Part shown: piece by piece, positions 1 through 64,000 of the stretch
Position numbering within the stretch: position 1 is the stretch's first letter
Layout: each line of letters begins with the position of its first letter
Virus record (IMG/VR): IMGVR_UViG_3300034072_001021
Coordinates: 62,001 to 126,000 of that record
Reading direction: 5' to 3' (one strand)
DNA: 64,000 nt
Notes under the pieces: generated by a model
What the model saw: the letters and a program-made list of their open reading frames with translations, nothing else
What the model was told of the DNA's origin: nothing
Databases searched by the model: none
Program-made: the position numbers and the translations under genes

Positions 1-24
1 TCAAATACAACTGAGGTATCAACG

Positions 25-237
25 ATGTCCGAAGCACACATTGAAGCAATGGAAGTCCTCAAACGTAAGAAGCAAGAGTACCGTGCTACGCGTCAAGGAG
101 TCCATCAATCCTCTGGCAGAACAACGGTGCATAATCCCAATGCAGTGGCCGAGTGTCAGCTCCTGCTTCTGGAGATCACCTATCTGGAAAGTCGGATACT
201 CTCCTTGTCCAACATGGACTTGGACTTCATAGTCTGA
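25..237 (+). CDS. hypothetical protein (70 aa)
   Basis: ATG preceded by GAGGT RBS; followed directly by a terminator hairpin. Confidence 0.6.
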   Translation: MSEAHIEAMEVLKRKKQEYRATRQGVHQSSGRTTVHNPNAVAECQLLLLEITYLESRILSLSNMDLDFIV

Positions 238-244
238 CACGGCA

Positions 245-288
245 TAGAGAGGAGCCCTAGGGCTCCCCTCTAGCTATTTCTTTTTTTG
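245..288 (+). terminator. intrinsic terminator, probably bidirectional between convergent genes
   Basis: TAGAGAGGAGCCC/GGGCTCCCCTCTA stem followed by TTTCTTTTTTT. Confidence 0.75.
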
Positions 289-289
289 T

Positions 290-2467
290 TTAGAACAGCA
301 CGCTTCCTGCAGCTGCCAGCAACTCACCCACTCCAATCACAGCGCCTTTGGCAACCTTGCCAGCAACACTCCCAACGGTCTTGACCGCATCGGTCAATGC
401 ACCCTCCATCCCCTCATCAGCAGAAAGATCCACTGCATCCTCAGGCATCATCTCACGCAACTGATCAATGAACTTCTCACCATCATCCAATGTGGCAGAG
501 GGGTTCTCAATCAGGTTCTCAAGAGATGTCTCCAAATCGTCCGGAGTCTTGACGCCCAGGATTGCAGCGACCTGTTCTTTAGACCATTGCAGAATGTCTT
601 TGGAGCGAGTCGATACGTTGGGCTCTTCGCCTGTATCGAGGAATACGTCAAACACATCGCAGCGATGTACCTGACCTACCCGATCAACACGAGCGATGGT
701 CTGAGTCCGTTCGTAGTCACGGAATGGCGAGTTAGTGAAGACCAGGGTGTTGGCCATCACCAAGGGCATTGCTGTCGACAACGACTTGAAGGTAGCGATC
801 AGGGGGTTGATATCCTCACTCTCACCAAACTTCTTGATGATTGCTGGGAGATCTTTGTTGGTTTCACCATAGACCAGAATCGGCTTGTAGCCTGCTTCAG
901 TCAACAGACGATCCAGTTCCTTGACCACTTCAACGTAGCTGGTGAAGATGACAGTCTTGCTCTTGGCATTGTCAATGATCCGATCCAGCGGAATCTTCGG
1001 CAGCATGTCCAGATGACACTGGATACGCATCTTGCCCAGAACCTGACTCAGCGCTTCGCCCATGACCTTGAGATCGACGTACTTGATGATCGCACGGACA
1101 TTCAAGAACGGTTTCCGGTAACGGTCTGGGAGAGAAGGTACGATGGTCTTCAGCTCGTAGCGATTACAGAACATCACCATATCCTTCATGGTGACTGGAT
1201 CATAACCCTTACGGATCTGCTTGATGTAGCCAGTGTAAAGGTTGAAGTCTTGGACACCTCGACCACTCAGTGACTTGGCATGAAGTTCCATGCAGGTCGC
1301 GTAGAGCTTTTCATACTCCGGCATTCCCTTACGGTAGAACTCCAGACGTTCTTTGATGAACGCCCCCATCTTGTCACGGACGCTGGCCAGCGTGTAGTCC
1401 TTACCATTGGAGATCGAGATCTTCTCCTCGTGGTAATCCACACCGGGTGTTTCGACTTCCTCTTTCAGTACCTTAAAGGAAACGATACCGATACGGTTAG
1501 CCAGAATCTCGTTGGCGCGCTTGGCTTCTTTGCCGAAGATCTTCTTGAACGCCATCTTGACTTCTGGTGTGAAGTCATTACAGATCGTGGTCAGGAGTGT
1601 GATTGCTTCGGAGCCAATGGCCTTGAACGGTGTACCGGAAGCATGGACGGTGTCGCGGGAATTCAGAACCTTGATCAGCTCGATGAGGAACGATGTACGG
1701 CCTGACTCTTCGTTGAAATTGTGCGACTCGTCGATCCCGGTGTACACCTTACCGAAGTTACCCGAATTGCGCTTGGCGAACTCAAGGAATTTCTCGAGGT
1801 AGTCGAAGTGGACAATGTAGTACTTCTTACCTGGAACAGGATCGGTACCACTCAGGCTGTGCCAGTAATCCACAGGACCTGACTTGAACAGGGTGTTGGC
1901 TGTCTTGACCCAGACATCGATGACCGAGTTCTTCGGCACGATGAACACGTTGGTATCTACACCGAGACAATGTCCCAACGCATAGTTGGTGATCGTCTTA
2001 CCACCACCGGCTGCCACGTCCATCAACATCCCTTTAAGGGAGTATTCCCACGTCGTACGGTCGTACAACTGTAAAAATTTAAGTTGATAGGTAAATAATG
2101 TGACATTCAGATCGTCAAGTGCCTTGTAGTTAAGGCGTGGTTTGAAGTCACCGGAGCCGATATTCCGCAACCAAGTGGAACGGAGTAACTCTTCATAGAT
2201 CCTTTGGAGTTGCCGACGGCCCACGTAAGTGCGACGAGACTGCATCAACTGTTCAATGATGTACAGTAGTTCGATGGCAAAGAACTTAGGCACTTTGACA
2301 TGGGAACGACCAACAGCAGTGAACATGTTGTTTGTGATCTTGCTCGTCTTCCAGTGGTTATACACGTCTTTTGCAAACCGCAGACCTGGGATTCCGTTCA
2401 CTATAATGTGAGAATCCGTCTCCTTTACGGAGATCAGTCCCAGCAGACGCGAAAAGTTTGCGTACAT
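290..2467 (-). CDS. superfamily II (SNF2/DEAD-like) helicase, phiKZ-type
   Basis: Walker A AAGGGKT, DESH motif II, SGTP, helicase-C motifs (KTVIFTSY, QTIARVDRVGQ). Start placed at MYANF after AGGAATATAGGA; the longer 4015 start in the track is antisense read-through. Confidence 0.85.
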   Translation of the reverse strand: MYANFSRLLGLISVKETDSHIIVNGIPGLRFAKDVYNHWKTSKITNNMFTAVGRSHVKVPKFFAIELLYIIEQLMQSRRTYVGRRQLQRIYEELLRSTWLRNIGSGDFKPRLNYKALDDLNVTLFTYQLKFLQLYDRTTWEYSLKGMLMDVAAGGGKTITNYALGHCLGVDTNVFIVPKNSVIDVWVKTANTLFKSGPVDYWHSLSGTDPVPGKKYYIVHFDYLEKFLEFAKRNSGNFGKVYTGIDESHNFNEESGRTSFLIELIKVLNSRDTVHASGTPFKAIGSEAITLLTTICNDFTPEVKMAFKKIFGKEAKRANEILANRIGIVSFKVLKEEVETPGVDYHEEKISISNGKDYTLASVRDKMGAFIKERLEFYRKGMPEYEKLYATCMELHAKSLSGRGVQDFNLYTGYIKQIRKGYDPVTMKDMVMFCNRYELKTIVPSLPDRYRKPFLNVRAIIKYVDLKVMGEALSQVLGKMRIQCHLDMLPKIPLDRIIDNAKSKTVIFTSYVEVVKELDRLLTEAGYKPILVYGETNKDLPAIIKKFGESEDINPLIATFKSLSTAMPLVMANTLVFTNSPFRDYERTQTIARVDRVGQVHRCDVFDVFLDTGEEPNVSTRSKDILQWSKEQVAAILGVKTPDDLETSLENLIENPSATLDDGEKFIDQLREMMPEDAVDLSADEGMEGALTDAVKTVGSVAGKVAKGAVIGVGELLAAAGSVLF

Positions 2468-2515
2468 TCCTATATTCCTTGTTACATCAGGGAGTAAAGT
2501 TAAAGAGGTCATAAG

Positions 2516-4093
2516 ATGACACAGAAAACCCAAGGTCAGGTCTCCGTGAAAGTACTGCTGAACGAGACCCAGAACTACCGCGCAAGCCTGGAAAGCCTCA
2601 TGGAACTCGGCCGTAGCCTGCTGAGCGTCCCGAGCCTGGAATCTTCTTCCGCCGACGCTTTCCAGAGCACTGCCGAACACATCCTGGAAGAAGCTGGTCA
2701 TCAAGAAGACCTTCAAGTGGTCGACGGCGTTGCTGAACCGGAAGCTCGTATCGAGCTGATCATGCAGGACGTCCTGGTTCCGCGCCTGACTGAAGTCGAG
2801 CAGATCGAGAAGTCTCTGGCTGAGAAAGCCGAAGACGAGATCCCCACTCCGTTCACCACCCGTGACGCTGAAACTGCAGCGGCCATGGAATCTCTGCAAT
2901 ACCGTACTGACATCCTGGACATCTTCGGCGAAAACATCCGCAACGTGAAGACCATTCTGTCCATGGAAGGTATGCCGGTGGACGTGGTTCGTCCGATGGT
3001 TGTCAGCATCGTCAAGCGAGCTGGTGAAGAAGCTGCTTCGTTCGGCGTCTCGCTGGAAAGCGTTGAGCAGACCCAGGTTCTGGGCGAAATGGCCGATGCT
3101 GTTCAACGTATCGAACAACTCGTCGAGAAAGCTCACGAGACCACCACTGCTCAAGCCGAGCGCATTCGTTCCGAAGCCGAAGCTATCGGCAGTGACGGCC
3201 AGGACAAGATCGGCGATCTGATCGAACGTCATCGCGCCGACAATCCGAGCGGTGCACATCTGGCAGCCGGTACGTCGGTAACCACCGTGGCCAGCGACAA
3301 TGCGTCGTCCGATACTTCGGAAGAAGACAACCAGCTCGATGCTGGTGATGGTACCGATGAAGGTACTGACGATCTCGATGCTGGCGCCGAAGGTGCTGAT
3401 GAGTCGGCTGACGCCAATCTCGATCTGGACAACGCTGAAGGCGGCGATGACCTGGCCGGTCTCGATGATGCCGCTGGTGCTGAAGGTACTGGTGAAGCAG
3501 ACGACACCAGTGGCGATGCCGGTGACGATGTTGACAACGTCGATGATCTGTCCGGTGGTGACGCAAGCGATGACACCGGTAGTGCTGACGATACTTCCGG
3601 CGATGACCTGGGTGGCGATGACACTGGCACTGACGACAATGTCGAAGGTGCTGATGACGTAGCAGGCACGGATGATGTCGACAACGCTGAAGGTACTGAC
3701 GGTACCGAAGGTGGCGATGACACCGATAACCAGGAAGAGGAAGAAGAGGAGTCGGACAATAAGGACGACAACAAAGCTTCTATCGAATCCATGGTTGCTC
3801 CGGTCACCATCGAACAAGCCGACTATCGCATCGGTGACGAAGCTGACCAGATCCGTGGTCATGTCCTGAACCTGCTGGCTCTGCTGAATCAGAACGAAAT
3901 GCTGACCGAAGCTGGTCAAGTGGCCCTGTCCAACATCCAGGCCAACGAAGGTAATAACTTCGTCCTGACTTCCGACATGTTCACCGATCGTGCCGCCGAA
4001 GTCCTGATCCGTCATTACGACACCTGGATCGCTGCTGCATTCCGTGATGGTGAAGCCAACCTGCGTGGCATGAGCATCCTGCTCGATAGCTAA
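2516..4093 (+). CDS. probable internal head protein with acidic low-complexity linker
   Basis: Strong phage codon bias; many S/A-x-E motifs (SLE, AME, SME, SVE, SIE) like phiKZ prohead-protease sites; D/G/A-rich tract. Confidence 0.7.
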   Translation: MTQKTQGQVSVKVLLNETQNYRASLESLMELGRSLLSVPSLESSSADAFQSTAEHILEEAGHQEDLQVVDGVAEPEARIELIMQDVLVPRLTEVEQIEKSLAEKAEDEIPTPFTTRDAETAAAMESLQYRTDILDIFGENIRNVKTILSMEGMPVDVVRPMVVSIVKRAGEEAASFGVSLESVEQTQVLGEMADAVQRIEQLVEKAHETTTAQAERIRSEAEAIGSDGQDKIGDLIERHRADNPSGAHLAAGTSVTTVASDNASSDTSEEDNQLDAGDGTDEGTDDLDAGAEGADESADANLDLDNAEGGDDLAGLDDAAGAEGTGEADDTSGDAGDDVDNVDDLSGGDASDDTGSADDTSGDDLGGDDTGTDDNVEGADDVAGTDDVDNAEGTDGTEGGDDTDNQEEEEEESDNKDDNKASIESMVAPVTIEQADYRIGDEADQIRGHVLNLLALLNQNEMLTEAGQVALSNIQANEGNNFVLTSDMFTDRAAEVLIRHYDTWIAAAFRDGEANLRGMSILLDS

Positions 4094-4109
4094 TGTAGAA
4101 GATGAATCG

Positions 4110-4136
4110 CGAGGGTGGCAACACCCTCGTTGATTT
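4110..4136 (+). terminator. terminator-like hairpin
   Basis: CGAGGGTG-GCAA-CACCCTCG followed by TTGATTT, just after the stop at 4093. Confidence 0.6.
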
Positions 4137-4189
4137 GTAAGGACTTTTGCCCCCTATAGTGTGTAGAGTTCTGCTCTTTTACAATTTAG

Positions 4190-4575
4190 CTACATCAAGA
4201 ATGCGCTTAATTGCGTACTGTTCGGGTTGGATCATCCTCTGACCCTAATGCCACCTCTCGATAGGTTGCAGACTAGGTGAGAGGTAACCCCTCTCACCTC
4301 CCTATTCGTTGCCCCCGATGAACTCGTCGTGATAGTCGGGGTGGTTGCATGTTCCAGCATCCTGCTTAATCTCGCTACCGGTAGGCTCTGTTGGTAAACG
4401 ATGGCCGTTGACGCGTTGCTCCGGCCGCTGCCATAGCGTTCATTTGCATCCGGCTGTGTAAATGAGCGTGACAAGTGTAAGTGCCCGCTCCTCATTTCCA
4501 CTTGTCGTAAAGTGCAGCCTCCAGTGATCTTCTCTTCGCCTAGAGATTAGATCACTGGGGGAAGTACTTTATTAT
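4190..4575 (+). ncRNA. candidate highly structured non-coding RNA
   Basis: Intergenic stretch with at least 7 consecutive helices; non-Watson-Crick pairs are mostly G-U on the + strand; no convincing ORF. Confidence 0.5.
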
Positions 4576-4617
4576 GCCGTCTTCCAATATATGTACGTGT
4601 CATTGAGGAGGGTAATC

Positions 4618-4986
4618 ATGCTTACGCTGTACACGATTGCCATTCCTCAATGGAGGAAGGCTAAAGAAAAGAATATAGAGTTGTTCGACATCACTGTTAA
4701 GTCAGGTTATGAACCGTTTGCCCCGTATAAGGACGTACTGTACGCCTACAAGCGCGGCGAAGTAACTGACGACCAATATACCACCATTTATTTAGACAAG
4801 CTTAGAGCGCATTTTAGAGCCCGTCCAGAGGACTTTCAGAACCTATTGGAAAGAGATGCTCAATTAGCAATTGCTTGTTATTGTACTGCGGGTAAATTCT
4901 GCCATCGTCATTTGTTTATTCAGTTCATTAAGGAGATAGCTGAGGACAACGAGTACGACCTCGTCTATAACGGCGAAATAGTATGA
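4618..4986 (+). CDS. DUF488/YeaO-like protein
   Basis: GAGGAGG RBS before ATG 4618; FAPxxxxL...Y pattern and C-terminal LAIACYC...CHRHL typical of DUF488-like proteins. Confidence 0.55.
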   Translation: MLTLYTIAIPQWRKAKEKNIELFDITVKSGYEPFAPYKDVLYAYKRGEVTDDQYTTIYLDKLRAHFRARPEDFQNLLERDAQLAIACYCTAGKFCHRHLFIQFIKEIAEDNEYDLVYNGEIV

Positions 4987-5021
4987 CCGTTCCTTAAGCA
5001 ACCTCCCTATCTGAGGTCATT

Positions 5022-5576
5022 ATGGCTTGCAAGACTGATGGATTTAAATTTGATCCAGAGAAGACAGCGCTGGAGAATCTCTTTGCACTGATCTACCGGA
5101 CGAACCGTGTAGCACTCAATCCCAGCGTAGTGGACGTTGAGAACGTACGGCCCATGGAAGAAGATGAACACGGTGACAACACCATCATCTTGGTAAAGGC
5201 TAAGGCAGGTGGACGTCTCAAGGGTGAGAAGGATCTCTACTACGCTCGGGCAGATATCGACAACCATTACCCTGTGTTCCAGATCGATGCTGAAGAAACC
5301 ATCGGCATCAATGACAAGGACGCACTCATTGAGTATCTCGACAACAAGTTCAATCTGGTGGACGGTGAGTTCGATATCGACATCAACGAACCATTTGAAT
5401 CCTTGATGGCTCATACGTCGATTGACATTTACGCCAAAGACCAATCACTGATCTACATTGGTCGCAAGACCATTCACATCTTCTGGTCTGGCGGTATCCG
5501 CCGTATCACCGAAGAAGGCCAGCTACGAATTACCGAGGATGGCGAGATTCGCATTACCGGCGATTTGATCGTTTAA
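5022..5576 (+). CDS. putative virion structural protein
   Basis: GAGGT RBS; NTxILV...YxR pattern seen in phiKZ-like tail/baseplate accessory proteins; C-terminal RITExG x3. Confidence 0.6.
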   Translation: MACKTDGFKFDPEKTALENLFALIYRTNRVALNPSVVDVENVRPMEEDEHGDNTIILVKAKAGGRLKGEKDLYYARADIDNHYPVFQIDAEETIGINDKDALIEYLDNKFNLVDGEFDIDINEPFESLMAHTSIDIYAKDQSLIYIGRKTIHIFWSGGIRRITEEGQLRITEDGEIRITGDLIV

Positions 5577-5585
5577 TGACACACG

Positions 5586-5619
5586 GCATAGAGGGAGGGC
5601 TGATGCCCTCCCTCTATGC
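5586..5619. terminator. bidirectional hairpin between convergent genes (GCATAG...CTATGC family)
   Basis: Perfect 15-bp stem GCATAGAGGGAGGGC/GCCCTCCCTCTATGC. Confidence 0.7.
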
Positions 5620-5640
5620 GTTTATGCCGAAGGCATGGAC

Positions 5641-7818
5641 TTACGGAGCAGCCGGGTCCAGGTCTGCAGCAGCAGCGTCGAACGCAGCAGCCATCTGAGT
5701 CATCAGGTCACTGATGGCAGCAGTGTTGGCAGCGATAGCAGCGTCCTGGGCGTTCTGCTTGATCGACAGGGCAGCAGGAGTCACGAACTTGTCGGTAGAA
5801 GTACCGTCGATGACGTCCTGGTTGCTGGCGGTCAGGTCAGCAATGGTGCGACCTTGCAGTTTCGCCGAGTCCACGGCCTGGGCAGTGGCGTCCAGCTTGG
5901 TACCGATCTGGGTCATCAGGGTGTTGATGATGTCCGGATCGTTATTCAGCGCAGCAGCCAGCTCGTTGATGGTGTTCAGAGCTTCCGGTGCAGTGCCAGC
6001 CAGTTCGGCGATGGCAGCATCGATGGCGCCTTTCACGCTCAGCGAGGTGGTGTACTTGACATCGTCAGTACCAGCGATCACTTCAGCAGTGGTAGCTTTC
6101 GCCGCTACGAAGTTGTTGAACGCAGTCTGCAGAGCAGCCAGGTCAGTTGCAGCGCCGCTCTCGGCAGCTTCCACAGCCAGACGCAGCTGTTCCAGAACGG
6201 CGTCCAGAGCCTGCTGAGTCGGAGCCTGGGTGTCAGCATCCGGGAAGGTGACGGTGTTGGTACCGATGGCATCGCCAGCTTCCAGCTTGTCACCGATCTG
6301 GCCTTCCAGAGCAACGACGCGGCCGTCCAGAGCCGAGACAGCAGTATTGGTGCTGGCAATGGCGTTGGCGTTGGCAGTGGCCTGATCCTGCACACCCTGA
6401 ACGCTGGCTTGCAGAGCATCGCGTTCGCTGGTGATGCGGGCATCCAGCGCAGCGTCTTCCTGATCCAGACGCTCGACGATGGTCTTCAGGTTCTGAGCCG
6501 GGTTCTCACCGTCGGTAGCCAGTGCAACCGGGTTCAGACCCAGATCGCTTTCGCCAGCCTGCAGGAAGTTCGAACCTTCACCAACAGCAGCTTCCAGCGC
6601 ATCGATGCGCGCATCGATCGGAGTCAGGGCGGTGGCGATTTCAGCTTGTACCTGGGTCAGGTTCAGCTTGGTGTCGATGACGGTAACCAGAGCTGCAACA
6701 GCGTCTTCCTGGTTGGCCAGAGCGTCAGCCAGTTCCTTCAGGGTATCGAGGGCAGCCGGAGCGCCATCGACCACGCCGTTGATGGCAGCGTCAACCGCAG
6801 CCTTCAGGCCCAGGGCAGTGATGTACTTGGCATCGTCGGTACCGGCAACGGCTTCAGCCGAAGTGGCTTTGGCGGCGATGAAGTCGCTCAGTGCAGTCTG
6901 GACGGCAGTGATGGAATCGGCGTTGGTGCTGTCAGCAGCATTCAGAGCAGCGACCAGAGCGGTCAGAGTCTGACCACCGACGCTGTACTGACCGAAGTCA
7001 TCGGACTTCAGAACGACCTGGCTCAGGTCAACGCCAGCTTGCGCTTCGGCGATGATCTCGGCCTTGGTCTTGCCTTCGAGCTTGGCCGAGTCGGCAGCTT
7101 GTTCCAGCTTGCCGAGCTTGGAAGCCAGGCCAGAAGCCAGATCCGTACGGATAGCCGCTTCGCGACCGTCGGTGTAGGCATTGGCATCGGCTTCAGCAGC
7201 GTCTGCCTTGGCAGTGGCGTCGGTAGCAGCAGCAGCGATAGCAGCAGCCTGAGCAGCGTCGGCCTTGGCGGTGGCATCGTTGGCAGCGGTAACCAGAGCG
7301 GCAGCCAGATCGGTCTGCAGCTGGGCGATGGCAGCCTGGTTGTCACCGGCGATCTGCTGCAGAGCAGTCAGGGCATCGGGGTTGTTCTGCAGGGCAGCAG
7401 CCAGTTCCTGGATGGTGTCCAGGGTTTCCGGAGCGGTACCGACCTTGTCAGCCCAGAAGGCTTGCAGGTTGGCCGGGGTCAGGAACTTGTTGGTCAGCAC
7501 GCCAGCAACAGCTTCGACGTTGGTAGCGGTGCCGAAGTTGTCGACGTTACCCAGGCCGACTTGGGCCTTGGTTACGTTGTGCGGGTTGTCCTGGCGAGCG
7601 ATGAAGGCTTCGAATTCAGCGTTCAGGGCAGCCAGATCAGCAGCAGCGGCATCACCGATCAGAGCTTGTACTTCAGCGAGGGTCTTGCCACCCAGCTTGT
7701 TGGAGTCGAACGCTACGGCGTTGATGTCCAGCTTGCCATCGAGGCGACCACGAATGGCGGCGTTGAAGCTAGCCAGGGCGGTCAACAGATCCGTCAGTTT
7801 TTGAGCATCGAGAGACAT
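5641..7818 (-). CDS. tail-fibre-like virion protein (Ala-rich coiled coil, NPHxVTKAQVGL repeat)
   Basis: DNPHNVTKAQVGLGNVDN motif; repeated ATxxExxAGTDDxKY and APExLxTIxELAAAL units; DSxKLxG motifs. Confidence 0.8.
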   Translation of the reverse strand: MSLDAQKLTDLLTALASFNAAIRGRLDGKLDINAVAFDSNKLGGKTLAEVQALIGDAAAADLAALNAEFEAFIARQDNPHNVTKAQVGLGNVDNFGTATNVEAVAGVLTNKFLTPANLQAFWADKVGTAPETLDTIQELAAALQNNPDALTALQQIAGDNQAAIAQLQTDLAAALVTAANDATAKADAAQAAAIAAAATDATAKADAAEADANAYTDGREAAIRTDLASGLASKLGKLEQAADSAKLEGKTKAEIIAEAQAGVDLSQVVLKSDDFGQYSVGGQTLTALVAALNAADSTNADSITAVQTALSDFIAAKATSAEAVAGTDDAKYITALGLKAAVDAAINGVVDGAPAALDTLKELADALANQEDAVAALVTVIDTKLNLTQVQAEIATALTPIDARIDALEAAVGEGSNFLQAGESDLGLNPVALATDGENPAQNLKTIVERLDQEDAALDARITSERDALQASVQGVQDQATANANAIASTNTAVSALDGRVVALEGQIGDKLEAGDAIGTNTVTFPDADTQAPTQQALDAVLEQLRLAVEAAESGAATDLAALQTAFNNFVAAKATTAEVIAGTDDVKYTTSLSVKGAIDAAIAELAGTAPEALNTINELAAALNNDPDIINTLMTQIGTKLDATAQAVDSAKLQGRTIADLTASNQDVIDGTSTDKFVTPAALSIKQNAQDAAIAANTAAISDLMTQMAAAFDAAAADLDPAAP

Positions 7819-7835
7819 ACGTCACCTTTTTTGTC

Positions 7836-8309
7836 TTAAAGCGTAATGGAGTCGGTCATGTCGTTGATCACCTCAGTGATGTCGACAAGAGCCGTTTCGA
7901 ACTGGTCAACCAAGAGATAATCCGCTGCCGGTTTACCACCAAGGTTGCGCGCATCGTTTACAGTTCCCTGACGCGCTTCCTCGACAATCTCTTGTCGAGT
8001 ATAACCGTCCAATTTCAGGGAGTTGACAGCAATGCCGTCAATACCCAGCTTCTCTTCAAGAAGAGCCTGCACCTGTTCAATGGTGTAGGCGCCTACTTGT
8101 TCGGCAGTTACCTCGTTGGGGTTATCACGCCGAATAGCGTAAATGCTGAGGACATTATTGAGCGTGGTTCTGAACGATTTGCGTTCGAACCCCTCACCAC
8201 CATCGATACGAGTAGCGATCGTGATTTCAATACTGTCCTCACCGGACAACAGCTGCTGTTCAAGTAGAGGAAGCTGAGCAATCGTGGCTGTCAAGCTTTG
8301 ATTACTCAT
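7836..8309 (-). CDS. putative virion structural protein (tail-fibre associated)
   Basis: RDNPNEVTAEQVGAY and NSLKLDG motifs shared with the tail fibres; GAGG RBS. Confidence 0.65.
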   Translation of the reverse strand: MSNQSLTATIAQLPLLEQQLLSGEDSIEITIATRIDGGEGFERKSFRTTLNNVLSIYAIRRDNPNEVTAEQVGAYTIEQVQALLEEKLGIDGIAVNSLKLDGYTRQEIVEEARQGTVNDARNLGGKPAADYLLVDQFETALVDITEVINDMTDSITL

Positions 8310-8330
8310 GGGTTGTCCTCACTACAGCCG

Positions 8331-8909
8331 TTACTGAGGCTGCGGTTCCGAGTCGACGGGGGTCACATCGCCGTAATCAGGCCCGTCCAGCACTGGATTG
8401 ATTACGACATCAGCTAAAGGGAGTTCGGGTGCGCCTGCTTGCTGGATATCCACCATCAGTTCGCCGCGGAAAGCGTAGGAACCTGGCAGGGCGGTCAGCA
8501 TAACCGAAGTGTCTTCGACAACGACGCTGAAGTCGATGTCTTCTTCGGTGAAATCCAGGCCGTAGCGAGCGTTCAGAGCAGCAACGACGTCACCGGTGGT
8601 GGTGTAGGTGCCAGCCGGAACTTCAGGTACTTCGATACCGACGTTCAGGAACATCATGCCGATGTCCAGACGGTCGAAGAACACGACCTGCGGACCGCTG
8701 ATGCGGGTTTCAACGCCGTTGACCGACTTGATGATGCCTTCGGCATTGGCGACAGCCACTTGCACTTCGGCTTCTTTAGCCGGATTGGTGGACACTTCCA
8801 CCGGGCTGAAGGTCAGCTCGCCAGCGGCGAACTCGAAGCCTTGGCCACGAACGGCCTTGTTCACGGCTTCGAGGAAGACACCCCGGCCAGTTTTATCAGC
8901 AATACTCAT
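8331..8909 (-). CDS. putative virion structural protein
   Basis: GAGGA RBS before MSIADK; LNARYGLDFTEEDI and SYAFRGEL pattern of phiKZ-like structural paralogs. Confidence 0.6.
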   Translation of the reverse strand: MSIADKTGRGVFLEAVNKAVRGQGFEFAAGELTFSPVEVSTNPAKEAEVQVAVANAEGIIKSVNGVETRISGPQVVFFDRLDIGMMFLNVGIEVPEVPAGTYTTTGDVVAALNARYGLDFTEEDIDFSVVVEDTSVMLTALPGSYAFRGELMVDIQQAGAPELPLADVVINPVLDGPDYGDVTPVDSEPQPQ

Positions 8910-9006
8910 CTTTTCATCCTCGAGGTAAGATGTAATACAGTTTACATCACTGTACATAGGATGTCGGCATAAACCCCACAGCGCTTTCGCACTGTGGGGA
9001 GTGTGC

Positions 9007-10161
9007 TTAACTCACTACGGGAATCTGGAAGGTTTCCCGAGGGCGACGCATTTCGAACGGGAACTTCCTGCCATGGTCGTTGTGGTGTACGACGTTGACA
9101 CGATACTGACCGTTATCTTGCTCTTGCGGGGATGCTTGAGTAGCAGCCACATCCAGCCACTTGGCCATGTACGGTAGCGGCATGTCCAACGGTGCCTTGA
9201 AGTCAACAGGACGTTCCAGAACGTCCATGGCATCTGCACAGTTGAAGTTGATGTAGGAACCGATCTCATCCCAACCCACGCCAGGTACCTTGGAACCAGA
9301 ATCACGTTGGAAATTACGCCAGCGCATTTCCGATGCACGTACCTCGAGCATCATGTCGTCGATGGTCTCGCGATTGGCTTTCCAGCAGGCCCGACCACGA
9401 GCAGTGGACATCTCGTACTGGATCACGTATTTACCGACGTTCACATGGATCTCGGACTCGTCTTGCGCAATACGCTGAACGGCCTTACAGATCGGCATGT
9501 AATCGCCGGTCATGGCGATGGCACCAGTCACAGCGAACGAGCCCATGAAGTGTACACGCTCGAGCAGGAACAGAGCGACAGTGAACATGAAAGCAGCCGC
9601 GTAGGCTTCTTCCGAGTTACGGTCGATCAGACCCAGCGATACCTTCAGGCCAGTGCGGTACGAATGACCCATGACACGAGCCACGGTTTCCATGCGGGAC
9701 ATGGATTCCTTGATCGCCAGTACCTGGTTAAGTACCTGGTTGGGTGCATCGAAGCTGTAGCGTACGATCTCGGAGTACGTGGTGGCATGCAGGTTCTCAT
9801 TGGCAACGATCTGATCCCACAATACCTTCAGCGCCGGATTGGTCACGAAGTTGTTACCTACAGCCATGATGCTGTTGGCAGCAATTGTGTCACCTTCCCA
9901 TTGCCAACCGAGATTCTGGATCATGGCCTGAGCAATCATGGGATCGCCGGTCTTGAACTCGATCAGACAGGGACTGAAGTCGAACTCGTTGGTATCCCAG
10001 TCAAGGCCACGCAACGAACGCCACATGCTCCATAGCTTGGGATGTGGGTCGTTCACGGTGTCCAGTAGACCACGGGGCTCACCCAGGAACAACCGCGAAT
10101 CGCCATAATCACCTTTATCGGTGTTGAAGATGGCATTGTCGATAACAGCCATTTCCGTCAT
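9007..10161 (-). CDS. nrdB: ribonucleotide reductase class Ia beta subunit
   Basis: Di-iron and tyrosyl-radical motifs ENLHATTY, LERVHFMGSF, DESEIH; adjacent to nrdA. Confidence 0.95.
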   Translation of the reverse strand: MTEMAVIDNAIFNTDKGDYGDSRLFLGEPRGLLDTVNDPHPKLWSMWRSLRGLDWDTNEFDFSPCLIEFKTGDPMIAQAMIQNLGWQWEGDTIAANSIMAVGNNFVTNPALKVLWDQIVANENLHATTYSEIVRYSFDAPNQVLNQVLAIKESMSRMETVARVMGHSYRTGLKVSLGLIDRNSEEAYAAAFMFTVALFLLERVHFMGSFAVTGAIAMTGDYMPICKAVQRIAQDESEIHVNVGKYVIQYEMSTARGRACWKANRETIDDMMLEVRASEMRWRNFQRDSGSKVPGVGWDEIGSYINFNCADAMDVLERPVDFKAPLDMPLPYMAKWLDVAATQASPQEQDNGQYRVNVVHHNDHGRKFPFEMRRPRETFQIPVVS

Positions 10162-10215
10162 ACTTCATATTTCCGAATGAGAGAGTGAAGCGGGCACATT
10201 AGTACCCGCTGTTCG

Positions 10216-12714
10216 TCAGATTGAGCAACCGCCACTGGTACAGGCCGGACCAGAGGTGTCCAGGCCATCATCTTCAGCCACGTCACGACGCACACGCGTC
10301 ATCACAGCTGCCAGCGCCTCACGGTCAGAAGTCTCGGAGTTGGTGTAGTACAGAGACTTACGGCCCATCTGCGCCATGTAGTTGGTCTCTTCGATCAGAT
10401 CGGACGAATCGATCTTTTCGTCGCCTTCAAACGTGGCGTAGTCGTCAGCACTGATGGATTGATCAGCCCACTTCTGGAAGATGGCGTAGGTGTCGGTGTG
10501 TTGCTTCCGAGTACGCTTCCAGGCAATGGAATACCACTCCTTCAGGGTGTCAGCTTCCGGAGCCACCCAGTACATGGTGTTATCACCGTCGGTCTTGATG
10601 ATCGAGATGTAACGCAGGTCCATGAGGCTGTTGGTGCAGGCGCTGTACTTGGACGACGACTCACCCGGCATGTGTGCGATCAGCGAGCTGAAACGACCAC
10701 CGCCTTGTTGAATGAGACGTTGACTTACATCGTGCCAATCGTACTGGTTAACGAACGGTGCCAGCGTGTCCACGTTCTTGTTGTAGGTGGATTGAGGAGT
10801 CCATCCACGTGGCCAGTTGGTCTTGTGAATCCACTCAGCATTGCCACGCTCTTGGCCCAGGCGGATGGAAGCATTGATCAGGTGATAAGCATGACGCTCA
10901 GCCACCCGGTGCAGTTCCATCATCCCTTCTTGAGAGGTGTACGACAGCTTACGCTGCGCCATGTAGTGAGCGATGTCCATCAGACCGACACCCGCATTGC
11001 GGCGCGCTTGAGCAGTGAGCTTCATGTGCGGCAGTGCGTAGTGGTTGTGGTCGATACAGAAATCGATCATGTACAGCGCGTTGTAGGCGGTCTCGGCGTA
11101 CTGTTCTTCGCTGTGGACGTTCGTGGGTATGATCGCTGCAAGTGCGCAAAGAGAAACTTCAGGTTCCTGACGTTTGTCAGTGACCTCAACTACACGTGAC
11201 CACTCATCATCGCCTTCTTTGCGATCTTGAGGAGCACGGCGGAACATGACACCGGGCTTGAGTTCCAGAGCCGCTACACAGCCCGGAATGCCCTTGACTT
11301 CAACCGGCACGTTGGAGTCCAAGAACATGCCCTTCTTGGATTCGGTATCGAACTTGATGTAGCCCAGGAACTTCTCGCTGTAGAGTTCGATCGCATGACC
11401 ATACGGTGCGGTCGGCTGAGTGATCTCGACACACAGGTTCGACGACAGGATCGGGTCACGATGCGGGGTGTGGTAGTTCACCTCATCGATCAGAAGCATG
11501 TAGAAGCGACCGGTCTCGAAACCTTCAGAACGAGCATTGACAACCAGTTGACGAGCAGACATCCACTTCTTCTTGAAGGAATCGTCGTTCTCGTATTTCT
11601 GATATAGTTCAATGAACTCATCGGGATCTTTGCCGTACAGTGCGCGATAGAGATCCGGCGCAGTATAGCAGTTAAAGAGGAAGATCTTCTCATCTGCAGC
11701 CGACTTGGCGAGTAGCCAGCTATTGAGCATCATGGTGTAATCGATGCTGCGATTGCGCTTATTGATTGGAGTGCGCGGGTTCTTGAGAACCATGATGTCG
11801 GCGACTTCCGGATCATAGGCGCTGAAGAACTCGTTCAGGCTACCGCCGCGATTGCCTTGTTTGTTCGACTTGACAATACCGGTCTGTTTGGTGTAGTAGG
11901 GTGTTTTGCCCTGGTGAATAACACGACCGTTATCAATGGGATCGCCCAGCGAACGCACCATCATGTTCTCACCGAGGCCGGCGGACATATAGGTCATCAC
12001 TTCAGCGATGTTGGTAGATGCGTTGATCGAATCACGATCATCAGAGCATGTGAACAGACAGCAGGAGAAGAAGCCGTTGTGACCAGTACCGAAGTTGTTG
12101 TGGTTCGGTGTGGGTGCGGACAGACGCTCGCTGTACAGATCCTCGTAGATCGACTTCAGACGAGCCATACGAGTGGTTTTCTCGTGAGGCTCACACATGA
12201 CCATAGCTACACGTGCCAACGCGTGCTGACGGGTCTCGTAGACCTTGCCAGTGATACGGTTACGCATCGCGTACTTGTCACGACCTTGCTTCAGCTGATA
12301 GTGAGCGCAGTGGAAGTCACGCTCATGATCCACCCACTTCTCGATCTCGTCGTATTCTTCGTCGGTGTAGTCAAGACGAACCATCACACCGGCATCGATC
12401 ATGGCAGTGTGGACTTCTTTCAGGGGACGACGCTTCTTACCACCGAACACTTCTTTGTGGATCTGCGCTGCGTAGATACGGCCAGCCATGAGCTGACCAG
12501 CCCAGGTGTCTTCATTCAGTGCATTCTGGATCAGGCCGTCATTGAAGTCCTTGGCATGGCAACGCTCGGGCATCTGGGCCACGGTGGTGACGACGATGCT
12601 TTGCCAGTCAATGTACTTCTTGAAACCACGTGCGCCCCACTCACCCCAACCGAGGGCTTTGCTGGCTTGGAATGGCACGATGCGACCGTCGCGTTTGATG
12701 AATTCTTTGATCAT
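10216..12714 (-). CDS. nrdA: ribonucleotide reductase class Ia alpha subunit
   Basis: N-terminal IKRDG ATP-cone-like start, FSCC, SNLCVEI active site, RRNAGVG, SLYY tyrosine pair, C-terminal CTSGGC redox pair. Confidence 0.95.
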   Translation of the reverse strand: MIKEFIKRDGRIVPFQASKALGWGEWGARGFKKYIDWQSIVVTTVAQMPERCHAKDFNDGLIQNALNEDTWAGQLMAGRIYAAQIHKEVFGGKKRRPLKEVHTAMIDAGVMVRLDYTDEEYDEIEKWVDHERDFHCAHYQLKQGRDKYAMRNRITGKVYETRQHALARVAMVMCEPHEKTTRMARLKSIYEDLYSERLSAPTPNHNNFGTGHNGFFSCCLFTCSDDRDSINASTNIAEVMTYMSAGLGENMMVRSLGDPIDNGRVIHQGKTPYYTKQTGIVKSNKQGNRGGSLNEFFSAYDPEVADIMVLKNPRTPINKRNRSIDYTMMLNSWLLAKSAADEKIFLFNCYTAPDLYRALYGKDPDEFIELYQKYENDDSFKKKWMSARQLVVNARSEGFETGRFYMLLIDEVNYHTPHRDPILSSNLCVEITQPTAPYGHAIELYSEKFLGYIKFDTESKKGMFLDSNVPVEVKGIPGCVAALELKPGVMFRRAPQDRKEGDDEWSRVVEVTDKRQEPEVSLCALAAIIPTNVHSEEQYAETAYNALYMIDFCIDHNHYALPHMKLTAQARRNAGVGLMDIAHYMAQRKLSYTSQEGMMELHRVAERHAYHLINASIRLGQERGNAEWIHKTNWPRGWTPQSTYNKNVDTLAPFVNQYDWHDVSQRLIQQGGGRFSSLIAHMPGESSSKYSACTNSLMDLRYISIIKTDGDNTMYWVAPEADTLKEWYSIAWKRTRKQHTDTYAIFQKWADQSISADDYATFEGDEKIDSSDLIEETNYMAQMGRKSLYYTNSETSDREALAAVMTRVRRDVAEDDGLDTSGPACTSGGCSI

Positions 12715-12822
12715 TGATGGATGCCTTACCAGGTAATTTCGAGACTAAGAATCTGGATGTTTTAGCCCTCTGTGCATAAAGTATCAGGGGTCAATTATTT
12801 TTGTAAATTGAACTCTTATTTA

Positions 12823-12831
12823 ACAATACAT
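12823..12831 (+). promoter_or_regulatory. ACAATACAT promoter-like element
   Basis: Same core recurs in intergenic DNA at 24462, 42060 and 43230. Confidence 0.45.
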
Positions 12832-12906
12832 AATGACGTTGATACCACGTTAAATAAAACCAAAGTATCCAAAACTATGGTGTCTAAGATAGACTAAGGG
12901 GGCAAT

Positions 12907-13275
12907 ATGGAAGGTATTACGGTTCACAAACTCAACGAGAAACTGGTAGTCAGCTTGTATGAGCTGCCTGGGTTCAAGCGTATGGGTGGTTGTGTGATCC
13001 GTGGTGAGGACGGTATGCGTACAGGCAATGTGAATGTCTACTATGCTGGGTCGTTCTTCCAATCTAAGTTGCAACCGGGGGATCGCGATAAAGCGATTAA
13101 AGCAGCCATGCGGTTGGCTCAGAACTTTGCTGTAAAGCAAGGCATCGGTCGCTACGCAACTCGACTCAATCTAACGTCAGAGTTGCGCAAAGACCCACAT
13201 CGAATTCCAGGTGTTAAGAAGGGGCAAGTTAATGTTCAAGACAAAGGCGCAGAAGCGGCGACTTGCTCAACTTGA
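12907..13275 (+). CDS. hypothetical protein
   Basis: AAGGGGG RBS; first gene of a divergent + strand cluster. Confidence 0.65.
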   Translation: MEGITVHKLNEKLVVSLYELPGFKRMGGCVIRGEDGMRTGNVNVYYAGSFFQSKLQPGDRDKAIKAAMRLAQNFAVKQGIGRYATRLNLTSELRKDPHRIPGVKKGQVNVQDKGAEAATCST

Positions 13276-13555
13276 TGAGCTAGTTGATCTGGTCATCAAA
13301 ATCACCGATGGGATCAAGGAGCATCGGTTCGAGACGGCTAGTGATGAAGAGTTCATGAGTCTTCATGGCGAATACACGTCCAAGCTCGATATATTAGCTG
13401 ACGAGATAATTCGGATGAATCCGATCAAGGCGTGGTTCTACACCGACTCTATGATCTCCCAGTTGATGAAAATCAAGGCATACAACCACATCATCGTCAT
13501 TTGGACGGGAGATGATTTCCAGAAACGTCTCCTGGTCAACCTTAACCAACAGTGA
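13232..13555 (+). CDS. hypothetical protein
   Basis: AAGGGG RBS before ATG 13232; overlaps the previous gene and ends just before dcd. Confidence 0.6.
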   Translation: MFKTKAQKRRLAQLDELVDLVIKITDGIKEHRFETASDEEFMSLHGEYTSKLDILADEIIRMNPIKAWFYTDSMISQLMKIKAYNHIIVIWTGDDFQKRLLVNLNQQ

Positions 13556-13562
13556 GTAAATC

Positions 13563-14384
13563 ATGGCAGTTAAAAGCGATCGCTGGATCATTCATCAGTG
13601 CACCAAACCTACCCACCAGATCTATGATCGCATGGGGATGCCTCAGGGATTGATCTCTCCACCGTACAGTAAGGAAGAACAAGAACTCATCAACAACTGG
13701 TGTGATGAGAACCAGCGTGACATTTACGGCAACAAACCGTACGCCGTGCCATTGCCGGAAGATGCCCTTCCTGACTGGAAGCCAATGATTGAAGGTTTCT
13801 TCGATCGTCCTGTACGGTACGTCGAGAAGACCAACGGTCTGCCAATAGATCTCCACGACGGTGTAGACCCGACCGGTGTTCTGCGCAAGGTCATCTCGTA
13901 CGGCACGTCGTCGTACGGATACGATGTTCGTCTGGCTGCTGATCCAACCCACATCAAAGTCTTCACCAACGTACATGAGCCGGAGATCGATCCGAAGCGC
14001 ATGAAGGAAACCAACTTCGGCACTCCCGCCATCCATGTGGATGAAGACGGCGCTCGATTCGTTTGGATTCCAGCCCACAGCTACATCCAGGGCCCGACGG
14101 TCGAGTACTTCCGTATCCCGCGTGACATCCTCGTGATCGTCCTCGGCAAGAGCACGTACGCACGTTCTGCTCTGATCTGTAATGTCACTCCCATCGAGCC
14201 AGAGTTCGAAGGTCATGTAGTGATAGAAGTCGCTAACGTGACCAGCAGTCCTGTACGGTGTTACTTAGACGAGGGCATTGCCCAATTCGTCTTCTTCCAA
14301 GGGGATGAAGAGTGCTTGCGTTCGTACAAAGACAAAGGCGGCAAGTACATGTACCAAACAGGCTTAACTCTTGCGAGGGTGTGA
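13563..14384 (+). CDS. dcd: dCTP deaminase
   Basis: SDRWI start, ISYGTSSYGYDVRL, VEYFRIP, GKSTYARS, NVTPIEPEFEG, EGIAQFVF motifs. Confidence 0.92.
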   Translation: MAVKSDRWIIHQCTKPTHQIYDRMGMPQGLISPPYSKEEQELINNWCDENQRDIYGNKPYAVPLPEDALPDWKPMIEGFFDRPVRYVEKTNGLPIDLHDGVDPTGVLRKVISYGTSSYGYDVRLAADPTHIKVFTNVHEPEIDPKRMKETNFGTPAIHVDEDGARFVWIPAHSYIQGPTVEYFRIPRDILVIVLGKSTYARSALICNVTPIEPEFEGHVVIEVANVTSSPVRCYLDEGIAQFVFFQGDEECLRSYKDKGGKYMYQTGLTLARV

Positions 14385-15094
14385 TGGGAGAAAAGACAGA
14401 CGTCCAAATGACCGGCTTTGTCCCGGTCAAAGGAGAGCCCCTCTGCGGGGCGTATGAGCTTAGACATACCGCGTCTGGTAAGGTCTACTACGGATCGACT
14501 GGAGACATCGAGCGTCGTCGTAGAGAACATCTCAATAGCTTGCGGCGAGGAGATCACCACAATCATGCTCTTCAAGGTTTGGTCAACGAAAATCCCGAGA
14601 TTGAATTGGTGTTCCATCGGACAGATTCCATAGAGTCGGCCAGAGCGATCGAGCAAGGTCATATTGGCTCGGAGGCTGGCCTTAACGTGGCTATAGATGC
14701 CGTAACTAGCGTCAATGGACTCATGGCAATCCCAGATGTTGTCAAGCGTCATTCTGAAAAGCTAATAGGCAACACTAACGCAAAAGGATCTAAGCACTCT
14801 GAAGAATGGAAGGCTAAGAAATCCGAATCCATGAAGGGCAATACTAACTTGCTCGGTCATAGGCACAGCGAGGAGACACGCCGCCAATACTCAGAGGTCA
14901 GGAAGGGTCGTGTCAATGATCCTGACCATGTCGCCAGATCTGCTGAAGGGCGTACCAGAGAAAGAGTAGTTATCGATGGCGAAACCTACCAAAATGCGGC
15001 TGCCGCAGGTAAAGCTGTAGGAATGACCGCCGGCGGTGTTAAGAAACGCTGTCGATCCGATAAATTTCCAAATTGGAGTCTTGTTCCGAAATGA
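14384..15094 (+). mobile_element. free-standing GIY-YIG homing endonuclease with NUMOD3 repeats and C-terminal HTH
   Basis: GAY...YYGST variant of GIY-YIG, RRREH, catalytic E (AIEQ), GLN; HSEEWKAKKSES and HSEETRRQYSE repeats; TGATG-coupled to dcd; flanked by a duplicated dcd 3' end. Confidence 0.85.
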
Positions 15095-15255
15095 TCGAAG
15101 TAGCCAACGTGACGAACAGTCCGGTGCGCTGCTACTTGGATGAGGGTATTGCTCAATTCGTCTTCCTGCAGGGTGACGAAGAGTGCCTGCGCTCCTACAA
15201 GGACAAGATGGGCAAATATCAAGGCCAACGCGGTCTCACACTGGCAAAGGTGTAA
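15091..15255 (+). pseudogene. dcd: orphaned second copy of the dcd 3' end (54 codons)
   Basis: 46/54 aa identical to the dcd C-terminus at 14220-14384; both copies are 165 nt; keeps the KYQGQ motif. Confidence 0.85.
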
Positions 15256-15257
15256 TC

Positions 15258-15467
15258 ATGCGTAAATCGTCACAGTACCCTGGCCTGCATCACGCAGACC
15301 AACTGATTGCCGAAGGTAATGACAATCAGCGGCAGGTAATGATCGAGGGTAAGCCGCGCTGGGTTGCGTGTCGGCCAGAAGGTTATCCATCGTTGCGTAA
15401 TCGTTTCCGCATGGCCTGGAAAGTTTTCACTGGAAAAGCGGATGCGCTTGTATGGGAGCAGCAATGA
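15258..15467 (+). CDS. conserved small phage hypothetical protein
   Basis: AAAGGTG RBS; W..CRP...RF..AWKVFTGKADAL pattern; ATGA-coupled to the next gene. Confidence 0.65.
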   Translation: MRKSSQYPGLHHADQLIAEGNDNQRQVMIEGKPRWVACRPEGYPSLRNRFRMAWKVFTGKADALVWEQQ

Positions 15468-15883
15468 GCAAACAACGTAAGAAGCAATCAGTACAAGCTA
15501 CTGTGTGCCTGAGTCACAACCTGCACGCCTCCGGGCGGGTTTATCCAGAGGTCTTTCAGAAGCTTGCCGAGAAGGCCGCTAAAGAAGGTCTTCTGGTCGA
15601 GTTTGGTACGCCTCGGCTTCCCGAGACTGCTCATGCCAACGAGCGTCTCGATCGTTACCGTCATGTCGATAGAAGTCGCGTGTGCGCACGCATTACCGAC
15701 ATCTGGACTGAAGGCGATCAGGTCGTGATGGGCAAGATTCAGACCGAAGGCCCGATGGCTCAGTTCGTTGAGAACGCCATCAATAGCAACGGCGGCGATA
15801 ACCTTCGTTTCAGTGTCCGCAGTATGGTCAAGGGTAACAACGAGATCGAGCTGTTCACGTACGACCTCGTCAATTACGGTTGA
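15464..15883 (+). CDS. prohead-protease-fold protein (T4 gp21/phiKZ gp175-like), probably inactive
   Basis: GRVYP, VEFGTP, RVCARI, EGP, FSVRS and TYDLV appear in the order of the prohead protease motifs. Confidence 0.6.
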   Translation: MSKQRKKQSVQATVCLSHNLHASGRVYPEVFQKLAEKAAKEGLLVEFGTPRLPETAHANERLDRYRHVDRSRVCARITDIWTEGDQVVMGKIQTEGPMAQFVENAINSNGGDNLRFSVRSMVKGNNEIELFTYDLVNYG

Positions 15884-15888
15884 TCGTG

Positions 15889-16131
15889 ATGGACGGCTAT
15901 TTCGTCTTCATGAACGTAATGGCATGTGTCCTTGCGGCGTCCATCGTCGCAAGGCATCACGTCAGTGAGTACAAGGAGATCCACGCTAGGTGTCCTGTGT
16001 TTACTCGAGGCGAATACGTCTACGACTCAGTCGATGGATTTATAATCCAGACGTTAGCCTTAGCGATCCTATTCTGCATCAGCCTGTCTCTTCTCAGGCT
16101 GGCAATCCCCATCTATCTGTTCGGAGAGTGA
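15889..16131 (+). CDS. small membrane protein
   Basis: Two hydrophobic segments; operonic position. Confidence 0.55.
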   Translation: MDGYFVFMNVMACVLAASIVARHHVSEYKEIHARCPVFTRGEYVYDSVDGFIIQTLALAILFCISLSLLRLAIPIYLFGE

Positions 16132-16132
16132 T

Positions 16133-17074
16133 GTGAGCAAACATTCCATGGCTGTGGTCTATCACGGCAATTGCAATGATGGTACAGCTTCTGCATGGGC
16201 GGCATGGAAGATACTCGGTCCTGAAGCCGAGTACATTGCATGGCGTTACGGTGATCCAGTTCCACAAGTCGATGGGATGGTTGTTTTCGTTGTCGACATC
16301 TCTCCCAAACCCGAAGAAGTCGAACAACTCCGTGCATCGGCTAAGGCAGTGGTCATCGTAGATCACCATGATTCTAGCCTGCGCAAGATCAGTGATCTGC
16401 CTCGGGTAGACAAGTACTCGGACTTCATGAAGATCGTCGACAAGTATGACGGAATCGAGGCTCCGGTATACCTGATGATGGACATCGAGCGATCAGGCGC
16501 CATTCTGTCGTGGTTGTTCTTCAATGATCATGGTCTGGAATACACAGGTCCTGTCCCTACAGCGCTGACACTGATCGACGACTACGATCGCTTCACCAAG
16601 AAGTATCCCGAGACTGCTGCGTTCAACGCCTGGCTGGCTGGCTCCGGACGTTACATCGATAACTTCGATCGTCACGTCAACGAAGACGGCACACCCAAAT
16701 ACACAGCACTGTCGGCTGGCAAGTTGCTAGTCAAACAACTGCAACGGCAAGTGAATGACATCATTCGCAACTACGTACGTCGGGTGGAATGGCGTGGTTA
16801 TAAGGTTGCTCTTGTAAACGCACCGTTCACCATTCGAAATGAAGTGGCGGATGAACTGAACCAAACCACCGATGTCGACTTTGTGCTGGTTTACAGCATC
16901 CGGTCTGACAAAGTGGTGTTCAGTGCACGTGGCAAGGACAAAAAGATCAATCTCAGTATCCTCGCTGAAGAGTTTGGTGGTGGTGGTCACGAAGACGCTG
17001 CTGCATTCTCCATTCCGCTGGATAACCTGTCCCTGATGTTTGCGTTGGGGATTGCTAAAACAACAACTTTCTAA
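16133..17074 (+). CDS. DHH/DHHA1 phosphoesterase (NrnB/nanoRNase-like)
   Basis: YHGNCNDG, VDIS, IVDHH, SGAILSW, DDYD and GGGGHEDAAAF motifs. Confidence 0.88.
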   Translation: MSKHSMAVVYHGNCNDGTASAWAAWKILGPEAEYIAWRYGDPVPQVDGMVVFVVDISPKPEEVEQLRASAKAVVIVDHHDSSLRKISDLPRVDKYSDFMKIVDKYDGIEAPVYLMMDIERSGAILSWLFFNDHGLEYTGPVPTALTLIDDYDRFTKKYPETAAFNAWLAGSGRYIDNFDRHVNEDGTPKYTALSAGKLLVKQLQRQVNDIIRNYVRRVEWRGYKVALVNAPFTIRNEVADELNQTTDVDFVLVYSIRSDKVVFSARGKDKKINLSILAEEFGGGGHEDAAAFSIPLDNLSLMFALGIAKTTTF

Positions 17075-17080
17075 ATAAAC

Positions 17081-17104
17081 GAGAGACTGCGCAAGCAGTC
17101 TCTC
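17081..17104. terminator. terminator-like hairpin
   Basis: GAGAGACTGC-GCAA-GCAGTCTCTC. Confidence 0.55.
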
Positions 17105-17116
17105 TATGGGGGCGCT

Positions 17117-17326
17117 ATGACCGATAACCATTTGTTGATAGTGGCAGCAATTGTGATGGCAGCAGTAGCGGAGTTCATCGCTCCGTTTGTACTGGTGGCG
17201 GTTGGTTGGCATAACCGCATCCCCAGTCCGTTTGTGCGCTTGTTCGTCACCTGGCCATTGGGTTCGCTTGTTCTGTACGCGATTCTTTATATTGCGTACT
17301 CTATGTTCTTCCACAAATCCCCGTAA
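17117..17326 (+). CDS. small membrane protein
   Basis: Two long hydrophobic stretches. Confidence 0.55.
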   Translation: MTDNHLLIVAAIVMAAVAEFIAPFVLVAVGWHNRIPSPFVRLFVTWPLGSLVLYAILYIAYSMFFHKSP

Positions 17327-17380
17327 TTAAATACGACAGGGCACATGCCCTGTCGCCTATGTCCGCTGTGAGGAAATAAC

Positions 17381-18190
17381 ATGAAAAAGATTATCTGTTC
17401 CATCCTGCTCTCTCTGGCTGCTGTTTTCCAAATGTCGGCCATGGCACTCCAGTACGATCGGGGATCTTTCCCTGACGAACTGAGCATGGAAGGTCTGCCC
17501 GAAGCCATCCCTTGCAAGATGAACAAGGTGGCCGTCACCGGCGGGCCCGATGTAGACGTGCTGCTGTGTACCTGGATGGCCATGCCGCGCCAAATCACGG
17601 AATGGATACCAGACGAAGGTCGTCACGTAACCTACTTTAACCGCAGGCAGGCTGTATGTCGTAAAGGTGTATGTCGAGTGAAAGGGAAAGAGGTCGGCAC
17701 TCATCCGGAAGATGTAACTCTTCTGCTGTCGCTCTGGTACTACATCGGGCAGAGCACCGATGGCAAGCCCGTAGCCTATCGTTTCGGCGCAGGCCCGAAT
17801 GCAGGCATGAATGCAGTCAGCTACGTCCAGGCCGGACAGATGCTAGTGGAATTCTACGAGAACTCCGGTATCGACCATGAATTGGCCATTATGAACGAGC
17901 TGGAATTGCACTACATCGGTGGTAGCAAGCAGTTCCAAGCGGATCTTGCTGGTGGTCAGCCTGCAGCTCAGGTTGCCAGCTTCGGCGAGATCAAGGAAGC
18001 CTGGTGCAATCCTCGTCTGGACGATTCCTGCTCTATCAATGGTAATCCGGTACCGAAAGCAGATCTGCCCAAGTACCTGCCGCTGCTCGATCCGTCTGTA
18101 GTCGAAAGCAACGGTGGTTCGTGCGAATACCCGATCTGCTACGATAGTAACTACAAGCCGATCGGCGTTAGCAAACTCAGCTACAAGTAA
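17381..18190 (+). CDS. secreted Cys-rich protein
   Basis: GAGGA RBS; MKKIICSILLSLAAVFQMSAMA Sec signal peptide; several probable disulfide Cys. Confidence 0.7.
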   Translation: MKKIICSILLSLAAVFQMSAMALQYDRGSFPDELSMEGLPEAIPCKMNKVAVTGGPDVDVLLCTWMAMPRQITEWIPDEGRHVTYFNRRQAVCRKGVCRVKGKEVGTHPEDVTLLLSLWYYIGQSTDGKPVAYRFGAGPNAGMNAVSYVQAGQMLVEFYENSGIDHELAIMNELELHYIGGSKQFQADLAGGQPAAQVASFGEIKEAWCNPRLDDSCSINGNPVPKADLPKYLPLLDPSVVESNGGSCEYPICYDSNYKPIGVSKLSYK

Positions 18191-18200
18191 GGGGGTGTGG

Positions 18201-18719
18201 ATGTCTGTAATATCGATGCGAACCCATTACTTCATTGATGGGCTTGGGTTAGTTCCTCGCGTCAAATCTCTCAACCGGTATCAGGGTCGGGAGTGCTGGC
18301 GCATCACACCCACTAACGACAACGAGCACTACAGCGAGTGTTTCTTCGATTCTGATTATGGCAGTGCAGCTGAAGGTTACAAGGCAGCAATGCGTACGAT
18401 CAAGAAGATCTCAGCGATCATGAAACCGAAGTTCAGAACTATCGTGATGGAGCGTAAAGACAAACGCGTTCCTCTCGGTATGCCTGGACTGATTCTGGTT
18501 ACTCGGAAATCGCTGCACACCGTGAAGTATTACTTCAGGGTCACCAATCCTCTCACTGGCGACTACGATGAGATCTTGATTGGTGATGAGGTGAAAGTAA
18601 TGGCCCATTGGGACATCGCTATCTCTCGTGCTAAAGCACTTCGCCGTAGCATCCTTTACCGCAAGCGTAAACGCGCTAAGTTGGATAAGGGCGACGAGCA
18701 GTACGTCATGTCACTCTGA
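18201..18719 (+). CDS. basic putative DNA-binding protein, tandem AP2-like modules
   Basis: GGGGGTG RBS; two beta-strand-rich units each closing in a helix (YGSAAEGYKAAM; IG...AISRAKALR); very K/R-rich. Confidence 0.5.
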   Translation: MSVISMRTHYFIDGLGLVPRVKSLNRYQGRECWRITPTNDNEHYSECFFDSDYGSAAEGYKAAMRTIKKISAIMKPKFRTIVMERKDKRVPLGMPGLILVTRKSLHTVKYYFRVTNPLTGDYDEILIGDEVKVMAHWDIAISRAKALRRSILYRKRKRAKLDKGDEQYVMSL

Positions 18720-18754
18720 TAGATACGGGAGGGTTCGCCCTCCCGTGATATCCT

Positions 18755-19135
18755 ATGACAAACCTTTTTATTTTGTCATCTGAGGTAACAACAACTATGG
18801 AACTCTGGGTGTTGTTTGTCGACATAGCCATCATCCTGGTGACGGCTGCGTTGGTCATACTGCTTCACCGGATTCTCATATCGACTAAGCAAGTACGCAT
18901 TACCAAAGCTGCTCAGAAAGCATCTCTTGGTGTCACTGTGATGCTTGCCATCGTCCTTTCAACTAGCACTGCCATTGCTGTATTTTCCTACGAATTCAGC
19001 AGCGGCGACCCAATGACTCGAGTGGTCTTCCCTGCCACTGTAGCCATCATCAATTTCATCTTTCAGATTTGCGTGGCTGTGAATTCTGATGCAATCTATA
19101 AGTTCATCCGTAATTTCCCGTACAACGGGAAATAA
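18755..19135 (+). CDS. membrane protein (3 TM)
   Basis: Three hydrophobic segments. Confidence 0.6.
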   Translation: MTNLFILSSEVTTTMELWVLFVDIAIILVTAALVILLHRILISTKQVRITKAAQKASLGVTVMLAIVLSTSTAIAVFSYEFSSGDPMTRVVFPATVAIINFIFQICVAVNSDAIYKFIRNFPYNGK

Positions 19136-19204
19136 AGAGGGAGGGTTCGCCCTCCCTCTATGTCCGTCTATCATGTGATGAATACTTAACCCTTCGAGGC
19201 CACC

Positions 19205-19837
19205 ATGAGTCGTCTGACCCCACCGATGGGTATCTCGGGTTCGTTTATACTGCGCGCGCCCTTTACAGTAGATGCCAACAAGATTTACACCGTAGTTGCT
19301 CTACGGACGTTCTCCGAACTGGTAGCACGTAAACAAGACCCAATGAAACTGGTCTATGAACCAGTCGGTCTCACGGCTACTGCCTACAGCGAAGACCAGC
19401 TCGACGGTGCTCTGGTTGTCTGTCTGCGTGACAAGACTGGTGCACTCACTTACGTCCCGGACACATACATCGAACGCTACCCCAACATGGGTAGCATCAA
19501 GTACAGTCGTTTGGTGCTCGGTGTGTCGATGGGTATGTGGCCTGACTCCCGCGATATCACAGATGTCAAACAAGCCATCATCGAGTCTGTCAACTCCAAG
19601 ATTGGTGTGACTCCTCAGATTTTCGTTGGCAAAGCACTGACCAGTGATTTTGTGTCTGAGCAACAACATGCCCAGTTGACCCAGGCTCGCATGAACGCAG
19701 TCACCAACCGTGAGACGAGTACAGCGACCATCATCCGCCTGTCGGACACGATTGCTCAACGTGATGCAACTATCGCTGAACAAGAACTCATGATTGAAGC
19801 TCTGATCCAAGAGAACAATCAGTTGCGCGGTAACTGA
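19205..19837 (+). CDS. putative virion structural protein
   Basis: GAGG RBS; conserved phiKZ-like gene next to DnaB; C-terminal coiled coil. Confidence 0.65.
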   Translation: MSRLTPPMGISGSFILRAPFTVDANKIYTVVALRTFSELVARKQDPMKLVYEPVGLTATAYSEDQLDGALVVCLRDKTGALTYVPDTYIERYPNMGSIKYSRLVLGVSMGMWPDSRDITDVKQAIIESVNSKIGVTPQIFVGKALTSDFVSEQQHAQLTQARMNAVTNRETSTATIIRLSDTIAQRDATIAEQELMIEALIQENNQLRGN

Positions 19838-19870
19838 GACGGCATAGAGGAGGGGCGGTGCCCCTCCTCG

Positions 19871-21436
19871 TTATGCGGCTGCGTTCATTTCATCAATGTC
19901 ATCCCAATGCAGGCCACCGCCAGCACTGTTAGGCTTACCACCGACTACTTTGTAGCTCAGGTCGTCATCCAGATCGAAGTCGTAACGGATACCGTACATC
20001 GGATGATCCGAGAACTTCATGACGAAGTACTTGTGAGCTTCCGGAGTAGGCTCTACTACGCCGCGGTGTTTGCCCCAGAGGTATTCTAGGTAAGCACCAT
20101 CGTTGACGGTCTGTTTGTTGACATAGAACTCCCAATCCACTTCGGTATCCAGCTTCTTACAGCCCTGATAGTAACCGCCACCAGGTAGCATGCGGATGAA
20201 CTTGGTAGGTTCGACCCGCTTTTCTTCTTTTGCCTGTGTAGACAACTGATGCGCTGTAATCTGAAGGATCTTCTCAGCTGACGTATATTCACGAACTCGT
20301 TTGTAGAGGTCTTGAAGATCATCGCCAGTCGCACCTTGCACACAACCGTCTTTGCTGTACATGGCCAAGTAGTCAATGATGGATACACAGACTTCGTAGC
20401 CTTTGGCTTTGTACTGCTCTAGGTGACGGATGTACTTGGCGTAAGTGAACTCGGAACCTTTAATACGATGGAGTTCGACTTCCCAACCGCGTGCCCGTAG
20501 TTTGGACATCACGTATTCGGTCGCTTCAATCGGATCAAGACCCTTGACCGATACCGCATGACCCAGTTCAAGCTGCTTGAGGATCACGTAGATCTTCTGG
20601 ATGATGATTGGGACATCGTCCTCGGTACTGTAGAACAATACCAGCGGCTTCTTGCTGGGGTCGAACAGGAACGGGTCGTTGTAGATGCACGTACCAATGA
20701 ACAGGTCGAGGAGAGTACCTGACTTGTTGTTGTGTGGTAGAGCGTTCACAAGACCGAATTCGCCACGACGTGCACCACCCTGCACACCCATCATCCGGTT
20801 CAATCCCTTGAAGGGGAACTTGATGATGCCCTCGGTACTCAAGGACTTGTTCATGTCCTCAAACGCTGCGGCTACCGACTTAGCACAACTGAAGTCTACC
20901 GAGGTGATAAAGGCTGGGTCAACACGCTCTTCAGTCTCCATATCAACAGACAGGAGATCTTGAGCAGTTTGCAGAACGAAGGTATCCCAGTCTTCTACTT
21001 CTGCTTCCCGGAAGGAGAGTGTATAGGATGCCTTCTTGATGATGTCGTGAAGTTTGTCACGGCTTTTATAACGACGGATCTCTCGAGAAATGTCGTTGAT
21101 GTGTCTCCGGATGACCGACTCATCGGGATAACGACGGATGATTTTCTCGAAGGCTTTATAGGTGGTATCGTCGTGCTGAGTGTTGAGGCGCAGACGCTGC
21201 AACAACGAATCTGCGTCATATCTCTGTGAAGCACCTTCGTTGAGCATCCACAACACGGTGGTACGCAGGTTGGCAAGCGTATTCCTGCCGTCTCCGAGTT
21301 CACCGATGGTTTCCGGAAGCTTGATTTGGCTGAGTATGTCTCGAATCATTTTCGGATTGCCGGACGAATATCCTTCAATCTGACTTTCGAGATACAACAG
21401 CGACACGGATTTAACTAGAAAAAGTTTGACGTCCAT
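19871..21436 (-). CDS. dnaB: DnaB-like replicative helicase (phiKZ gp118-like)
   Basis: GLNRMMG..GG.RRGE, variant Walker A ALPHNNKSG, IIDYL Walker B, ITAHQLS, KHRG; synteny with the major capsid gene. Confidence 0.88.
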   Translation of the reverse strand: MDVKLFLVKSVSLLYLESQIEGYSSGNPKMIRDILSQIKLPETIGELGDGRNTLANLRTTVLWMLNEGASQRYDADSLLQRLRLNTQHDDTTYKAFEKIIRRYPDESVIRRHINDISREIRRYKSRDKLHDIIKKASYTLSFREAEVEDWDTFVLQTAQDLLSVDMETEERVDPAFITSVDFSCAKSVAAAFEDMNKSLSTEGIIKFPFKGLNRMMGVQGGARRGEFGLVNALPHNNKSGTLLDLFIGTCIYNDPFLFDPSKKPLVLFYSTEDDVPIIIQKIYVILKQLELGHAVSVKGLDPIEATEYVMSKLRARGWEVELHRIKGSEFTYAKYIRHLEQYKAKGYEVCVSIIDYLAMYSKDGCVQGATGDDLQDLYKRVREYTSAEKILQITAHQLSTQAKEEKRVEPTKFIRMLPGGGYYQGCKKLDTEVDWEFYVNKQTVNDGAYLEYLWGKHRGVVEPTPEAHKYFVMKFSDHPMYGIRYDFDLDDDLSYKVVGGKPNSAGGGLHWDDIDEMNAAA

Positions 21437-21475
21437 TTACACCCGACCCAAACAGCTCGTAAGAGGTAAGTTCTG

Positions 21476-22009
21476 ATGAGCAACATCAACATGGTCATCG
21501 TGCCCGTCTGGCTCAACCTCATTCAGAAGGAGCTGGGCATCGCCGATGCTGATTTTGCAAACTATGAAAAGATTTCTGGCATACTATCGCCTCGAGATCT
21601 TTTGATTTACAAGATGGCCAACTTCCAAGCTGAAGATATCCTCGGCTGGGTAGGTGGTTATCAGAAGGCAGGTAAGGTTCACTTCGATTTTGGTTCGGTA
21701 GTTCCGTCTCCGACTCTCGAAGAACTTGCCAGTATGGCCAACGCCTCGGTTGAGACTTTGGCTATCGGTGCGACCTCTGCTGAAGTAGATGCGCCGTACG
21801 TCAGTGTCGAACTCGCCGACACCGAACTACTGGTGATTCGTCTATGGCCGGCGCATTCTGCTCCGGATAGTGTGAAACAAAGCGAAGGTTGCGTCGCTAC
21901 CAAGATGGTGAAGGCTCTTCATGGCCGGATCGATCTGAGTAAGCTCGCAAACACGGTTGCTTTCAGACGGTACGTGGATCACGTACAAAATAACTCGGTA
22001 TTCTATTGA
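21476..22009 (+). CDS. hypothetical protein upstream of the major capsid gene
   Basis: AGAGGT RBS; fills the gap between dnaB and MCP. Confidence 0.65.
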   Translation: MSNINMVIVPVWLNLIQKELGIADADFANYEKISGILSPRDLLIYKMANFQAEDILGWVGGYQKAGKVHFDFGSVVPSPTLEELASMANASVETLAIGATSAEVDAPYVSVELADTELLVIRLWPAHSAPDSVKQSEGCVATKMVKALHGRIDLSKLANTVAFRRYVDHVQNNSVFY

Positions 22010-22032
22010 CAGACTGTCAAAGTCTGCAATGG

Positions 22033-22038
22033 TATGCA
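22033..22038 (+). promoter_or_regulatory. TATG-type late promoter candidate for the capsid gene
   Basis: TATGCA about 95 nt upstream of MCP; phiKZ late promoters carry TATG at the start site. Confidence 0.35.
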
Positions 22039-22129
22039 GAACGTACGTTATACTGGGGTAACGGAGATGGAAACCTCGGTATTTCGTGCTAACCGCAGCT
22101 AAGCTGCACTTTTCCCCGCGGAGAAAACA

Positions 22130-24364
22130 ATGAGTGTAATCGGCAAGCAGGCCCGTACTGCCCAGCAAGCGCTGGCGGACCAGGCCAAGACTCTTCAACA
22201 GATGTACAAGCAGGGCGCCATCAGCGGCAACGTCGGTGTGGCCTCGATGGAATCTCTGAACGAGATCGATCGTGAGAACCTGATCACCTCCATGGAAAGT
22301 ATCGGCCAGCAGCTGACCGCTTCCCTGGAAAGCCACGGCGAGCAGCTGACCCAGGCCCAGATCGACGCCACTGCCGTGATCGGTATGGCTTCGCAAGATC
22401 CGGCCAAGTACGCCTCCGCCGCTCTGGCCATCTCCGACATGAGCGCTCCGCGCGTCGGTTCCGTGGTTTCCGTCGAGTCCATGGGCGACTTCGACTTCCA
22501 CGAGAAAGCCGTTCCGTCGATGGAAGCCTTCGACAACAGCAACCTGACCGACTTCATCGGTCTGTCCATGGTGTACAACCAGAAAGCGGCCAAGCAAGGC
22601 GAGTTCGCTGAAGGTTTCTACCGCACCGTGATCCTGACCCCCGAGCAGGGCGGTGCCGACGTAACCATCCGTTCGCACCTGGTTCTGAACCACTTCCTGC
22701 ACAACACCCGTGGCGACCACGCTGACTTCAAGCAGAAGCGCCTGCTCGAAGCTGCCATCAACTACAAGATCCTGGCTGACCACAGCACCGATCTGGTTCC
22801 CGAGCGTCATGCCGGTAACGAAGATCTGTTCGTCGGCGCTGGCGTAGTTGAGCCGCGTTCCGTCGACCTGGGCAACCGTACCGTCGTTACCGCTCCGCTG
22901 CTCGTCGGCAAGCGCGTCAACCTGGTAGGTCTGGCTCAGAACACCCTCGTGAAGATCGCCGGTCAGGCCAACCAGACCGATGCTCTGGATCGCTCCGTTG
23001 GCGTCAAGACCCTGTACGTCCGTAAGGGCGACACCGACGTCCTGGCCTTCGACATCCAGAACATGCCGCGTGCGCACTTCATCAAGGGCAACCAGGGTCT
23101 GGCCCGCGAACTGGAACTGAATTTCCGTACCAGCTCGCTGCAGATCAACGCCAAGTCCGTGAACTACAAGGGCGAAGCTCTGACCAACCCGATCCTGCAG
23201 CAGATCGTCTCGGGCGGCTACACCGTCACCCTGAACGTGATCGCTACCGGTAACGTCGATACCGAGAAAGCCAACGCCATCGTGCAGGCTGCTCCGATCA
23301 ACGTCGAGAAGGTCGTCAACGCCGCTGGTGAAGTTCTGTCCCTGACCGAAGCCGGTCCGGGCCGTGACATCGCTCAAGGTCTGGCTGATCTGGCCGTCAT
23401 CGGCTGGGAACCGAACGCTCGTCTGTCCAACGCCAACCGCCGTCTGCGCGGTCTGCAGCTGAACAGCTCCGAGTACACCGAGCGCTACCCGGTATACCTG
23501 GGCAGCCCGCTGTCGATCCCGAGCCCGCTGGCCGAACAACGCGGCATGGCCGACATCGACCTGCTGGTCACCGCAGCTCGTCTGCGTAACGACAACAACG
23601 CCATCACCACTCTGCTGCGTTTCGCAGACGGCCTGGCTCGTTGGAAGTTCCTGACCGGTTCCGTCGACGCCGACGACCTGCTGCCGGAAGTGGAAGGCAT
23701 CGCTCGCTTCCTGGTCCGTCCGTGGTTCCGTGAACGCACCATCGACCTCCGCACTCTGGTACGCAGCCTGCGTTCCTACGAGCGCGTGCAGGACATCCAA
23801 GCTGCACTGGGCAACGTGCTGCGTAGCGACATCCAGGACGCCGTTCTGGAAACCAACTACCGCACCGCTCTGGATGCCTACACCGGCTACACCGGCGAGC
23901 AGATCAACGTGCTGATCGGTTCCGATCCGAAGACCGCTTCGTTCATCCTGAAGGACGGCGACAGCCGCACCCTGGGCGACGACATCACCTTCGAGAAGGT
24001 GACCACTGTCGACCAGCGCGTCCGTCACACCATCTTCTGGACCTTCAAGCGCAAGTCGGAAGGCCTGGACCCGCTGAACTGCGGTACCCACCTCTGGATT
24101 CCGGAGCTGATCTCCCACGTGAACGTTTCGCGTGACGAGACCCAGATCCGCGAGGCCATGGTACAGCCGCGCAACCGTCACATCAACCACCTGCCGATCC
24201 TCGGCAAGATCAACGTGGTCGGTCTGAACGAAGTACTGTCGGAGGGCTGGACCATCCCGGTCCAGACATTTCCCGGTAACGGCTCCGACGCCGACGCCGG
24301 TGCCGGCGGTGACACTGGCGGCGCTGATGCCGGCGGTGATACCGGCGCTGGAACTCAGCCCTAA
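22130..24364 (+). CDS. major capsid protein (phiKZ gp120-like)
   Basis: 744 aa; extreme high-expression codon bias; propeptide with repeated S-x-E sites ending PSME|AFD; QGEFAEGFYRTVILTP; HLWIPEL, QPRNRHINHLP; strong terminator after it. Confidence 0.92.
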   Translation: MSVIGKQARTAQQALADQAKTLQQMYKQGAISGNVGVASMESLNEIDRENLITSMESIGQQLTASLESHGEQLTQAQIDATAVIGMASQDPAKYASAALAISDMSAPRVGSVVSVESMGDFDFHEKAVPSMEAFDNSNLTDFIGLSMVYNQKAAKQGEFAEGFYRTVILTPEQGGADVTIRSHLVLNHFLHNTRGDHADFKQKRLLEAAINYKILADHSTDLVPERHAGNEDLFVGAGVVEPRSVDLGNRTVVTAPLLVGKRVNLVGLAQNTLVKIAGQANQTDALDRSVGVKTLYVRKGDTDVLAFDIQNMPRAHFIKGNQGLARELELNFRTSSLQINAKSVNYKGEALTNPILQQIVSGGYTVTLNVIATGNVDTEKANAIVQAAPINVEKVVNAAGEVLSLTEAGPGRDIAQGLADLAVIGWEPNARLSNANRRLRGLQLNSSEYTERYPVYLGSPLSIPSPLAEQRGMADIDLLVTAARLRNDNNAITTLLRFADGLARWKFLTGSVDADDLLPEVEGIARFLVRPWFRERTIDLRTLVRSLRSYERVQDIQAALGNVLRSDIQDAVLETNYRTALDAYTGYTGEQINVLIGSDPKTASFILKDGDSRTLGDDITFEKVTTVDQRVRHTIFWTFKRKSEGLDPLNCGTHLWIPELISHVNVSRDETQIREAMVQPRNRHINHLPILGKINVVGLNEVLSEGWTIPVQTFPGNGSDADAGAGGDTGGADAGGDTGAGTQP

Positions 24365-24391
24365 TCCGTAAGGGTTAGCTGAGGTCAAATT

Positions 24392-24437
24392 AGAGCAGGG
24401 GACCGAAGTCCCCTGCTCTTTTATTTATTTCTTTTTT
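24392..24437 (+). terminator. intrinsic terminator after MCP
   Basis: AGAGCAGGGGAC-CGAA-GTCCCCTGCTCT plus a long T tract. Confidence 0.85.
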
Positions 24438-24441
24438 ACCG

Positions 24442-24470
24442 TTCGACTCAAGCTCATTCTGACAATACAT
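24442..24470 (+). promoter_or_regulatory. bipartite promoter-like motif TTCGACT-N14-CAATACAT
   Basis: Same spacing as the copies at 42040-42068 and 43210-43238. Confidence 0.5.
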
Positions 24471-24541
24471 TATAAATCTGCAAACAGACATGAAGCATTA
24501 GCATAAATGCCATGTTAAAATTTAAATAAGGGACATTCCCT

Positions 24542-25660
24542 ATGCATGAGTTTTCACGAGTCGATAATCACGCCCACCTCAGCGGTAAAAGCGGTTACAA
24601 CAGCGGCAAGGCTATCCTGCCTTTCCAAACCAAGAATGCTACCCGGATTCGGGGAGCGAGTCGTTTGCATGAAAACGGCATAAAGGGTACTCCGGTAGTT
24701 ACAGCTCAGTACTATAACTACACGGATCGTGATTTAGTCGTTACTACTCGTGACGGCACTTCTGTCATGATCCCTCCTGTGGGGGATTATTCGGCAGACG
24801 AGTTCATTGTGTGTGTTACCCACTCGATGACTCGGCAAGCGATGGAACGCGCATTGGACACCCTTCGTAGTAAAACCAACCAGGACGACCGCGAGGTCAT
24901 GTGCTGGATACGGGCCTACGAGATCTCCCTGTTTAACAACACCCACCAGATGCTGGCTGCCAGTGTCGAATACATTGTCTACAGTCGTGACTTGTGTGAC
25001 GCCGCTGGGCGTTGCTATATGCCCGATGTCGACTTGTTGGTGGAGTGGTTAGCTGACCATGGTTCGACGCACCCCTTTGATAAGTCCAAACGTGATGAGG
25101 CAACTCTTCAGCATCTGACTCCAGGTGCTGGCGAGAATACGTTTGTGTTCATGATCAAGGCGGTGGATAACGCAAGTCAAGTGCAACGTGCGACTCGCTA
25201 TGTCAACTTTGGTGGTCAGATTTTCATGGTACCGATTGAGCGCGATCCGTGCTACCCAACCGGTGTACATGTCATCTCCAGGGCGCCCATCAGGGACGGT
25301 ACTCACGTGTCTGACATCATCAGCAAAACCTATACGTTCGAGGAGGCCGATAAGCGGTTCGGTCTTCACATGAGCGTAGAGGAAGCTGAAATTGGCGGAC
25401 CCTTCCACGACATGGCCAAGATCATTGTTGAGCGCGAGTCAGTCGAGAAGCGAGTCGAAGAAGCCAGAATAAGGACAGAGCAGCTGGGGGCTGACATCAT
25501 CGTTCAACGACTGAAGAACGAAGGTGCCATCTCGAAAGCCATCCAGGACAAGGATGCAGCCGATCGGCGTAACTACGTCGAGTGGGCTAAGACAGCTGCA
25601 GCATTGCTAGGGGCGGCAGTAACCATTTACGGGATTCTGTCGAGTTTGACATCTAAGTGA
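24542..25660 (+). CDS. conserved phiKZ-like hypothetical protein with C-terminal coiled coil and hydrophobic tail
   Basis: AAGGGA RBS; lies between MCP and the RNAP subunit as in phiKZ-like genomes. Confidence 0.7.
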   Translation: MHEFSRVDNHAHLSGKSGYNSGKAILPFQTKNATRIRGASRLHENGIKGTPVVTAQYYNYTDRDLVVTTRDGTSVMIPPVGDYSADEFIVCVTHSMTRQAMERALDTLRSKTNQDDREVMCWIRAYEISLFNNTHQMLAASVEYIVYSRDLCDAAGRCYMPDVDLLVEWLADHGSTHPFDKSKRDEATLQHLTPGAGENTFVFMIKAVDNASQVQRATRYVNFGGQIFMVPIERDPCYPTGVHVISRAPIRDGTHVSDIISKTYTFEEADKRFGLHMSVEEAEIGGPFHDMAKIIVERESVEKRVEEARIRTEQLGADIIVQRLKNEGAISKAIQDKDAADRRNYVEWAKTAAALLGAAVTIYGILSSLTSK

Positions 25661-25669
25661 AGGTTAACC

Positions 25670-27313
25670 ATGGACGCTTCTCTATTCGAGTTTTCCCATC
25701 GCAAACGGGCACCGGTCTTTAACCAGGATGTCGTTAAAGGCATTGCCGTCAAAGACGTGCCTTTCTCGAAGTCGTATATCGACAACATCATTCGCTGCGG
25801 TGAGGACCAGTATCCGGATGGTTTCGAATACATCGGAAGTGAAGTGTGTGACCCCCTGACGGAATACAACACCATTACCCGTGTGCGCGCCGGTAGCAAC
25901 CGCGTGTACGACATTGCGCGTAGTGACGTGCGTCTGGTGAAATACCGCTTTAGCCTTCATGGCAAAGAGCTGGCACCGATGTTCATGTACATTCCGTTTG
26001 TCCGTCAGGCAGGCATGCTTTACGTCTCGGGCAAGCAGTTCGCTGTGGCACCCGTCATGGGTGACATTGCGTTCGAGATCGAAGAAAACAGCGTCTTCAT
26101 CCGTATTCCTCGCGCACCTATCTCGTTCAACCGAGAGAACCACACCATCGTGGTCGACGGTATCCGTACCAAGGACTACGTCGTCCATTCGCTGCTCCAC
26201 AACAAGGGCGGCAAGAAATCGCGCAGTAAGTCGGATCTGATCCGCATGGGCAAGGTGTACAGTTCGATGCCGCATTACTTGTTCTGCAAGTTCGGCGTCA
26301 CGGGTGCGTTTGAGAAATACTGCGGTACACGTCCAGTGATCACGACAGAATCGGAATACGATCCGGTGAAGTTTCCGCCTGAGCACTGGGTGAAGGTCTC
26401 CTCTCTGAAGAAAGCGCCCGACGGCATCAACCCACGCCGTCACTACGCATCGATCGCCACAGATGTGGTGTTGTTGATAGATCGTGGTGCATGGACCGAT
26501 ATGGCGAAGAGCTTTGCAACAGGCTTCTTCTACGTGTTGGACCATTTCCCTGAGTATGCCGAAAAGACCGAGGAGCTTTACGATCCTTGGTGGTGGTGTG
26601 TATTCATGGGTTTCATTCTGTGGAGTGAAGCCAACAAACATGGCAAGCTGGTAGACGAAGTAGAAACACACTTGCGATCTCTTGACGCGTATGTTGACCA
26701 GGAAACGGTCAAGACGCTCGAAGAGGTACAGGTGGAGTGTCATGATTTCTATGACTTGATGGCCTACATCATGCGCGAAATGCAGAACATGCTCGACAGC
26801 AAACGCGGTCGTGAAGCATGTCTGTACAACAAGCGTCTTGAAGTACTGCGCTATCTGCTCCGCAACATCAACAACAGCATGTTCGAGTTTCTGTTCCGTA
26901 TCACTGGCAACAACAAAAAGGAAATGGCGGCAAAAGACTACGAAGAACTCCTCAGGAAGTACTTCCGTCCGTGGCTGATTCATGGCATCAGCTCAGCAGC
27001 AGAGCACCCTGAAGTCTCCTCGGTATCCAACCCGAGTGACAACTACTTCTTCAAGATCACCTCTGTGATTGTTCAGCAGAACGACACACATGGTCGCGGG
27101 AAGAGTCAGGACGCCAAGCCGATTGGCCCGACGATGTATCTCCATTCCTCGTTTGCAGCCGTCACCGGTTTCGGTGTGCTGCCGAAGTCAACACCGATTG
27201 GTAACAACCGGTTCAATCCTTGCGTTAAGCTCGACGAGAAACACACCACTGTGGAGCCCGAAGAGCATAAAGAATCGCTTGACGGTGTACAACGTCTGAT
27301 TCAACGCACCTAA
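25670..27313 (+). CDS. non-virion RNA polymerase beta-subunit fragment (phiKZ gp123-like)
   Basis: Size about 547 aa; position downstream of MCP; N-terminal FNxDVVKG and C-terminal LHSSFA.V...PKSTPIG..RFNP resembling the RNAP beta N-half. Confidence 0.75.
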   Translation: MDASLFEFSHRKRAPVFNQDVVKGIAVKDVPFSKSYIDNIIRCGEDQYPDGFEYIGSEVCDPLTEYNTITRVRAGSNRVYDIARSDVRLVKYRFSLHGKELAPMFMYIPFVRQAGMLYVSGKQFAVAPVMGDIAFEIEENSVFIRIPRAPISFNRENHTIVVDGIRTKDYVVHSLLHNKGGKKSRSKSDLIRMGKVYSSMPHYLFCKFGVTGAFEKYCGTRPVITTESEYDPVKFPPEHWVKVSSLKKAPDGINPRRHYASIATDVVLLIDRGAWTDMAKSFATGFFYVLDHFPEYAEKTEELYDPWWWCVFMGFILWSEANKHGKLVDEVETHLRSLDAYVDQETVKTLEEVQVECHDFYDLMAYIMREMQNMLDSKRGREACLYNKRLEVLRYLLRNINNSMFEFLFRITGNNKKEMAAKDYEELLRKYFRPWLIHGISSAAEHPEVSSVSNPSDNYFFKITSVIVQQNDTHGRGKSQDAKPIGPTMYLHSSFAAVTGFGVLPKSTPIGNNRFNPCVKLDEKHTTVEPEEHKESLDGVQRLIQRT

Positions 27314-27329
27314 TCCAGCTGGAGTAAAC

Positions 27330-29210
27330 ATGAGCAGTCTCACCAACTACGTGTACGAACGCACGGTCGACTACATCCGCAACTCTGCGCGACAAAACGG
27401 CCTGCGTGACGAATACGACCGTTACATGGGCGCACAGAACTACAACAACAACGAGATGCAGAAGCTCGTTGATGTGATTGTCATCTTGGCCGAAGATGCT
27501 CTCCGTGGTTCGCGCACCGAAGCCGAAGACCGTGCCATCATCGCGGACACCATCGAGGCGGTTGTTATCGCCAACGTAGCGGCATTCGCCATGAGTGATC
27601 GCCGTATCAGTGACGCTCTGCCCGACGACATCTTCCGTGATGTTCAGCGTGCAGAGTCCGATTGGCGCCGTGCCTGCGAGAAGGCAGTCGCCATCTCTCG
27701 TGGCGGTTCTGCTCGTCCGGCGGGTTATCAGTCGAGCCAAGCTCGCAGTGCGTTGTTCGGTAACGTTCAGCGTGACAACACCAGTGTCTTCGGTAGCCGC
27801 AGCAATTCGCTGTTCGATCGCCAAGAGCAAGCCGCGCCGGCGCGCTCGAGCAGTATCTGGGACACCCCGAATACCCGCGCTACTCAACAACAGGCAGCTG
27901 CACCGGCAGGGCAGTCCGAATGGCCTGCTCGCTCGCGTGAAGAACCGGCCCGTCAGGCTCCGGTTCAACAGCCTGCGGAAGAAGTGCGTCAAAACGGTCC
28001 GGACATGTCCAAAGAGCGTCCGTACGATGACTTCTGGCTGGACGGTGAGCATTGGCAGCTTGCCCACAAGTCTAACTGGCAGTGGTCGTTCTCCCCCAAA
28101 CAACAAACTCGCCGCACCTATGACCCGGACAATGAAGTCTGCTTCCTGGTCAAGGACAAGACCGGCCATGTCCGTGAGGAGTTCCTTCCCGTGGTTGACG
28201 ATCTCGAAGAAGCATCGCATGAAATCCGCGTCTCCAATCGCCCGAACTCCCGTCTGGTGAGTGAGCGTGAAGAAGGTGATGCTTTCGTAGTGGGCAATGA
28301 CATCGATGCTGTCGATCTCGACGTCCTGGCGAACACTGCCGCGTACGTGCGCAAACAGCACATCGCTGAACTGGAAGTGGACAAGCCGGCGATCATCGAC
28401 ACCCCGCAGACCATCAGCACTGTGCGTGAAGCTGCTGTCCGCGTAGCCGGTGAAGCCGTTCGTAATGAAGCCGATGTGGTTGCCGTCAACAACTACATCC
28501 CGGTACCGATGGTGGCCGACGCCAAGACCCTGACGGCGCTGGAAACCATCACCGCGATCAGCGGTAGTGACTCCGACCTGGCCATCCTGGCCAAGCGCCT
28601 GCGTTCCCTGCGCGGTGTCATGGCGGAAAACGTCATGGACTTCATCGACGAGCACTTCACCAACGAAGTCAACGCTGCCCTGCGTGATCAGTTCGGTCTG
28701 ACTGTCAGCATCGACAGTTTCGTCAGTGACTTCGACGACCTGCTGGAATGCGGTACCTTCAAGCGCCTCGGTTCCGGAGCTGTGGCACAGTTCCTGTCGC
28801 GCACCCGTGCACTGCTGGCAACGCTGCAGTACGTCAACGATGCCGATTCCCGCGAAGAGCTGGTCGACGCCATGGATATCCTGCCACGTGCTGAAGACAG
28901 CACCGAACAGGCCTCTCAGGCGTTCGAAGACTTCCGTAAGACTGTTGCCATCATGTTCAAGCCGATGTCGGTTCTGCACGTGAAGATCGATTCCGACAAG
29001 TTCGGTATGGTCGGCAAAGAAGTACGCACCCCGCCCCGTCAAGGGCAACACGCAGACGTACCGCTGGCAACGGCGTTGACGTCCCTGTATCACATCGGTC
29101 GCAAGACCAGTGGTGCCGGTCATGTGTACGTGGTGACGGCTGACAACATCATGTTCGAGCTGGTTCCGATCAGCGGCGCGCGTGACGTCGTCGGCATTCG
29201 CCTGGCGTAA
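27330..29210 (+). CDS. conserved phiKZ-like hypothetical protein
   Basis: GGAG RBS; strong codon bias; Q/P/A-rich linker between two folded regions. Confidence 0.7.
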   Translation: MSSLTNYVYERTVDYIRNSARQNGLRDEYDRYMGAQNYNNNEMQKLVDVIVILAEDALRGSRTEAEDRAIIADTIEAVVIANVAAFAMSDRRISDALPDDIFRDVQRAESDWRRACEKAVAISRGGSARPAGYQSSQARSALFGNVQRDNTSVFGSRSNSLFDRQEQAAPARSSSIWDTPNTRATQQQAAAPAGQSEWPARSREEPARQAPVQQPAEEVRQNGPDMSKERPYDDFWLDGEHWQLAHKSNWQWSFSPKQQTRRTYDPDNEVCFLVKDKTGHVREEFLPVVDDLEEASHEIRVSNRPNSRLVSEREEGDAFVVGNDIDAVDLDVLANTAAYVRKQHIAELEVDKPAIIDTPQTISTVREAAVRVAGEAVRNEADVVAVNNYIPVPMVADAKTLTALETITAISGSDSDLAILAKRLRSLRGVMAENVMDFIDEHFTNEVNAALRDQFGLTVSIDSFVSDFDDLLECGTFKRLGSGAVAQFLSRTRALLATLQYVNDADSREELVDAMDILPRAEDSTEQASQAFEDFRKTVAIMFKPMSVLHVKIDSDKFGMVGKEVRTPPRQGQHADVPLATALTSLYHIGRKTSGAGHVYVVTADNIMFELVPISGARDVVGIRLA

Positions 29211-29213
29211 TAC

Positions 29214-29237
29214 GATGGGGGCCTTCGGGCCCCCATC
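29214..29237 (+). terminator. terminator-like hairpin with UUCG loop
   Basis: GATGGGGGCC-TTCG-GGCCCCCATC. Confidence 0.6.
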
Positions 29238-29283
29238 TATTATGAAAGCGTCTTCTTATTTTTTCTTTTATGGAAAACAGGCC

Positions 29284-30087
29284 ATGCTGAACAAAATCCT
29301 CAGGAATGCGTTCCTGCCAGAAGCGGTTACGTCTCTGGAATCTCTCATCCCTTCTCTGGAAGGTGAGGGTGGTGACGGTAGTACCGTTATCGAGCGGGAA
29401 TACGAGATCTACGGTCGTGTAGACGATCTGTCGGTACTCAAAGAAAAGGCTGAGCGCACTGAATACCAAGAGCAATGGGGTCTCCCTTGCAACGCGGGTA
29501 GCGAAGCTGGCATCAACGGTAACATCCGTGTTCGCATGACTCGTGAAGGCGATGATGGCGAACAGAAGTACACCATGACCATCAAGGTCAAGGGCAAGGA
29601 TAGCAACAAAGAGAACGAGATGGACATCACTGAGGATACGTTCAATATCTTCAGCAGCCTCGTTCCCAACGGTCTGATCAAGACTCGTTACATCTTCCCG
29701 GTGCGTGACACTGAGTTCGAACTCGAAGTCGACGTGTTCCATGATGCCGACGGTAATGAGTGCAACATCGTCAAGATCGATCTGGAAGTTCCGGAAGGCA
29801 CTGACGTTAATGCGATCACCATGCCGTTCAAGCTGGAAGAGCCTCGTCTGATCAAGCCGGGTCAGAAGTCTCAGGAAGATCTGGACTACGTGCGCAAGCT
29901 GTTCAGCGAGCAATACGAGGTCAAGAATCCCCTCCATACTCCCAAGGAAGAGAGTGGCGAAGACGATCTGGGTGAAGAAGACGATACCTCCGCTGAAGAA
30001 GCAGATGACGTGAATGACGGCGCTGCTGAAGATGGTGAAGATGGTACTTCCGAGCCCGAACAAGACAACGCAGCATCGATCTCCTAA
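29284..30087 (+). CDS. CYTH-like (triphosphate tunnel) protein with S-x-E propeptide and acidic tail
   Basis: IEREYE, IRVR, YTMTIK, ENEMDI, KTRY, ELEVDVF and KIDLEV match the CYTH motif order; TSLE and PSLE at the N-terminus. Confidence 0.65.
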   Translation: MLNKILRNAFLPEAVTSLESLIPSLEGEGGDGSTVIEREYEIYGRVDDLSVLKEKAERTEYQEQWGLPCNAGSEAGINGNIRVRMTREGDDGEQKYTMTIKVKGKDSNKENEMDITEDTFNIFSSLVPNGLIKTRYIFPVRDTEFELEVDVFHDADGNECNIVKIDLEVPEGTDVNAITMPFKLEEPRLIKPGQKSQEDLDYVRKLFSEQYEVKNPLHTPKEESGEDDLGEEDDTSAEEADDVNDGAAEDGEDGTSEPEQDNAASIS

Positions 30088-30147
30088 GAGATACCGCATA
30101 GAACCTCCTACGACGCCGTTTAAAGCGTCGTAGGAGGCAATATGCTG

Positions 30148-30393
30148 TCATGCATCGTCACTGGATGAAACTAGCTTAAACAGGGTATCCAGGACGTTCT
30201 GGAGCAACTCTGTGTTTATCGGTTCACCCCGATAGACTTTGACGCCAGTGTCTGCAACGAATGCAAGAATGGCTACGCCGGCAATCGCGATCAAGAACCA
30301 GGATTTGAGGCCCAGTTTCTTTTCTGATTGTGGTGCTTGAGCGGCAGGAGTCTCCGCACCATTCTGTTCTTGAATCTCTTGATTATCACTCAT
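30148..30393 (-). CDS. small membrane protein
   Basis: Single TM (SWFLIAIAGVAILAFVA). Confidence 0.6.
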   Translation of the reverse strand: MSDNQEIQEQNGAETPAAQAPQSEKKLGLKSWFLIAIAGVAILAFVADTGVKVYRGEPINTELLQNVLDTLFKLVSSSDDA

Positions 30394-30399
30394 CTTGGT

Positions 30400-30858
30400 C
30401 TACTCTTTCTCTTCGCTGGATACTTCGATGATGGCATCTATAAGAGCCTGCCAACTTAAGTCGTCATGAGCTGAGAGTCGAAAGACCATGTTCAGTGCAA
30501 CGACGACAATGACACAAACAATCGTCGTCACTACAACGAACTTGGGTGACAACATAGCACGCCACAATTGAACAGTCGGATCGTCATGGTATTCATCGGT
30601 GTGTTTGACCACCATACCACCACCAACCGGCTGAGTAACACTGCAACGCGAGGGGTCGATCGTGGCTTTCAGGACGAGGTCTTTCACCTCATGTCCTAGA
30701 GAATCCAATGACCTCAATACATCATTGCCAGTCGAGTTCTCATTCAGACGAAACTCATTCTTGGCAAACAGGTTGATGGTATCCTTGACCACATTCCCCC
30801 AGGGAAACTCCTTGAGAGAAGATTCCCCAACAACTTTTATTACGTCAGACATTTGCAT
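30400..30858 (-). CDS. membrane protein
   Basis: C-terminal TM (FVVVTTIVCVIVVVALNMVF); operonic position. Confidence 0.6.
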   Translation of the reverse strand: MQMSDVIKVVGESSLKEFPWGNVVKDTINLFAKNEFRLNENSTGNDVLRSLDSLGHEVKDLVLKATIDPSRCSVTQPVGGGMVVKHTDEYHDDPTVQLWRAMLSPKFVVVTTIVCVIVVVALNMVFRLSAHDDLSWQALIDAIIEVSSEEKE

Positions 30859-30877
30859 GACGTGTCCTCACTAGGTG

Positions 30878-31462
30878 TCATCTGACGAACCCAGTTGCCT
30901 TCCTTATCGCCTCTCCGTGGGCTCTGGCTACTGCGATGGCATCGTACTCGTGTTCTGTCAGATTGCCTTTTTGAATGCCCTCTTTCCAAATCAGATTATT
31001 CAGATTAAGGACGCAATCCTTGATCGCATCCTTCTTCATGGTGAACTTCTCGGTTTGGACAGCTCGCTTCGCCTCCCCAGGCGAAACGCCATAGATGTCA
31101 TTACCCGAGTAGTCGTAAACTGCTTGGCGTATGAAGATCATCATTTCTGTCAGTGTCTCAAAACTCTGGACACGTCTAGGCATGAAGAACGGAGTCTCAA
31201 CGGCTACGTTGTGAGGATTATGGAACCATAGCTCTTTGCCGAGTTCTTCCTTGAGGATGTTCTGGCGCTCCCAGCGGCTGCCATGCGATGCAGTACTGAT
31301 ACGCCTTTCCCGTAGAAGCTTCTCGGCAATGAGTGTCCTCGTGTACAGGACAGTGTATTCGCCACCTCTAAGGTCAAGCTCCAGTACAGCTATCCCCAGA
31401 TTCGAGGAACCGTTGTCGATACCCATGATTCTGTAGATGAACGATGCATCTGTGAACTGCAT
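30878..31462 (-). CDS. ruvC: RuvC-like Holliday junction resolvase
   Basis: RIMGIDNG (D), VAVETPFF (E), VSPGEAKRAV and HEYDAIAV catalytic motifs. Confidence 0.85.
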   Translation of the reverse strand: MQFTDASFIYRIMGIDNGSSNLGIAVLELDLRGGEYTVLYTRTLIAEKLLRERRISTASHGSRWERQNILKEELGKELWFHNPHNVAVETPFFMPRRVQSFETLTEMMIFIRQAVYDYSGNDIYGVSPGEAKRAVQTEKFTMKKDAIKDCVLNLNNLIWKEGIQKGNLTEHEYDAIAVARAHGEAIRKATGFVR

Positions 31463-31488
31463 AAAGCCTGCCTTAGACAGCGAATGCC

Positions 31489-32361
31489 TTAGCCCAGTAA
31501 GGACATGGTCATGGTCGGGATTTGGTTGGTGGCCAGCAGCGGCTGGACGGCACCCACCTCGAGGTTGAAGTCGAAGCCCTTGCTGTTGTAGATCATCTCG
31601 TAGTGACCACTGATGATGGTCGCGATCTGAGCACAGATGGTTTCCTTGAAGGTCACTGCGCCAGCCGGGGTGTTGATCGAGACGTCTGCATCGACAGCGG
31701 TGCAGAAACCGAACTCGGAGATCACAGCCATGCGACGATCACCGAAGAGGATCTCTGCGACGTTGTACAGTTCTGCGACATCGGCTTCAGTGAACGGCAT
31801 CGGAATAACAGCACTGGTGGCCAGGTATTCGTTGCTGGTGGTCACTGCGCCAGTGTTCGGGATTTCCGGCGGGGTCGGACTCAGGTTGGCTTCGGTGTAT
31901 ACGTACTCTTCGATGACGGTTTGGTCGTCGACGATGGTACGTTTGGTCATCTTCGGAATGACGCCGGTCATGTTCAGACGCTTACCGTAGTAGGCGACGT
32001 AATTGGTGCCATCGACTTCGATGATCTTGCGCAGGCAGTAGCGGCTACGCTCACCGGCGGTCAGGTCATCGTTGATCGGACGGAGTACGAACGGCAGGTG
32101 ACGGTACAGACCGGCATCACCAGAGCTGTGGTCAATGACCTGGCTCAGCGGAATGCTGTTCGGGCCCATGGTGTAACCGTGGCCACCGATACCGATGGTG
32201 TAGAACTTCAGGGCTGGACGAGAACCAGGTGGCAACAGAGCGCCAGCCTGGATATCGAATTTCTGGTTCAGCGTGGTGTCTTCGAATTGCTGGAAGGGAG
32301 TGTCCAGGAAGGAACTCACCTGCAGGTAGTTCGACAGCTGAGTCGGAACGATCTTTTGCAT
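31489..32361 (-). CDS. virion structural protein (baseplate region, phiKZ-like)
   Basis: YTIGIGGH, HLPFVLRP..DL..ER.RYCLR, YVAYYGK pattern of phiKZ-like structural proteins. Confidence 0.7.
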   Translation of the reverse strand: MQKIVPTQLSNYLQVSSFLDTPFQQFEDTTLNQKFDIQAGALLPPGSRPALKFYTIGIGGHGYTMGPNSIPLSQVIDHSSGDAGLYRHLPFVLRPINDDLTAGERSRYCLRKIIEVDGTNYVAYYGKRLNMTGVIPKMTKRTIVDDQTVIEEYVYTEANLSPTPPEIPNTGAVTTSNEYLATSAVIPMPFTEADVAELYNVAEILFGDRRMAVISEFGFCTAVDADVSINTPAGAVTFKETICAQIATIISGHYEMIYNSKGFDFNLEVGAVQPLLATNQIPTMTMSLLG

Positions 32362-32411
32362 GGTGATGATGGCCTTTTGAGGTCAGAAGTAAATACGGTA
32401 CATACGATGGG

Positions 32412-33428
32412 TCACTGGTCCTGGATAGGCAGGTTATCGATCCGTACGCGTCTTAGCCATGTCTCACGGTTGTAATAACCGATGATCCACTGGCCTGCAA
32501 TGTTGGTGCAGTGGGTGTCAGAGAACTGGACGATCAGCAGGTTGGTGACCTTGGGATCGTTGATGTAAACATCGCCAGTATTCAGACCATTGTAGACCAC
32601 GCGGGCACCGTAAAGGTTGAACGGATTGGAGTTCTGAGTGAACACCCAAGCATCTGGGGAGATGGCTTTTGCCGACTCTACAATCCACTCACCGACCAGG
32701 TCACCCACCTTCAGGTTCTTCATGAGATGGTCATGATCGACGAACCGGTTGTTAGGCAGGATCATCTCAGCGGGCATTTTGGCGTGGTCGCCAGGGCCGA
32801 GATAACGCTTCACTTCCAGAGTGGTCTTGATGTTGCGGTCCAGGAACCGTACGGCTTCACGGATGTAGACATGGATCTCACCCATGTAGATCGGGTGTTC
32901 GGGCTTCATCCGGATGATTGCATCGTACGCAATCGGAGGAACGTAATCTGCACAGACGTCAGTTTCCAGAATACTGCCCATGTGATCTTGGAAGAGGACT
33001 TCGTTCAGATCTACCTGCTGTATTTCGACATCCACCAAATGAGCATCGAGAAACAAAGCATACTGTTTATTAAGTTCTTCCAAAATAACCGCTGGGGTGT
33101 ACTCGGTCGCATAGATCACGAACGGGACACTGGCAAACTTATCTTGGATAACTTCGCGCCGATAGGTCAACGTCATCGGGTCAGTCCATCCTGATTCAGG
33201 AGTGGGTCTGACTTCGATGGCAGTCAGTGTATTGGCCGGAGGGCGCTGCAGATTGTAGTCGTTCATGTGGTTGGGAACGATCTGCGGTTTGACCTCCGGT
33301 ACCGGCGAAGGTTCACCAAAGGTAATTTGCCACGACTCTACTGCAGTCTTGTTGGTCAGATTGAAGATATCCAACAGCAACTGAGCAGCAGGTACGGAGT
33401 AGCGCAGGGGGCGTACGTACATACTCAC
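32412..33428 (-). CDS. virion structural protein
   Basis: Operonic with baseplate genes; TAIEV...LTYRR and HPIYMGE paralog motifs. Confidence 0.65.
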   Translation of the reverse strand: MSMYVRPLRYSVPAAQLLLDIFNLTNKTAVESWQITFGEPSPVPEVKPQIVPNHMNDYNLQRPPANTLTAIEVRPTPESGWTDPMTLTYRREVIQDKFASVPFVIYATEYTPAVILEELNKQYALFLDAHLVDVEIQQVDLNEVLFQDHMGSILETDVCADYVPPIAYDAIIRMKPEHPIYMGEIHVYIREAVRFLDRNIKTTLEVKRYLGPGDHAKMPAEMILPNNRFVDHDHLMKNLKVGDLVGEWIVESAKAISPDAWVFTQNSNPFNLYGARVVYNGLNTGDVYINDPKVTNLLIVQFSDTHCTNIAGQWIIGYYNRETWLRRVRIDNLPIQDQ

Positions 33429-33429
33429 C

Positions 33430-34008
33430 TCAAAGTGGTCTTTCCAAGGACGGGAGGTCGCTCTGCAGTACTTGCGACAATGTCATCGTCGGGATGTTTG
33501 CAGTGCACTCCAGTACTGGAATATTTGAACTCAAAATACCGGCCAACGGGACGGGGTCTAACTGTCCAGCGTATTTGATCTCGATCTCACCGTACCATCG
33601 TAGTGATGTCGGTGCTGCTTTCAGGCGATTGTTGGAGAGATTGATAACCTCATCAACAAAGTCACGACGATCAAAGACGATGCCAGTCACTTTGGTTATC
33701 GCGTTAGCGACGTCATGACTGACAACCTCTCCCGGATAGTCCAAGTAAAACGGTTCATTGAACAAATCGCTCAGGTTGAGCCTGTCGACAGTGATTGTCC
33801 CTTCGGAGAAGAACTTCTTCTCCTCTACGTTGGGGAGATCTTTGCGTGCTTTCAACTTAACCTGAAGCGAACGTCCTACAGCAGAGGGTACACCGTCGAT
33901 CTCTACGTAACGCGGATTCAGCGTCGTCCCATGGACACCGTTAAACGCAATCAGCATCGCCTCGAAAGGTGGATACTTGAGCAACTGAACCAATGAAAAA
34001 TTAGGCAT
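33430..34008 (-). CDS. virion structural protein
   Basis: Operonic; DRLNL...SLRWYGE paralog motif. Confidence 0.6.
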   Translation of the reverse strand: MPNFSLVQLLKYPPFEAMLIAFNGVHGTTLNPRYVEIDGVPSAVGRSLQVKLKARKDLPNVEEKKFFSEGTITVDRLNLSDLFNEPFYLDYPGEVVSHDVANAITKVTGIVFDRRDFVDEVINLSNNRLKAAPTSLRWYGEIEIKYAGQLDPVPLAGILSSNIPVLECTANIPTMTLSQVLQSDLPSLERPL

Positions 34009-34009
34009 C

Positions 34010-34996
34010 TTACACCGCCCTATAGTCGATGGTCAGTTCGCCCGCATAACGGGTCGATTCTGGGTTGAAGTAGATTGTCAGTGTCTCCAATTCACCGGAC
34101 TGGATCGCTGAGTACGTCTCGACAATCACATCGGTGATCTTGATCTGAAATCCAGTCAACTCGGTGACCTTATCGATCATGTACTGTGTCGTAGGTACAG
34201 ACGGTCCTTCAACATAATGCTGATTACCGCCAGTAGACCACGCAAAGTCATGACGTGTATAAATGATCTCGATCTCGCCGATATGTACGCCGTCACCACG
34301 AGCGGTCAGGACAACCGACGTGTTATTGCGAGCGTAGCCACTGATGTTGACAGGCGTGTCGAACGAAAGGTTCTCGTACTCCAGCGGGTAACGCAGATCT
34401 GGGTTGGCTGCTGACAGCTGATCCAGAAGGAATACGCGATCGTCAACACTCTGCATGTCTGCAGCAACACGGAAGCCATCGATCGTTGTGGTCTGGAGCA
34501 CCTCAGTCAACTGTCGTTGGAACGGTTTGACAATGAAGGAAGTCGAGCCCTCAATGAATGCCATCCCTGGTATTGCACTGACTTCATAGACACCCAAGTC
34601 ATCGACATTACCATCGATAACCTGATCAGAACGATCATGAAGACCCAGTCGGCTAAAGTACACAGCCATCATTTCTTTTATGGTGGTCGGGAAATCGACC
34701 CGAATGGTGTTGCCGAAATAGTTAGCCACTTCGGACAACTTCACTCGTTTGTAACTGATTGCCAGCGAGTCCGTGTACGGCCAGAGACTGATGTCAGCTT
34801 TGGCACGAGACACGGATACCGGCGTTGTGACTTTGTTTGGATCTGACGGATCAGGCGTGACAGCACCGTGGACGAAACTCTTCGGATCGATTCCGGGCTT
34901 AAGCATGATAGAAAGGAGGCTTTGGAAAGCCTCCTCATCAGATCCCCTTACGACCCCTAGCCACAACTGGCCGGGATTAAGGAGCGGTGAAGTCAT
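34010..34996 (-). CDS. virion structural protein
   Basis: Operonic; two internal repeats ending YKR/YTR and FIEG/RYAGE. Confidence 0.6.
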   Translation of the reverse strand: MTSPLLNPGQLWLGVVRGSDEEAFQSLLSIMLKPGIDPKSFVHGAVTPDPSDPNKVTTPVSVSRAKADISLWPYTDSLAISYKRVKLSEVANYFGNTIRVDFPTTIKEMMAVYFSRLGLHDRSDQVIDGNVDDLGVYEVSAIPGMAFIEGSTSFIVKPFQRQLTEVLQTTTIDGFRVAADMQSVDDRVFLLDQLSAANPDLRYPLEYENLSFDTPVNISGYARNNTSVVLTARGDGVHIGEIEIIYTRHDFAWSTGGNQHYVEGPSVPTTQYMIDKVTELTGFQIKITDVIVETYSAIQSGELETLTIYFNPESTRYAGELTIDYRAV

Positions 34997-37166
34997 TAGT
35001 GGTTATCCTTTCGAACAGATCACTGATCGGTTTCGTCTCAAGCTGGGGGATTGCCACTACAGCACCATTCAGACTGGAAAGATCCTTAGACGGTTCAGTA
35101 ATGACTGCCATGGTGGCACCCAGCACTACACCGTTGCGGATGTATTGGTTCAGGCCAGACATCCCAAACTCGAGACCGATCTGAACTTCCATATCGTGCT
35201 TAGAACTGTGGTCGAACGAATGCAGTGAGATATTCGAGGCATCAATCACTGCTTTCAATTTGGCTTTGGCCCCCAGATCCTCGACTACTGCCTGAGTCAC
35301 TGGAAGACGAATGTCGTGTCCGACTTTACCACCCAAGTAGTGCCAACGAAGGTGAGGCCAATCAAACATGGTGATGGCAGCTTCGTTGATCTGCTGAATA
35401 TAGTGCACGCTGTAACTAGACAGTTGCGACATGATGTTCAGCATGGCACGCTGGATATCTTTCAGGCTCTGCGAAGTACGCAGCTCCAGACCAGTTGCCT
35501 GGTTAAGGACATCGAGCATAATGCCATCGAGTTCGGCTGGTGTGAATCCCTCGAAGTTCAAACCACGATCACGCAACCACTGGGAGTAGTTCTGACCATG
35601 ATCCAGATCAACAGGGATGTCGGCGTAGAACCGATCCGTCATTAACTTTATTTCAGCGTACTGGTGGAGATCCTCACGGAACACGTAAAGGTCTCTATGC
35701 AGTAACATCCGTTTTTGGATAGCTCGACACGCATTAAGGAACGAATCCACCGACACGTAGTTAGTGATGGTGACGTTGTCCCGAAGTGCTTCACGAATGA
35801 ACGCATCCGACGTGACTGCGCGAGTCGTCATCGACCGCAGTTCTTCAAACGTCGGTAGTGCCAGTCGTCTGACTCGTTTTGCCATGAGTCGAGGAATCTC
35901 GACCATATCCACACCTAGACGCAGCATGTAGAGGTACTGGTAAACGATGTACGCTTCCTTCATGGTCAGCTTGAAGATGTCGCTGCCATTAGGGAGTTGC
36001 AGAGTCAGTACGGTTTCGTAGAGCCCTTGGTCTGCCAGATAGATCCATTGGTTAAGCAGGATCTCAGACAGCGTGTAAGGTTCCGATTCCTTCAGGTCAA
36101 GGACGTTGGATTCCAAGACCTTAGTCGTAGCCTGAGCATTGAGGTTACGAGACATCATTGCAGGGATGTACTGCTCAGCCTCGATGATCTCACTCGGGTT
36201 AGACCGTGCCAGCGTGCGCTGCAGTTGCAGCATAGCGGGCGTATCCTTGATGTCCTCACCCAGTGCAGACGGAATGCCATTGAGGCTCTTACGTTCGTAC
36301 TGGGTGACTGGATCAAAGTTGACCGTGATGTCGCCGTCATTCTGTTGAATCGTGTAATCTGCCAGAGGGAAATTACGACGAGTCATGACGTTTTTGATGA
36401 GTTCCTGGAACGTCTCATCCTTACCGTTGTTCCGGATGATGTACCGGATGTTGCGGTAGAAATAAAGACGCTGGAATTCATTCATCTGGTCGTAGTACTG
36501 ATCCAGAGGACCAAACGACGCCAGATAACGACGGATATGGTAGCTGTGTGCCATGTTGGTTTTGGCATTCTCCAGCCGGATCGACTTGATCTGAGACGGA
36601 GTACCCATGCCAATGATGGCCAGACGCGCAGCAATAAAGAGACTGTTGTTAATCCGATAGTCTTCGTTAGCCCACCGGATGAACTGACCATTTATCCAGT
36701 CCTGAAGTTTGGGAATCAGGTTAGTCTCACGGCTTTCAACCAGAGTTCGGTCATAATACAGAATACTATGATCCGGCGCAGCGATTGCTGTGTCAACGTT
36801 TACTGGATTCAAGATACCGAGAATCAGCATCTTCTGATCAGGATACTTGGTGATGAGTTCTTTATAGTACCGTGAACCGTATTGGTACTCGCGCCACGTA
36901 GCGCGGTGGATGTCCATGTTCTCGACAGTGAATTCGATCTCTTCCTGGGTGTCCATGGAAGTGACGGTCATCATCTTGTCAGACGCATGATACTTGCCAG
37001 CTAGGTTCAGGTAGTATTTCCACGTCTCGGGTCGACCCTCATCAATCGAATAGCCGAAGTACGAGAGTCGATTATTGATGTGATTGCACGTGGCCTCATC
37101 TTTTACCACGAGCGTGGCAGCAAGCCTGACCACAGACTCATGGTAGATCTGATAACGAGTGCTCAT
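34977..37166 (-). CDS. baseplate wedge-like virion protein (phiKZ gp128-like)
   Basis: WKYYLNLAGKYH, IRLENAKT..AHSYHI, LYFYRNIRYI..NNGK motifs; divergent from the portal gene. Confidence 0.7.
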   Translation of the reverse strand: MSTRYQIYHESVVRLAATLVVKDEATCNHINNRLSYFGYSIDEGRPETWKYYLNLAGKYHASDKMMTVTSMDTQEEIEFTVENMDIHRATWREYQYGSRYYKELITKYPDQKMLILGILNPVNVDTAIAAPDHSILYYDRTLVESRETNLIPKLQDWINGQFIRWANEDYRINNSLFIAARLAIIGMGTPSQIKSIRLENAKTNMAHSYHIRRYLASFGPLDQYYDQMNEFQRLYFYRNIRYIIRNNGKDETFQELIKNVMTRRNFPLADYTIQQNDGDITVNFDPVTQYERKSLNGIPSALGEDIKDTPAMLQLQRTLARSNPSEIIEAEQYIPAMMSRNLNAQATTKVLESNVLDLKESEPYTLSEILLNQWIYLADQGLYETVLTLQLPNGSDIFKLTMKEAYIVYQYLYMLRLGVDMVEIPRLMAKRVRRLALPTFEELRSMTTRAVTSDAFIREALRDNVTITNYVSVDSFLNACRAIQKRMLLHRDLYVFREDLHQYAEIKLMTDRFYADIPVDLDHGQNYSQWLRDRGLNFEGFTPAELDGIMLDVLNQATGLELRTSQSLKDIQRAMLNIMSQLSSYSVHYIQQINEAAITMFDWPHLRWHYLGGKVGHDIRLPVTQAVVEDLGAKAKLKAVIDASNISLHSFDHSSKHDMEVQIGLEFGMSGLNQYIRNGVVLGATMAVITEPSKDLSSLNGAVVAIPQLETKPISDLFERITTNDFTAP

Positions 37167-37196
37167 TATTAAGGTTCCAAAGACAAGAGGTAGAAC

Positions 37197-40163
37197 ATGT
37201 CTACTGAATCAACTGTCCGGCGGTTTCAGAAATTCGCATCTGCAAGAACTATTCCAACAGAAGTAAAAGCGGCGATTTCTAAACTGGGCGCTGACCCACA
37301 TGGCAATTCTGGAAGTCGCAATAACATCAGGTTGCCCGATGGTCGTGTGATGGCACATATTGCCAACCAGACCATCGGTAACATTCAGGATGCTCGGAAC
37401 CTGTTCCAAGTCCTTCCTGACATGGATTATGCGCGGCAGCTGCTTATTTCTGCGACGCTATCTCCTGGTGATCTTACGGACACTAAAGTTCTGTACAGTA
37501 TCGAAGACCGGGCGGTGGATAGCAACCTTGCAGGGCCGCTTCTTCGCAACGTCCAGGAGTTCTTCGATAACTCCTATAGAATTAGGTCGCTTCTTCACCC
37601 GATCCTGAACGACACGATGTTCGAGACAGGGTCATACCCAATTCTGGTTATGCCCGAGTCCTCGATTGACCGAATCATCAATTCGGACAACTACAACGGG
37701 ATCTCGATGGAGTCGGCTATTCAGCAACTCGATGGTCACATCAATGCTGAAACCGATCGCGATGGCAACTACTTGCCTTGGGGTGTGCTGGGTAACCCAG
37801 CTACAGCGCCGGCAACTGCCAACTCCTACTCTGGGGTGAGCTTCGAAAGCCTGAAGATCGACAACTATCAGCGTGACGTCAAGCTCAATGATCTCAATGT
37901 GAGCTTCGAGTCGATGATCTCCAATGTCAAGGGCACCTACCCTGACGAAGAGATCGGTAAGTTGAAGACGTCTCTGGAATCACTGTCCAAGACAGCCCAG
38001 AAGATGATCACCGAGAAAGGTTCCACCATCCAAGTCACTGACAACATGAACGTGTTGAAACGACCGATGATCGTGGAAACCCGTCGTCGACTGGCTGTGC
38101 GTCGTATTTACGGCGGCCGCCTGCACGCTAAGGCTTCTCTGGAATCCAAGGCTAAAGCAGGTGATCAAGACGCCATGCGTAACTTGGCTGCAGTGGAGAA
38201 ATCTCTGTACACCAAGCGCAATTACAAGCACATCCCTGTTCAACCTGTGATGACTCATAAGCAGACCAAGACAGAAACCTACGGCCATCCGTTGGTTCTG
38301 CATCTTCCGTCTGAGTCTGTCATCCCAATTCACGTCCCAGGCAACCCTGCTGAGCACGTGGGCTACTACGTCCTTCTGGACATCGATGGTAACCCTATCT
38401 CGATTGCTGACATGACGTCCTACATGGACGACATTCGCAACCAGATGAACAGTGCCGACAGTTATAGCAGCCAGATCATCAATCAGGCTCGCCGTGGCTT
38501 TGAAGGCATGGGTGGGATTCAGAACGAAATCATCAATGAGATGTCTCGTGTGCACTCTGAAGCGGTAGAGGCCGATCTTCTGTCTCGTCTGCGTGCAGGT
38601 GCATTGTCTGGTAACTACGAACTGGGTAAAACCGAGAACATCAACCGCATCATGTTGGCCCGTCACCTAAAGGGTCAGAAAACCATGATGTTGTTCGTCC
38701 CGGCTGAGATGATGATCTACATCGCATTCGATTACAACGAGTACGGTGTCGGTAAGTCGATTCTGGAAGACGGCAAGATCCTCGGTTCGATCCGTGCTGC
38801 GCTGATGCTGTCCAACACCCTGGCCACCATCAACAATGCCGTAGGTGGCAAGACCATCAACATCGAGCTTGATCCTGATGACGAAGATCCGGTAAGTACG
38901 GTGGAGTTCTTGCTCTCCGAACACGCCAAGGTCAACGCCCAAGGGTTCAGCCGTATTGTTGGGTCGACTCACCCACTGGGTCTGGCTGACCAGATTCAGA
39001 ACCACGGCGTGAACGTAGTGGTCACTGGTAACTCGCGTTATCCTGAAACCAAGTACGACGTGAACCAACGTGAGGGCACTGCCCGACCGATTGACGTCGA
39101 CATGGAGAAGATGATGCGTGATCGTCACATCCAGATGTTCGGGCTGAGTCCGGAGATGATGGAGGGCGTGAACCAGTCGGACTTCGCTACTACAGTCGTT
39201 CAAAACAACCTGATGCTTCTCAAGCGTGTGATCCACAACCAAGAGAAATTTGAGCCATTCCTGACAGACTTCGTCCGTCGTTATGTGCTTAACTCAGGCG
39301 TCTTCATTGACGAGATGCGGCAGATCATCAAGGACAACATCAAGTACCTTCCAGATGACCTGCGCGATGACAAGACCATGGACGAAGCCACTAAGGTGGA
39401 TGAATTCATGTACCGGTTCATCAGCTCCCTGACTGCCACACTGCCGTCACCTGAAGTAGGTGACATCAAGAAAGCAATGGAGCAGTTCCAGGATTACACC
39501 GATGCGCTGGATAAGGTCATCGATGCATACCTCAGTGAAGAAATGTTCGCTACCGACACCACTATTGGCATGGAGGAAGTCCTCCCGAATGTCAAAGTCG
39601 TGGTCAAGGCAGAGTTCCAGCGTCGTTGGCTACGTAAGTACAACATCATGCCGGAACTGGACGTCTTCAACACCGTAGATGAGGAAGGCGATGATACGCC
39701 TGCGTTCAGTTTGCTGGAAGCCAGTGCAGATCACCTCGACGGCCTGAACAACTCGATTGCCGAGTACATTCAGAAAGTCATTGAGGCGGCTAACCTCCGT
39801 GCCAAGAAACTGAAGCCCATCAATGAAGCTAAAGAAGCACTGACTACTGCGAAAGATGAAGCAGGTGGCACGCTCTCTGGTGGAGGTGGTGACAACTTCG
39901 GTGGAGATGACACCGGCGGTGGTGATGATCTAGGTGGCGGTGACGACCTGGGTGGTGAGGGTCTTGATGGCCTTGACGATACAGGTGGTGACGATCTTCC
40001 TGCGGATGATCTTGAAGCAGGTGATGAAGCCGGCGATGAGACTAACGCTGAAGAAGAGGAAGGTACCGAAGGTACTGACGAAGGTGGTGAGAACACCGAT
40101 ACTCCTGCGGATGATGAAGCAGGTGGTGACGGTCTCGACATCCCTGAAGCGCCTAAGGTGTAA
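37197..40163 (+). CDS. probable portal protein (phiKZ gp129-like) with acidic disordered C-tail
   Basis: 988 aa; LFQVLPD...Q.LIS..LSP, LPSESVIP.H.PG.P..H.GY, Y.AFDYN..G.GKS motifs; synteny after the gp128-like gene. Confidence 0.75.
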   Translation: MSTESTVRRFQKFASARTIPTEVKAAISKLGADPHGNSGSRNNIRLPDGRVMAHIANQTIGNIQDARNLFQVLPDMDYARQLLISATLSPGDLTDTKVLYSIEDRAVDSNLAGPLLRNVQEFFDNSYRIRSLLHPILNDTMFETGSYPILVMPESSIDRIINSDNYNGISMESAIQQLDGHINAETDRDGNYLPWGVLGNPATAPATANSYSGVSFESLKIDNYQRDVKLNDLNVSFESMISNVKGTYPDEEIGKLKTSLESLSKTAQKMITEKGSTIQVTDNMNVLKRPMIVETRRRLAVRRIYGGRLHAKASLESKAKAGDQDAMRNLAAVEKSLYTKRNYKHIPVQPVMTHKQTKTETYGHPLVLHLPSESVIPIHVPGNPAEHVGYYVLLDIDGNPISIADMTSYMDDIRNQMNSADSYSSQIINQARRGFEGMGGIQNEIINEMSRVHSEAVEADLLSRLRAGALSGNYELGKTENINRIMLARHLKGQKTMMLFVPAEMMIYIAFDYNEYGVGKSILEDGKILGSIRAALMLSNTLATINNAVGGKTINIELDPDDEDPVSTVEFLLSEHAKVNAQGFSRIVGSTHPLGLADQIQNHGVNVVVTGNSRYPETKYDVNQREGTARPIDVDMEKMMRDRHIQMFGLSPEMMEGVNQSDFATTVVQNNLMLLKRVIHNQEKFEPFLTDFVRRYVLNSGVFIDEMRQIIKDNIKYLPDDLRDDKTMDEATKVDEFMYRFISSLTATLPSPEVGDIKKAMEQFQDYTDALDKVIDAYLSEEMFATDTTIGMEEVLPNVKVVVKAEFQRRWLRKYNIMPELDVFNTVDEEGDDTPAFSLLEASADHLDGLNNSIAEYIQKVIEAANLRAKKLKPINEAKEALTTAKDEAGGTLSGGGGDNFGGDDTGGGDDLGGGDDLGGEGLDGLDDTGGDDLPADDLEAGDEAGDETNAEEEEGTEGTDEGGENTDTPADDEAGGDGLDIPEAPKV

Positions 40164-40164
40164 C

Positions 40165-40199
40165 GCATATGGAGGAGGCCCTAGGGCCTCCTCCTATGT
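40165..40199. terminator. bidirectional hairpin between convergent genes
   Basis: GGAGGAGGCCC/GGGCCTCCTCC stem flanked by GCATA and TATGT. Confidence 0.65.
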
Positions 40200-40205
40200 C
40201 GTCTG

Positions 40206-40925
40206 TCAGAAACTGCTTGGTGCTTGGAATGAGCTACCGCTATAGATGGCAGCGTGGGTAAACCGGAAGCCAATCAACTTGCCGATGAAACGCCACCATA
40301 CGTCGCCAGCATTACCACCTCGACGACTCATGATCCGGAATGGACCGTTGACGTCGCCTTTAAGGTCAGCTGGGTATGCTGCCGTGTGAACCAATACACC
40401 GTTACGGTAAATGTATCCTACACCGTTTTTACGCTGGAACGCAAAGTGATTAACGATGTTGAGGTCAATTGCACTCAGTGCTGATTTAATCAGGAAACTG
40501 TTACCAGACGGCTGATAGATGCCTACTTGCAGCCCGGTGTTGAGATGGTTGTACAGTGCATCCAGTTGCATGGTTTGGCCTGGGGCGCCCCACGTACCCC
40601 ACATGCAGAATGGGATCAACTGGCTGTTGTCTGCCGGGTTATTATGGATGCCATCGGCGTCGAGGATAACTTCTAGTGTGAAGTCGCCAGTACGCGCTGC
40701 AAACGCTGGGTTATGTGCTAGCTGGATACCACCAATGACACTGGAAGTGAACACAGCTACGTTCTTACCGTTGAGAGTACTGTACGTCATCCCCGACGGA
40801 ATCACTGCTTGCTCTCCAGTGACCTTATTGACTACTCGGTTAGATTGAATGTCGAGATCGATCTTGACGTGTCTACGCCAATCACCTAAACGACGACCTG
40901 ATGCTGCCATCAATGCTGTTTTCAT
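40206..40925 (-). CDS. ConA-like lectin/LamG domain protein (putative tail receptor-binding accessory)
   Basis: DFTLE, NHFAFQRKNG..YIYRNG, PFRI, FIGKL..FRFT..AIY LamG pattern; AGAGGT RBS. Confidence 0.75.
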   Translation of the reverse strand: MKTALMAASGRRLGDWRRHVKIDLDIQSNRVVNKVTGEQAVIPSGMTYSTLNGKNVAVFTSSVIGGIQLAHNPAFAARTGDFTLEVILDADGIHNNPADNSQLIPFCMWGTWGAPGQTMQLDALYNHLNTGLQVGIYQPSGNSFLIKSALSAIDLNIVNHFAFQRKNGVGYIYRNGVLVHTAAYPADLKGDVNGPFRIMSRRGGNAGDVWWRFIGKLIGFRFTHAAIYSGSSFQAPSSF

Positions 40926-41169
40926 GGTTTTCTCAAATAAAGAGGTTAACTACATAAAATTCGGTAATTAAATACAGTCTTGGATTATTCTCTGAATAAA
41001 TTCAGAATGCTATAAAAAGCATTGCTGGAGGGTACGGAAGCAATGCGCTAGCGGAGGAGCGGAGCGACGACTTCTTCTATTCTTTTCTGTAGCTTTGGCT
41101 TTCCGATTTTATTCTGACGATATATTGTTGACACATACCTGTGACGATAACCACAGCAGGATAAGAATA

Positions 41170-41442
41170 ATGAAACAAGCGATCTACTTTGAGGATCTCC
41201 AGAAGACTACCTTTATCATCAAGGTGATTGATGGTGATGAGATGTATCTGGAAAAACGTGAATGGTACAAGAACGACTACGAGTACACTCCTGCAGATGC
41301 ATTCGACATGTTCTGCAAGTCTGGCGACTTTGATGGCGTCACTAAGTACAAGTGGATCGCTGAGAGGTCCTCGTTGGTCGCTGTGTCCCCTGATACGCCC
41401 AAGTGGACTGATCGGGAATGGACCAAGATGAATGGGTTCTGA
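41170..41442 (+). CDS. hypothetical protein
   Basis: AGGA RBS; ends at a hairpin. Confidence 0.6.
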   Translation: MKQAIYFEDLQKTTFIIKVIDGDEMYLEKREWYKNDYEYTPADAFDMFCKSGDFDGVTKYKWIAERSSLVAVSPDTPKWTDREWTKMNGF

Positions 41443-41515
41443 ATAGACGGGGGAGGCATGTGCCTCCCTCTATGCCAGAAGTATCGTATGTAACTATACA
41501 CATATCGAGGACACC

Positions 41516-42004
41516 ATGTCTGTACGCACGATACTCTCAGCAGCAACCCGTCGTAAACGTGTAGTGGGAAGGACGGCATACCCACTTGATTTTATAAGCG
41601 CTGAAAAAGTAATTCCATGGAGGGTCAATACTCAGCATCCTTATCCGACGTTCCTTGGCTTCGGTGAATATAACGGCCATAAGACTGTGAAGGTAAGGTT
41701 TACTACAGGGGGCAACATTCAGCGCGTTTACATCGAGCTCCCTGTCGATCATCGAATCGCACAACTGATGTATAAGCGAGACAAACCGCAATATAGTGAA
41801 GCACTCGGTTATGTTTCACTTCAGGAAAGCACCTCGATTGGCGGCAATGCCAATAGCCTGGGTAACGCAGCCGCCAACGTATGGTATCTACGATCGCTTT
41901 CAGTCAAGCGCGTAGGTAAATACTTTGCTGTCGGCATTAACAACACCACTACCTACCCAGTCATTATGGAGTTTTATCTTGTAGACGACTTGGCGACTAT
42001 CTGA
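41516..42004 (+). CDS. hypothetical, possibly tail-accessory protein
   Basis: GAGGA RBS; TATGTA upstream; N-terminus (ILSAATRR) resembles that of the LamG protein (LMAASGRR). Confidence 0.6.
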   Translation: MSVRTILSAATRRKRVVGRTAYPLDFISAEKVIPWRVNTQHPYPTFLGFGEYNGHKTVKVRFTTGGNIQRVYIELPVDHRIAQLMYKRDKPQYSEALGYVSLQESTSIGGNANSLGNAAANVWYLRSLSVKRVGKYFAVGINNTTTYPVIMEFYLVDDLATI

Positions 42005-42132
42005 TTCTAGAGGGAGGCGCGCGCCTCCCTCTATTCCGATTCGATTGAAAAGAGTTATAGCAATACATGACTTATCGTGATAACGATCGTTGTCTGGTTT
42101 GTTTAGACAGTATAACTCAACTAAGGGGAATC

Positions 42133-42324
42133 ATGATGGAATTGTTTGCCGATATCAGCACCGCTCTAGCACTCGCTGTCCTGACAGTCGTTGCGATTGT
42201 CTTGTGTAGTCATATCAAACAACTCAAATATAACAGCATTTACACCTACGCTCTGGTGCTACGTACTGCTCTGTCTGTACTGTGTGCAGCATTCTGGTTT
42301 AAGGCGATTATCCAGATCTGGTAA
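42133..42324 (+). CDS. small 2-TM membrane protein
   Basis: AAGGGGA RBS; two hydrophobic helices. Confidence 0.6.
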   Translation: MMELFADISTALALAVLTVVAIVLCSHIKQLKYNSIYTYALVLRTALSVLCAAFWFKAIIQIW

Positions 42325-42455
42325 ATAAAAACAAATCTGACACATGCTTTAGGAGATAGGTACCACGGGTCTCCGTAGGCATGCCGGTGCAGCTGAAGCA
42401 GTCGTGCTCAGCTCCCGGATGCCTTCTATGCCGATTTATTAACAGGAGTGTAATC

Positions 42456-43163
42456 ATGTCCTATCCAGAAATTCTTTTCACGCTGCATAAACCGTTTAAG
42501 AAACAACCCAAACGATTCATGGACAAACTTGACTTTAATTTACCGATCTGGTCGGTATTTGTCAATTACATGTTTGGTGACTATGAAGTTAAGCTGTATG
42601 GTTACGTCAAGCAAGGGGTTGATATCGAGGATGAAAATAATAATGATGCCGCAGAAATCGTCATCACGCGCAACTTGACCATAAACACTAAAACAGACAT
42701 AAAGATCGATCATCGACTTGTAGATGATCCTGTATTAGATCGTGTCTACGAACAGAGCCCTATCACCTACGGATTCCTGAAATCTACATTGAATACAGCC
42801 GACGACGATATCGGTTTTACTAATGATAACGGCGCAGGTCATCGTCCTGAAGATTTTGATGACGATAACCCAGATCATCGATTCATGTTTGATATATTCG
42901 TCGATGCAGTAATGCGCATGAGTAGTTGCCAGGCCTGGGGTATGATCGCTTACCTTAATGAAGGTGGCTTCAATAAATTCCGCATTTGGGGATCTGATAT
43001 TCGATCTCGAGGTCATATGACCAAAAGCGTAATAGGCAGCATCGTTGATAAAGTAAATAATCGCCAGGTGGAAATGGAAATTGGTGATTATACATACGGG
43101 ATTGTTCGTCTTTACAACGGTGAACGTGATATTGAATTACGGTTCCCGAGTTTCCTTATATGA
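42456..43163 (+). CDS. hypothetical protein (AT-rich gene)
   Basis: AGGAG RBS; followed by the terminator at 43168-43199. Confidence 0.65.
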   Translation: MSYPEILFTLHKPFKKQPKRFMDKLDFNLPIWSVFVNYMFGDYEVKLYGYVKQGVDIEDENNNDAAEIVITRNLTINTKTDIKIDHRLVDDPVLDRVYEQSPITYGFLKSTLNTADDDIGFTNDNGAGHRPEDFDDDNPDHRFMFDIFVDAVMRMSSCQAWGMIAYLNEGGFNKFRIWGSDIRSRGHMTKSVIGSIVDKVNNRQVEMEIGDYTYGIVRLYNGERDIELRFPSFLI

Positions 43164-43167
43164 ACAC

Positions 43168-43199
43168 AAGGGTAGGGACTTCCCTACCCTTTCTTTTTT
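43168..43199 (+). terminator. intrinsic terminator
   Basis: AAGGGTAGGGA/TCCCTACCCTT plus T tract. Confidence 0.75.
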
Positions 43200-43209
43200 G
43201 CCGTTTTGA

Positions 43210-43238
43210 TTCGATTCCAATTTATTTCAACAATACAT
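43210..43238 (+). promoter_or_regulatory. bipartite promoter-like motif TTCGATT-N14-CAATACAT
   Basis: Same elements and spacing at 42040-42068; heads a cluster of small genes. Confidence 0.5.
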
Positions 43239-43293
43239 AGTGCTGGTGATAAGGAAGAATGATCTTCCATTAACCTAAGTAAGGAGCATCCAC

Positions 43294-43434
43294 ATGAGCA
43301 ACTTCCTGAGCCTGATGCTTGTTCTGTGCTTTGCTGTTGCCCTTGTGGGCTGCAAGCACGAAGAAGTAAAGATCCCGGCAGACGCCACTGCTGAACAAAT
43401 CATCGCCATGCAAGTGGCAAAGAAACAACCCTAG
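43294..43434 (+). CDS. 46-aa lipoprotein (not in ORF track)
   Basis: TAAGGAG RBS; MSNFLSLMLVLCFAVALVGC lipobox then KHEEVKIPADATAEQIIAMQVAKKQP. Confidence 0.7.
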   Translation: MSNFLSLMLVLCFAVALVGCKHEEVKIPADATAEQIIAMQVAKKQP

Positions 43435-43444
43435 GAGAAGCACC

Positions 43445-43555
43445 ATGAAAGAAGTAATTTCCACCATTGCTGTCTTTGCCGGCATTTACATCGGCATCGA
43501 TCAGTACAACCGCTACATGGCCCGCAAGGACCGTGCAGCCCTCAAACGCGGCTAA
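43445..43555 (+). CDS. 36-aa single-TM microprotein A (not in ORF track)
   Basis: TAGGAG RBS; MKEVISTIAVFAGIYIGIDQYNRYMARKDRAALKRG. Confidence 0.7.
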   Translation: MKEVISTIAVFAGIYIGIDQYNRYMARKDRAALKRG

Positions 43556-43566
43556 GGAGAAGAACC

Positions 43567-43677
43567 ATGGGTTCTGTATTCAAAACCATTGCAATCGTTG
43601 TAGGTTGCTACATCGTCATCGACCAATACGGTCGGTTCTGCAAGCGCCAGGATGCGAAAGCATCTAAAGAAGGCTGA
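43567..43677 (+). CDS. 36-aa single-TM microprotein B, paralog of A (not in ORF track)
   Basis: TAAGGAG RBS; MGSVFKTIAIVVGCYIVIDQYGRFCKRQDAKASKEG. Confidence 0.7.
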   Translation: MGSVFKTIAIVVGCYIVIDQYGRFCKRQDAKASKEG

Positions 43678-43745
43678 GTCTCTCAGAGGGGTTCGCAAGA
43701 GCCCCTCTCGGAGAAACACCCTAACCAGTTCTTAAGGAGAACACC

Positions 43746-44150
43746 ATGAGCATCACTTACACTCACATCGTCACTGCCAAAGAAAAAGAAATCGCTGCTG
43801 GCGCTACCACTGGCCTGATCGGCGTGATCAAATGGGGCAATGACGTCAAGGTAGATTACTACCGTAAAGAAAATGGTTTCCATATCTGCAAAGTAGACGC
43901 CGGTATGATTGGTGAATACGCTGTACCGGCTAATGCCGAATGGAAACATCTTTCCGAAGGCGAGCAGACTGCAGTAGTCTGTGCAATGGTGGCTATCAGT
44001 GCACCGCGTTTTCAATACGGCAAGGACCATGTGGTTCTGGTCGACGTCAAACAACCTGAGAAGAAACCGGTCTCTAAGAAGAAGATCGCTTTCTGGGCTG
44101 GCGCTGCCGCGCTGGTCGTTGGCGGCATCTACGCTGCTACTCGTAACTAA
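43746..44150 (+). CDS. tail-anchored membrane protein
   Basis: TAAGGAG RBS; C-terminal KKKIAFWAGAAALVVGGIYAATRN. Confidence 0.7.
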   Translation: MSITYTHIVTAKEKEIAAGATTGLIGVIKWGNDVKVDYYRKENGFHICKVDAGMIGEYAVPANAEWKHLSEGEQTAVVCAMVAISAPRFQYGKDHVVLVDVKQPEKKPVSKKKIAFWAGAAALVVGGIYAATRN

Positions 44151-44166
44151 TTCCGAGGATATAACC

Positions 44167-44691
44167 ATGAAACTGATCAACCACGTTTACAATGCCACTT
44201 CCATCTCCGTTGCCCGTGCTGCTACCGTCAAGAGCAACCGCGTTGAGTGGGACAACAGCACCTATGTCGAATACGCCCTCCAGGGTAACATGGTGGCCAT
44301 CAAGTCCATCCACACCGGCATCGGCGAATGGGAAACCATTTACTTCAGCGACTCCTTCAACAAACTGAAGGATCGTTATAAGGATTTGGTAGCTGCCGCA
44401 ATGGTAGCACTGAATCAAAGTACCGCCAAGGTAGGCGAATCGTTGGTAACCTTCATCTACAACCCTTCCGTGGTGATTGTGGAAGAAGAACGTCGTAAGC
44501 CGGAAGCGCTGACTGATCAACCGTATGCCATCAGTGGCCATCGGATTGAGAAAGATCCGCGTCGTGAAGAAACCCGCGTCAACATCAACATCCCATCGAT
44601 CGAAGTCAAAGGCAAGGGCGGTTGGCTCCTTGGCGTTGGCATCGGTCTTGCCGTAGTAGCTGGCATCGCAGTCGCAGCCAGCCGTAATTAA
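44167..44691 (+). CDS. tail-anchored membrane protein
   Basis: GAGGA RBS; C-terminal GWLLGVGIGLAVVAGIAVAASRN. Confidence 0.7.
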   Translation: MKLINHVYNATSISVARAATVKSNRVEWDNSTYVEYALQGNMVAIKSIHTGIGEWETIYFSDSFNKLKDRYKDLVAAAMVALNQSTAKVGESLVTFIYNPSVVIVEEERRKPEALTDQPYAISGHRIEKDPRREETRVNINIPSIEVKGKGGWLLGVGIGLAVVAGIAVAASRN

Positions 44692-44738
44692 ACCACACCC
44701 ACATACACCACATTACCCAAGATCCAAGGAGATCCACC

Positions 44739-45152
44739 ATGAACAAGCAACAATACCTGGCTCAACCCACTCCGGTTCTGACCGAAGCGAATGCCAAAAT
44801 CATCGAGGCTGTGAAAGCCTCTAACTTCATCCTGAAGGACGAACACGATCCTAAGGGCGAGCGTGAGCTGCGCCTGTCGGGTGTCGTGGTTTATCAGAAC
44901 GGCGATCGTCAGAACGTAGTGGCGCTGTTCGACAAGAACTTCTCCAGCTACTACTGCCTGAACCGCATCGCTGTACGTGACGGCAAACCGGTAGTCACCC
45001 GTGACAACTGCGCTGGCATCGTCTCTGTTGCCAGCAACGACCCGGTGGCCGACATCAACGCCATCATTGATGGTATTGCATGGGATCGCGTCGAGCAGTA
45101 TCCGGTTCTCTGTCCAGGTCAGTACTTCAACATCGTGTTGAAGACTGCTTAA
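44739..45152 (+). CDS. hypothetical protein
   Basis: AAGGAG RBS; strong codon bias; hairpin after the stop. Confidence 0.7.
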   Translation: MNKQQYLAQPTPVLTEANAKIIEAVKASNFILKDEHDPKGERELRLSGVVVYQNGDRQNVVALFDKNFSSYYCLNRIAVRDGKPVVTRDNCAGIVSVASNDPVADINAIIDGIAWDRVEQYPVLCPGQYFNIVLKTA

Positions 45153-45162
45153 ACATAAACAA

Positions 45163-45198
45163 AGTGAGGGCGGTACCGCCCTCACTAACTATTTTTTA
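45163..45198 (+). terminator. intrinsic terminator
   Basis: AGTGAGGGCGG/CCGCCCTCACT plus a T-rich tail. Confidence 0.65.
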
Positions 45199-45216
45199 CT
45201 TTACCCGAGGTGACAT

Positions 45217-45873
45217 ATGTTTCGTTATGATTCTCTTTTCTGCATCACTGCTGATCACGATACCTATCATACCCTGTTCGGTATTACTGCTGACGGAATT
45301 ATTATTAACGGTGCCGAATGTATCACTTCATTGGCATATATGGTCTGCGATGAAAGCGGTAAAAAGTTTTATGCCGTCCCTGACGGTGAAGAAGAAAGCC
45401 ACGAAATAGAGTTTATTGATGGACAATATGTTTCAGTGAGGGTTGCTGAAGACATGTTCAAGCTTGATCGCCGTAGTGATTTTATCGTCTGGGCTGAAAC
45501 ATTGCTCAACAGCGGTCTCATCAATGCGTTCGGTGCAGAATACATTTATGACAAAACCGATAAACCAGAATGTGTTTATCCATCTGGCTCGTTTGTAATC
45601 AACGAACCGAGTGAATATAACCTTTACGCGTTCGATCCGACATTCAGCTCTGAACTTTTCACGACACCTGAAAACGATGTTGAATCTGATTGTCCGGAAA
45701 TATCCCCATTTGAAGATAAAAATCCACTTTACCTATCTGAATTTATGGAGGGGGATGTACTTTACTTCGATGTCGACACAGATTCTTTCTATGAACTCAA
45801 GATCTTAAACAATTATCCACTGGTGGCAGTCCGATTCAGGAAAGATTTCCGACGCTACATTGCTTCTATTTGA
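45217..45873 (+). CDS. acidic hypothetical protein (AT-rich gene)
   Basis: GAGGTG RBS; 42 D/E versus 16 K/R by manual count. Confidence 0.65.
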   Translation: MFRYDSLFCITADHDTYHTLFGITADGIIINGAECITSLAYMVCDESGKKFYAVPDGEEESHEIEFIDGQYVSVRVAEDMFKLDRRSDFIVWAETLLNSGLINAFGAEYIYDKTDKPECVYPSGSFVINEPSEYNLYAFDPTFSSELFTTPENDVESDCPEISPFEDKNPLYLSEFMEGDVLYFDVDTDSFYELKILNNYPLVAVRFRKDFRRYIASI

Positions 45874-45888
45874 AATACGGAATAAGAA

Positions 45889-45923
45889 GGAGGGGCATTG
45901 CCCCTCCCTTTTATTTTTTTCTT
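45889..45923. terminator. intrinsic terminator between convergent genes
   Basis: GGAGGGGCA/TGCCCCTCC plus a long T tract. Confidence 0.7.
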
Positions 45924-45926
45924 TTG

Positions 45927-46640
45927 TTACGCCACGCGCAGGTTGTTCGGGTGCAGACCCTCGACCAACTTCTGCATCACCTTGGCAGCGGCTTCAGACT
46001 TGGTGATCTTGCCGTTCTTGTCGATATCCAGGCCTTTGTTCTGTACGTACGCTTTCGACTTGGTGTTCATCTTGTCGAAGAGCACGTAGTCGGAAGGCTT
46101 ACCAACAGCAGCAGGCCAGAGTATCCTCATATAGACGTCGGACAGATCCTTCAGCTTGCCTTTGTACGGCTTGAAGAAATTGTAGACGTACTGAAGCTGT
46201 TGTACGTTGGTCATCTTCAGCAGCTGAGCGATAGTGGTACCGGCGTCCTTGGCAGCAGCAGCGCCGAACTGAATGATGCCGTAGTACGGAGCGCCAGCGC
46301 CGTTCTGGATGGTCGGAGAGAACGTACCACCAGTCTCGAACGCCATGCATGCCAGCAGTTCATCGGTGCCTTGGAACGTCATGCCGAGATCTTTGGCAAT
46401 GCGCTTGGTCTCGGCGATGAACTCATCAGAGACCCTGGCGGACCAGGCATGGGCTTTGCAGTACTTGAACAGCAGTTCACTGAAGCCAGCCGGAGGAGTT
46501 ACCGAGTTGGTACCTGCCATACGACGAGCATTGAGGAAAGCACCATGGCTAAGTTGACCCCAGGCACCATCGATGGCACCTGCATAGATACCAAGTGCTT
46601 TCATGTCACGTTGCAGATCTTTCAGCAGAGCGGTAGACAT
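45927..46640 (-). CDS. modular endolysin: PG-binding domain plus lysozyme/lytic-transglycosylase-like domain
   Basis: LQRDMKALGIYAGAIDGAWG peptidoglycan-binding motif; MAFETG catalytic Glu; GIIQF; NKGLD..KNGKIT. Confidence 0.85.
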   Translation of the reverse strand: MSTALLKDLQRDMKALGIYAGAIDGAWGQLSHGAFLNARRMAGTNSVTPPAGFSELLFKYCKAHAWSARVSDEFIAETKRIAKDLGMTFQGTDELLACMAFETGGTFSPTIQNGAGAPYYGIIQFGAAAAKDAGTTIAQLLKMTNVQQLQYVYNFFKPYKGKLKDLSDVYMRILWPAAVGKPSDYVLFDKMNTKSKAYVQNKGLDIDKNGKITKSEAAAKVMQKLVEGLHPNNLRVA

Positions 46641-46641
46641 C

Positions 46642-47280
46642 TCACATCTCCTTGCTTTCGAGGTATTCTTTCAGCTTGTCGTAGCAGTCACGCTCACGAG
46701 TGAAAGGATAGTTGTCGATGGATTCGTTGACATGTTCTTCTTCAGAACCCGTCATCTTCCAGTCCAGACGAATGCCTTCACCCACAACAGCCAGCGGTGT
46801 GCTAACAGTTGTCTCGTAACGAGTGATGTGTACTGCGTTACGGTACGAGAACGGAGTCAACGGCAGTTCACGCCAGATGACCGCACTGGCGACTTGCTCA
46901 GCAGCTTCTTGGGTGTAGCTGTTGAGTTTCATCGGGTCGGCCAGCACTTTTGTCGACAGGAAGTCGTTGATGATGGCGTCTTCCAGATAGAGCATCTTCG
47001 GTACATTTGAAGACTTCATCCGGAAGTACATCTTCGTAGCATTCGGACGACCACGCGGAGCGTAGATCTTGGCCTGGCCGCCTTCATGTGGCGGCTTGTC
47101 GAATTCAGGCCACCATTCGACGGTATACCCTACGATGGTGTAGTGAAGGTCGCTCAGGTACGTGAAACACGCAGCGTCTTTGATGCGGCAGTTAACACGC
47201 AGTTTCACACCAGTGTCATCTGTCAGACGCATTACACGGAAGTGACCACGATCTGGGCCAGTATAAAGTTCATCGGGCAT
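46642..47280 (-). CDS. hypothetical protein
   Basis: Tightly packed between the oxygenase and endolysin genes. Confidence 0.6.
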   Translation of the reverse strand: MPDELYTGPDRGHFRVMRLTDDTGVKLRVNCRIKDAACFTYLSDLHYTIVGYTVEWWPEFDKPPHEGGQAKIYAPRGRPNATKMYFRMKSSNVPKMLYLEDAIINDFLSTKVLADPMKLNSYTQEAAEQVASAVIWRELPLTPFSYRNAVHITRYETTVSTPLAVVGEGIRLDWKMTGSEEEHVNESIDNYPFTRERDCYDKLKEYLESKEM

Positions 47281-47288
47281 GGACGCAC

Positions 47289-47846
47289 CTAAAGGAGTTT
47301 AGTGACGTAGTACTCATGCAACAGAGACAAACGAATGTCTTCGGTCACATGACTGACACTGTGGTTGATGTAACTCGGGAAAATGTAGATGTCGCCTTTC
47401 TTCGGCGAGATCCGCAGATTAGCGAAGTGATGATTACGCATCGGCTTGGGATAACCACGAGCAGCATTACACCGAGGGTCGAACATGTTCAATGCATTCT
47501 CTGAATCCGACGGATAACAGATAGCGGAGATCACAGACCCAGGATGCAGGTGTGGGAATAGCCCTTCACCCGGAGGAATCCACTTGCCGTTTGTCTCGAC
47601 ATAGAATTCGTCCATTTCGTAATTGAAGCTGTGCTTCGAAAACTCCATGACAGCCGGGGTGATAATCTTGTCACGCATTTCAATGATGACAGGATAGTGT
47701 TCAGCCAAGACTTTTACCTGACTGTCATCTTCACCGCCCGTCATTGAATAGAGCGTGAACACCTCATTCGCAAACAAATCCATATCAAACTGATCGGCTA
47801 CGTTGAAGTGTGCGATCTCAGTGATCCATGGCTGCAAGTATTTCAT
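47289..47846 (-). CDS. Fe(II)/2-oxoglutarate oxygenase (TIGR02466-like)
   Basis: GGAGG RBS; PHLHPGSVISAICYP, FDPR, PKKGDIYIFPSYINHSV, IRLSL. Confidence 0.85.
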   Translation of the reverse strand: MKYLQPWITEIAHFNVADQFDMDLFANEVFTLYSMTGGEDDSQVKVLAEHYPVIIEMRDKIITPAVMEFSKHSFNYEMDEFYVETNGKWIPPGEGLFPHLHPGSVISAICYPSDSENALNMFDPRCNAARGYPKPMRNHHFANLRISPKKGDIYIFPSYINHSVSHVTEDIRLSLLHEYYVTKLL

Positions 47847-47847
47847 C

Positions 47848-48279
47848 TTAACCTCCCATGACAGAGCTAAGACCTTCCTCCGTGCACTCGAGTAGACAGT
47901 ACTTGACTGTCTGAGGTGCCCAGCCAGACTCCAACCAGTTTGGCATCGTCTTAAGACGCTCAATGATCTGGTCGTAAGTGGTGGGGTCTTTATCGTAAGT
48001 GACGAAGTAATGGTCGTGACCTAGGAACAGGTCTTCATCACGCAGGGTTTCGTAAATATCAATGCCATAGATCTCTTTAAGCTTGAACGCGTAAATGATC
48101 GCTACAGCATACGACTTGGCCGGATAGATCAATGGGAACGTTGCTTCCTTGAAATAGTGCAAGGCGTTCTCTACCAGCTCTTCTTCTTCGATAATCTCCA
48201 TGTTCTGGAAATCATCGGGATGATTCACTACCAGCTCTTCGTAGAGAAGCTGGTATTCCTTATACGGTTTGGAATTCAT
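47848..48279 (-). CDS. acidic hypothetical protein in the radical SAM cluster
   Basis: Coupled to both neighbours; YPAKSYAVAIIYA motif. Confidence 0.65.
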   Translation of the reverse strand: MNSKPYKEYQLLYEELVVNHPDDFQNMEIIEEEELVENALHYFKEATFPLIYPAKSYAVAIIYAFKLKEIYGIDIYETLRDEDLFLGHDHYFVTYDKDPTTYDQIIERLKTMPNWLESGWAPQTVKYCLLECTEEGLSSVMGG

Positions 48280-48703
48280 AATTGCTCACAAATGTGACCC
48301 GTAATTCAGGTTCGGGAGACGGTCTGACGTAATGAATCCAGCTGGCAGGGAATATGATCATTTTACCTTCTTCAGGGATAATCACGTTCTCACTACCGTC
48401 TGGCATGTTCATTACCAACTCACCCAATGAGTCAGTCAGGAATACCACTGAGGTGAATTCGTGAGGCAGGTGATCATGCGGCTTCACACCGACATCACCA
48501 ATGTGCACATGGTTAGCGCACAACCACAGGTCTTCACGTCCAGTGACCAACTGAGCCACAGGAAGAATGTGATCAATCGCCCATTGATTGAGTTTGCTCG
48601 AAGCAATGACGCCCAGATTGGGTTCAGCCAATAACTCAGCCAAAAGCCAATCTGGGACATCTACGCTAGAACATCCCATTTGTTTCGCATTCTCACCAGA
48701 CAT
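48260..48703 (-). CDS. Fe(II)/2-oxoglutarate oxygenase
   Basis: PHDH...TSVVFL, PEEGKMIIFPASWIHYV, RVTF (HxH...H...R); start uncertain (48703 or 48679). Confidence 0.8.
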   Translation of the reverse strand: MSGENAKQMGCSSVDVPDWLLAELLAEPNLGVIASSKLNQWAIDHILPVAQLVTGREDLWLCANHVHIGDVGVKPHDHLPHEFTSVVFLTDSLGELVMNMPDGSENVIIPEEGKMIIFPASWIHYVRPSPEPELRVTFVSNYEFQTV

Positions 48704-49686
48704 TCGTCTACCCCTAAGTGCGACATGACCGAGTGTATATCGCCGCGTGCACACCGATTGACGTGCATGCATTTACTACACAGGTCGCTAGTGCTCCACT
48801 TGATCAACTCAGTCAGATAAATTGATTCGTAGAACTCTTCGATAGACTCTGGTGTCCACGGTTGTTCAAGAGCAAACGCTTGATCGAAGATAGGGAACTT
48901 TTCAATCAGCGTAGGTGTATAGAACAACTCACCTTGCCGATAGGTCAGCTCTAAGCTATCTGTGGGAGGCTTGATCAGATAACGGTTGTACGGCGTATCG
49001 CGACACTCTTGAATGACATCGCAAAACTTACCAAACTCGTTCAAGAATAGTTGCCGATTGATCAGGTCATCAAACCCTCGGCGAACATGAGGGAAGACAT
49101 ACTCAACAAGCCTTCTCACACCAAAGTTCAATTCATGAAGATCTTGGTTGGCCTTCGGAGTAAAGTCACGTACAGAGTCACCAGTCATATTCACCGTCAA
49201 GTAAAGCAATTCGAACTTTACATCGGGTAGATGACTGATTACAAAGTCCACTCGACGTTTTACCAGATCTTGGTGTTTCTGGTTGTATGTGCTTTTGAGT
49301 GGAAACGGAGTTGCCAGTGTGAACGACTTACCTGCCATCAGTACATTCACTTTAGCACAGAGTTCTTCTAAACCATCATCGGACAATAACGCCAGCGGTA
49401 GCACGATACTTTCGTAACGTTCTGCTAGATCCTTGACCAACGGATGATCGAGAATATCAATCCCTGCCTTAGACGCAATCACGTCCACTGGCCCCACTGT
49501 GAACTCACGCAGCCGATAACCCCCTTGAGCCATCTGGTCAACCAATGTAATCAAACGCTCACGGTCATTATCGAAAGGACCGGGATCAAAGTCCCGGTCA
49601 ACCATGCAACCGACACACTGGTACTTACAACCCTGCAATATCTCAAGCGTCAGGTTAAACGCCTGGTTTGGAATTATTGCTGACAT
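48661..49686 (-). CDS. divergent radical SAM-like protein
   Basis: GCKYQCVGC (CxxxCxxC); GPVD where GGE is expected; C-terminal CSKC..VNRC...C cluster. Confidence 0.75.
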   Translation of the reverse strand: MSAIIPNQAFNLTLEILQGCKYQCVGCMVDRDFDPGPFDNDRERLITLVDQMAQGGYRLREFTVGPVDVIASKAGIDILDHPLVKDLAERYESIVLPLALLSDDGLEELCAKVNVLMAGKSFTLATPFPLKSTYNQKHQDLVKRRVDFVISHLPDVKFELLYLTVNMTGDSVRDFTPKANQDLHELNFGVRRLVEYVFPHVRRGFDDLINRQLFLNEFGKFCDVIQECRDTPYNRYLIKPPTDSLELTYRQGELFYTPTLIEKFPIFDQAFALEQPWTPESIEEFYESIYLTELIKWSTSDLCSKCMHVNRCARGDIHSVMSHLGVDECLVRMRNKWDVLA

Positions 49687-50707
49687 GACTAAGCCCCACT
49701 AGACAGTCACGGATCTTCATGCGCTCCATGATGTTGATGATCCCCTTCTCACTGCAGCTACTCATGTAGACGCACGTCATGCAGGGAGTGTCAGCCAAGT
49801 ACTCCATAGCTTTGTTCATGGCCTTCTGACGGGTATCGAGAAGATTCTCCATTGTCCAGGGCTTGGGGATGGTGAACTCGTCTTCAATAAACGGACAGTC
49901 GTCTTTGAGGAAGGGCACCCAGTACAATTTACCGCCGGTGTACAGCAAGTTCACCATAGTGCCTGTATGGTAGCACAGATCGGGATTACGGCGACGCTCA
50001 TCTTCACCAGACAACCCAGAATAGAACTGAGTGATGCGGTGTGACATGCGCTTGATATTCTCGCCAACAATCAGATCCTTGTTCGGTAAACGACCGTACG
50101 GGATATTCAAGATGTCATCTTTGTCCACAGGGAACTCGACATCAAATCCGTTCATCATCATTTCGTCAAAGTCTTCACCCACAGTCTCGTGAGTGCAGTT
50201 CACCACAAACCCAGCTTCGTTCAGATAAGCATCTTTAAGATGCTCTTTTACGAAGTTCAGTTTGGAGACGATCATGTCAGAGAACTTATTCGACTTGAAA
50301 AAGTGCGGAGCAGCAGGCATCAGGAAACGGACTGCTTTGCCAGGGATCGCGCGATCGATCTCTTCACACATCACCGCGTACTTGTCCATGTCTTTCTCAA
50401 GGAACGCAGCGTTGAAGGTCACCTGATGGAACTCTTGCGCCATCTCACGGAACACTGGGTGCTCCATGACTTCATTGACGTTATCGGCAGACATGTAGTC
50501 AGTAGGGCCAATACCGAGATCGAATGCAACGTAACCGTTGTCAACCATCTCATTGATCAATGCACTCAATTCAGGGATGTCATTAACATCCCCGCCCAGC
50601 GTACGATCGATCATGCAGCCAGAACAGCTGTGTTGACATCCACGGAAGATGTCAAGGGTGATTTCAAGACGTTGCCGGTGTTGAACCGACCCGTATGCCA
50701 TTTTCAT
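49655..50707 (-). CDS. divergent radical SAM-like protein, paralog of the 48661 gene
   Basis: GCQHSCSGC; GPTD; C-terminal CMTC..MSSC...C cluster. Confidence 0.75.
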   Translation of the reverse strand: MKMAYGSVQHRQRLEITLDIFRGCQHSCSGCMIDRTLGGDVNDIPELSALINEMVDNGYVAFDLGIGPTDYMSADNVNEVMEHPVFREMAQEFHQVTFNAAFLEKDMDKYAVMCEEIDRAIPGKAVRFLMPAAPHFFKSNKFSDMIVSKLNFVKEHLKDAYLNEAGFVVNCTHETVGEDFDEMMMNGFDVEFPVDKDDILNIPYGRLPNKDLIVGENIKRMSHRITQFYSGLSGEDERRRNPDLCYHTGTMVNLLYTGGKLYWVPFLKDDCPFIEDEFTIPKPWTMENLLDTRQKAMNKAMEYLADTPCMTCVYMSSCSEKGIINIMERMKIRDCLVGLSHVSNNSKPGV

Positions 50708-51626
50708 GTGAACCCCATTTATCGATTAGTCCGCGGAACCCATTGCAGGAGTTCTCCAAGGATTTGACATCACGTAAGTGCTCAGAGAGACAGTGACCGT
50801 TATACGGACAAGTCGAGCAGATAGGATTGCTATTGACTCGAGACTTCTCCAACTCACACCATTGCCGATATGCATCAAGGCTATCGAGCGTCAAGAAAAA
50901 CTCATTGTCGTTCTCATCGAACTCCAGTACAGCATAGTCGCCAGTCGGAGTGATGTAGACATGGTCATCACTGTACGCGTTACGAGTCTTCTCAAACGCT
51001 TCTTTGACCTGCGTCTCGTTTTCGAAGTAGAAGGTTCGTTCAGGATGTTCGATAACTGCCCAGACGAACTCTTCAAACTCCTTGTACGTCACATTTTGCT
51101 GGTTTGCCTGATTCGAGCTGTAAGGCTTGATCTCAGCGCTTTTCAGGTTACCCAGGAGGTTCATCGTCTGAACGTACAAGTCGGGCGTGACGGTGTCCAG
51201 AAAGGCCCTAGAAGCCAATGTCAGCACATTGAACGGCTGAGTCATCAGTAACATGTTCTGCAACACGTTCTCGTTACGCTCACGTGCACCGAAATCGTAA
51301 GACACTGAGAACTCGTAACACTGATCATGGACAATGTCAGGCATGAACGACAAGTTGGTCTGTATCACGATGTCATCGATACCACGTGCGTAGAGGATAT
51401 CGAGGATAGTGTACAGATACTCTTCCTTGAGTAGTAGAACTTCGCCACCATAGAGGTCAACGTGCCCGATGGTATAATGTTCCATGATCTCGTCAATCAT
51501 AGCCGCTACACGATCAGGACTGATGCACGTAACATCAGACAATTGCGTTGGTGTTAGGTAGCAGAAATCACACCGGAAGTTGCAGTAGTACCATGGATTC
51601 AGTGACACATTTAGATGCGTTTTCAT
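50664..51626 (-). CDS. radical SAM protein with SPASM/twitch-like C-terminus
   Basis: YCNFRCDFC, LYGGE, QTNLS, YITPTG, CSTCPYNGHC..EH...CNG. Confidence 0.9.
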   Translation of the reverse strand: MKTHLNVSLNPWYYCNFRCDFCYLTPTQLSDVTCISPDRVAAMIDEIMEHYTIGHVDLYGGEVLLLKEEYLYTILDILYARGIDDIVIQTNLSFMPDIVHDQCYEFSVSYDFGARERNENVLQNMLLMTQPFNVLTLASRAFLDTVTPDLYVQTMNLLGNLKSAEIKPYSSNQANQQNVTYKEFEEFVWAVIEHPERTFYFENETQVKEAFEKTRNAYSDDHVYITPTGDYAVLEFDENDNEFFLTLDSLDAYRQWCELEKSRVNSNPICSTCPYNGHCLSEHLRDVKSLENSCNGFRGLIDKWGSHENGIRVGSTPATS

Positions 51627-51754
51627 TTAGCTGCTCGTATGATCATGGTAATGGTCGACAGCTTAAACAAGTCCTCAACTAACCAGATGAACAGTGGTTC
51701 TTTTTCGACATACAGGTTCTTGAGATGATAATCGATGAATTCTTCTGTTCTCAT
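51623..51754 (-). CDS. 43-aa peptide (not in ORF track)
   Basis: MRTEEFIDYHLKNLYVEKEPLFIWLVEDLFKLSTITMIIRAAK; starts 2 nt after the upstream stop; its TGA overlaps the next ATG; AAGGG RBS. Confidence 0.6.
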   Translation of the reverse strand: MRTEEFIDYHLKNLYVEKEPLFIWLVEDLFKLSTITMIIRAAK

Positions 51755-51756
51755 GA

Positions 51757-52845
51757 TTAGCCCTTAGCAATGAGCTGTACGGATTCGTCCACGTAAGGCG
51801 TAGGGGTCATGTATTCTGACATCCCGTTGATCTCGATGATACGTGGAGCCAATGTCTTCATCTTCTTGCAGTGGTGTTCTACCAGCCCCATCTTTTTGGT
51901 ATCTGCAATGGTCTTCTTGCAACCATTGCAGATGCTGAACATAGGACAGACATAGCACGACTGCTTCATGGTCTGAATATCGTCAGCCTCTTGAAGAGGT
52001 GTGAAGAATTCGCCAGCCATTTCTTTTTCGAAGTCGACGGGATATGCGCCATCATCACCAAACGCACCACACGTGAAGTACCCACCGCCTGGCTGCATGG
52101 CACGGATACCTTCATCGCAGTTTCTGGCTAGTGGGCAAGTGGTGTTGGCAGACTTCAATCGCCGAGCCATCTGTTTGGTATTGTACTCCCACTCCATTAG
52201 GCCTGCATCGTAGATCTGAATGTAGTGTTCGTACATATCCGCTTGAGTGAAGAAATTATCCTCACTGCCCATGACGATGCCACGATTATTGATCTTGGGA
52301 CCAGAAGCCATGACGTAATTGATCTTGGCTTCTACACCGAGTTCCTTAGCCAACCTGACAGTATCAAGAACGGAGTGACGATTGTCTTCATCAATGACCG
52401 CAATGAAGTCAAGGCTGTATCCGATCATCTCTGTAAACAGTGCGTTTACATTCCTGAAGTCTTCTTCAGTGAAGACCGTGCCATCGCCCTTGATGCGTTT
52501 GTCACCATATTGGAATGATGTGGTGATGCCTAGACGTGGATGACGGAACAATTCTGTCCACAGCTCAGGCTTCTTGTAGAACGGCCAAAGGTTACTGGTG
52601 AAACTGATACTTGCCTCAGAACCCAGACGATCCAGCATCGCAATCATCTCCCAGTAATACTCAGGAGGCATCATGAGCGGATCACCACCATTCACAATGA
52701 TGGTCCGTGTCTCTGGATAACGAGTGATGAAACGTTCGATGTCAGCAATGGTGACAATGTCATCACGGTTATCTGACAGGTGAGTACTTGAGCAGAACGT
52801 GCACCTGAAGTTACAGGCTACCGTCGGCTTAACGATAAGATCCAT
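51757..52845 (-). CDS. radical SAM/SPASM protein
   Basis: ACNFRCTFC, NGGDP, FTSNL, CPLARNC, TCG, CYVCPMFSICNGC...HC. Confidence 0.92.
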   Translation of the reverse strand: MDLIVKPTVACNFRCTFCSSTHLSDNRDDIVTIADIERFITRYPETRTIIVNGGDPLMMPPEYYWEMIAMLDRLGSEASISFTSNLWPFYKKPELWTELFRHPRLGITTSFQYGDKRIKGDGTVFTEEDFRNVNALFTEMIGYSLDFIAVIDEDNRHSVLDTVRLAKELGVEAKINYVMASGPKINNRGIVMGSEDNFFTQADMYEHYIQIYDAGLMEWEYNTKQMARRLKSANTTCPLARNCDEGIRAMQPGGGYFTCGAFGDDGAYPVDFEKEMAGEFFTPLQEADDIQTMKQSCYVCPMFSICNGCKKTIADTKKMGLVEHHCKKMKTLAPRIIEINGMSEYMTPTPYVDESVQLIAKG

Positions 52846-52849
52846 TGCG

Positions 52850-53086
52850 TCACCGATTGTGCGGAAATGGTTTTTGTTTCATCAGTTCTGTCGCTTTGGC
52901 TGAGAATGGTTCTGAACCATCTTCCCTTGCAGACAACACATAAGCGAATTCTTTACCTGGACGATGTTCTAGCACGTAGAGTTTATCGCCGTGACGAGCA
53001 TGTAGAAACGCAGGATGATCACCGCATGCATCGGTTTGAATAACACATCCGGCGTACGCAACATCACCAACCTTGAAAAGAGCCAT
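52850..53086 (-). CDS. small hypothetical protein (SH3-like FKVGD start)
   Basis: GGAG RBS before MALFKVGD; ends 4 nt before the radical SAM gene. Confidence 0.6.
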   Translation of the reverse strand: MALFKVGDVAYAGCVIQTDACGDHPAFLHARHGDKLYVLEHRPGKEFAYVLSAREDGSEPFSAKATELMKQKPFPHNR

Positions 53087-53169
53087 GGTCAACTCCATTA
53101 AAATTATCATACCGATTAGCCTGTTATGTTTTAAATACTCGGTATTTTCTATAGACCATAACAGGAGCC

Positions 53170-54186
53170 ATGGAAATGGACAAAGTACACATTGTTGTTA
53201 GCCGTCTGATGAACAACTTCGGTATCCTTCCTCAGGGTATTGTGATCGGTGGAAAACGCGTGTTCTTCCATAACGACCCGCGCATGTCGGCTGATGGAGA
53301 CACCGTCCACTTTAACTTCGATTACATGATCACCGACGGTACCATCAAGATCGACAGTGACGTAGATGCAGAGAGTATTGTTCCTGCGCACATGTTGTCG
53401 ATCACCAAGCGGTATAACAAGTTCGAGCAAATGACCCGCCTTCGCAACTTTGCTACCGAGCAAGCAAAGAAGGGCAAGTTCGACATCGACAACTTCGTTG
53501 TGCCGGGTGTCTGGTACAACAAACAACAATCCGGTCTGTCTAACCTGGTCATTCCAGATGAAGAGACGGTCATTGTCAAACCGGCCGATGGTGCTCGTGG
53601 TATCGGTCAGTTCATGGTGAAACTGGATAAGATCCCATTCGTGGTATTTGTCGAGACACTCGATCGGTACCGCTTAGGGAAAATAACTGAAGAGCAGTTT
53701 TGGTTAGGACTCAATAAGTTCTCAGGTTGCTATGTCTATTCCACGGCTGGCGAACATTACGAGAACGAAGGTCTTCTTTCCCTGAAGAACCAAGGCTACG
53801 TAGTTCAGGGTTTTGTTAAAGACGTCTGCTCTGAATACCGACTCTTGACCGATCTTGATGGTAAGATCGCTTACTGTCAAATGCGAGGTATCCGCGATAA
53901 AGATCAGTCTGAATTCCCTCAGGCTACTGGGTCGGACACCAACAGCATCGAGGGCAGTGATATCGTCCCTATCGATGAAGTCGTTAATAAACGCACTCTC
54001 AGAGATCTGAATGCGGTTGCATCAAAAGTCGTTGGGCCTCTCAGTTCTATCGATCTCTTCTTAACCGAAGATGGTCGTTGGGGGATCTTCGAGTACTGCA
54101 ACCAGTTCGGCATCAAGGGCGTTCCAATGGAGACGACGTTCAAACTCCATTACGACTTTATTGAACGACTCATTGGAGATAAGTGA
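53170..54186 (+). CDS. ATP-grasp family ligase (RimK-like)
   Basis: VIVKPADGARGIG, YVVQGFV, EYRLL, SIDLFL...GIFEYCNQFG in ATP-grasp order; AGGAG RBS. Confidence 0.7.
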   Translation: MEMDKVHIVVSRLMNNFGILPQGIVIGGKRVFFHNDPRMSADGDTVHFNFDYMITDGTIKIDSDVDAESIVPAHMLSITKRYNKFEQMTRLRNFATEQAKKGKFDIDNFVVPGVWYNKQQSGLSNLVIPDEETVIVKPADGARGIGQFMVKLDKIPFVVFVETLDRYRLGKITEEQFWLGLNKFSGCYVYSTAGEHYENEGLLSLKNQGYVVQGFVKDVCSEYRLLTDLDGKIAYCQMRGIRDKDQSEFPQATGSDTNSIEGSDIVPIDEVVNKRTLRDLNAVASKVVGPLSSIDLFLTEDGRWGIFEYCNQFGIKGVPMETTFKLHYDFIERLIGDK

Positions 54187-54187
54187 C

Positions 54188-54376
54188 ATGTCTCAAGATT
54201 CAGTTGAAATGAAGTACGATCCAGCTGATGGCGGCATGGCCCCGTCCCCGAACATTGCCAGTCATTGGCGTACGTTCAATGGCGACACCGCATGGATGTA
54301 CAATCCGTGGACAGGTGAGCTGCGGGATGCACGCGATGTGGGTTCCGATCCACAAGGCATACTGATCACTCCGTAA
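54188..54376 (+). CDS. small conserved phage protein (62 aa)
   Basis: GGAG RBS; YDPA.G...HWR...AWMYNPWTG..RD..DVGSDP.G pattern. Confidence 0.65.
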   Translation: MSQDSVEMKYDPADGGMAPSPNIASHWRTFNGDTAWMYNPWTGELRDARDVGSDPQGILITP

Positions 54377-54383
54377 TAGCGGA

Positions 54384-54412
54384 CATAGGGGAGGGCTGAG
54401 CCCTCCCCTATG
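54384..54412. terminator. bidirectional hairpin between convergent genes
   Basis: Perfect 13-bp stem CATAGGGGAGGGC/GCCCTCCCCTATG. Confidence 0.7.
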
Positions 54413-54415
54413 CCG

Positions 54416-55411
54416 TTACTTCAGGATAACGTCGTACATCGCCTTAATGCGGCAACTATCATCCAGACCATCCTCGATAAATGAATGATGGAGGAAGCAG
54501 CGCATACCACAGCGGGAGTAATACTCACACGCAAAGCAGTTGTACTTCTCAACGAAACGAAGCTCGGCCTCGTCCTTTGCCATCAGTCCCTCTTTCTCAT
54601 CGAGAATAGAGTTCTTCCCGGCTTCACTCCAGCAGGTCGTCACCACATTGTCTTTGTTGACAATCTTGGTGGAACGACAGGTGGTCTCGTTGAACTTGTT
54701 TTCCTTCCAGTCCTTGATCGGATAGGAATTCGGGTACCGTTCATTGAGATGGATGTAGAGCTTACTGATCAGATCCTCGTCGGGCTGAAGATGCTCGTAC
54801 ATGTGACTCGGGATGTAATGGTCAAAGTAGACATTGAAGTTCTCACAGAGCCAGTCCACCTCGGCACCCTCTTTACCTTCTAGGAATGACTCGATGTTCT
54901 GCTTAGTGATCACGACATTGACTGTCTTGACGTAATCCTTGACTTTCACCAGGTTCTCGAAGAACTTCTTACGGTCTTCTGGGTTGAAACGCCCCGCAGG
55001 ATCGTAGGAGGTTGCAACGATACAGTTACCGTGCTTACGAAGGCGCTCAACAAGCGCTATAAGTCGATTTACGTGATAGTAGACAAGGTTGGTACCCAAG
55101 ACCAAGATAGCGTCGTCATAGTACTCCAGAACCCGTTTACCGGCTTCGTAGAATGCGTCGAACAACGAATCAGGATATTGGTCAAGGAACAACTCACCGC
55201 CAGTGAAATTGACGACGTACTGATCAGTTGGACTGGTATTGGCCAGCAACTGATCTACCTTGCCATGAATGTCAGTCATTCCGACAATAGAATCGTGATC
55301 TTGGTGGCAGAATGAACATCTCAGATTACAGTACTCAAAGAAAATAAGATGAGCCTCCTTTCGGAGGCCCTTCTTTTCCCTGAGTATGTCTACGACAGGG
55401 ATCAACTCCAT
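54416..55411 (-). CDS. radical SAM/SPASM-like protein
   Basis: YCNLRCSFC, FTGGE, LGTNL, TSYDP.GRF, TCRS, CW, CFACEYYSRCGMRC...C. Confidence 0.9.
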   Translation of the reverse strand: MELIPVVDILREKKGLRKEAHLIFFEYCNLRCSFCHQDHDSIVGMTDIHGKVDQLLANTSPTDQYVVNFTGGELFLDQYPDSLFDAFYEAGKRVLEYYDDAILVLGTNLVYYHVNRLIALVERLRKHGNCIVATSYDPAGRFNPEDRKKFFENLVKVKDYVKTVNVVITKQNIESFLEGKEGAEVDWLCENFNVYFDHYIPSHMYEHLQPDEDLISKLYIHLNERYPNSYPIKDWKENKFNETTCRSTKIVNKDNVVTTCWSEAGKNSILDEKEGLMAKDEAELRFVEKYNCFACEYYSRCGMRCFLHHSFIEDGLDDSCRIKAMYDVILK

Positions 55412-56466
55412 TACCAGTTGGCTCCTACGAGGGCCTCATTGAGCACAGAGAGATCCGCATTCAGAATGAACCGAATCAGGTTCTCATCGTACTTACCAGT
55501 ATCACGGAAAGCCATAGCAATGCGGTGTTCACCATTGAAGATGGCGTTGACACGCTCCATGCAGACTGCTGGGTCACCCGGATTCTCGACTGCCGACAGC
55601 AGCGAGAGGATCATGGACGCACGCTTGGCAGACGACTCGTCTTCCAGTACGTTCATCAGCGTGATGGCTTCTTTCAGCATGTTCTTCAGCCATGCATCAT
55701 TCGGCTTGAAGTCGTACAGGCCAGGACGCAGCAGTTGCTGGCTAGCCAGATGAGGCATGTTCACGCAGGCCTCGAACACCGTCGGTGCAGTCAGCAGACT
55801 ATCCAGATCACAACCACCTACTTCCCAGAACTTCTCACGAGTCAGGTGACGACCCCAAACTTCCAGCGCATCATGGGCGTTGCTGAGCGCAATGCGACGC
55901 AGGATGTTCTTGATGGTTTTCGGGATCTTGCCAACACGCTGCTCGGTACGCAGACGGATCAGACGCCATTCCAGCGACAAGGCATCCGGATCATCATTGA
56001 CCAGATCGACCATGGCTTCTTGGAAAGCTTCAGTGCGCTTGTAGACTTCTTCCACTTTAGCCGCAGTGAACGTGACAGAGCCGAGTACGTCTACACGAGG
56101 TTCGCCACCGGCACAGATGACAGTGTTGAACGTGGCTTTCTTGCACACCATGATCCAGCGGAAAGTGTCCAGGTCGATCGACGGCATGAGGGCCTTGATC
56201 AACGACGCGTACAGGCGCAGATAGGTGTCGCCATCGCAATAGATCATGGTCTTGTTTTCAGAAGCATGAGCTTCCTTCATTGCAGCCAGGAACTTCTCGA
56301 CGTCTACCGTATCCAGAGAAGTAGCCCAATACAGCTGCTTGCCGACTTCTTCGTGGGCAGCGGGGAAGTACTCATGGCCATGCTCGGGGGAGATGGTGAT
56401 GACATTGTGAGATCGGTCGATCCGACGCTCCGAGTCGACATACGTCGAATTAAACAGATGGTACAT
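55411..56466 (-). CDS. hypothetical protein in the radical SAM cluster
   Basis: Strong codon bias; overlaps both neighbours. Confidence 0.7.
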   Translation of the reverse strand: MYHLFNSTYVDSERRIDRSHNVITISPEHGHEYFPAAHEEVGKQLYWATSLDTVDVEKFLAAMKEAHASENKTMIYCDGDTYLRLYASLIKALMPSIDLDTFRWIMVCKKATFNTVICAGGEPRVDVLGSVTFTAAKVEEVYKRTEAFQEAMVDLVNDDPDALSLEWRLIRLRTEQRVGKIPKTIKNILRRIALSNAHDALEVWGRHLTREKFWEVGGCDLDSLLTAPTVFEACVNMPHLASQQLLRPGLYDFKPNDAWLKNMLKEAITLMNVLEDESSAKRASMILSLLSAVENPGDPAVCMERVNAIFNGEHRIAMAFRDTGKYDENLIRFILNADLSVLNEALVGANW

Positions 56467-57205
56467 GTTCGATCCCTTTCAAGAGTTCTTGACATTCCAG
56501 CATGGAGCTGCGGGCAGCAGCTTCAAGCTTAGCCACACCGTCCGGCTCTGCAATGGCAAGCAGACCAACGAACAGCGGATTGCGCTTGCTGGCGAAGTGA
56601 TGGAAGAGGTTCTTACCGGCAAAACAATACTTGTCGAACAGCATGGGGTTCCACGACAGTTCTTGTTGCTCTACCGAATTGAAGAAATTGGGGAACAGTT
56701 CATGATCGATCAGTTGGACGAAGTTGATACCGCGCAGGTCTTCACTTTCGTCTTTCTCAAACTGCTCGACCATCGATTTGGTATTCGGTGCAGTGTGCAG
56801 AGCAAACACCATGAGCGACAGAATGCGTTTGAGCCACTGTTCGATGATCTCTTCGTTTTCAGCGATGAAGTTGGCCGGATCGAAGTCCAGGAAATTCATC
56901 TCGCCCCGACAAAGCAGTAGGAGGTTGATCGCAAGATCTTCCATCTCACTGAATTTGACCAACAGCGCACTGTTGAGATACGACTTCAGCAACTCGAGTT
57001 TAGATTCTTGAGTGCTGAACGTAACCCGACAGTTGAGGTTCAAGTTGGTAAGGTACGTGAGGAACGTATCACCTTTGAACGCACTCTTGTCGTAGTCTAC
57101 GACGAATTGCACGTTCTCCTTAAACTTACGTTTCAGGTCATTGATCGGGATTGGGGCAGCGGTTTCGATGATTACCAACTCGCCCTTGTCTTGATTCTCG
57201 CTCAT
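56450..57205 (-). CDS. hypothetical protein in the radical SAM cluster
   Basis: TAGGAG RBS; operonic, directly after the Cys/His-tail gene. Confidence 0.7.
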   Translation of the reverse strand: MSENQDKGELVIIETAAPIPINDLKRKFKENVQFVVDYDKSAFKGDTFLTYLTNLNLNCRVTFSTQESKLELLKSYLNSALLVKFSEMEDLAINLLLLCRGEMNFLDFDPANFIAENEEIIEQWLKRILSLMVFALHTAPNTKSMVEQFEKDESEDLRGINFVQLIDHELFPNFFNSVEQQELSWNPMLFDKYCFAGKNLFHHFASKRNPLFVGLLAIAEPDGVAKLEAAARSSMLECQELLKGIEHVPSV

Positions 57206-57217
57206 GGTCGCTCCTAA

Positions 57218-57757
57218 TTACCGGCGGCCACGGTTACTGTGGCAGCTGCTGTGACAACTGGTGTGGCAGATGGTGTTGGTCAGGGTCAGGGTGGTGAAGC
57301 GGGTATTGAGCGCATATGCGACCCAGAGATCTTCACATGCCTGATTGAAGTCTGCCAAATTCATCTCGTTACCGTTTGCAAACGGCATGGCCACATTATT
57401 GGCAAATGCTGGAACAAACGCAACTACGTTAGCAACTGCTGTTTGATCACTGACTACCGTGGCACCAACTGAGTAGTGCGACATGTAGATCACGATACGA
57501 GTATTACGTACACCACCAAACAGATTGGTCACGTATTTGAGTGCGTTGATGACATTGGTGGCGTTGGTTTTATCCTGATCGCCCCAGCTGTCATTAGTCC
57601 ACGCAGCACCCGGTCCAGCTGTGGTTCCAGCAAACCATTCTGGAAGTGAGTACGCCGGATAGTTGTTGGTGCCCCATGCAATACCGGAAATGGCCCGGTT
57701 TCGAATCAGTGAGTTAGCGTTTGCAGTCATTCGACTGCGGCGCAGTTCTTCAGTCAT
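57218..57757 (-). CDS. Cys/His-repeat-tailed protein, putative substrate/precursor of the radical SAM cluster
   Basis: C-terminus ICHTSCHSSCHSNRGRR; starts 1 nt after the SPASM enzyme stop. Confidence 0.75.
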   Translation of the reverse strand: MTEELRRSRMTANANSLIRNRAISGIAWGTNNYPAYSLPEWFAGTTAGPGAAWTNDSWGDQDKTNATNVINALKYVTNLFGGVRNTRIVIYMSHYSVGATVVSDQTAVANVVAFVPAFANNVAMPFANGNEMNLADFNQACEDLWVAYALNTRFTTLTLTNTICHTSCHSSCHSNRGRR

Positions 57758-57758
57758 G

Positions 57759-58793
57759 TCACACCTTCAATATCAGGTTTGAATGTTGGTTTCTACCGGA
57801 AAGGTAACGGAGTGTGTTCTTCAAGCCACCGCATCGACCGTTCTGCCAAGGGAGTCTGTGACAATCACCTCCACATAGATCGAACACGTCGCAGCCTAAA
57901 CAACCCGGCTCCCATGTAAGCTCTTTTACAATTTCATTGACTCGACCGTCTGACGTCAAGAACGTCTCTATCGAATCGGTGATTTTGGCGTGGTGTTTTT
58001 GAGTGGCTGCATTAGGGCAGCCGGACAACGTACCATTGGAATTGATTGTGACCAGATTCTGTTCACAGTTCCGACAGTTAGTGTCTACCTTCACCACGTT
58101 CTTCTGGATCTTCTCTTCAAGAATATCCAAGGTCTTTATCCTGACCCGAGGAGAGCGTTCTTTATAACGTTTGAATAGCGCCAGATACCAATTGTCTTGC
58201 TCTTCGTTATTAGGGAAGATGTCAAGGTTCTCAGTAGCGCTGCCATCCAGCGTCAGTCGTTCGAGTGAACACTCTTGAATAGGGAGTGACTCCAGATGGT
58301 CCAAGAACCAATCTGGGGTCTTCTGTATCAGATCTTTACTGACCGATACCTTAACAGCAATACCAATGCCTTCATCGGACAACACTTGAAGGTTGTGCTT
58401 CCAGAGGTCGTATTGTTTCTGGTTGGACCACCTGATCCAATTGTCCCAGCTTGTCCCTATCCAGCTGCCGAAGTAATCCTTGATGAATGCGATCTGCTCA
58501 TCACTCATCTTGAACGTGAGATTACTGTTGGCGCACATGGTTACATTTTCCATGTGTTTGAATCTGTCTGCAAACCGCTTGAGCTTTTCAACAGGAACGA
58601 GGAAAGGCTCACCACCATGAAACTCGAAATGGTACTGTGTATCGTCAGGATATTGCTGGATGAACTGTTCTACCCAGTCGGCGGTTGCTTCTGGATCAAA
58701 CTGTGTTTTGTCGCCATTCTTGCCGTTGGTGAAACAGTGCTGGCAATTCAGGTTACAGGTTCCAGTCGTCTTGACGTAGATGACTTTATTCAT
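57759..58793 (-). CDS. radical SAM/SPASM peptide-maturase-like enzyme
   Basis: TCNLNCQHC, FHGGEP, NSNL, NCRNC..NLVTINSNGTLSGCP, CLGC..FDLCGGDC...C. Confidence 0.93.
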   Translation of the reverse strand: MNKVIYVKTTGTCNLNCQHCFTNGKNGDKTQFDPEATADWVEQFIQQYPDDTQYHFEFHGGEPFLVPVEKLKRFADRFKHMENVTMCANSNLTFKMSDEQIAFIKDYFGSWIGTSWDNWIRWSNQKQYDLWKHNLQVLSDEGIGIAVKVSVSKDLIQKTPDWFLDHLESLPIQECSLERLTLDGSATENLDIFPNNEEQDNWYLALFKRYKERSPRVRIKTLDILEEKIQKNVVKVDTNCRNCEQNLVTINSNGTLSGCPNAATQKHHAKITDSIETFLTSDGRVNEIVKELTWEPGCLGCDVFDLCGGDCHRLPWQNGRCGGLKNTLRYLSGRNQHSNLILKV

Positions 58794-58795
58794 GG

Positions 58796-59314
58796 TTAGA
58801 GCTTCTGTTCGATAAACAACTCGAGACCAAAACTGAGCATCACGGATTGTTCATGGTTGATGGCCTGGTGTTTGACACCACGCGGAATGTAAAGCATCTG
58901 TCCTTCTTCGAGCATGAAGTTACCACACTCGGTCAGGAACTCTTTTCGACCTTCCACCATGTAGATCACGACATCATCGAGATCGATGTGCATGGGAAAG
59001 CTCAAGGAATCTTTGGGTGACAGAAAGAGATGAGCAGATACGTAACCATAATGTCCATAGTGCTTGGCTAGTGCCGCAGCTACCTTGAACATAGTTTCGT
59101 TGAACCGCTCATAACCCTCGATCTTGACTGGACAGCAATCGACTTCCATCGCCTCCAGAACATCGGTAGGACCGTTCGCTAAAACAGACCCACCGTGTTT
59201 GATATATTTGACCAGTTGCTGGAGATAAGGATAGGGGCTTGCAAGAAGATCATCAATGCGAAGATCTTCCTTCTTAAGTCCGATCAAACCAAACTCAGAA
59301 ATTCGATGGACCAT
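58796..59314 (-). CDS. JmjC/Cupin_4 (ROX-like) Fe(II)/2OG hydroxylase
   Basis: AGGAGG RBS; SAHLFLSP...SFPMHIDLDDV...EGRK, LEEGQMLYIPRGVKHQA (HxD...K...H). Confidence 0.85.
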   Translation of the reverse strand: MVHRISEFGLIGLKKEDLRIDDLLASPYPYLQQLVKYIKHGGSVLANGPTDVLEAMEVDCCPVKIEGYERFNETMFKVAAALAKHYGHYGYVSAHLFLSPKDSLSFPMHIDLDDVVIYMVEGRKEFLTECGNFMLEEGQMLYIPRGVKHQAINHEQSVMLSFGLELFIEQKL

Positions 59315-59331
59315 TACAAGCCCCTCCTTTA

Positions 59332-60906
59332 TCAGTTCATCCAGTACGCCGGCCAGACTTGACGCCACGTGCCGTCTACAGTCGCATACAGTCGACCACC
59401 TGCATTGAGCAGTTGGATTTCCTGCGTGTTACCGAGAACGGGTTCGTTAGCACCTTCCGCCACATGGCCACTCCAAGTGGCAGGCCAGAGTTGTTTCCAC
59501 TGGCCGCTGATGTAACCCTGGAGCTTACCATTCACCACACGAAGGCTGGTATTGGTAGCAGTGTTCAGGCGGACATAACGGTTGTCATGGTCACCCGAGT
59601 TGATGTGGTCGAACATGGCCCCAGCTAACAGCAGAGTCGAATCGCTGTTGAGGTTTCGTGCACGAGTCACAGCGTTGGGGATGTTACTCAGACCAACCTG
59701 TGCTTTAGTGGTTTGGTGCGGGTTGTTGGTGTCCGAAATGTGGGCGTTCAGCAAATTGCCCGCAATGAACATGATCGCTTCTTTAGTCCGTTGTGGGGTC
59801 ATGAAGCGGTTGCTTGCAGATCCCAGTTCGGCTTCGGCTTTGGTAGCCGTTTGGAAGTTATCAACCAGACCTAGACCCACCTGAGCTTTGGTGGTAGCGT
59901 GCGGGTTGTTGGTGTCAGCTGCGTGCGCATTGAACGCGTTGCCAACATGGAACATGATTGCCTGGTAAGTACGCAGGGGTGTCATGAATTTGTTGTTGAC
60001 AGTTTGTGACTCAGCCTCTGCCCGCATGGCCGTAGCAAAGTTATCCACCATGTCGAGACCAACTTGCGCCTTGGTCACTTCATGGGGGTTATCTTTACGA
60101 GCCTCATGGATCATGGTGATTTCGGTTGCCACACGAGTCGACAGAAGGTTACTGCCGTACGGTGTCATGAACCGATCCATCAGTACACCAGCGCTAGCCT
60201 CAGCATCACTGGCAGTCAGGAAGTTATCGACGTTGCCGAGACCTACCTGCGCCTTAGTGGTACGGTGTGGATTATTGAAGTCGTCAATGTGGTTGTCCAC
60301 TTTGGTATCGACTGCAACAATCTGAGCTTCCAGCTGATCACGAATGTACTGCATCTGTGCACGCAGTTCATCATGAGACGCCTCGTCACCTACCAGGATC
60401 GCATTGGTAATGCGCTCCAGCTGCCAGGTCACGTACTCCCAGCCGTAGGTGTCACCGATATCATGGATGTGGGGTGCCGGTGGATAAGCCGTCGGACGAC
60501 CAAGAACAGAACCCCACTTGATGGGACGTTCATCCAGATCCAGTTCTTCGATCAGAGCAGCCAGCGCGCCGAGGTTCCACGAATACTCACCACCGATCAC
60601 ACGGTAGTTCATCGTGATACGAATCGGAGCATTGACTTTCAGAACGACAGCACACTGGACGTCTTTACCACTACGAAGACTAGCTTGCTGGAACGGCTGC
60701 ACCAGCAGATAGTCGTCGACCGGGCGCAGAGGTTCGAGGGTGTTGGCGTCGAAGATCTCGAACGATTCGGTGAAGAAAGGGCCTGCCATAGGAACGAACA
60801 CACGTGCCGTGTTCGTTGTGATATCTCGGACCTCACCGACGATTTCGTTCGTCGGCGAAGTACCATTCAGATCCAGCGGATACTGAATGATCGGTGGTAG
60901 ACTCAT
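59332..60906 (-). CDS. tail-fibre-like virion protein
   Basis: YPLDLNGTSPTNEI N-terminus; four NPHxxTKAQVGL repeats; duplicated W.Q.WPA.W C-terminal module. Confidence 0.85.
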   Translation of the reverse strand: MSLPPIIQYPLDLNGTSPTNEIVGEVRDITTNTARVFVPMAGPFFTESFEIFDANTLEPLRPVDDYLLVQPFQQASLRSGKDVQCAVVLKVNAPIRITMNYRVIGGEYSWNLGALAALIEELDLDERPIKWGSVLGRPTAYPPAPHIHDIGDTYGWEYVTWQLERITNAILVGDEASHDELRAQMQYIRDQLEAQIVAVDTKVDNHIDDFNNPHRTTKAQVGLGNVDNFLTASDAEASAGVLMDRFMTPYGSNLLSTRVATEITMIHEARKDNPHEVTKAQVGLDMVDNFATAMRAEAESQTVNNKFMTPLRTYQAIMFHVGNAFNAHAADTNNPHATTKAQVGLGLVDNFQTATKAEAELGSASNRFMTPQRTKEAIMFIAGNLLNAHISDTNNPHQTTKAQVGLSNIPNAVTRARNLNSDSTLLLAGAMFDHINSGDHDNRYVRLNTATNTSLRVVNGKLQGYISGQWKQLWPATWSGHVAEGANEPVLGNTQEIQLLNAGGRLYATVDGTWRQVWPAYWMN

Positions 60907-60938
60907 GGAGTTACTCCACTGGTAAATGATTCATTGAG

Positions 60939-60960
60939 GATGGGGTGTTTCCACCCCATC
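60939..60960. terminator. hairpin between the two fibre genes
   Basis: GATGGGGTG-TTTC-CACCCCATC. Confidence 0.5.
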
Positions 60961-60965
60961 TCTGT

Positions 60966-63359
60966 TTACGCGAAGTAATTCGCAAGCGCGTCGTCAATAA
61001 CAACGCCCAGCTCGTCGCATAGCGCATCGATGGAAGTTTCCACCTTAGCAGCGGTGCTCGCCGGTGTCATGAACCGATCGGTAGCAGTGCCTGCAATCGC
61101 TTCTGCGTTAGACGCATCCGGATAGTTGCTGACGCTGCCAAGACCAACTTGAGCTTTGGTAACCTGGTGAGGGTTATCTGTGCGCTGACTGAATGAGATC
61201 AGTTGATCGATCTCGGCGCTGCCTTCTTTGAGATGAGGGCAGTACACGATATTCGCTGGCTCGACAGTGATCAGCTCAGACATCTGAGTCGGGGCATCCA
61301 TCGGATTATGGATGAAGCGACGGTTCGACAGCTCAGTGATGTTCAGTCGGTTACGGCACCCGCTGGACTTCAACCAGATCTCCAATTCGGAGGTCAGGTT
61401 AGTACCCACTTGCCGTACACCAATCTCGAAAGGATTGCTTACCGGGGTGAGTTCTTTCAGGAGCAGGCTCTTGATGACCATGACCAGGTCACCCTGACCA
61501 TCGATGGTATCGCGCACAGTACTGATCTCAACCAGCACCGTGTGGTGTTTGAATTCACCTTGCGAGTTATCGTCACGACCACCAGTGATCAAGAGGGTGG
61601 TGTCTGCCTGGAGGTTATCCGGAGTCGCAGCCACTTTACCGATCCGCATCCAGTGTTCACCAGGAACAACCAACTCACCGAAATCATCTTCCAGCTCAGT
61701 GATCTCCGGCACGATGAACTGGATCGATCCACCATCAACTACCTGAGAGATCTCAGCCAACACTTCGTTGTAAGTCTTACCGTCCAGTTTGGCACTGTCG
61801 GCTGCTTTGCCGGTCAGGATATCGTTTTTGGCTTCCTCGAAGGTTTTGCCGCCGAACTTAGTCGAATCACCAGCGAGGATGGTAGAGATCCAGCCCTGCA
61901 GTGCTTCTTGATCCAGGCCGAATACCAACGCCGAGTCAGCAGCCACACCGTTGTCATCGAGCTTGTTGGCTAGCAATCCATCCATGATCTCGATGCTATA
62001 TGCACCTACTTGAGCAGCCGTCACTTGGTGAGGGTTGTCAAGATCGGACACGTGAGCGTTCGACATATCGCCAACAAGGGCGTTGATGGTACGGCGAGTA
62101 GCCAGCGGAGTCATGTAACGGTTATCCAGTGTTGCATCTTCGGCTTCTGCCTGACTTGCAACCGGATAGTTCATTACGAACTCGAGACCTACCTGAGCTT
62201 TGGTGGTGCCGTGTGGGTTCTGATCGTTGGCAATGTGGTCTGCCACACCATCGCCCAGCGTTTCGGTCATAACCAAAGCCAACAGTCGTGGCGTGATAAT
62301 GCCGTTGTCGCCGACACCAGCGATCGCATCTTCGTCAGAAGCAATACCGATGTTTGGTACGTTACCCAAACCTACCTGTGCACGAGTCACGTTGTGCGGG
62401 TTCGATGTATTCGCGGCGTGAGCCTGGAATGCGGTTTGCACAATGGCGACGATCGCTTCACGGGTACGAGCAGGTGTCATGAACCGAGCGTTGGATGCAC
62501 CAGCTTCCGCTTCCGCTTGGCTAGCAACAGCATAGTTCTGGACGTTGCTCAACCCTACCTGAGCCTTGGTGGTCTGGTGAGGATTGTTGGTGTCGTCTTT
62601 GTGCGCGTTCAGTGCATTGATCGCAATTGCTTCGATCGCCTGACGGGTGCGCAGCGGGGTCATGAACCGAGTGTTCAGAGTGCCTGACTCGGCTTCCGCA
62701 GGAGCAGCTGTGGCGTAGTTATCAACCAAACCAAGACCCACTTGAAACTTGTTGACTTCGTGTGGGTTGTTCTTGTTGTTGACGTGATCGGTCATGCCAC
62801 CTTCATTCTTCTGAATGATGGCACGTTCGATATCGCCCAGGCGATCCTCGACTTCCGACATACCGACGAAATCGTCGATATTGAAGTCATGGTTCACCAC
62901 CGGGAACTGGTGAGGCAACTCAACCATTTGTTCCCAGGTAGCAATGCGTGGGTTCTGCGTGACGTTAGCCAGCAGCTCGGTCATTGCTTGGTGATCGAGG
63001 ACCCACTCGCCACCCAGAGTCTGGTACTCCATGCGGAGCTGACCAGCCAGAGCACGATCGTAGAACGAAATCGCACCGTAGACCGGCTTTCCAATGGTAT
63101 GCGAGGCGTGAGCGAAGTGATAACCGAAGTTAAAATGCTCGCCCTCTACCAAGAGGGTACCGCCCAGAGGATTGTTTACGTTCGCACCGGCCGGATAGAG
63201 GCGCAGACGAACGCTCTCTGCATAAAACGGACCGCTACGCGGAACGATGTAGTAGTGGTCAAACATCCCACGCGATTGGATCGCTTGGGTCTCCGTAACC
63301 TTGTTGGTCACCGCGACACCCGTCGGGTCAAAAGGGTACTGCGGAATAGTTGTACTCAT
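60966..63359 (-). CDS. tail-fibre-like virion protein
   Basis: GGAG RBS before MSTTIPQYPFDPTG; six NPH...QVG repeats; DSxKxxGKT motifs; N-terminal domain paralogous to the 59332 gene. Confidence 0.85.
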   Translation of the reverse strand: MSTTIPQYPFDPTGVAVTNKVTETQAIQSRGMFDHYYIVPRSGPFYAESVRLRLYPAGANVNNPLGGTLLVEGEHFNFGYHFAHASHTIGKPVYGAISFYDRALAGQLRMEYQTLGGEWVLDHQAMTELLANVTQNPRIATWEQMVELPHQFPVVNHDFNIDDFVGMSEVEDRLGDIERAIIQKNEGGMTDHVNNKNNPHEVNKFQVGLGLVDNYATAAPAEAESGTLNTRFMTPLRTRQAIEAIAINALNAHKDDTNNPHQTTKAQVGLSNVQNYAVASQAEAEAGASNARFMTPARTREAIVAIVQTAFQAHAANTSNPHNVTRAQVGLGNVPNIGIASDEDAIAGVGDNGIITPRLLALVMTETLGDGVADHIANDQNPHGTTKAQVGLEFVMNYPVASQAEAEDATLDNRYMTPLATRRTINALVGDMSNAHVSDLDNPHQVTAAQVGAYSIEIMDGLLANKLDDNGVAADSALVFGLDQEALQGWISTILAGDSTKFGGKTFEEAKNDILTGKAADSAKLDGKTYNEVLAEISQVVDGGSIQFIVPEITELEDDFGELVVPGEHWMRIGKVAATPDNLQADTTLLITGGRDDNSQGEFKHHTVLVEISTVRDTIDGQGDLVMVIKSLLLKELTPVSNPFEIGVRQVGTNLTSELEIWLKSSGCRNRLNITELSNRRFIHNPMDAPTQMSELITVEPANIVYCPHLKEGSAEIDQLISFSQRTDNPHQVTKAQVGLGSVSNYPDASNAEAIAGTATDRFMTPASTAAKVETSIDALCDELGVVIDDALANYFA

Positions 63360-63500
63360 TTCTCTTTCTCCGTTGGGATCTCCATCGATCTGAAGACCGA
63401 TTAACGGGGATCTTGGTGTACGGCACTTTTCTAAAAACAGACTGTGTCTAATATGGAATATCAAACAACTGGCATACCATTATCGTGGGAGACGCGTTAA

Positions 63501-64000
63501 ATGTACCAATATGAAAGTGCTCTCGTGAAGCACCGCCTTCCAAACGTCCGTTTCGAGGAAAAAGATATCCGTGGCGTTTCCGTAAAGTCACTGATCAGCC
63601 TCTATGCCGAAGTGTATCTGGTACTGAGTCATCCATCGATCACTGGCAAAGTAACTCTGGTTCTTTCTGAAGCAGAAAACGAAACCACTGCTCTGGAAGA
63701 ATCGGTCACGGTTGCGCAATGGCTCACCGCAAACGGCAACAACACACTCCTGACCCATCCAGGCATCCCCAAGGTCAAGGAATCTGTTGCGCTCAGTCGA
63801 GATGCTTGGCAGGCCGGCTATACCGTAGATATCTGCGTGCCGTCAGGGTCACCGCACAACGATGCATCCGACTACGACAAGACCGATATCTGGTTGACGC
63901 GCAAAGATACCAACTACGCCGATGTCATGCATCACTGTCTTGGCACAGTCAACGGCATCGTGCATCGTCTGGACGCTGACGGTGACGGCATCTACATCAA
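63501..64000 (+). CDS. virion structural protein, partial (runs off the window)
   Basis: GGGAG RBS; open frame MYQYESALVKH...DIWLTRKD.NY...CLGTVNGIVH to the window end; phiKZ-like structural pattern. Confidence 0.7.
   Translation, partial: MYQYESALVKHRLPNVRFEEKDIRGVSVKSLISLYAEVYLVLSHPSITGKVTLVLSEAENETTALEESVTVAQWLTANGNNTLLTHPGIPKVKESVALSRDAWQAGYTVDICVPSGSPHNDASDYDKTDIWLTRKDTNYADVMHHCLGTVNGIVHRLDADGDGIYI

Follow-up and report, generated by a model that had tools for sequence, protein, structure and literature searches.

A large predicted structured RNA conserved in related nucleus-forming jumbo phages matches no described RNA family

The locus and its relatives

The locus lies in a 64,000-nt stretch of viral DNA (hereafter the window; all coordinates refer to it), which corresponds to bases 62,001-126,000 of a 259,140-bp contig with direct terminal repeats (IMG/VR record IMGVR_UViG_3300034072_001021). 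The nearest named relative is Pseudomonas phage pPa_SNUABM_DT01 (hereafter DT01; MW735835, 265.5 kb). The phage is phiKZ-like: it has a phiKZ-type major head protein and an RNA-polymerase subunit, a homologue of the phiKZ nuclear shell protein gp054, chimallin (E = 4e-22, a 650-aa open frame), and a homologue of gp68 (E = 3e-47), which the phiKZ RNA polymerase literature treats as a subunit of the non-virion RNA polymerase (nvRNAP) (PMC4666361). The element studied here occupies the gap between two + strand genes (Table 1). The upstream gene encodes an acidic protein of 525 aa that has no Pfam or PHROG family, gives only chance-level leads in an atlas search, and matches only DT01 among 50,697 GenBank phages. 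The downstream gene encodes a DUF488 protein, the homologue of PHIKZ151. Its homologues align from residue ~10 of the open reading frame that starts at 4591, so that the likely start is 4618 and the non-coding stretch is 4094-4617.

Table 1. Features of the locus, in window coordinates (all on the + strand)
Feature	Span	Helix arms or sub-positions	Description
Acidic-protein gene	2516-4093		Clade-specific, 525 aa
Intrinsic terminator of the acidic-protein gene	4109-4138	hairpin 4109-4130	9-bp G+C-rich hairpin plus T-rich tail; not part of the RNA; present in this member only
Promoter-like motif	4146-4163		T-tract (A-tract in most relatives), 5-6 nt, then TATAG followed by TGTG (TATG in the relatives); inferred start region of the RNA
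P0	4165-4177	4165-4168/4174-4177	4-bp 5'-proximal hairpin (AGAG/CUCU here, AGGA/UUCU in most relatives), followed by the conserved UUU(A/C)ACA
P1	4202-4217	4202-4206/4213-4217	5-bp hairpin (UGCGC/GCGUA) with the 6-nt loop UUNANU
P2	4224-4245	4224-4231/4238-4245	8-bp hairpin
P3	4249-4270	4249-4256/4263-4270	Hairpin; short in the window, L156 and L171, where it lacks the C-rich loop that the others carry (ACUCCCCCAU in most, shorter C5-run variants in some)
P4	4275-4299	4275-4284/4290-4299	10-bp perfect hairpin
Core three-way junction	4306-4401	P5 4306-4310/4397-4401; P6 4313-4319/4335-4341; J6/7 4342-4353; P7 4354-4366/4380-4394	P5 is a long-range helix that closes the junction and encloses P6, J6/7 and P7; near-invariant P6 loop (L6) (G/A)AACU(C/U)(G/A)UCGUGAUA at 4320-4334; P7 loop motif CGCUACC at 4373-4379
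P8	4402-4427	4402-4405/4424-4427	Hairpin with an inner helix and the conserved UGCUCC
P9	4436-4469	4436-4449/4456-4469	14-bp hairpin capped by the invariant CCGGC loop (4450-4454)
P10	4470-4506	4470-4477/4499-4506	Hairpin; loop with the conserved, anti-Shine-Dalgarno-like GUGCC(A/C)(C/G)CUCCUC (4481-4492)
P11	4507-4572	4507-4535/4542-4572	Long composite terminal stem with the invariant GUGCAGCCUCC / GGGGGA(A/U)G(U/C)AC and a conserved 2x2 internal loop (AG/AU); terminator-like, as a U-rich tail follows in most relatives
Promoter-like punctuation of the DUF488 gene	4573-4593	TATGCCGT 4573-4580; TATATG 4588-4593	Outside the RNA
DUF488 gene	4618-4986		Homologue of PHIKZ151; likely start after the Shine-Dalgarno sequence GAGGAGGG

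The presence of a long non-coding spacer in an otherwise gene-dense genome raises the question of whether it is conserved. In DT01, a syntenic spacer of 513 nt aligns with that of the window in long invariant blocks separated by stems of different sequence. To collect further homologues, we scanned IMG/VR and JGI metagenomes for exact motifs, made a protein-anchored scan, and confirmed the candidates with a covariance model of the core (model R1). A full-length covariance model was not built, IMG/VR and all metagenomes were not searched exhaustively with one, and R-scape was not run. This resulted in 18 distinct sequences: the window, DT01 and the homologous loci that we designated L004, L009, L014-L019, L039, L148, L151, L154, L156, L158, L159 and the divergent L171. 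Every member whose contig is long enough to judge lies in a phage contig of 116-277 kb. Model R1 finds exactly one copy in each of the three genomes in which copies were counted (the window's own, DT01 and a further one, G001), and none in the phiKZ-like phage PA1C, in SPN3US or in LucasX. The three hits of a pattern search in 185,579 species genomes are not the RNA. Among GenBank phages only DT01 has the element, and there it is unannotated. Synteny is constant: an SNF2-like helicase (- strand), the acidic protein (+), the RNA (+), DUF488 (+), a DUF7941 virion protein and tail-fibre-like proteins. The acidic-protein gene lies directly upstream of the RNA in every locus that reaches far enough upstream. 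The flanking proteins are only 43-76% identical to those of the window across the set.

Folding and covariation

An earlier note, made from the sequence of the window alone, had described 4190-4575 as an intergenic region of about 390 nt that folds into stacked helices and lies after a terminator. This observation is confirmed. All the helices that it listed (P2, P4, P6, P8, P9, P10 and P11) are in the sequence at the stated coordinates, and so is the upstream terminator. The note had named a folding energy no better than that of dinucleotide-shuffled controls as a result that would count against it. We found -153.6 kcal/mol on the + strand against -113.5 +/- 5.7 for the shuffles (z = -6.99, with 0 of 100 shuffles as good), whereas the - strand gives z = -4.17. 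The spacer of DT01 folds at z = -6.93. However, the note missed P0, P1, P3, the long-range helix P5 and P7, and the conserved unit is therefore larger than it reported, about 4155-4580, beginning near 4155 and not 4190. The consensus-constrained fold of the window (-159.8 kcal/mol) costs only 3.4 kcal/mol relative to its minimum free energy (-163.2 kcal/mol).

We then analysed whether the helices are maintained by compensatory changes, the absence of which the note had also set down as grounds for rejecting a structured RNA. In the core (P5 to P8, 4306-4427), on the model-fitted alignment of 18 distinct rows, 98.3% of 518 cells are standard pairs and 20 of 29 pairs change on both sides. The covariation score is 0.581, against 0.03-0.14 (at most 0.144) when the partners are slid by 1-3 columns. 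Within this set, P8 has double changes in 4 of 5 pairs. The same helices were obtained by RNAalifold on a plain MAFFT alignment, where 18 of 29 pairs were compensatory. The terminal stem P11 also shows 98.3% of cells paired, with 10 of 22 pairs compensatory and a score of 0.411 against at most 0.098. For P1, P2 and P4 together, on an unrefined MAFFT alignment, 88.6% of cells are paired and the score is 0.390 against at most 0.252. In this alignment 6 of 8 aligned pairs of P4 change on both sides, and the 5 pairs of P1 are invariant in 11 sequences. P1 is in fact invariant in 17 members and replaced by ACGCC/GGCGU in L171, where it is compensated. MAFFT does not recover the registers of P9 and P10, nor of P2, P3 and P4, so that for these we rely on folds of individual sequences: each hairpin forms in all 17 sequences folded, with unrelated stem sequences, and again in L171. 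The hairpin around CCGGC has 10-16 bp in these 17 sequences. In P0, two of the four pairs change on both sides between subclades, which argues that this stretch is transcribed.

Two further pairings were considered and not retained. RNAalifold proposed a long-range pairing of the 5' flank of P3 with the downstream UGCCGU, which we rejected in favour of a two-part P3 hairpin, and UGCCGU is also a generic punctuation of this genome (see below). A pairing of the CCGGC loop with UGCCGU is not conserved in L156, L154 or L171 and is unsupported.

The note's argument from G-U pairs for the + strand holds. In the core, 54 of 518 pair cells (10%) are G-U, and they would be A-C on the other strand, which would lower pairing from 98.3% to 87.8%. 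There is no conserved reading frame: the longest open reading frames differ in strand, frame and position among 17 members. Hence, the main inference of the note, a + strand structured non-coding RNA of a phage, is supported.

Comparison with described RNA families

The search of the whole window with the covariance models of Rfam 15, which the note had proposed as a check, gave no hit at the gathering thresholds; the families include ROOL, GOLLD, RNase P, tmRNA, 6S, SRP, group I/II introns, riboswitches and T-box. At E <= 10 in 3900-4900 only chance-level hits appeared (atoC, 20 bits against a threshold of 50; CopA, 17 against 60), and there was no consistent weak hit across nine homologous loci. 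ARAGORN found no tRNA or tmRNA gene in the window, the two tRNAs of the genome being elsewhere, which agrees with the note. We also considered mimicry of rRNA, because GUAAACGAUG equals positions 812-821 of the E. coli 16S rRNA, and UCCGG..CUAAC and CUGGGG.AGUAC resemble 16S segments in the same order. This was rejected, since local alignments of six members against 16S and 23S score no better than shuffles. A literature search found non-coding RNAs reported in phiKZ, 201phi2-1 and PA5oct, but nothing corresponding to this element or to the DT01 clade.

The comparison of the note with ROOL and GOLLD holds only as an analogy. Like them, this is a large, multi-helix, phage-borne non-coding RNA with many invariant unpaired nucleotides and of unknown function, and they are stand-alone genes rather than leaders. 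The palindromic CCGG in the invariant P9 loop would allow loop-loop self-association, as in the ornate RNAs, but this is inference only and was not assayed. On the other hand, it matches neither Rfam model at any threshold, it is smaller (about 415 nt, against roughly 580 and 800 nt), it is not next to tRNA genes, it is restricted to one clade of Pseudomonas-type jumbo phages, and its architecture is mostly a row of hairpins plus one three-way junction.

The small RNAs derived from 5' UTRs upstream of tail genes in phiKZ, 201phi2-1, EL and PA3 (sRNA005 / sRNAgp182; PMC11512511) are non-coding transcripts of chimalliviruses placed just upstream of virion or tail genes, ending at a terminator shortly after a phage promoter. 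The element described here shares this placement, whereas its transcription, promoter and terminator are inferred. They were filtered for less than 250 nt and lie upstream of the gp182 homologue, whereas this element is about 415 nt and lies upstream of the PHIKZ151 homologue. Homology to sRNA005 was not examined directly. RNAIII of Staphylococcus aureus is likewise an RNA of several hundred nucleotides built as a series of hairpins, several with C-rich loops that could pair with Shine-Dalgarno sequences. Here the corresponding elements are CUCCUC in the P10 loop, the C5 run of the P3 loop and GCUCC in P8. There is no homology to RNAIII and no encoded peptide, and the invariant L6, the CCGGC loop and the junction are not C-rich and have no counterpart in that mechanism. 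Riboswitch and T-box leaders share with this element a conserved junction followed by a hairpin plus U-run upstream of a co-oriented gene, but they have no Rfam match here, the element is much larger, no convincing conserved antiterminator was seen, and it is separable from the downstream gene.

Conserved positions and transcription signals

About 120 positions are invariant in 11 sequences, mostly unpaired. They comprise the loop and stem of P1, UUCGUUGC, the P6 loop AACU..UCGUGAUA, GUUC in J6/7, CGCUACC in the P7 loop, GUAAACGAU, (U)GCUCC in P8, CCGGC in the P9 loop, GUGCC..CUCCUC in the P10 loop, and both strands of the lower P11 with its internal loop. The divergent L171 shows which parts are indispensable. 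It keeps P0, L6, GUAAACGAUG, the P10 loop, the lower P11 with its internal loop, and the CCGGC hairpin, although this hairpin sits on the tip of P11 instead of before P10. In L171 the P7 loop is replaced by an extra hairpin, and a separate terminator hairpin follows P11.

At the 5' boundary all 18 members have an A- or T-tract, then 5-6 nt, then TATAG-TATG next to GTAG(G/A)A, with variants in the window (TATAG-TGTG), in L039 (TATGT-TATG) and in L171 (TATATG). In phiKZ the nvRNAP late promoter is TATG, with transcription starting at the G (PMC4666361), and a similar cccTATAGTG motif precedes the tRNA cluster of this genome. There is no sigma-70-like promoter on the + strand. The assignment as a promoter is by analogy only: initiation was not examined, and TATAG is enriched only about 2-fold upstream of genes, like other AT-rich pentamers, so that the conservation of the motif leaves its function undecided. 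In most members the upstream stop codon lies only 15-25 nt before the motif, with no hairpin between.

At the 3' end, most relatives have 6-15 U within about 20 nt after P11. The evidence for an intrinsic terminator is mixed and settles the matter neither way, because the window has only the weak tail UUUAUUAU, a simple terminator scan does not call P11, and L171 uses a separate hairpin. The motif T(A/T)TGCCGT that follows is not part of the RNA: T[AT]TGCCG occurs 83 times in the genome against about 16 expected, mostly as the 3' foot of conserved, often palindromic, intergenic hairpins.

The lack of a transcript was another outcome that the note had named as a refutation. The sequence is present in many public sequencing runs, including RNA libraries, but the four runs examined carry the entire 5-kb region as DNA-like contigs of phage strains roughly 94-99% identical, with no RNA-specific coverage or ends, and thus they speak neither for nor against a discrete transcript. 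These near-identical environmental strains show 2 substitutions in 4088-4595 and 28 in 4596-4880. The low count also extends into the upstream gene, so a recombination boundary is as good an explanation as selection on the RNA.

An independently transcribed RNA is the favoured interpretation

Our best explanation is that window positions ~4155-4580 (+ strand) are the gene of a previously undescribed structured non-coding RNA of about 415 nt, confined to the DT01-like clade of nucleus-forming phages. What the data demonstrate is a fold of twelve helices (P0-P11) with compensatory changes in most of them, including a three-way junction with near-invariant junction strands; a set of invariant loops (L6 AACUCGUCGUGAUA, the CCGGC loop of P9, the CUCCUC loop of P10 and the AG/AU internal loop of P11); and one copy per genome scanned, always in the same place. 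The rest of our reading is deduced. In this view, the RNA would be transcribed as its own unit by the phage RNA polymerase from the TATAG-TATG motif, start with P0, end at or just after P11, and accumulate as a stable folded RNA that acts in trans through its invariant loops and junction, as a scaffold for one or more protein or RNA partners or as a self-assembling or catalytic RNA, and not as a leader of the next gene. We give this reading a probability of about 0.6, for four reasons. First, the conserved start motif is followed by a covarying 5' hairpin. Second, in L156 a Kelch-repeat gene and a terminator separate the RNA from DUF488, while the promoter-like TATATAG and the ATATATAG motif stay with DUF488, 1.2 kb away from the RNA. 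Third, L171 terminates at a different hairpin yet keeps P11. Fourth, the amount and distribution of invariant unpaired sequence fit a tertiary fold or partner binding better than an expression platform. Furthermore, DUF488 homologues of phiKZ-, SPN3US- and LucasX-type phages have no such spacer or RNA, which speaks against a functional link to DUF488, a family for which the literature gives no function.

No partner of the RNA is known. Among trans mechanisms, the one with some sequence basis is the pairing of the C-rich CUCC loops with purine-rich Shine-Dalgarno-like sequences, in the manner of RNAIII, but we regard it as doubtful. No complement to L6, the P10 loop, P1 or the 5' leader exists in the phage genome at up to 2 mismatches. 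Short Shine-Dalgarno-type seeds and host targets were outside this search, so that the presence of C-rich loops does not decide for or against such pairing, and the C-run of P3 is absent from the window, L156 and L171.

The alternative that survives best, although unlikely, is a cis-acting leader, which the note had also listed: a riboswitch-like sensor or a protein- or RNA-sensing attenuator in which the core junction would be the sensor and P11 plus the U-run the expression platform controlling read-through into DUF488 and the tail-gene module. The element lies directly upstream of a co-oriented gene in all members and ends in a hairpin plus U-run, both strands of P11 are unusually conserved in sequence for a plain terminator, a junction with invariant strands looks like an aptamer, and prematurely terminated small RNAs derived from 5' UTRs are documented upstream of tail genes in phiKZ and 201phi2-1 (PMC11512511). 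In L156 the inserted gene starts about 25 nt after the U-run, with no obvious promoter of its own. However, the obligate position of a leader in the 5' UTR of its gene, with no intervening promoter, is not observed: promoter-like TATGCCGT and TATA(T)G motifs lie between P11 and the DUF488 start and travel with DUF488 when the two are separated. By eye we found only a 5-bp possible alternative pairing (UCCUC with GGGGA); both segments are invariant, so covariation gives no verdict on a mutually exclusive terminator and antiterminator, and ligand binding was not assayed. At 415 nt and 12 helices, the element is also far larger than described riboswitch classes.

Less likely still, the element could be the structured 3' UTR of the acidic-protein mRNA, or a processed 3' fragment of it, that would stabilise or localise this mRNA or be cut out of it. 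The acidic-protein gene has the same narrow distribution as the RNA and is adjacent to it, and in most members no terminator lies between, so that read-through transcription or an origin as a 3' UTR is possible. Yet in the window a good terminator separates the two, a motif of the phiKZ-promoter type conserved in 18 of 18 members sits exactly at the boundary, and the amount of invariant unpaired sequence exceeds what a stabilising 3' UTR needs. An element acting as DNA (a replication origin, a packaging site or single-stranded DNA hairpins) is very unlikely. It is suggested only by a large non-coding spacer next to a helicase gene in a genome with few spacers, and the packaging or replication element mentioned in the note has no support: G-U pairs are on the + strand only, the cumulative GC skew shows no inflection near genome position 66 kb, the genome has its terminal repeats elsewhere, the helices covary as in RNA, and loops rather than duplex sites are conserved. 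A chance hairpin-rich spacer or a decayed gene, favoured by nothing beyond the absence of expression data, is effectively refuted by the covariation counts and by the conservation of about 120 nucleotides between phages with such divergent flanking proteins.

Discussion

The element works most like the stand-alone large phage RNAs GOLLD and ROOL and is a member of neither, and we therefore class it as a new RNA family within this general kind, whose function is not known. Bacterial and phage RNAs longer than about 400 nt with many conserved unpaired nucleotides are rare, and most of those described have turned out to be ribozymes, ribonucleoprotein cores or self-assembling particles. A cultured member exists, DT01 on Pseudomonas aeruginosa, so that expression, partners, structure and phenotype are directly testable, and the displacement of the CCGGC hairpin onto P11 in one relative gives a natural experiment on which parts matter. 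The element sits in phiKZ-like phages, which separate transcription (inside a protein nucleus) from translation and whose RNA biology is barely explored. A more tentative possibility is that it represents a new class of large, complex-folded RNA specific to nucleus-forming jumbo phages, whose invariant junction and loops would form a catalytic or self-assembling RNA or the core of a phage ribonucleoprotein. It might work together with the equally clade-specific acidic protein encoded directly upstream, and its role would lie in phage development or in host takeover.

Genes flanking the RNA

The annotation of the genes near the RNA required two corrections (coordinates in the table below). The 1241-aa ORF listed on the - strand is an artefact over part of its length; the antisense frame stays open across the GAT/GAC-rich acidic-protein gene. 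The real gene encodes the SNF2-like helicase of roughly 726 aa, as in Pseudomonas phage pPa_SNUABM_DT01 (DT01). In the DUF488 gene, the mechanically delimited ORF begins upstream of the position to which both the Shine-Dalgarno site GAGGAGGG and the alignment to homologues point as the start codon. The acidic protein has a conserved helical N-terminal domain (~265 aa), a low-complexity middle of about 150 aa rich in D, G, E, A and T, and a conserved C-terminal part of ~105 aa that is lacking in the relative L171. It has no family match. It has the same narrow distribution as the RNA, and its gene lies directly upstream of the RNA in every locus that reaches far enough upstream.

One relative, L156, carries a Kelch-repeat protein gene plus a strong terminator inserted between the RNA and DUF488, and a second Kelch-repeat gene follows DUF488. 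Another, L171, is a divergent member of the RNA family with a domain rearrangement: the CCGGC hairpin sits on the tip of P11, the P7 loop is replaced by a hairpin, P1 is compensated, and there is a separate terminator. In public sequencing runs, strains roughly 94-99% identical to this phage occur in subsurface, soil, sediment, and wastewater data sets. Their divergence jumps abruptly at the start of the DUF488 region, which suggests a recombination boundary, and indel or replacement joints are seen at two other places.

Coordinates of the features described in this section (G000, whole genome of this phage; L139, L156, L171, individual loci)
Feature	Coordinates	Strand
ORF of 1241 aa (partly artefactual)	window 290-4015	-
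SNF2-like helicase gene	window 290-2470	-
Acidic-protein gene	window 2516-4093	
DUF488, mechanical ORF start	window 4591 (region 4591-4620)	
DUF488, Shine-Dalgarno site	window 4605-4612	
DUF488, favoured ATG	window 4618	
Region compared in public runs	window 2001-7000	
Jump in divergence	window 4596	
Indel or replacement joints	window 3371-3392 and 6418-6635	
Kelch-repeat gene and terminator insertion	L156:750-1900	
Divergent, rearranged RNA	L171:2000-2500	
Intergenic hairpin, examples	window 5590-5625 and about 54370-54410 (G000 116409)	
Intergenic hairpin, variant	window 43170-43210	
Apparent spacer with small ORFs	window 43170-43740	
ORF-free stretch with tRNAs	G000:228905-230287 (L139:2406-3755)	
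Conserved block in the tRNA stretch	about L139:2650-2745	
Spacer region with GTAAAAAATAAC and TATATTTTGTAG	G000:227787-228451 (L139:1288-1952)	

Other spacers and intergenic motifs of the genome

An ORF-free stretch of 1.38 kb contains tRNA-Asn(GTT) and tRNA-Thr(TGT), and is preceded by a cccTATAGTG motif like the one at the 5' boundary of the RNA. About 630 nt upstream of the first tRNA are unexplained (fold z = -2.9), and a block of roughly 90 nt is conserved in DT01 and in the genome G001. A second motif, GTAAAAAATAAC, occurs three times in the genome, including upstream of the chimallin homologue. At the copy listed in the table it is followed by TATATTTTGTAG, a 2-mismatch copy of the RNA's 5' motif, which opens a 580-nt ORF-poor spacer that is not conserved at the DNA level in four relatives. 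A further apparent spacer, of 570 nt, holds three small ORFs, each with a Shine-Dalgarno site; their products look like small hydrophobic peptides, so this is not an ncRNA.

Across the whole genome, we found at least 35 copies of a conserved intergenic hairpin, (C)GGCATAGAGGGAGG-loop-CCTCCCTCTATGCCG, which is often a perfect palindrome, and T[AT]TGCCG occurs 83 times against about 16 expected. Because its 3' foot is TATG, the core of the phiKZ late promoter, this hairpin is probably the generic terminator/promoter punctuation of the phage.

What the first reader, a model, noticed from the sequence alone, without database searches (positions are those of the whole stretch)
14220..15255. Homing endonuclease carrying a recoded replacement 3' end of dcd, leaving the native end orphaned
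Seen: the last 165 nt of dcd (14220-14384) recur after the GIY-YIG gene (15091-15255). 46/54 residues are identical, yet 27 of those 46 codons differ synonymously. The in-gene copy uses codons rare in this genome (ATA, TTA twice, AGG, CGG, GGG) and reads KYMYQ. The downstream copy has native-style codons and the family-typical KYQGQ. The junctions are TGATG and ATGA couplings, and I see no intron structure. Known: free-standing homing endonucleases spread by intronless homing, and in fungal mitochondria GIY-YIG modules carry foreign 3' gene ends. Inference: an intron-free, intein-free way to invade an essential gene, where the element repairs the ORF with a divergent cleavage-resistant end. 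The orphan keeps an open frame with its own ATG and could still be translated.
Basis: partly seen in the sequence, partly recalled or inferred. Interest (0 to 1): 0.8.

Follow-up and report, generated by a model that had tools for sequence, protein, structure and literature searches.

The report
Homing endonuclease with replacement gene end
In a jumbo phage, a selfish endonuclease gene sits inside the dCTP deaminase gene together with a foreign copy of that gene's last 54 codons, so the gene stays whole while its own end is left downstream; this trick was known from fungal mitochondria, and I found no phage report of it.

Summary
The two 165-nt copies share 120/165 nt and 46/54 residues, with 27 synonymous codon differences. 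They lie 871 nt apart and flank an I-TevI-like GIY-YIG endonuclease gene (HEG).

- The closest element-free relative (L002) has dcd followed directly by the next gene. Its tail matches the orphan better than the in-gene copy (135 vs 116 of 165 nt).
- All five known close HEG relatives sit behind an 'A-type' tail (KGGKYMYQTGLTLARV). All four intact orphans there are 'B-type'. The A/B split has 97/98 support.
- A before/after pair, L030 and L021, shares one backbone. The L021 orphan equals the L030 native tail at 163/165 nt, while its in-gene tail matches at only 128/165.
- The in-gene tail and the HEG share atypical codon use.

No intron or intein is present.

Corrections: the replacement end is a natural allele of another dcd lineage, not a designed recoding. 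The orphan is probably a relic or homology arm, since one relative lacks its start codon and another has deleted it. Cleavage resistance is untested.

The closest known analogue is the fungal mitochondrial 'mORF' gene hybrid.

The parts
13563..14213 (+). Resident 5' part of dcd (codons 1-217)
   Evidence: Pfam DCD. 89% nt identity to element-free L002. Codon score 0.757, typical of the genome.
14214..14384 (+). Imported 'A-type' replacement end of dcd (codons 218-273 plus stop). The part repeated downstream is 14220-14384.
   Evidence: 70% nt identity to the L002 tail, against 89% for the 5' part. Falls in the A clade with all tails that precede a type-1 HEG (97/98 support). Codon score at the 5th percentile, like the HEG. 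The left edge at codon 218 (CAT, His) is inferred from the L021/L030 and L008/L009 breakpoints and the EG-H-V signature.
14375..14386 (+). GAGGG Shine-Dalgarno-like motif inside the last dcd codons (the AGG Arg codon), then the TGATG stop/start overlap
   Evidence: Read from the sequence. GCGAGGGT(G/A)TGA, followed at once or with a 1-nt overlap by the HEG ATG, is conserved in all five type-1 loci. Its function as a ribosome-binding site is inferred.
14384..15094 (+). Free-standing GIY-YIG homing endonuclease gene (236 aa): GIY-YIG domain, NUMOD3 linker, I-TevI-type DNA-binding domain
   Evidence: Pfam PF01541, PF07460 and PF20987, all above curated cut-offs. PHROG 314 'homing endonuclease', E 4e-20. 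Aligns to the I-TevI catalytic domain 1mk0 (E 3e-5), with a weak match to the DNA-binding domain 1i3j (E 0.16). dN/dS about 0.08-0.09 in the two pairs where dS is not saturated.
15091..15255 (+). Orphaned 'B-type' dcd end (codons 220-273 plus stop). Its ATG is formed at the junction and overlaps the HEG stop (ATGA).
   Evidence: 82% nt identity to the L002 tail. Groups with the L003 and L023 orphans, then with L002. Typical codon use. Homology to dcd begins exactly at the junction.
15258..15467 (+). Next backbone gene (69 aa, PHROG 21988, unknown function). It marks the original end of the dcd locus.
   Evidence: Follows the orphan in WIN, L003 and L023, and a homologue follows dcd directly in L002.

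Best explanation
The window comes from a roughly 259-kb jumbo phage contig whose nearest isolate is Pseudomonas phage pPa_SNUABM_DT01. Its dcd gene has been invaded by a two-part cassette. The parts are the last ~56 codons of a dcd from another lineage of the same phage family (the A-type tail) and, immediately behind them, an I-TevI-like GIY-YIG homing endonuclease gene.

Shown here:
- The cassette sits at codon 218-220. It keeps dcd full length and under purifying selection, and displaces the resident B-type tail, which survives as a 54-codon orphan.
- Element-free relatives have dcd followed directly by the next gene.
- The orphan, not the in-gene tail, matches them.
- The A-type tail is linked to the endonuclease across backbones whose dcd 5' parts are only 63-77% identical.
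- The junction between the HEG end and the orphan is the same in seven of the eight loci that keep an intact orphan.

Inferred:
- The endonuclease cuts B-type dcd of co-infecting element-free phages within about 50 bp upstream of codon 220.
- The break is repaired from the element-bearing genome. The conserved dcd 5' part is the left homology arm and the orphan is the right arm.
- Tail plus endonuclease are therefore copied in precisely, and the recipient's own tail becomes the new orphan.
- The A-type tail, with its constant Glu/Asp218-to-His change, is the cleavage-immune allele.
- The endonuclease is translated by coupling to dcd (GAGGG, then TGATG).

The orphan probably has no protein function.
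For: Empty sites: DT01 (L001) and L002 have dcd directly followed by the next gene.

Which copy is native: B vs the L002 tail is 135/165 nt, and A vs the L002 tail is 116/165, while the dcd 5' part is 89% identical.

Before/after pair L030/L021:
- 8 mismatches in dcd nt 1-651, then 39 in the last 171 nt.
- The orphan equals the native tail at 163/165 nt.
- 3 kb downstream are 98.8% identical.

Linkage: the database holds five close HEG clusters (69-100% identity), one of them the window's own. All five lie behind an A-type tail. Only 4 of the 40 full-length dcd relatives listed carry that tail.

Tail tree: the A/B split has 97/98 support. Placing WIN_in and WIN_orph as sisters is rejected (p-AU 4e-5).

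Codon use: A tail 0.577 and HEG 0.588, against B 0.728 and the dcd 5' part 0.757.

Precise re-insertion: the last ~75 nt of the HEG are 100% identical between the window and L006, L015 and L023. The orphans directly after them are only 73-93% identical.

Same-sample polymorphism: in run X5 the flanks have depth 200-550 and the element about 25.

HEG identity. More distant HEG relatives (48% and 40% identity) also lie directly 3' of dcd in other jumbo phages, without an orphan.
Against: - No cleavage, homing or expression data exist.
- The window's nearest empty-site relative is only 89% identical in dcd, so the event is less clean here than in L021/L030.
- The window is a three-way mosaic. Upstream it resembles L002, while the orphan and orf69 resemble L003/L023. 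'Native' is therefore relative to the downstream backbone.
- In L020 the in-gene A tail matches its own clade's HEG-less member (154/165 nt to L012) and the orphan is the foreign part. Ordinary recombination between element-bearing and other genomes therefore also spreads the arrangement.
- Type-2 cassettes share nearly the same DNA-binding domain but stand in front of A-type orphans (L006, L011). The A-type sequence downstream of codon 220 is thus not in itself unrecognisable.
- No close donor was found. The best match is 85% for the tail and 75% for the HEG.
Confidence: 0.8

Rival explanations
1. Reverse polarity in this genome. The in-gene A tail is the resident end, and the unit that arrived is HEG plus B-type orphan plus downstream genes. 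It would have arrived by ordinary homologous recombination with an element-bearing phage.
For: L020 looks like this. Its dcd 5' part is 98% identical and its in-gene tail 154/165 identical to HEG-less L012, while its orphan is B-type and its downstream genes differ. The window's orphan and orf69 are closer to L003/L023 than to L002.
Against: In the window the A tail is the outlier against the closest dcd backbone (70% vs 89%). It shares the HEG's atypical codon use. H218 and the A tail are absent from L002. The L021/L030 pair shows that the tail comes in with the HEG.
Confidence: 0.1
2. The orphan is kept because it is expressed and useful, for example as a 54-aa peptide translated by ATGA coupling that modulates the dCTP deaminase trimer.
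For: The frame is intact in 8 of 9 element-bearing lineages, and an ATG is present in 7. GGAG lies 12 nt upstream. Orphan-to-orphan dN/dS is 0.00-0.12; for example, WIN vs L003 has 15 differences, all synonymous.
Against: L021 has no start codon (GTA) and L018 has deleted all but 9 codons. The low dN/dS is expected if each orphan was a working tail until its own invasion, as in L021/L030, and HEG ends identical up to the junction stand before diverged orphans. The ATG is a by-product of the HEG's AAA-TGA end. Single orphans carry changes never seen in working tails: P11L, A52E, G45R.
Confidence: 0.08
3. A group I intron (or other spliced or bypassed element) spans about 14214-15090, so mature dcd would carry the B tail.
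For: Joining 14219 to 15091 would be in frame. Phage HEGs are often intron-borne.
Against: No Rfam match at E<=1 over 13000-16500. There is no non-coding sequence between the three ORFs. The in-gene tail is a complete, conserved, selected dcd end with its own stop (dN/dS 0.01-0.04). No joint was seen in four runs (these are probably DNA, so this is weak evidence).
Confidence: 0.02
4. A local tandem duplication of the dcd end diverged in place, with a HEG landing between the copies. Alternatively, the arrangement is an assembly artefact.
For: Direct repeats flank an insert.
Against: A tree holding the two window copies together is rejected (p-AU 4e-5). dS between A and B is saturated. The copies each have closer relatives in other genomes. 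Independent assemblies give identical junctions.
Confidence: 0.01

Closest known systems
Fungal mitochondrial mobile endonuclease ORFs (mORFs) that create gene hybrids: Allomyces macrogynus atp6; Glomus sp. atp6, atp9, cox2 and nad3; Rhizopus atp9; Mortierella cox2 (PMC3630166 and the work it cites). Partial atp6 and cob C-terminal duplications next to GIY-YIG or LAGLIDADG ORFs in Endoconidiophora (PMC6279837).
   Same: An endonuclease ORF is inserted in the 3' part of a conserved gene. A foreign C-terminal copy lies in phase with the resident 5' part, and the native C-terminus is displaced downstream. The native copy is closer to relatives than the inserted one: 91-98% vs 64-81% in Glomus, 82-99% vs 70-78% here.
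   Different: The host is a dsDNA jumbo phage, not an organelle. The endonuclease is not fused in frame; it is a separate ORF coupled by TGATG. There are population-level signs of repeated precise re-insertion. A sister cassette at the same codon carries a whole replacement gene.
Free-standing GIY-YIG and HNH homing endonucleases of T4-like phages (SegB, SegF, SegG, MobE): 'intronless homing' with co-conversion of flanking markers (PMC2988022, PMC2330249, PMC2790892)
   Same: The HEG lies between genes, has an I-TevI-like modular build, targets a neighbouring conserved nucleotide-metabolism gene, and drags flanking sequence along. The more distant relatives L033 and L034 have exactly this plain arrangement next to dcd.
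   Different: The T4-phage review I searched (PMC2988022) mentions no duplication of the target gene. There the cut gene is simply converted to the donor allele. Here the converted end and the resident end coexist, and the insertion point lies inside the coding sequence.
Other HEG-split or HEG-protected phage genes: the mobE insertion that splits Aeh1 nrdA into 'genes in pieces' (cited in PMC2988022), and the mobA plus gene 60 bypass cassette of T4 (from my own knowledge, not checked here)
   Same: A HEG has entered a conserved gene without an intron or intein, and gene function is rescued by an accompanying sequence feature.
   Different: In those cases the gene is split or bypassed. Here the reading frame is completed by a spare copy of the gene's end.
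HEGs at boundaries of genetic exchange between phages (Barth, Dunham and Seed 2023, PMC10448857)
   Same: The locus is a sharp mosaic boundary. Identity between the window and L003 jumps from 50-85% upstream to 87-98% downstream of the HEG. L008 and L009 diverge from codon ~215 on.
   Different: That work does not describe target-end duplication.

Membership tests
GIY-YIG homing endonuclease, I-TevI-like | N-terminal GIY-YIG nuclease domain with GIY, YIG and the catalytic Arg | tested here: met
   PF01541 scores 28.2 bits (cut-off 22.6). The alignment to I-TevI 1mk0 pairs GAY/GIY, VYYGS/VYVGS and the Arg that is mutated in 1ln0. The Glu and Asn further on were not covered by the alignment.
GIY-YIG homing endonuclease, I-TevI-like | Linker with NUMOD3 repeats and a C-terminal helix-turn-helix DNA-binding domain | tested here: met
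   PF07460 scores 26.5 bits (cut-off 20.4) and PF20987 scores 32.6 bits (cut-off 27). A weak alignment to 1i3j includes the SDKFPNW/SDKW-NW motif.
GIY-YIG homing endonuclease, I-TevI-like | Site-specific cleavage of the element-free allele and over-transmission in mixed infection | not testable with these tools
   This needs the enzyme and phage crosses.
Homing element in general | Presence/absence polymorphism at one exact site between close relatives | tested here: met
   L021 vs L030: an 881-nt insert in flanks that are 98.8% identical (3 kb downstream) and differ at 8 of the first 651 dcd nt. L002 and DT01 are empty. In run X5 the depth is 25 over the element and 200-550 over the flanks.
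Free-standing HEG (intronless homing) | Not embedded in an intron or intein | tested here: met
   No Rfam match. ORFs abut with 1-4 nt overlaps. dcd, HEG and orphan lie in three different frames.
Free-standing HEG (intronless homing) | Co-conversion of flanking markers with the HEG | tested here: met
   The A-type tail is linked to the HEG in 5 of 5 lineages on divergent backbones. Tail swaps occur between backbones that are 96% identical (L008/L009).
Mitochondrial-type mORF gene hybrid | Foreign C-terminal copy in phase with the resident gene, endonuclease ORF next, native C-terminus displaced downstream | tested here: met
Mitochondrial-type mORF gene hybrid | Endonuclease ORF in phase with or fused to the host gene (true of some described cases), in an organellar genome | tested here: not met
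   The HEG is a separate ORF in another frame, behind a stop codon (TGATG). The genome is a phage. I therefore file this as 'works like', not as a member.
Group I intron | Conserved ribozyme core (P3-P8) and splicing | tested here: not met
   The Rfam 15 evalue scan of 13000-16500 gave 0 matches, and no non-coding space is available. Splicing itself could not be tested: the runs labelled RNA are probably DNA, and no joints were seen.
Intein | In-frame insertion without stop codons, with splicing blocks | tested here: not met
   A stop codon lies at 14382-14384, and the HEG is in a different frame.

The most novel reading that the evidence does not exclude
Phages have a third route, besides introns and inteins, by which homing endonucleases colonise the inside of conserved genes. 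The route is a self-contained 'exon-replacement' cassette that brings its own immune copy of the gene's end, or in the sister cassette a whole spare gene. The displaced native end would be retained because it serves as the built-in right-hand homology arm, making each new insertion precise to the nucleotide. One dcd codon has been colonised by at least two such cassette types that exchange endonuclease domains.
Probability: 0.5. Interest if true: 0.7.

Novelty: new variant of a known kind. Interest (0 to 1): 0.6.

Why it matters
- It shows how a selfish nuclease can sit inside a phage metabolic gene at no cost to the host gene and without any splicing machinery.
- It gives a concrete, testable example of HEG-driven mosaicism in jumbo phages.
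- The junction predicts where the enzyme cuts, and the A/B tail pair predicts which few bases give immunity. Together these offer a natural pair of sensitive and resistant targets for an I-TevI-type enzyme.
- It is a warning for annotation and phylogeny. Hybrid genes and 54-codon 'hypothetical proteins' next to HEGs are footprints of such events, and the hybrid tail will mislead dcd trees.

Tried and rejected
- Megablast of the locus against GenBank phages found nothing. Only protein-level searches found relatives.
- The Rfam scan for introns was empty.
- The promoter/terminator scan found nothing on the + strand in the locus, and overall no more than shuffles give.
- Comparing the window with L003 did not work as a test for a recently shared cassette. 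The cassette is only about 75% identical there, no higher than the flanks, so it shows old or independent acquisitions rather than a recent transfer.
- A test for relaxed constraint in orphans (residues never seen in working tails) was inconclusive: 0.42 per orphan vs 0.83 per working tail, with the working set being more diverse.
- dN/dS could not separate 'functional orphan' from 'recently orphaned', and dS is mostly saturated.
- Junction-pattern scans of IMG/VR and JGI metagenomes gave only the already known contigs plus one 1.1-kb fragment.
- Runs labelled RNA were probably DNA, so splicing could not be tested.
- Literature searches for a phage example of HEG-linked duplication of a gene end found none in the held library. 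That is not proof of absence.
- No close donor of the window's cassette was found.
Full report
**1. What is in the window**

The locus on the + strand holds three abutting ORFs:
- dcd, 13563-14384 (273 aa).
- A 236-aa ORF, 14384-15094.
- A 54-codon ORF, 15091-15255.

They overlap by TGATG and ATGA and lie in three different frames. Pfam calls the first a dCTP deaminase. It calls the second a GIY-YIG nuclease with a NUMOD3 linker and an I-TevI-type DNA-binding domain, all above curated cut-offs. PHROGs and the I-TevI crystal-structure sequences agree.

The last 165 nt of dcd (copy A) recur as the third ORF (copy B). They share 120/165 nt and 46/54 residues, with 27 synonymous codon differences.

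**2. Where the window comes from**

It is part of IMG/VR contig 3300034072_001021, 259 kb long. The nearest isolate is Pseudomonas jumbo phage pPa_SNUABM_DT01, with dcd 74% identical. Nothing in GenBank phages is close at the DNA level.

**3. Empty sites**

In DT01 (L001) and in the closest metagenomic relative L002, dcd is followed directly by the next backbone gene, with no endonuclease and no second tail. L002 is 99% identical in the RNR alpha protein and 89% identical in dcd 5' nucleotides.

Against L002:
- The dcd 5' part is 89% identical.
- Copy B is 82% identical (135/165 nt; 4 residue changes).
- Copy A is 70% identical (116/165 nt; 9 residue changes).

A codon-adaptation score built from the window's 38 long ORFs puts copy A at the 5th percentile, together with the endonuclease gene. 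Copy B and the dcd 5' part are typical. The in-gene end therefore looks imported and the orphan looks resident.

**4. The same architecture elsewhere**

A search of 5.8 billion proteins found 13 clusters of this endonuclease. I fetched the surroundings of most of them.

*Type 1.* The five closest clusters (69-100% identity) are WIN, L003, L018, L020 and L021. All lie directly behind a dcd whose tail is 'A-type' (…KGGKYMYQTGLTLARV).
- Four have an intact 54-codon orphan behind the endonuclease, always 'B-type' (…K(M/A)GKYQGQ(R/T)GLTLA(K/R)V).
- L018 keeps only the last nine orphan codons.
- The L021 orphan has lost the start codon.

*Backbones.* The dcd 5' parts of these genomes are only 63-77% identical to each other, so the backbones differ.

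*Tail tree.* A tree of 18 tails splits A from B with 97/98 support. The window's orphan groups with the L003 and L023 orphans and then with element-free L002. Forcing the window's two copies together is rejected (p-AU 4e-5). This excludes a local duplication.

*Frequency.* Only 4 of the 40 full-length dcd relatives listed carry the A-type end. Its presence in front of every type-1 endonuclease is therefore linkage, not chance.

**5. A before/after pair**

L030 (element-free) and L021 (element-bearing) share one backbone.
- The first 651 nt of dcd differ at 8 sites.
- From nt 652 (codon 218, GAA to CAT) to the stop they differ at 39 of 171 sites.
- The L021 orphan equals the L030 tail at 163/165 nt. 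Both differences lie at the junction.
- The next 3 kb are 98.8% identical.

An 881-nt block of foreign tail plus endonuclease has entered at codon 218-220 and pushed the native tail downstream. It also shows that the foreign block begins about 6 nt before the repeat. All A-type alleles read EG-H-V where B-type alleles read EG-(E/D)-V.

**6. Evidence for repeated, precise insertion**

The junction …CCGAA|ATGATCGA… is identical in seven of eight loci with an intact orphan. The last ~75 nt of the endonuclease gene are 100% identical between the window and L006, L015 and L023. The orphans that follow immediately are only 73-93% identical, and they differ mostly at synonymous sites.

That pattern is expected if the cassette has recently moved among genomes and each orphan is the recipient's own, until-then functional tail. 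It also explains the very low dN/dS among orphans without requiring that they be functional.

In run X5 the flanks are 8-20 times deeper than the element. Element-free relatives therefore dominate a sample in which the element-bearing form is also present.

**7. Mechanism**

*Shown:*
- The architecture.
- The foreign origin of the in-gene end.
- Its linkage to the endonuclease.
- The constant junction.
- Purifying selection on the hybrid tail (dN/dS 0.01-0.04) and on the endonuclease (dN/dS 0.08-0.09 in the two unsaturated pairs; dN 0.09-0.26 with saturated dS in the others).

*Inferred:*
- The enzyme cuts B-type dcd within about 50 bp upstream of codon 220. This interval is set by the L021/L030 left breakpoint. 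It is compatible with the I-TevI habit of cutting about 25 bp from the insertion site (that habit is my own knowledge plus PMC2988022).
- Repair uses the dcd 5' part and the orphan as homology arms.
- The A-type allele is immune.
- The endonuclease is translated by coupling. The rare AGG codon at the end of the A tail supplies a GAGGG Shine-Dalgarno motif 4 nt before the ATG, and this is conserved in all type-1 loci.

**8. Complications**

- A-type tails are native in some lineages: element-free L008, L012 and L032. The replacement end is therefore a natural allele, not a purpose-made recoding.
- In L020 the in-gene tail matches its own clade, and the orphan plus downstream genes are the foreign part. 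Ordinary recombination thus also spreads the arrangement.
- The window itself is a mosaic. RNR and the dcd 5' part resemble L002, while the orphan and orf69 resemble L003/L023.
- HEGs are known to mark such exchange boundaries in phages (PMC10448857).

**9. A second cassette at the same codon (type 2)**

It occurs in L006, L011, L015 and L023, and partly in L010. There:
- dcd is cut after EPEFEG and ends in a short alien tail (249 aa in total).
- A complete foreign 190-aa dcd follows.
- Next comes an endonuclease with a different catalytic half but nearly the same DNA-binding half.
- The same junction and an orphan follow, which is A-type or B-type.

More distant endonuclease relatives (48% and 40% identity) also sit directly 3' of dcd in other jumbo phages, one of them on a contig with a PhiKZ-type capsid gene. 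These have no orphan. That is the classical free-standing arrangement from which the cassette probably arose.

**10. Comparison with what is known**

The closest match is the fungal mitochondrial mORF 'gene hybrid': Allomyces atp6, and Glomus atp6, atp9, cox2 and nad3 (PMC3630166). Partial atp6 and cob duplications next to GIY-YIG ORFs are also reported (PMC6279837). The logic and the diagnostic pattern are the same, with the native copy close to relatives and the inserted copy divergent.

It differs in three ways. The host is a phage. The endonuclease is a separate, translationally coupled ORF. There is population evidence for precise re-insertion.

Phage 'intronless homing' (Seg and Mob enzymes; PMC2988022, PMC2330249, PMC2790892) shares the enzyme type and co-conversion. 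No duplicated gene end is described in the T4 review, or in the other phage papers my searches returned.

I therefore rate it a new variant of a known kind.

**11. Verdict**

Intron, intein, local duplication and artefact are excluded or very unlikely. Cleavage specificity, immunity of the A allele, homing, and any role of the orphan remain to be tested.

Noticed in passing
L006:4001-6244, L023:2146-4387, L011:3501-5747, L015:2078-4321 (related loci): A second cassette sits at the same dcd codon. The resident dcd is truncated to 249 aa with an alien tail (KLTLQITN…STTDL). A complete foreign 190-aa dCTP deaminase follows, then a 241-aa GIY-YIG HEG whose catalytic half differs but whose DNA-binding half and junction match the window's, then an orphan tail (A- or B-type). 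L010 has the truncated dcd plus the 190-aa dcd, but no HEG or orphan was detected.
   Followed up: partly
L006:5358-6080: The type-2 endonuclease gene in L006 carries an in-frame stop (…RERVVIDG*TYQN…), so it is a decaying HEG copy.
   Followed up: no
L033:2723-4229; L034:2584-4244; L035:201-944: More distant relatives of the endonuclease (48% and 40% identity) also lie immediately 3' of a dcd gene in other jumbo phages (L034 has a PhiKZ-type capsid gene nearby). There is no orphan tail. This points to a long-standing association of this HEG lineage with dcd.
   Followed up: partly
L018:1168-1200: Behind the HEG stop only the last nine codons of a B-type tail remain (QRGLTLARV*). The orphan can therefore be lost by deletion.
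   Followed up: yes
L008 vs L009, locus 4150-4330: Two element-free genomes are 96% identical in the dcd 5' part but carry different tails (125/165 nt) and unrelated downstream genes. Divergence starts about 12 nt before codon 220, and a 50-nt identical patch lies inside the tail. This is a tail swap or recombination scar without a HEG.
   Followed up: partly
window 14380 (run X5): One contig of run X5 follows the window's A-type tail up to 14380. It then continues with a different stop, ribosome-binding site and gene start (…GTTTAGGAGACGAACATGGCAAAGAAAAAG…). This is an A-type dcd end with no HEG behind it, in the same sample.
   Followed up: no
window 15960-16129: A contig in run X5 skips 168 nt between the head-protease-like gene (15452-15883) and the DHH-family gene (16133-17074). 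This spacer, which holds an 83-codon ORF, is also absent in L006 and so is variable.
   Followed up: no
window 15258-15467 and 15420 onward: orf69 is 94% identical (protein) to L003 and L023 but only 38% identical to the L002 homologue. DNA identity to L003 rises to 95-98% from about 15420 on. This is a further mosaic boundary just downstream of the orphan.
   Followed up: partly
window 59600-62860 and 7430-7680; also 3140-3860, 5800-7470, 39820-40130: A six-frame self-comparison shows families of diverged repeated protein modules of about 40-200 aa, probably repeat-domain structural proteins.
   Followed up: no
window 14747-14917: There is an internal repeat inside the endonuclease gene (two NUMOD3-like units, 47% identical over 34 aa).
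   Followed up: no

What the first reader, a model, noticed from the sequence alone, without database searches (positions are those of the whole stretch)
47289..59314. Phage multi-enzyme modification cluster: 6 radical SAM(-like) proteins, 3 Fe/2OG oxygenases, an ATP-grasp ligase and a Cys/His-repeat substrate, coupled to a tail-fibre gene
Seen: six ORFs with CxxxCxxC (48661, 49655, 50664, 51757, 54416, 57759), all with C-terminal Cys clusters; two HxH...H oxygenases; one JmjC; one ATP-grasp; and one protein ending (CHxx)3-RGRR. From the tail-fibre gene at 60906 down to 54416, minus-strand genes overlap or are separated by 17 nt or less. The second half (53086 to 45927) is equally tight and ends in the endolysin. 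Known: SPASM radical SAM enzymes build thioether (sacti/ranthi) and aryl C-C crosslinks on peptides, and JmjC/2OG enzymes hydroxylate His, Arg, Asn or Asp. Inference: a RiPP-like pathway that matures a phage protein, giving either a crosslinked or metal-binding virion appendage or a released bioactive peptide. No glycosyl-, phosphoribosyl- or kinase-type DNA hypermodification genes are present, so a protein substrate is favoured. I recall multi-radical-SAM clusters in other large myophage annotations, so the cluster may not be unprecedented, but I know of no characterised product.
Basis: partly seen in the sequence, partly recalled or inferred. Interest (0 to 1): 0.92.

Follow-up and report, generated by a model that had tools for sequence, protein, structure and literature searches.

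The report
Multi-radical-SAM module maturing a Cys/His-tailed protein
A jumbo phage carries, next to its tail-fibre genes, a conserved and uncharacterised set of four to eight radical-SAM enzymes and iron oxygenases that always travels with one small protein ending in an invariant Cys-His repeat; hundreds of phages and some predatory bacteria share it, and it most likely builds a chemically cross-linked protein tail.

Summary
Six ORFs carry CxxxCxxC plus C-terminal Cys clusters. Three are Fe/2OG or JmjC-type oxygenases. One 179-aa protein ends in (CHxx)3-RGRR, and the genes are tightly packed downstream of two tail-fibre paralogues.

Comparative work sharpens the picture:
- **Core module:** the Cys/His-tailed protein, two orphan proteins (P251, P143) and radical-SAM enzymes A-D. 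It is syntenic in Pseudomonas phage pPa_SNUABM_DT01, Ralstonia phage RSL2 and Agrobacterium phage Atu_ph07.
- **Spread:** it occurs in 64-80 loci per IMG/VR scan and in Bdellovibrionota chromosomes.
- **The tail:** [VI]-C-H-x-[SN]-C-H-x-[SN]-C-H-x-x-R-x-R-R-COOH is nearly invariant across a family of about 570 sequence clusters, while the rest of the protein diverges to about 20% identity.
- **Co-occurrence:** no locus that reaches the expected position lacks the tailed protein, whether loci were found through it or through an enzyme.
- **ATP-grasp-like gene:** it is an accessory insertion on the opposite strand, not a core part.
- **Tail-fibre adjacency:** it recurs in two unrelated phage fibre types but is absent in the bacterial loci.

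Best reading: a RiPP-like, protein-level maturation pathway acting on the C-terminal tail. The chemistry and biological role are unproven. Papers only list these genes; none characterises the module.

The parts
60966..63464 (-). Tail-fibre paralogue 1 (832 aa)
   Evidence: Matches phrog_2163 (1.8e-135), phrog_13857 and other tail-fibre PHROGs. It is 36% identical to the next gene. Its orthologue is DT01 gp069.
59332..60906 (-). Tail-fibre paralogue 2 (524 aa), directly upstream of the module
   Evidence: Matches phrog_2163 at 3.6e-125. It is 69% identical to DT01 gp068. It holds repeated NNPH..TKAQVGL motifs.
58796..59314 (-). JmjC-like cupin Fe(II)/2OG oxygenase. The ORF can extend to a GTG at 59368.
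   Evidence: Pfam JmjC_2 48 bits and Cupin_2. H127, D129 and H167 are invariant in DT01, RSL2 and Atu_ph07 orthologues. Present in 46 of 56 loci.
57759..58793 (-). Radical-SAM/SPASM enzyme A
   Evidence: Pfam Radical_SAM 32.9 bits. Full-length but sub-threshold matches to the anaerobic sulfatase maturase (1e-15), PapB, DarE and YhhB; SPASM domain 26.7 bits against a 27-bit cut-off. Invariant Cys 3+8. Present in 47 of 56 loci.
57218..57757 (-). CH-tail protein (179 aa): a folded alpha/beta domain plus the C-terminal tail (CHx[S/N])3-RGRR. The tail is encoded at 57221-57268.
   Evidence: The tail is invariant in distant phages and present in 162 of 192 family representatives. AlphaFold2 pLDDT 89.9, with the tail at 77 then 50. 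No PDB fold match. The gene starts 1 nt after enzyme A.
56450..57205 (-). P251, a core orphan protein (phrog_20767)
   Evidence: Present in 56 of 56 loci. AlphaFold2 pLDDT 93.5. No PDB match by fold or sequence.
55411..56466 (-). P351, a frequent accessory orphan protein
   Evidence: Present in 38 of 56 loci. No family or PDB hit.
54416..55411 (-). Radical-SAM/SPASM enzyme B
   Evidence: phrog_1802 at 4.5e-34. Pfam Radical_SAM 24.9 bits, below threshold. Invariant Cys 3+8. Present in 55 of 56 loci.
54384..54412 (.). Perfect G+C-rich hairpin between convergent genes; a likely bidirectional terminator that ends the first transcription unit
   Evidence: Read directly from the sequence. It was not reported by the terminator scan, which requires a T-run.
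53170..54186 (+). ATP-grasp-like protein (338 aa), an accessory insertion on the opposite strand
   Evidence: The window protein has no family hit. 6 of 24 homologues hit GSH-S_ATP weakly, and single members hit R2K_2 and R2K_3. Invariant K137, GARGxG, D295 and E308. At this site in 5 of 56 loci, and elsewhere in L007.
52850..53110 (-). P86, a small protein that starts the second transcription unit (phrog_21763)
   Evidence: PHROG hit at 5.7e-9. Homologues are found only in close relatives.
51757..52845 (-). Radical-SAM/SPASM enzyme C
   Evidence: Pfam Radical_SAM 48.3 bits. Full-length sub-threshold matches to DynA and the anaerobic sulfatase maturase. Eight invariant C-terminal Cys; the N-terminal CxxxCxxC is present but not scored invariant there because one orthologue is cut at its start. 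Present in 54 of 56 loci.
50664..51626 (-). Radical-SAM enzyme D (one auxiliary-cluster motif)
   Evidence: Pfam Radical_SAM 32.9 bits. The family profile's best PDB match is the peptide epimerase YydG at 1.1e-8. Sixty invariant columns across 23 distant orthologues. Present in 54 of 56 loci.
49655..50707 (-). Radical-SAM-like enzyme E
   Evidence: No Pfam hit for the window protein. E and F are paralogues (hhalign probability 100%) but are not detectably related to A-D. CxxxCxxC is kept in 148 of 150 E/F ORFs and CxxCx4-6C in all 150. 3 of 15 members hit PF04055 weakly. GGE is replaced by an invariant GP[TV]D.
48661..49686 (-). Radical-SAM-like enzyme F
   Evidence: Same evidence as for E. 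Pfam Radical_SAM only 12.6 bits. E or F is present in 37 of 56 loci and expanded to 5-6 copies in marine type-2 loci.
48260..48772 (-). Small 2OG-Fe(II) oxygenase-like protein; the true start is probably internal, near 48700
   Evidence: 2OG-FeII_Oxy_5 21.5 bits, below the 27-bit cut-off. phrog_81 at 4.6e-9. The DT01 gp056 orthologue aligns from residue 35.
47848..48279 (-). P143, a core orphan protein (phrog_20737)
   Evidence: Present in 52 of 56 loci, including Atu_ph07, RSL2 and Bdellovibrionota. Invariant YP.KSY motif. No PDB hit.
47289..47849 (-). 2OG-Fe(II) oxygenase (PF13759). The ORF lists a TTG start at 47963, but the ATG at 47849 fits the orthologues.
   Evidence: Pfam 46 bits. 71% identical to DT01 gp054, aligning from residue 34. 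Present in 36 of 56 loci, often duplicated.
46642..47280 (-). P212, a lineage-specific orphan protein
   Evidence: 59% identical to DT01 gp053. No family hit.
45927..46640 (-). Lysozyme or transglycosylase-like protein that ends the gene string
   Evidence: phrog_4928 at 1e-67 and phrog_196 (baseplate hub, C-terminal part) at 1.4e-37. The DT01 orthologue is annotated 'putative transglycosylase'.

Best explanation
The region encodes a conserved protein-maturation module.

Its fixed components are a small protein with an invariant C-terminal tail, two orphan proteins and four radical-SAM enzymes. The tail reads [VI]-C-H-x-[S/N]-C-H-x-[S/N]-C-H-x-x-R-G-R-R-COOH. The orphans are P251 and P143. Of the enzymes A-D, three have a full SPASM cysteine pattern. 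A JmjC-type cupin, PF13759 2OG oxygenases, P351 and one to six divergent radical-SAM-like E/F paralogues are frequent additions.

Inferred mechanism: the flexible Cys/His/Ser/Arg tail of the folded CH-tail protein is the shared substrate.
- The SPASM enzymes would abstract hydrogen atoms to form intramolecular cross-links. Candidates are Cys thioethers, and/or His-to-Ser/Asn carbon-carbon bridges on the three H-x-[S/N] units.
- Enzyme D, whose nearest solved relative is the epimerase YydG, may epimerise a residue.
- The JmjC-like and 2OG oxygenases may hydroxylate His or Arg.

The product probably stays attached to its protein domain. In phages the module is made late, together with the tail fibres. 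It is presumed to act with them at the host surface, as a rigid cross-linked and possibly metal-binding end-piece.

Shown: gene content, synteny, motif invariance, obligate co-occurrence, fold confidence and distribution.
Inferred: that the tail is the substrate, every chemical step, and the link to fibre function.
For: - Synteny with DT01, RSL2 and Atu_ph07.
- The tail is invariant while the rest of the protein drops to about 20% identity.
- 162 of 192 representatives from a family of 570 sequence clusters end in the motif.
- In 56 loci with enough flanking sequence, P251 is present in 56, enzyme B in 55, C in 54, D in 54 and P143 in 52.
- The converse scan through enzyme D found no locus that covers the expected site and lacks the CH-tail gene.
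- The CH-tail gene starts 1 nt after enzyme A.
- The AlphaFold2 model shows a confident domain with a low-confidence terminal tail.
- The enzymes resemble peptide or protein maturases rather than nucleotide or cofactor enzymes.
- The JmjC_2 hit comes with an invariant HxD...H triad. From general knowledge, JmjC_2 is the family of ribosomal-protein Arg and His hydroxylases.
- A fibre gene lies immediately upstream in two independent fibre lineages.
- There is precedent for radical-SAM cross-linking at His in three-residue motifs (PMC11499958).
- There is precedent for radical-SAM maturation of a full-size protein with HxS repeats (PMC13128918).
Against: - There is no experimental or proteomic evidence for any modification, nor for the protein being in virions.
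- Sixteen residues is a small target for four to eight enzymes.
- No RiPP recognition element, leader or core boundary, protease or exporter was found.
- A Cys3His3 tail could instead bind a metal or an Fe-S cluster and serve as scaffold or electron carrier for enzymes that act on something else.
- The E/F proteins are radical-SAM enzymes by motif only.
- Bdellovibrionota loci show no fibre genes within the 10 kb examined on each side, so the fibre link may be a matter of co-expression only.
- In the RefSeq record for RSL2, the fibre neighbour ORF065 is labelled 'virion structural protein' but the CH-tail orthologue ORF068 is not. The basis of those labels was not checked.
Confidence: 0.5

Rival explanations
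1. The tail-fibre proteins, or other virion proteins, are the real substrates. The CH-tail protein would be an accessory factor, such as a metallochaperone, an Fe-S or electron donor, or a scaffold for the radical-SAM enzymes.
For: - Fibre genes lie directly upstream in two unrelated fibre lineages.
- CHxxCHxxCH resembles a metal or cluster ligand set.
- The number of enzymes exceeds what 16 residues seem to need.
- The E/F copy number varies widely while the tail stays the same.
Against: - The two fibre types share no detected target domain: the HMM built from the conserved fibre C-terminal domain of other lineages finds nothing in this window.
- Bdellovibrionota loci keep the CH-tail, P251, P143 and enzymes A-D without any fibre nearby.
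- The tail is predicted to be flexible and not part of a folded metal site.
Confidence: 0.2
2. The tail is a scaffold or precursor from which a small molecule, cofactor or short peptide is built and then released. PQQ, mycofactocin and scaffold-peptide (pearlin) pathways work this way.
For: - Invariant C-terminal residues acted on by SPASM enzymes are typical of PQQ and mycofactocin precursors (general knowledge).
- Many redox enzymes are present.
- Matrixin-type peptidases lie next to the module in one Bacteriovoracaceae chromosome.
Against: - No protease, exporter or downstream user enzyme is conserved in the module.
- The carrier is a 110-280-residue folded protein of lineage-variable length rather than a short peptide.
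- A late-gene, fibre-adjacent position in phages is hard to reconcile with cofactor supply.
Confidence: 0.12
3. It is a DNA or nucleotide hypermodification pathway, or another metabolic pathway unrelated to any protein substrate.
For: - Radical-SAM and 2OG enzymes do take part in some phage nucleobase modifications (general knowledge).
- Weak N-terminal similarity to viperin, MoaA and QueE models.
Against: - Those matches cover only the generic cluster-binding first 100 residues or so, and lie far below family cut-offs.
- No glycosyl-, phosphoribosyl-, kinase-, amidotransferase- or DNA-binding families are present.
- The module co-occurs obligately with the CH-tail protein.
- The module is also present in bacterial chromosomes.
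Confidence: 0.05
4. It is a phage-encoded counterpart of the bacterial HXS defence system. The matured repeat protein would block DNA entry of competing phages (superinfection exclusion), or act as an effector against the host.
For: - HXS uses two radical-SAM enzymes to mature a protein with His-x-Ser repeats that stops phage DNA entry (PMC13128918).
- The tail here contains three H-x-[S/N] units and a basic RGRR end.
Against: - The CH-tail protein shows no hit to the HxsA model.
- Only weak, sub-threshold hits to HxsB and HxsC.
- No obvious N-terminal signal peptide (read by eye) and no Pfam peptidoglycan-binding domain in the CH-tail proteins.
- No PADLOC defence model matches beyond generic radical-SAM similarity.
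- The genes sit in the late structural region.
Confidence: 0.08

Closest known systems
Radical-SAM/SPASM RiPP maturases: ranthipeptide PapB, sactipeptide synthases, and three-residue cyclophane synthases (triceptides, including His-C2 cross-linkers HtkB and HaaB; PMC11499958, PMC12373016)
   Same: - CxxxCxxC core plus a C-terminal 7-8-Cys SPASM pattern in A, B and C.
- A co-encoded ribosomal substrate with short repeated motifs. C-x-x-x spacing and H-x-[S/N] fit thioether and aromatic-X-X cyclophane logic.
- Full-length, if weak, profile matches.
   Different: - All matches are 5-10 times below the family cut-offs.
- No N-terminal RiPP recognition element; the cluster motif starts at residues 13-28.
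- The substrate is a folded protein of novel fold, not a leader-core peptide.
- Four to eight enzymes per locus.
- No protease or exporter.
- The substrate tail is invariant rather than variable.
HXS anti-phage system (HxsA-D; PMC13128918)
   Same: - Paired radical-SAM enzymes mature a full-size protein carrying His-x-Ser repeats.
- It belongs to phage-bacterium conflict.
- A small partner protein is required.
   Different: - HxsA is bacterial and exported, and has a peptidoglycan-binding domain with internal repeats lacking Cys.
- Here the repeats are C-terminal, each preceded by Cys and followed by RGRR.
- No hit to the HxsA model, and sub-threshold hits to HxsB and HxsC.
QhpD/QhpC of quinohemoprotein amine dehydrogenase, and the anaerobic sulfatase maturase (general knowledge)
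   Same: - SPASM enzymes that modify Cys residues within a protein that keeps the modification.
- The anaerobic sulfatase maturase is the top NCBIfam neighbour of enzyme A (1.2e-15, full length).
- The last repeat, C-H-x-x-R, echoes the sulfatase motif C-x-P/A-x-R in its +4 Arg.
   Different: - Score 57 bits against a 349-bit cut-off.
- Position +2 is not Pro or Ala.
- No sulfatase or dehydrogenase partner.
- Multiple enzymes and added oxygenases.
JmjC ribosomal oxygenases (YcfD/RoxA, NO66, MINA53; Pfam JmjC_2; general knowledge)
   Same: - Pfam JmjC_2 hit above the cut-off, with an invariant HxD...H triad.
- That family hydroxylates protein Arg and His, which are the invariant residues of the tail.
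   Different: - Only the last 36 residues of the Pfam model are matched.
- The protein is 170-190 aa, with no dimerisation or winged-helix domains.
- The substrate is untested.
Annotated multi-radical-SAM clusters of jumbo phages: pPa_SNUABM_DT01 (PMC8541153), RSL2, RSF1, FLC6 and S13 (PMC8066314, PMC11898562), and Aeromonas phage 332-Vera (PMC12390700)
   Same: For DT01, the Ralstonia/Burkholderia group and Atu_ph07 these are the same genes by orthology. 332-Vera is a literature report only; no sequence of it was examined.
   Different: The papers only list the genes ('six radical SAM genes', 'highly unusual') and suggest DNA repair or metabolism. None of the papers read mentions the Cys/His-tailed protein, the module definition, its distribution or the bacterial copies.

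Membership tests
Radical SAM superfamily (PF04055) | CxxxCxxC motif that binds the [4Fe-4S] cluster | tested here: met
   Present in all six window ORFs. Kept in 426 of 429 homologous ORFs across 87 loci.
Radical SAM superfamily (PF04055) | Profile score above Pfam's gathering threshold (29.5 bits) | tested here: inconclusive
   Met for 51757 (48.3 bits), 50664 (32.9) and 57759 (32.9). 54416 scores 24.9 bits. 48661 scores 12.6 bits and 49655 has no hit. E and F are not detectably related to A-D by hhalign; 3 of 15 E/F members hit weakly.
Radical SAM superfamily (PF04055) | GGE-type motif that binds SAM | tested here: inconclusive
   GGE or GGD is present in A-D. In E and F it is replaced by an invariant G-P-[TV]-D. 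SAM binding is untested.
SPASM/twitch auxiliary-cluster domain (TIGR04085) | C-terminal 7-8 Cys (SPASM) or about 4 Cys (twitch), including CxxCx5C | tested here: met
   Eight invariant C-terminal Cys in A, B and C; five in D; four in E and F. The TIGR04085 score for A is 26.7 bits against a 27-bit cut-off.
RiPP biosynthetic system | A ribosomal precursor co-encoded with its modifying enzymes | tested here: met
   Obligate co-occurrence in both directions.
RiPP biosynthetic system | Leader/core organisation, a recognition element (RRE), and a leader protease or exporter | tested here: not met
   No PqqD or RRE, peptidase or transporter family in the window module. The N-terminal part is a folded 165-residue domain.
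RiPP biosynthetic system | A demonstrated post-translational modification of the precursor | not testable with these tools
   This needs mass spectrometry.
HXS system (HxsA/B/C/D) | Matches to the equivalog models for HxsA (repeat protein), HxsB and HxsC | tested here: not met
   The NCBIfam scan of the CH-tail protein returned no HxsA hit. HxsB scores 30.7 bits against a 370-bit cut-off, and HxsC 22.7 against 268.
Three-residue cyclophane (triceptide) systems | Repeated aromatic-X-X motif in the precursor | tested here: met
   H-x-[S/N] occurs three times. The third position is S or N in 163-164 of 164 tails for the first two units, and S, A or N in the third unit.
Three-residue cyclophane (triceptide) systems | The enzyme belongs to the XyeB, GrrM, FxsB, YhhB or AmcB families | tested here: not met
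   Best scores are 49 bits (YhhB, cut-off 445) and 46.7 bits (AmcB, cut-off 425).
Anaerobic sulfatase maturase | TIGR03942 equivalog score, and the target motif C/S-x-P/A-x-R | tested here: not met
   57.5 bits against a 349-bit cut-off. The last repeat has C-H-x-x-R, with G, S, C, N, T or A at position +2.
JmjC / cupin Fe(II)-2OG oxygenase | HxD/E...H facial triad and a Pfam score above the cut-off | tested here: met
   JmjC_2 scores 48 bits against a 22-bit cut-off. H127, D129 and H167 are invariant.
2OG-FeII_Oxy_5 (PF13759) | Pfam score above 27 bits | tested here: met
   47289 scores 46 bits. The second copy, 48260, scores 21.5 bits and fails, but hits phrog_81.
ATP-grasp superfamily | A profile match to an ATP-grasp family | tested here: inconclusive
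   No hit for the window protein. 6 of 24 homologues hit GSH-S_ATP (best 1.4e-4), and single members hit R2K_2, R2K_3 and ATP-grasp_3. The invariant K, GxRGxG and D...E pattern is compatible. No structure was predicted.
Phage tail fibre | Matches to tail-fibre or virion-structural families | tested here: met
   phrog_2163, phrog_13857, phrog_2712 and others.

The most novel reading that the evidence does not exclude
Jumbo phages and predatory Bdellovibrionota share a previously unrecognised class of protein-derived structure. A folded carrier protein has its invariant (Cys-His-x-Ser/Asn)3-Arg-Gly-Arg-Arg tail turned, by a cascade of four or more radical-SAM enzymes and oxygenases, into a polycyclic and possibly metal-binding end-piece. 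That end-piece would be used at the envelope of Gram-negative prey or hosts, during adsorption, penetration or invasion. This would be the first radical-SAM-matured virion or attack component, and a new RiPP-like class defined by a protein-sized precursor of novel fold.
Probability: 0.25. Interest if true: 0.9.

Novelty: new variant of a known kind. Interest (0 to 1): 0.8.

Why it matters
Radical-SAM/SPASM maturation is known for small peptides and a few enzymes' own subunits. It has not been shown for a phage structural or host-attack function.

Here a sharply defined module recurs in many places:
- 344 IMG/VR stretches encode a relative of enzyme D, and the best 80 loci were examined.
- About a dozen isolated jumbo phages of Pseudomonas, Ralstonia, Burkholderia, Agrobacterium and Sinorhizobium carry it.
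- So do chromosomes of predatory Bdellovibrionota.

Two of its core proteins have confident predicted folds with no match in the PDB.

It gives enzymologists a compact, testable substrate: 16 invariant residues and four to eight candidate enzymes. It gives phage biologists a candidate explanation for the 'highly unusual' radical-SAM gene sets noted in jumbo-phage genome papers. If the product sits on tail fibres, it would be a new type of post-translational chemistry in host recognition.

Tried and rejected
- **Fold of the CH-tail protein.** Foldseek found nothing in the PDB. In BFVD it found only uncharacterised phage relatives.
- **Fold and sequence of P251, P351 and P143.** No PDB match by fold or profile. 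Low-probability hints of PP-loop ATPases for P251 were judged to be noise.
- **ATP-grasp identity of 53170-54186.** Single-sequence and profile searches against Pfam, NCBIfam, PHROGs and the PDB, and hhalign against the DT01 R2K_2 protein, all failed. Only scattered weak hits among homologues remain.
- **The 62-aa ORF after the ATP-grasp gene (54188-54376) as a graspetide-type precursor.** It has no homologue in any fetched locus, so the idea was dropped.
- **Defence-system membership.** PADLOC gave only generic viperin-like N-terminal similarity.
- **Sigma-70 promoter and terminator scan.** Counts did not exceed those in shuffled sequence. phiKZ-like phages use their own polymerases, so the promoter scan is uninformative.
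- **Literature search for the motif strings.** It matched only German words.
- **Virion proteomics for RSL2 and RSF1.** The original paper is not in the library.
- **Copy-number correlation.** No simple relation was seen between the number of CH repeats or CH-tail genes and the number of radical-SAM genes.
- **Assigning a specific reaction to each enzyme from its nearest families.** All neighbours are similarly distant, so no assignment was made.

Full report
**What is in the window**

On the minus strand from 63464 down to 45927 lies an almost uninterrupted string of genes. In order they are:
- two tail-fibre paralogues (60966-63464 and 59332-60906), matching phrog_2163, phrog_13857 and tail-fibre PHROGs at E down to 1e-135;
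- a JmjC-like cupin (58796-59314);
- radical-SAM enzyme A (57759-58793);
- a 179-aa protein ending in CHTS-CHSS-CHSN-RGRR (57218-57757);
- two orphan proteins, P251 and P351;
- radical-SAM enzyme B (54416-55411).

A perfect hairpin follows at 54384-54412. Next comes a plus-strand cassette holding an ATP-grasp-like gene (53170-54186). The minus-strand string then resumes:
- P86;
- radical-SAM enzymes C and D;
- two radical-SAM-like paralogues, E and F;
- a small 2OG oxygenase-like protein;
- P143;
- a PF13759 2OG oxygenase;
- P212;
- a lysozyme or transglycosylase-like protein.

The window is identical to part of IMG/VR contig UViG_3300034072_001021, which is 259,140 bp long (L008).

**How solid the family assignments are**

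- **Enzymes A-D.** A, C and D pass Pfam's Radical_SAM threshold; B falls just below it. All four belong to phrog_1802 and are mutually related by hhalign at 94-97% probability.
- **SPASM pattern.** A, B and C keep eight C-terminal cysteines. D keeps five.
- **Enzymes E and F.** They are clear paralogues of each other but are not detectably related to A-D. Their radical-SAM status rests on three things. First, the CxxxCxxC motif is kept in 148 of 150 homologues and the CxxCx4-6C motif in all 150. Second, a few members give weak Pfam hits. Third, an invariant GP[TV]D sits where GGE normally lies.
- **Nearest characterised families.** NCBIfam places A and C nearest to the anaerobic sulfatase maturase, PapB, DarE, DynA and cyclophane synthases. 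It places D nearest to viperin and YydG. All scores are far below family cut-offs. A profile of D finds the peptide epimerase YydG as the best solved structure, at 1.1e-8. These are peptide- or protein-modifying-type enzymes, but none belongs to a characterised family.
- **Cupin.** It passes JmjC_2 and has an invariant HxD...H triad.
- **ATP-grasp.** The call is weak.

**The Cys/His-tailed protein**

Homologues in DT01, RSL2 and Atu_ph07 share only about 22-49% identity with the window protein, yet the last 16 residues are nearly identical.

A search of 5.8 billion proteins gave 49 relatives, many on contigs of up to 274 kb. A profile search of 1.84 billion cluster representatives gave 570 hits at E <= 0.001 and 205 at E <= 1e-10.

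Of 192 sequences examined, 162 end exactly in CHxxCHxxC[H/N]xxRxRR-COOH. The position-specific consensus is [VI]-C-H-x-[S/N]-C-H-x-[S/N]-C-H-x-[S/A/N]-R-[G/S]-R-R. The remainder are close variants with two or four repeats, one extra Gly, or a different end.

AlphaFold2 gives a confident alpha/beta domain (pLDDT 89.9, pTM 0.82). Confidence falls to 77 and then 50 over the last two ten-residue blocks, which hold the tail. The fold has no PDB match. In BFVD it matches only uncharacterised phage proteins, including three 504-660-aa paralogues in one uncultured myovirus.

In marine 'type 2' loci the protein is only 128 aa, and it is duplicated in tandem. Only its last 45 residues or so (helix, strand and tail) align with the window protein.

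**Co-occurrence**

I built HMMs for every gene family of the cluster and scanned 80 IMG/VR loci found through the CH-tail protein. In the 56 loci with at least 3 kb upstream and 9 kb downstream, the counts are:

| Family | Loci (of 56) |
|---|---|
| P251 | 56 |
| Enzyme B | 55 |
| Enzyme C | 54 |
| Enzyme D | 54 |
| P143 | 52 |
| Enzyme A | 47 |
| Cupin | 46 |
| P351 | 38 |
| E or F | 37 |
| PF13759 oxygenase | 36 |
| ATP-grasp | 5 |

Loci carry two to eight radical-SAM(-like) genes, most often four or six.

The converse scan used enzyme D as bait. It found 344 matching stretches, of which the best 80 were fetched. Of these, 64 hold the CH-tail gene. The other 16 all end before the place where it is expected.

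The ATP-grasp gene occupies the same opposite-strand site in only a subset of close relatives. It sits in an unrelated early-gene-like region in another phage, so I treat it as an inserted cassette.

**Link to tail fibres**

In the window's lineage and in RSL2, the two fibre paralogues directly precede the cupin.

In other lineages the gene directly upstream is a different fibre. It has a conserved C-terminal domain of about 150 aa that matches phrog_22593, phrog_19602 and phrog_6427 and contains a 'YADLAEKY' motif. I found it in 41 of the first 87 loci, always just upstream of the module or of the CH-tail genes.

Adjacency to two unrelated fibre types, always in the same orientation, argues for a functional or at least regulatory link.

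**Outside phages**

A scan of one genome per prokaryotic species found 22 full-length relatives of enzyme D. Fifteen to sixteen are in Bdellovibrionota metagenome-assembled genomes (MAGs), mostly Bacteriovoracaceae and Bdellovibrionaceae. Fifteen of the 22 loci also contain a CH-tail gene; several of the rest are short or truncated contigs.

Two loci lie on contigs of 2.4 Mb (L185) and 2.8 Mb (L183). L185 carries the CH-tail gene, P251, P143 and enzymes A-E. L183 shows only enzymes A, C and D and P143 within the fetched 21 kb. Both are flanked by cellular genes:
- a DinG-like helicase;
- matrixin-type peptidases;
- an FGE-sulfatase-domain protein;
- a 2274-aa RCC1/Big_2 surface-type protein.

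A third locus, L188, on a 247-kb contig, has the serine hydroxymethyltransferase gene beside the module. No fibre genes were found within 10 kb. A few hits in other MAGs (Marinovum, Rhodobacteraceae, Rickettsiales) sit on contigs of 32-113 kb. Several of these contain the fibre C-terminal domain, so they may be mis-binned phage contigs.

**Interpretation**

The most economical reading is that the invariant, flexible C-terminal tail is the common substrate of the co-encoded enzymes. The residues that never vary are Cys, His, Ser/Asn and Arg. These are the residues that SPASM enzymes and JmjC_2 oxygenases act on:
- SPASM enzymes form thioethers at Cys and cyclophanes on aromatic-X-X motifs, including His (PMC11499958).
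- JmjC_2-type oxygenases hydroxylate protein His and Arg (general knowledge).

The best-characterised analogue is the bacterial HXS system. There, two radical-SAM enzymes mature a full-size protein with HxS repeats (PMC13128918). Membership of that system was tested and not met.

No protease or exporter is conserved, so I expect the modified tail to stay on its protein. The role at the fibre, the metal-binding idea and each chemical step are inferences.

The main rival is that the tail is a metal or cluster site serving enzymes that act on fibres or something else. The present data cannot exclude it.

**Prior knowledge**

Genome papers list the genes in three ways:
- cupin, Fe-S oxidoreductase, radical-SAM and 2OG proteins shared by FLC6, RSF1 and S13 (PMC8066314, PMC11898562);
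- eight radical-SAM genes in a structural cluster, called 'highly unusual' (PMC12390700).

A comparative review of 224 jumbo phages does not mention radical-SAM or JmjC genes at all (PMC7824862). I found no paper describing the tailed protein, the module or its distribution.

**Verdict**

The feature is real, conserved and uncharacterised. It needs three corrections: the ATP-grasp gene is not a core part, the precursor is a protein with a folded domain rather than a leader peptide, and the fibre link is not universal. There is also one addition: the bacterial copies in predatory Bdellovibrionota.

Noticed in passing
window 53111-54412: The ATP-grasp-like gene forms its own plus-strand cassette. 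On one side is a 59-nt divergent intergenic region (53111-53169). On the other is a perfect hairpin (54384-54412), placed 3 nt beyond the stop codon of radical-SAM enzyme B. A 62-aa ORF (54188-54376) follows the ATP-grasp gene; it has no homologue in any fetched locus other than the two that are the window's own contig.
   Followed up: partly
window 57238-57276: The CHxS repeat is also a 12-nt DNA tandem repeat (3.2 copies, 77% matches). The protein repeat may therefore have arisen, or be maintained, by DNA-level duplication.
   Followed up: no
L183 (2.84-Mb contig) and L185 (2.45-Mb contig); also L172, L175, L178, L188, L189: The core module occurs in Bdellovibrionota (predatory bacteria) MAGs. 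On the Mb-sized contigs it is flanked by cellular genes: a DinG-like helicase, two matrixin-type peptidases and an FGE-sulfatase-domain protein. Their gene order differs from the phages (A, E, CH-tail, A, P251, F, B, C, D, P143).
   Followed up: partly
L057-L078 and L084-L086 (e.g. L074:9707-20476): A second architecture is found in marine viral contigs of about 120-160 kb. A fibre gene is followed by two tandem 128-aa CH-tail genes, one F-type and four E-type radical-SAM-like paralogues. B, P143, D and C lie on the opposite strand, and A plus the cupin lie beyond them. No isolated phage in the 50,697-record collection matched enzyme A or D with this architecture.
   Followed up: partly
L035:5390-8395, L038:7081-8424, L053:6496-7797, L059:1974-3161, L074:8633-9706, L087:5416-7293 and others: A conserved C-terminal domain of about 150 aa ('YADLAEKY...GRVPVKV') ends the fibre gene directly upstream of the module in 41 of the first 87 loci fetched. 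It matches phrog_22593, phrog_19602 and phrog_6427. It is absent from this window's fibres.
   Followed up: partly
window 59332-60906 and 60966-63464: The two fibre paralogues share an N-terminal region of about 440 aa (36% identity). They also share several copies of a roughly 50-aa repeat containing NNPH..TKAQVGL..V.NF...A.
   Followed up: no
window 56450-57205 and 47848-48279: P251 (AlphaFold2 pLDDT 93.5) and P143 are universal module members. P251 has no PDB match by fold or sequence, and P143 has none by sequence profile. P143 has an invariant Y-P-x-K-S-Y motif and no Cys or His.
   Followed up: partly
L165:7531-8905; L155:2423-2935: Variant tails exist. Examples are CHSSCHSNVTCYNSRGRR (insertion, with Tyr in place of His) and a two-repeat form, CHSNCHINRSRR. 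Other family members end in CHGDGPG...GGV or CHGSI instead of RGRR.
   Followed up: no
window 51627-51756: A 130-nt non-coding gap lies between radical-SAM enzymes C and D in an otherwise tightly packed string. DT01 has a 181-nt gap at the same place, while L004 has 3 nt.
   Followed up: no
Isolated phages carrying the module: All isolates with the module are jumbo phages (222-490 kb) of soil or plant-associated Proteobacteria. One of them, Burkholderia phage S13, is reported to be flagella-dependent (PMC11898562). Whether the module correlates with a receptor type was not examined.
   Followed up: no
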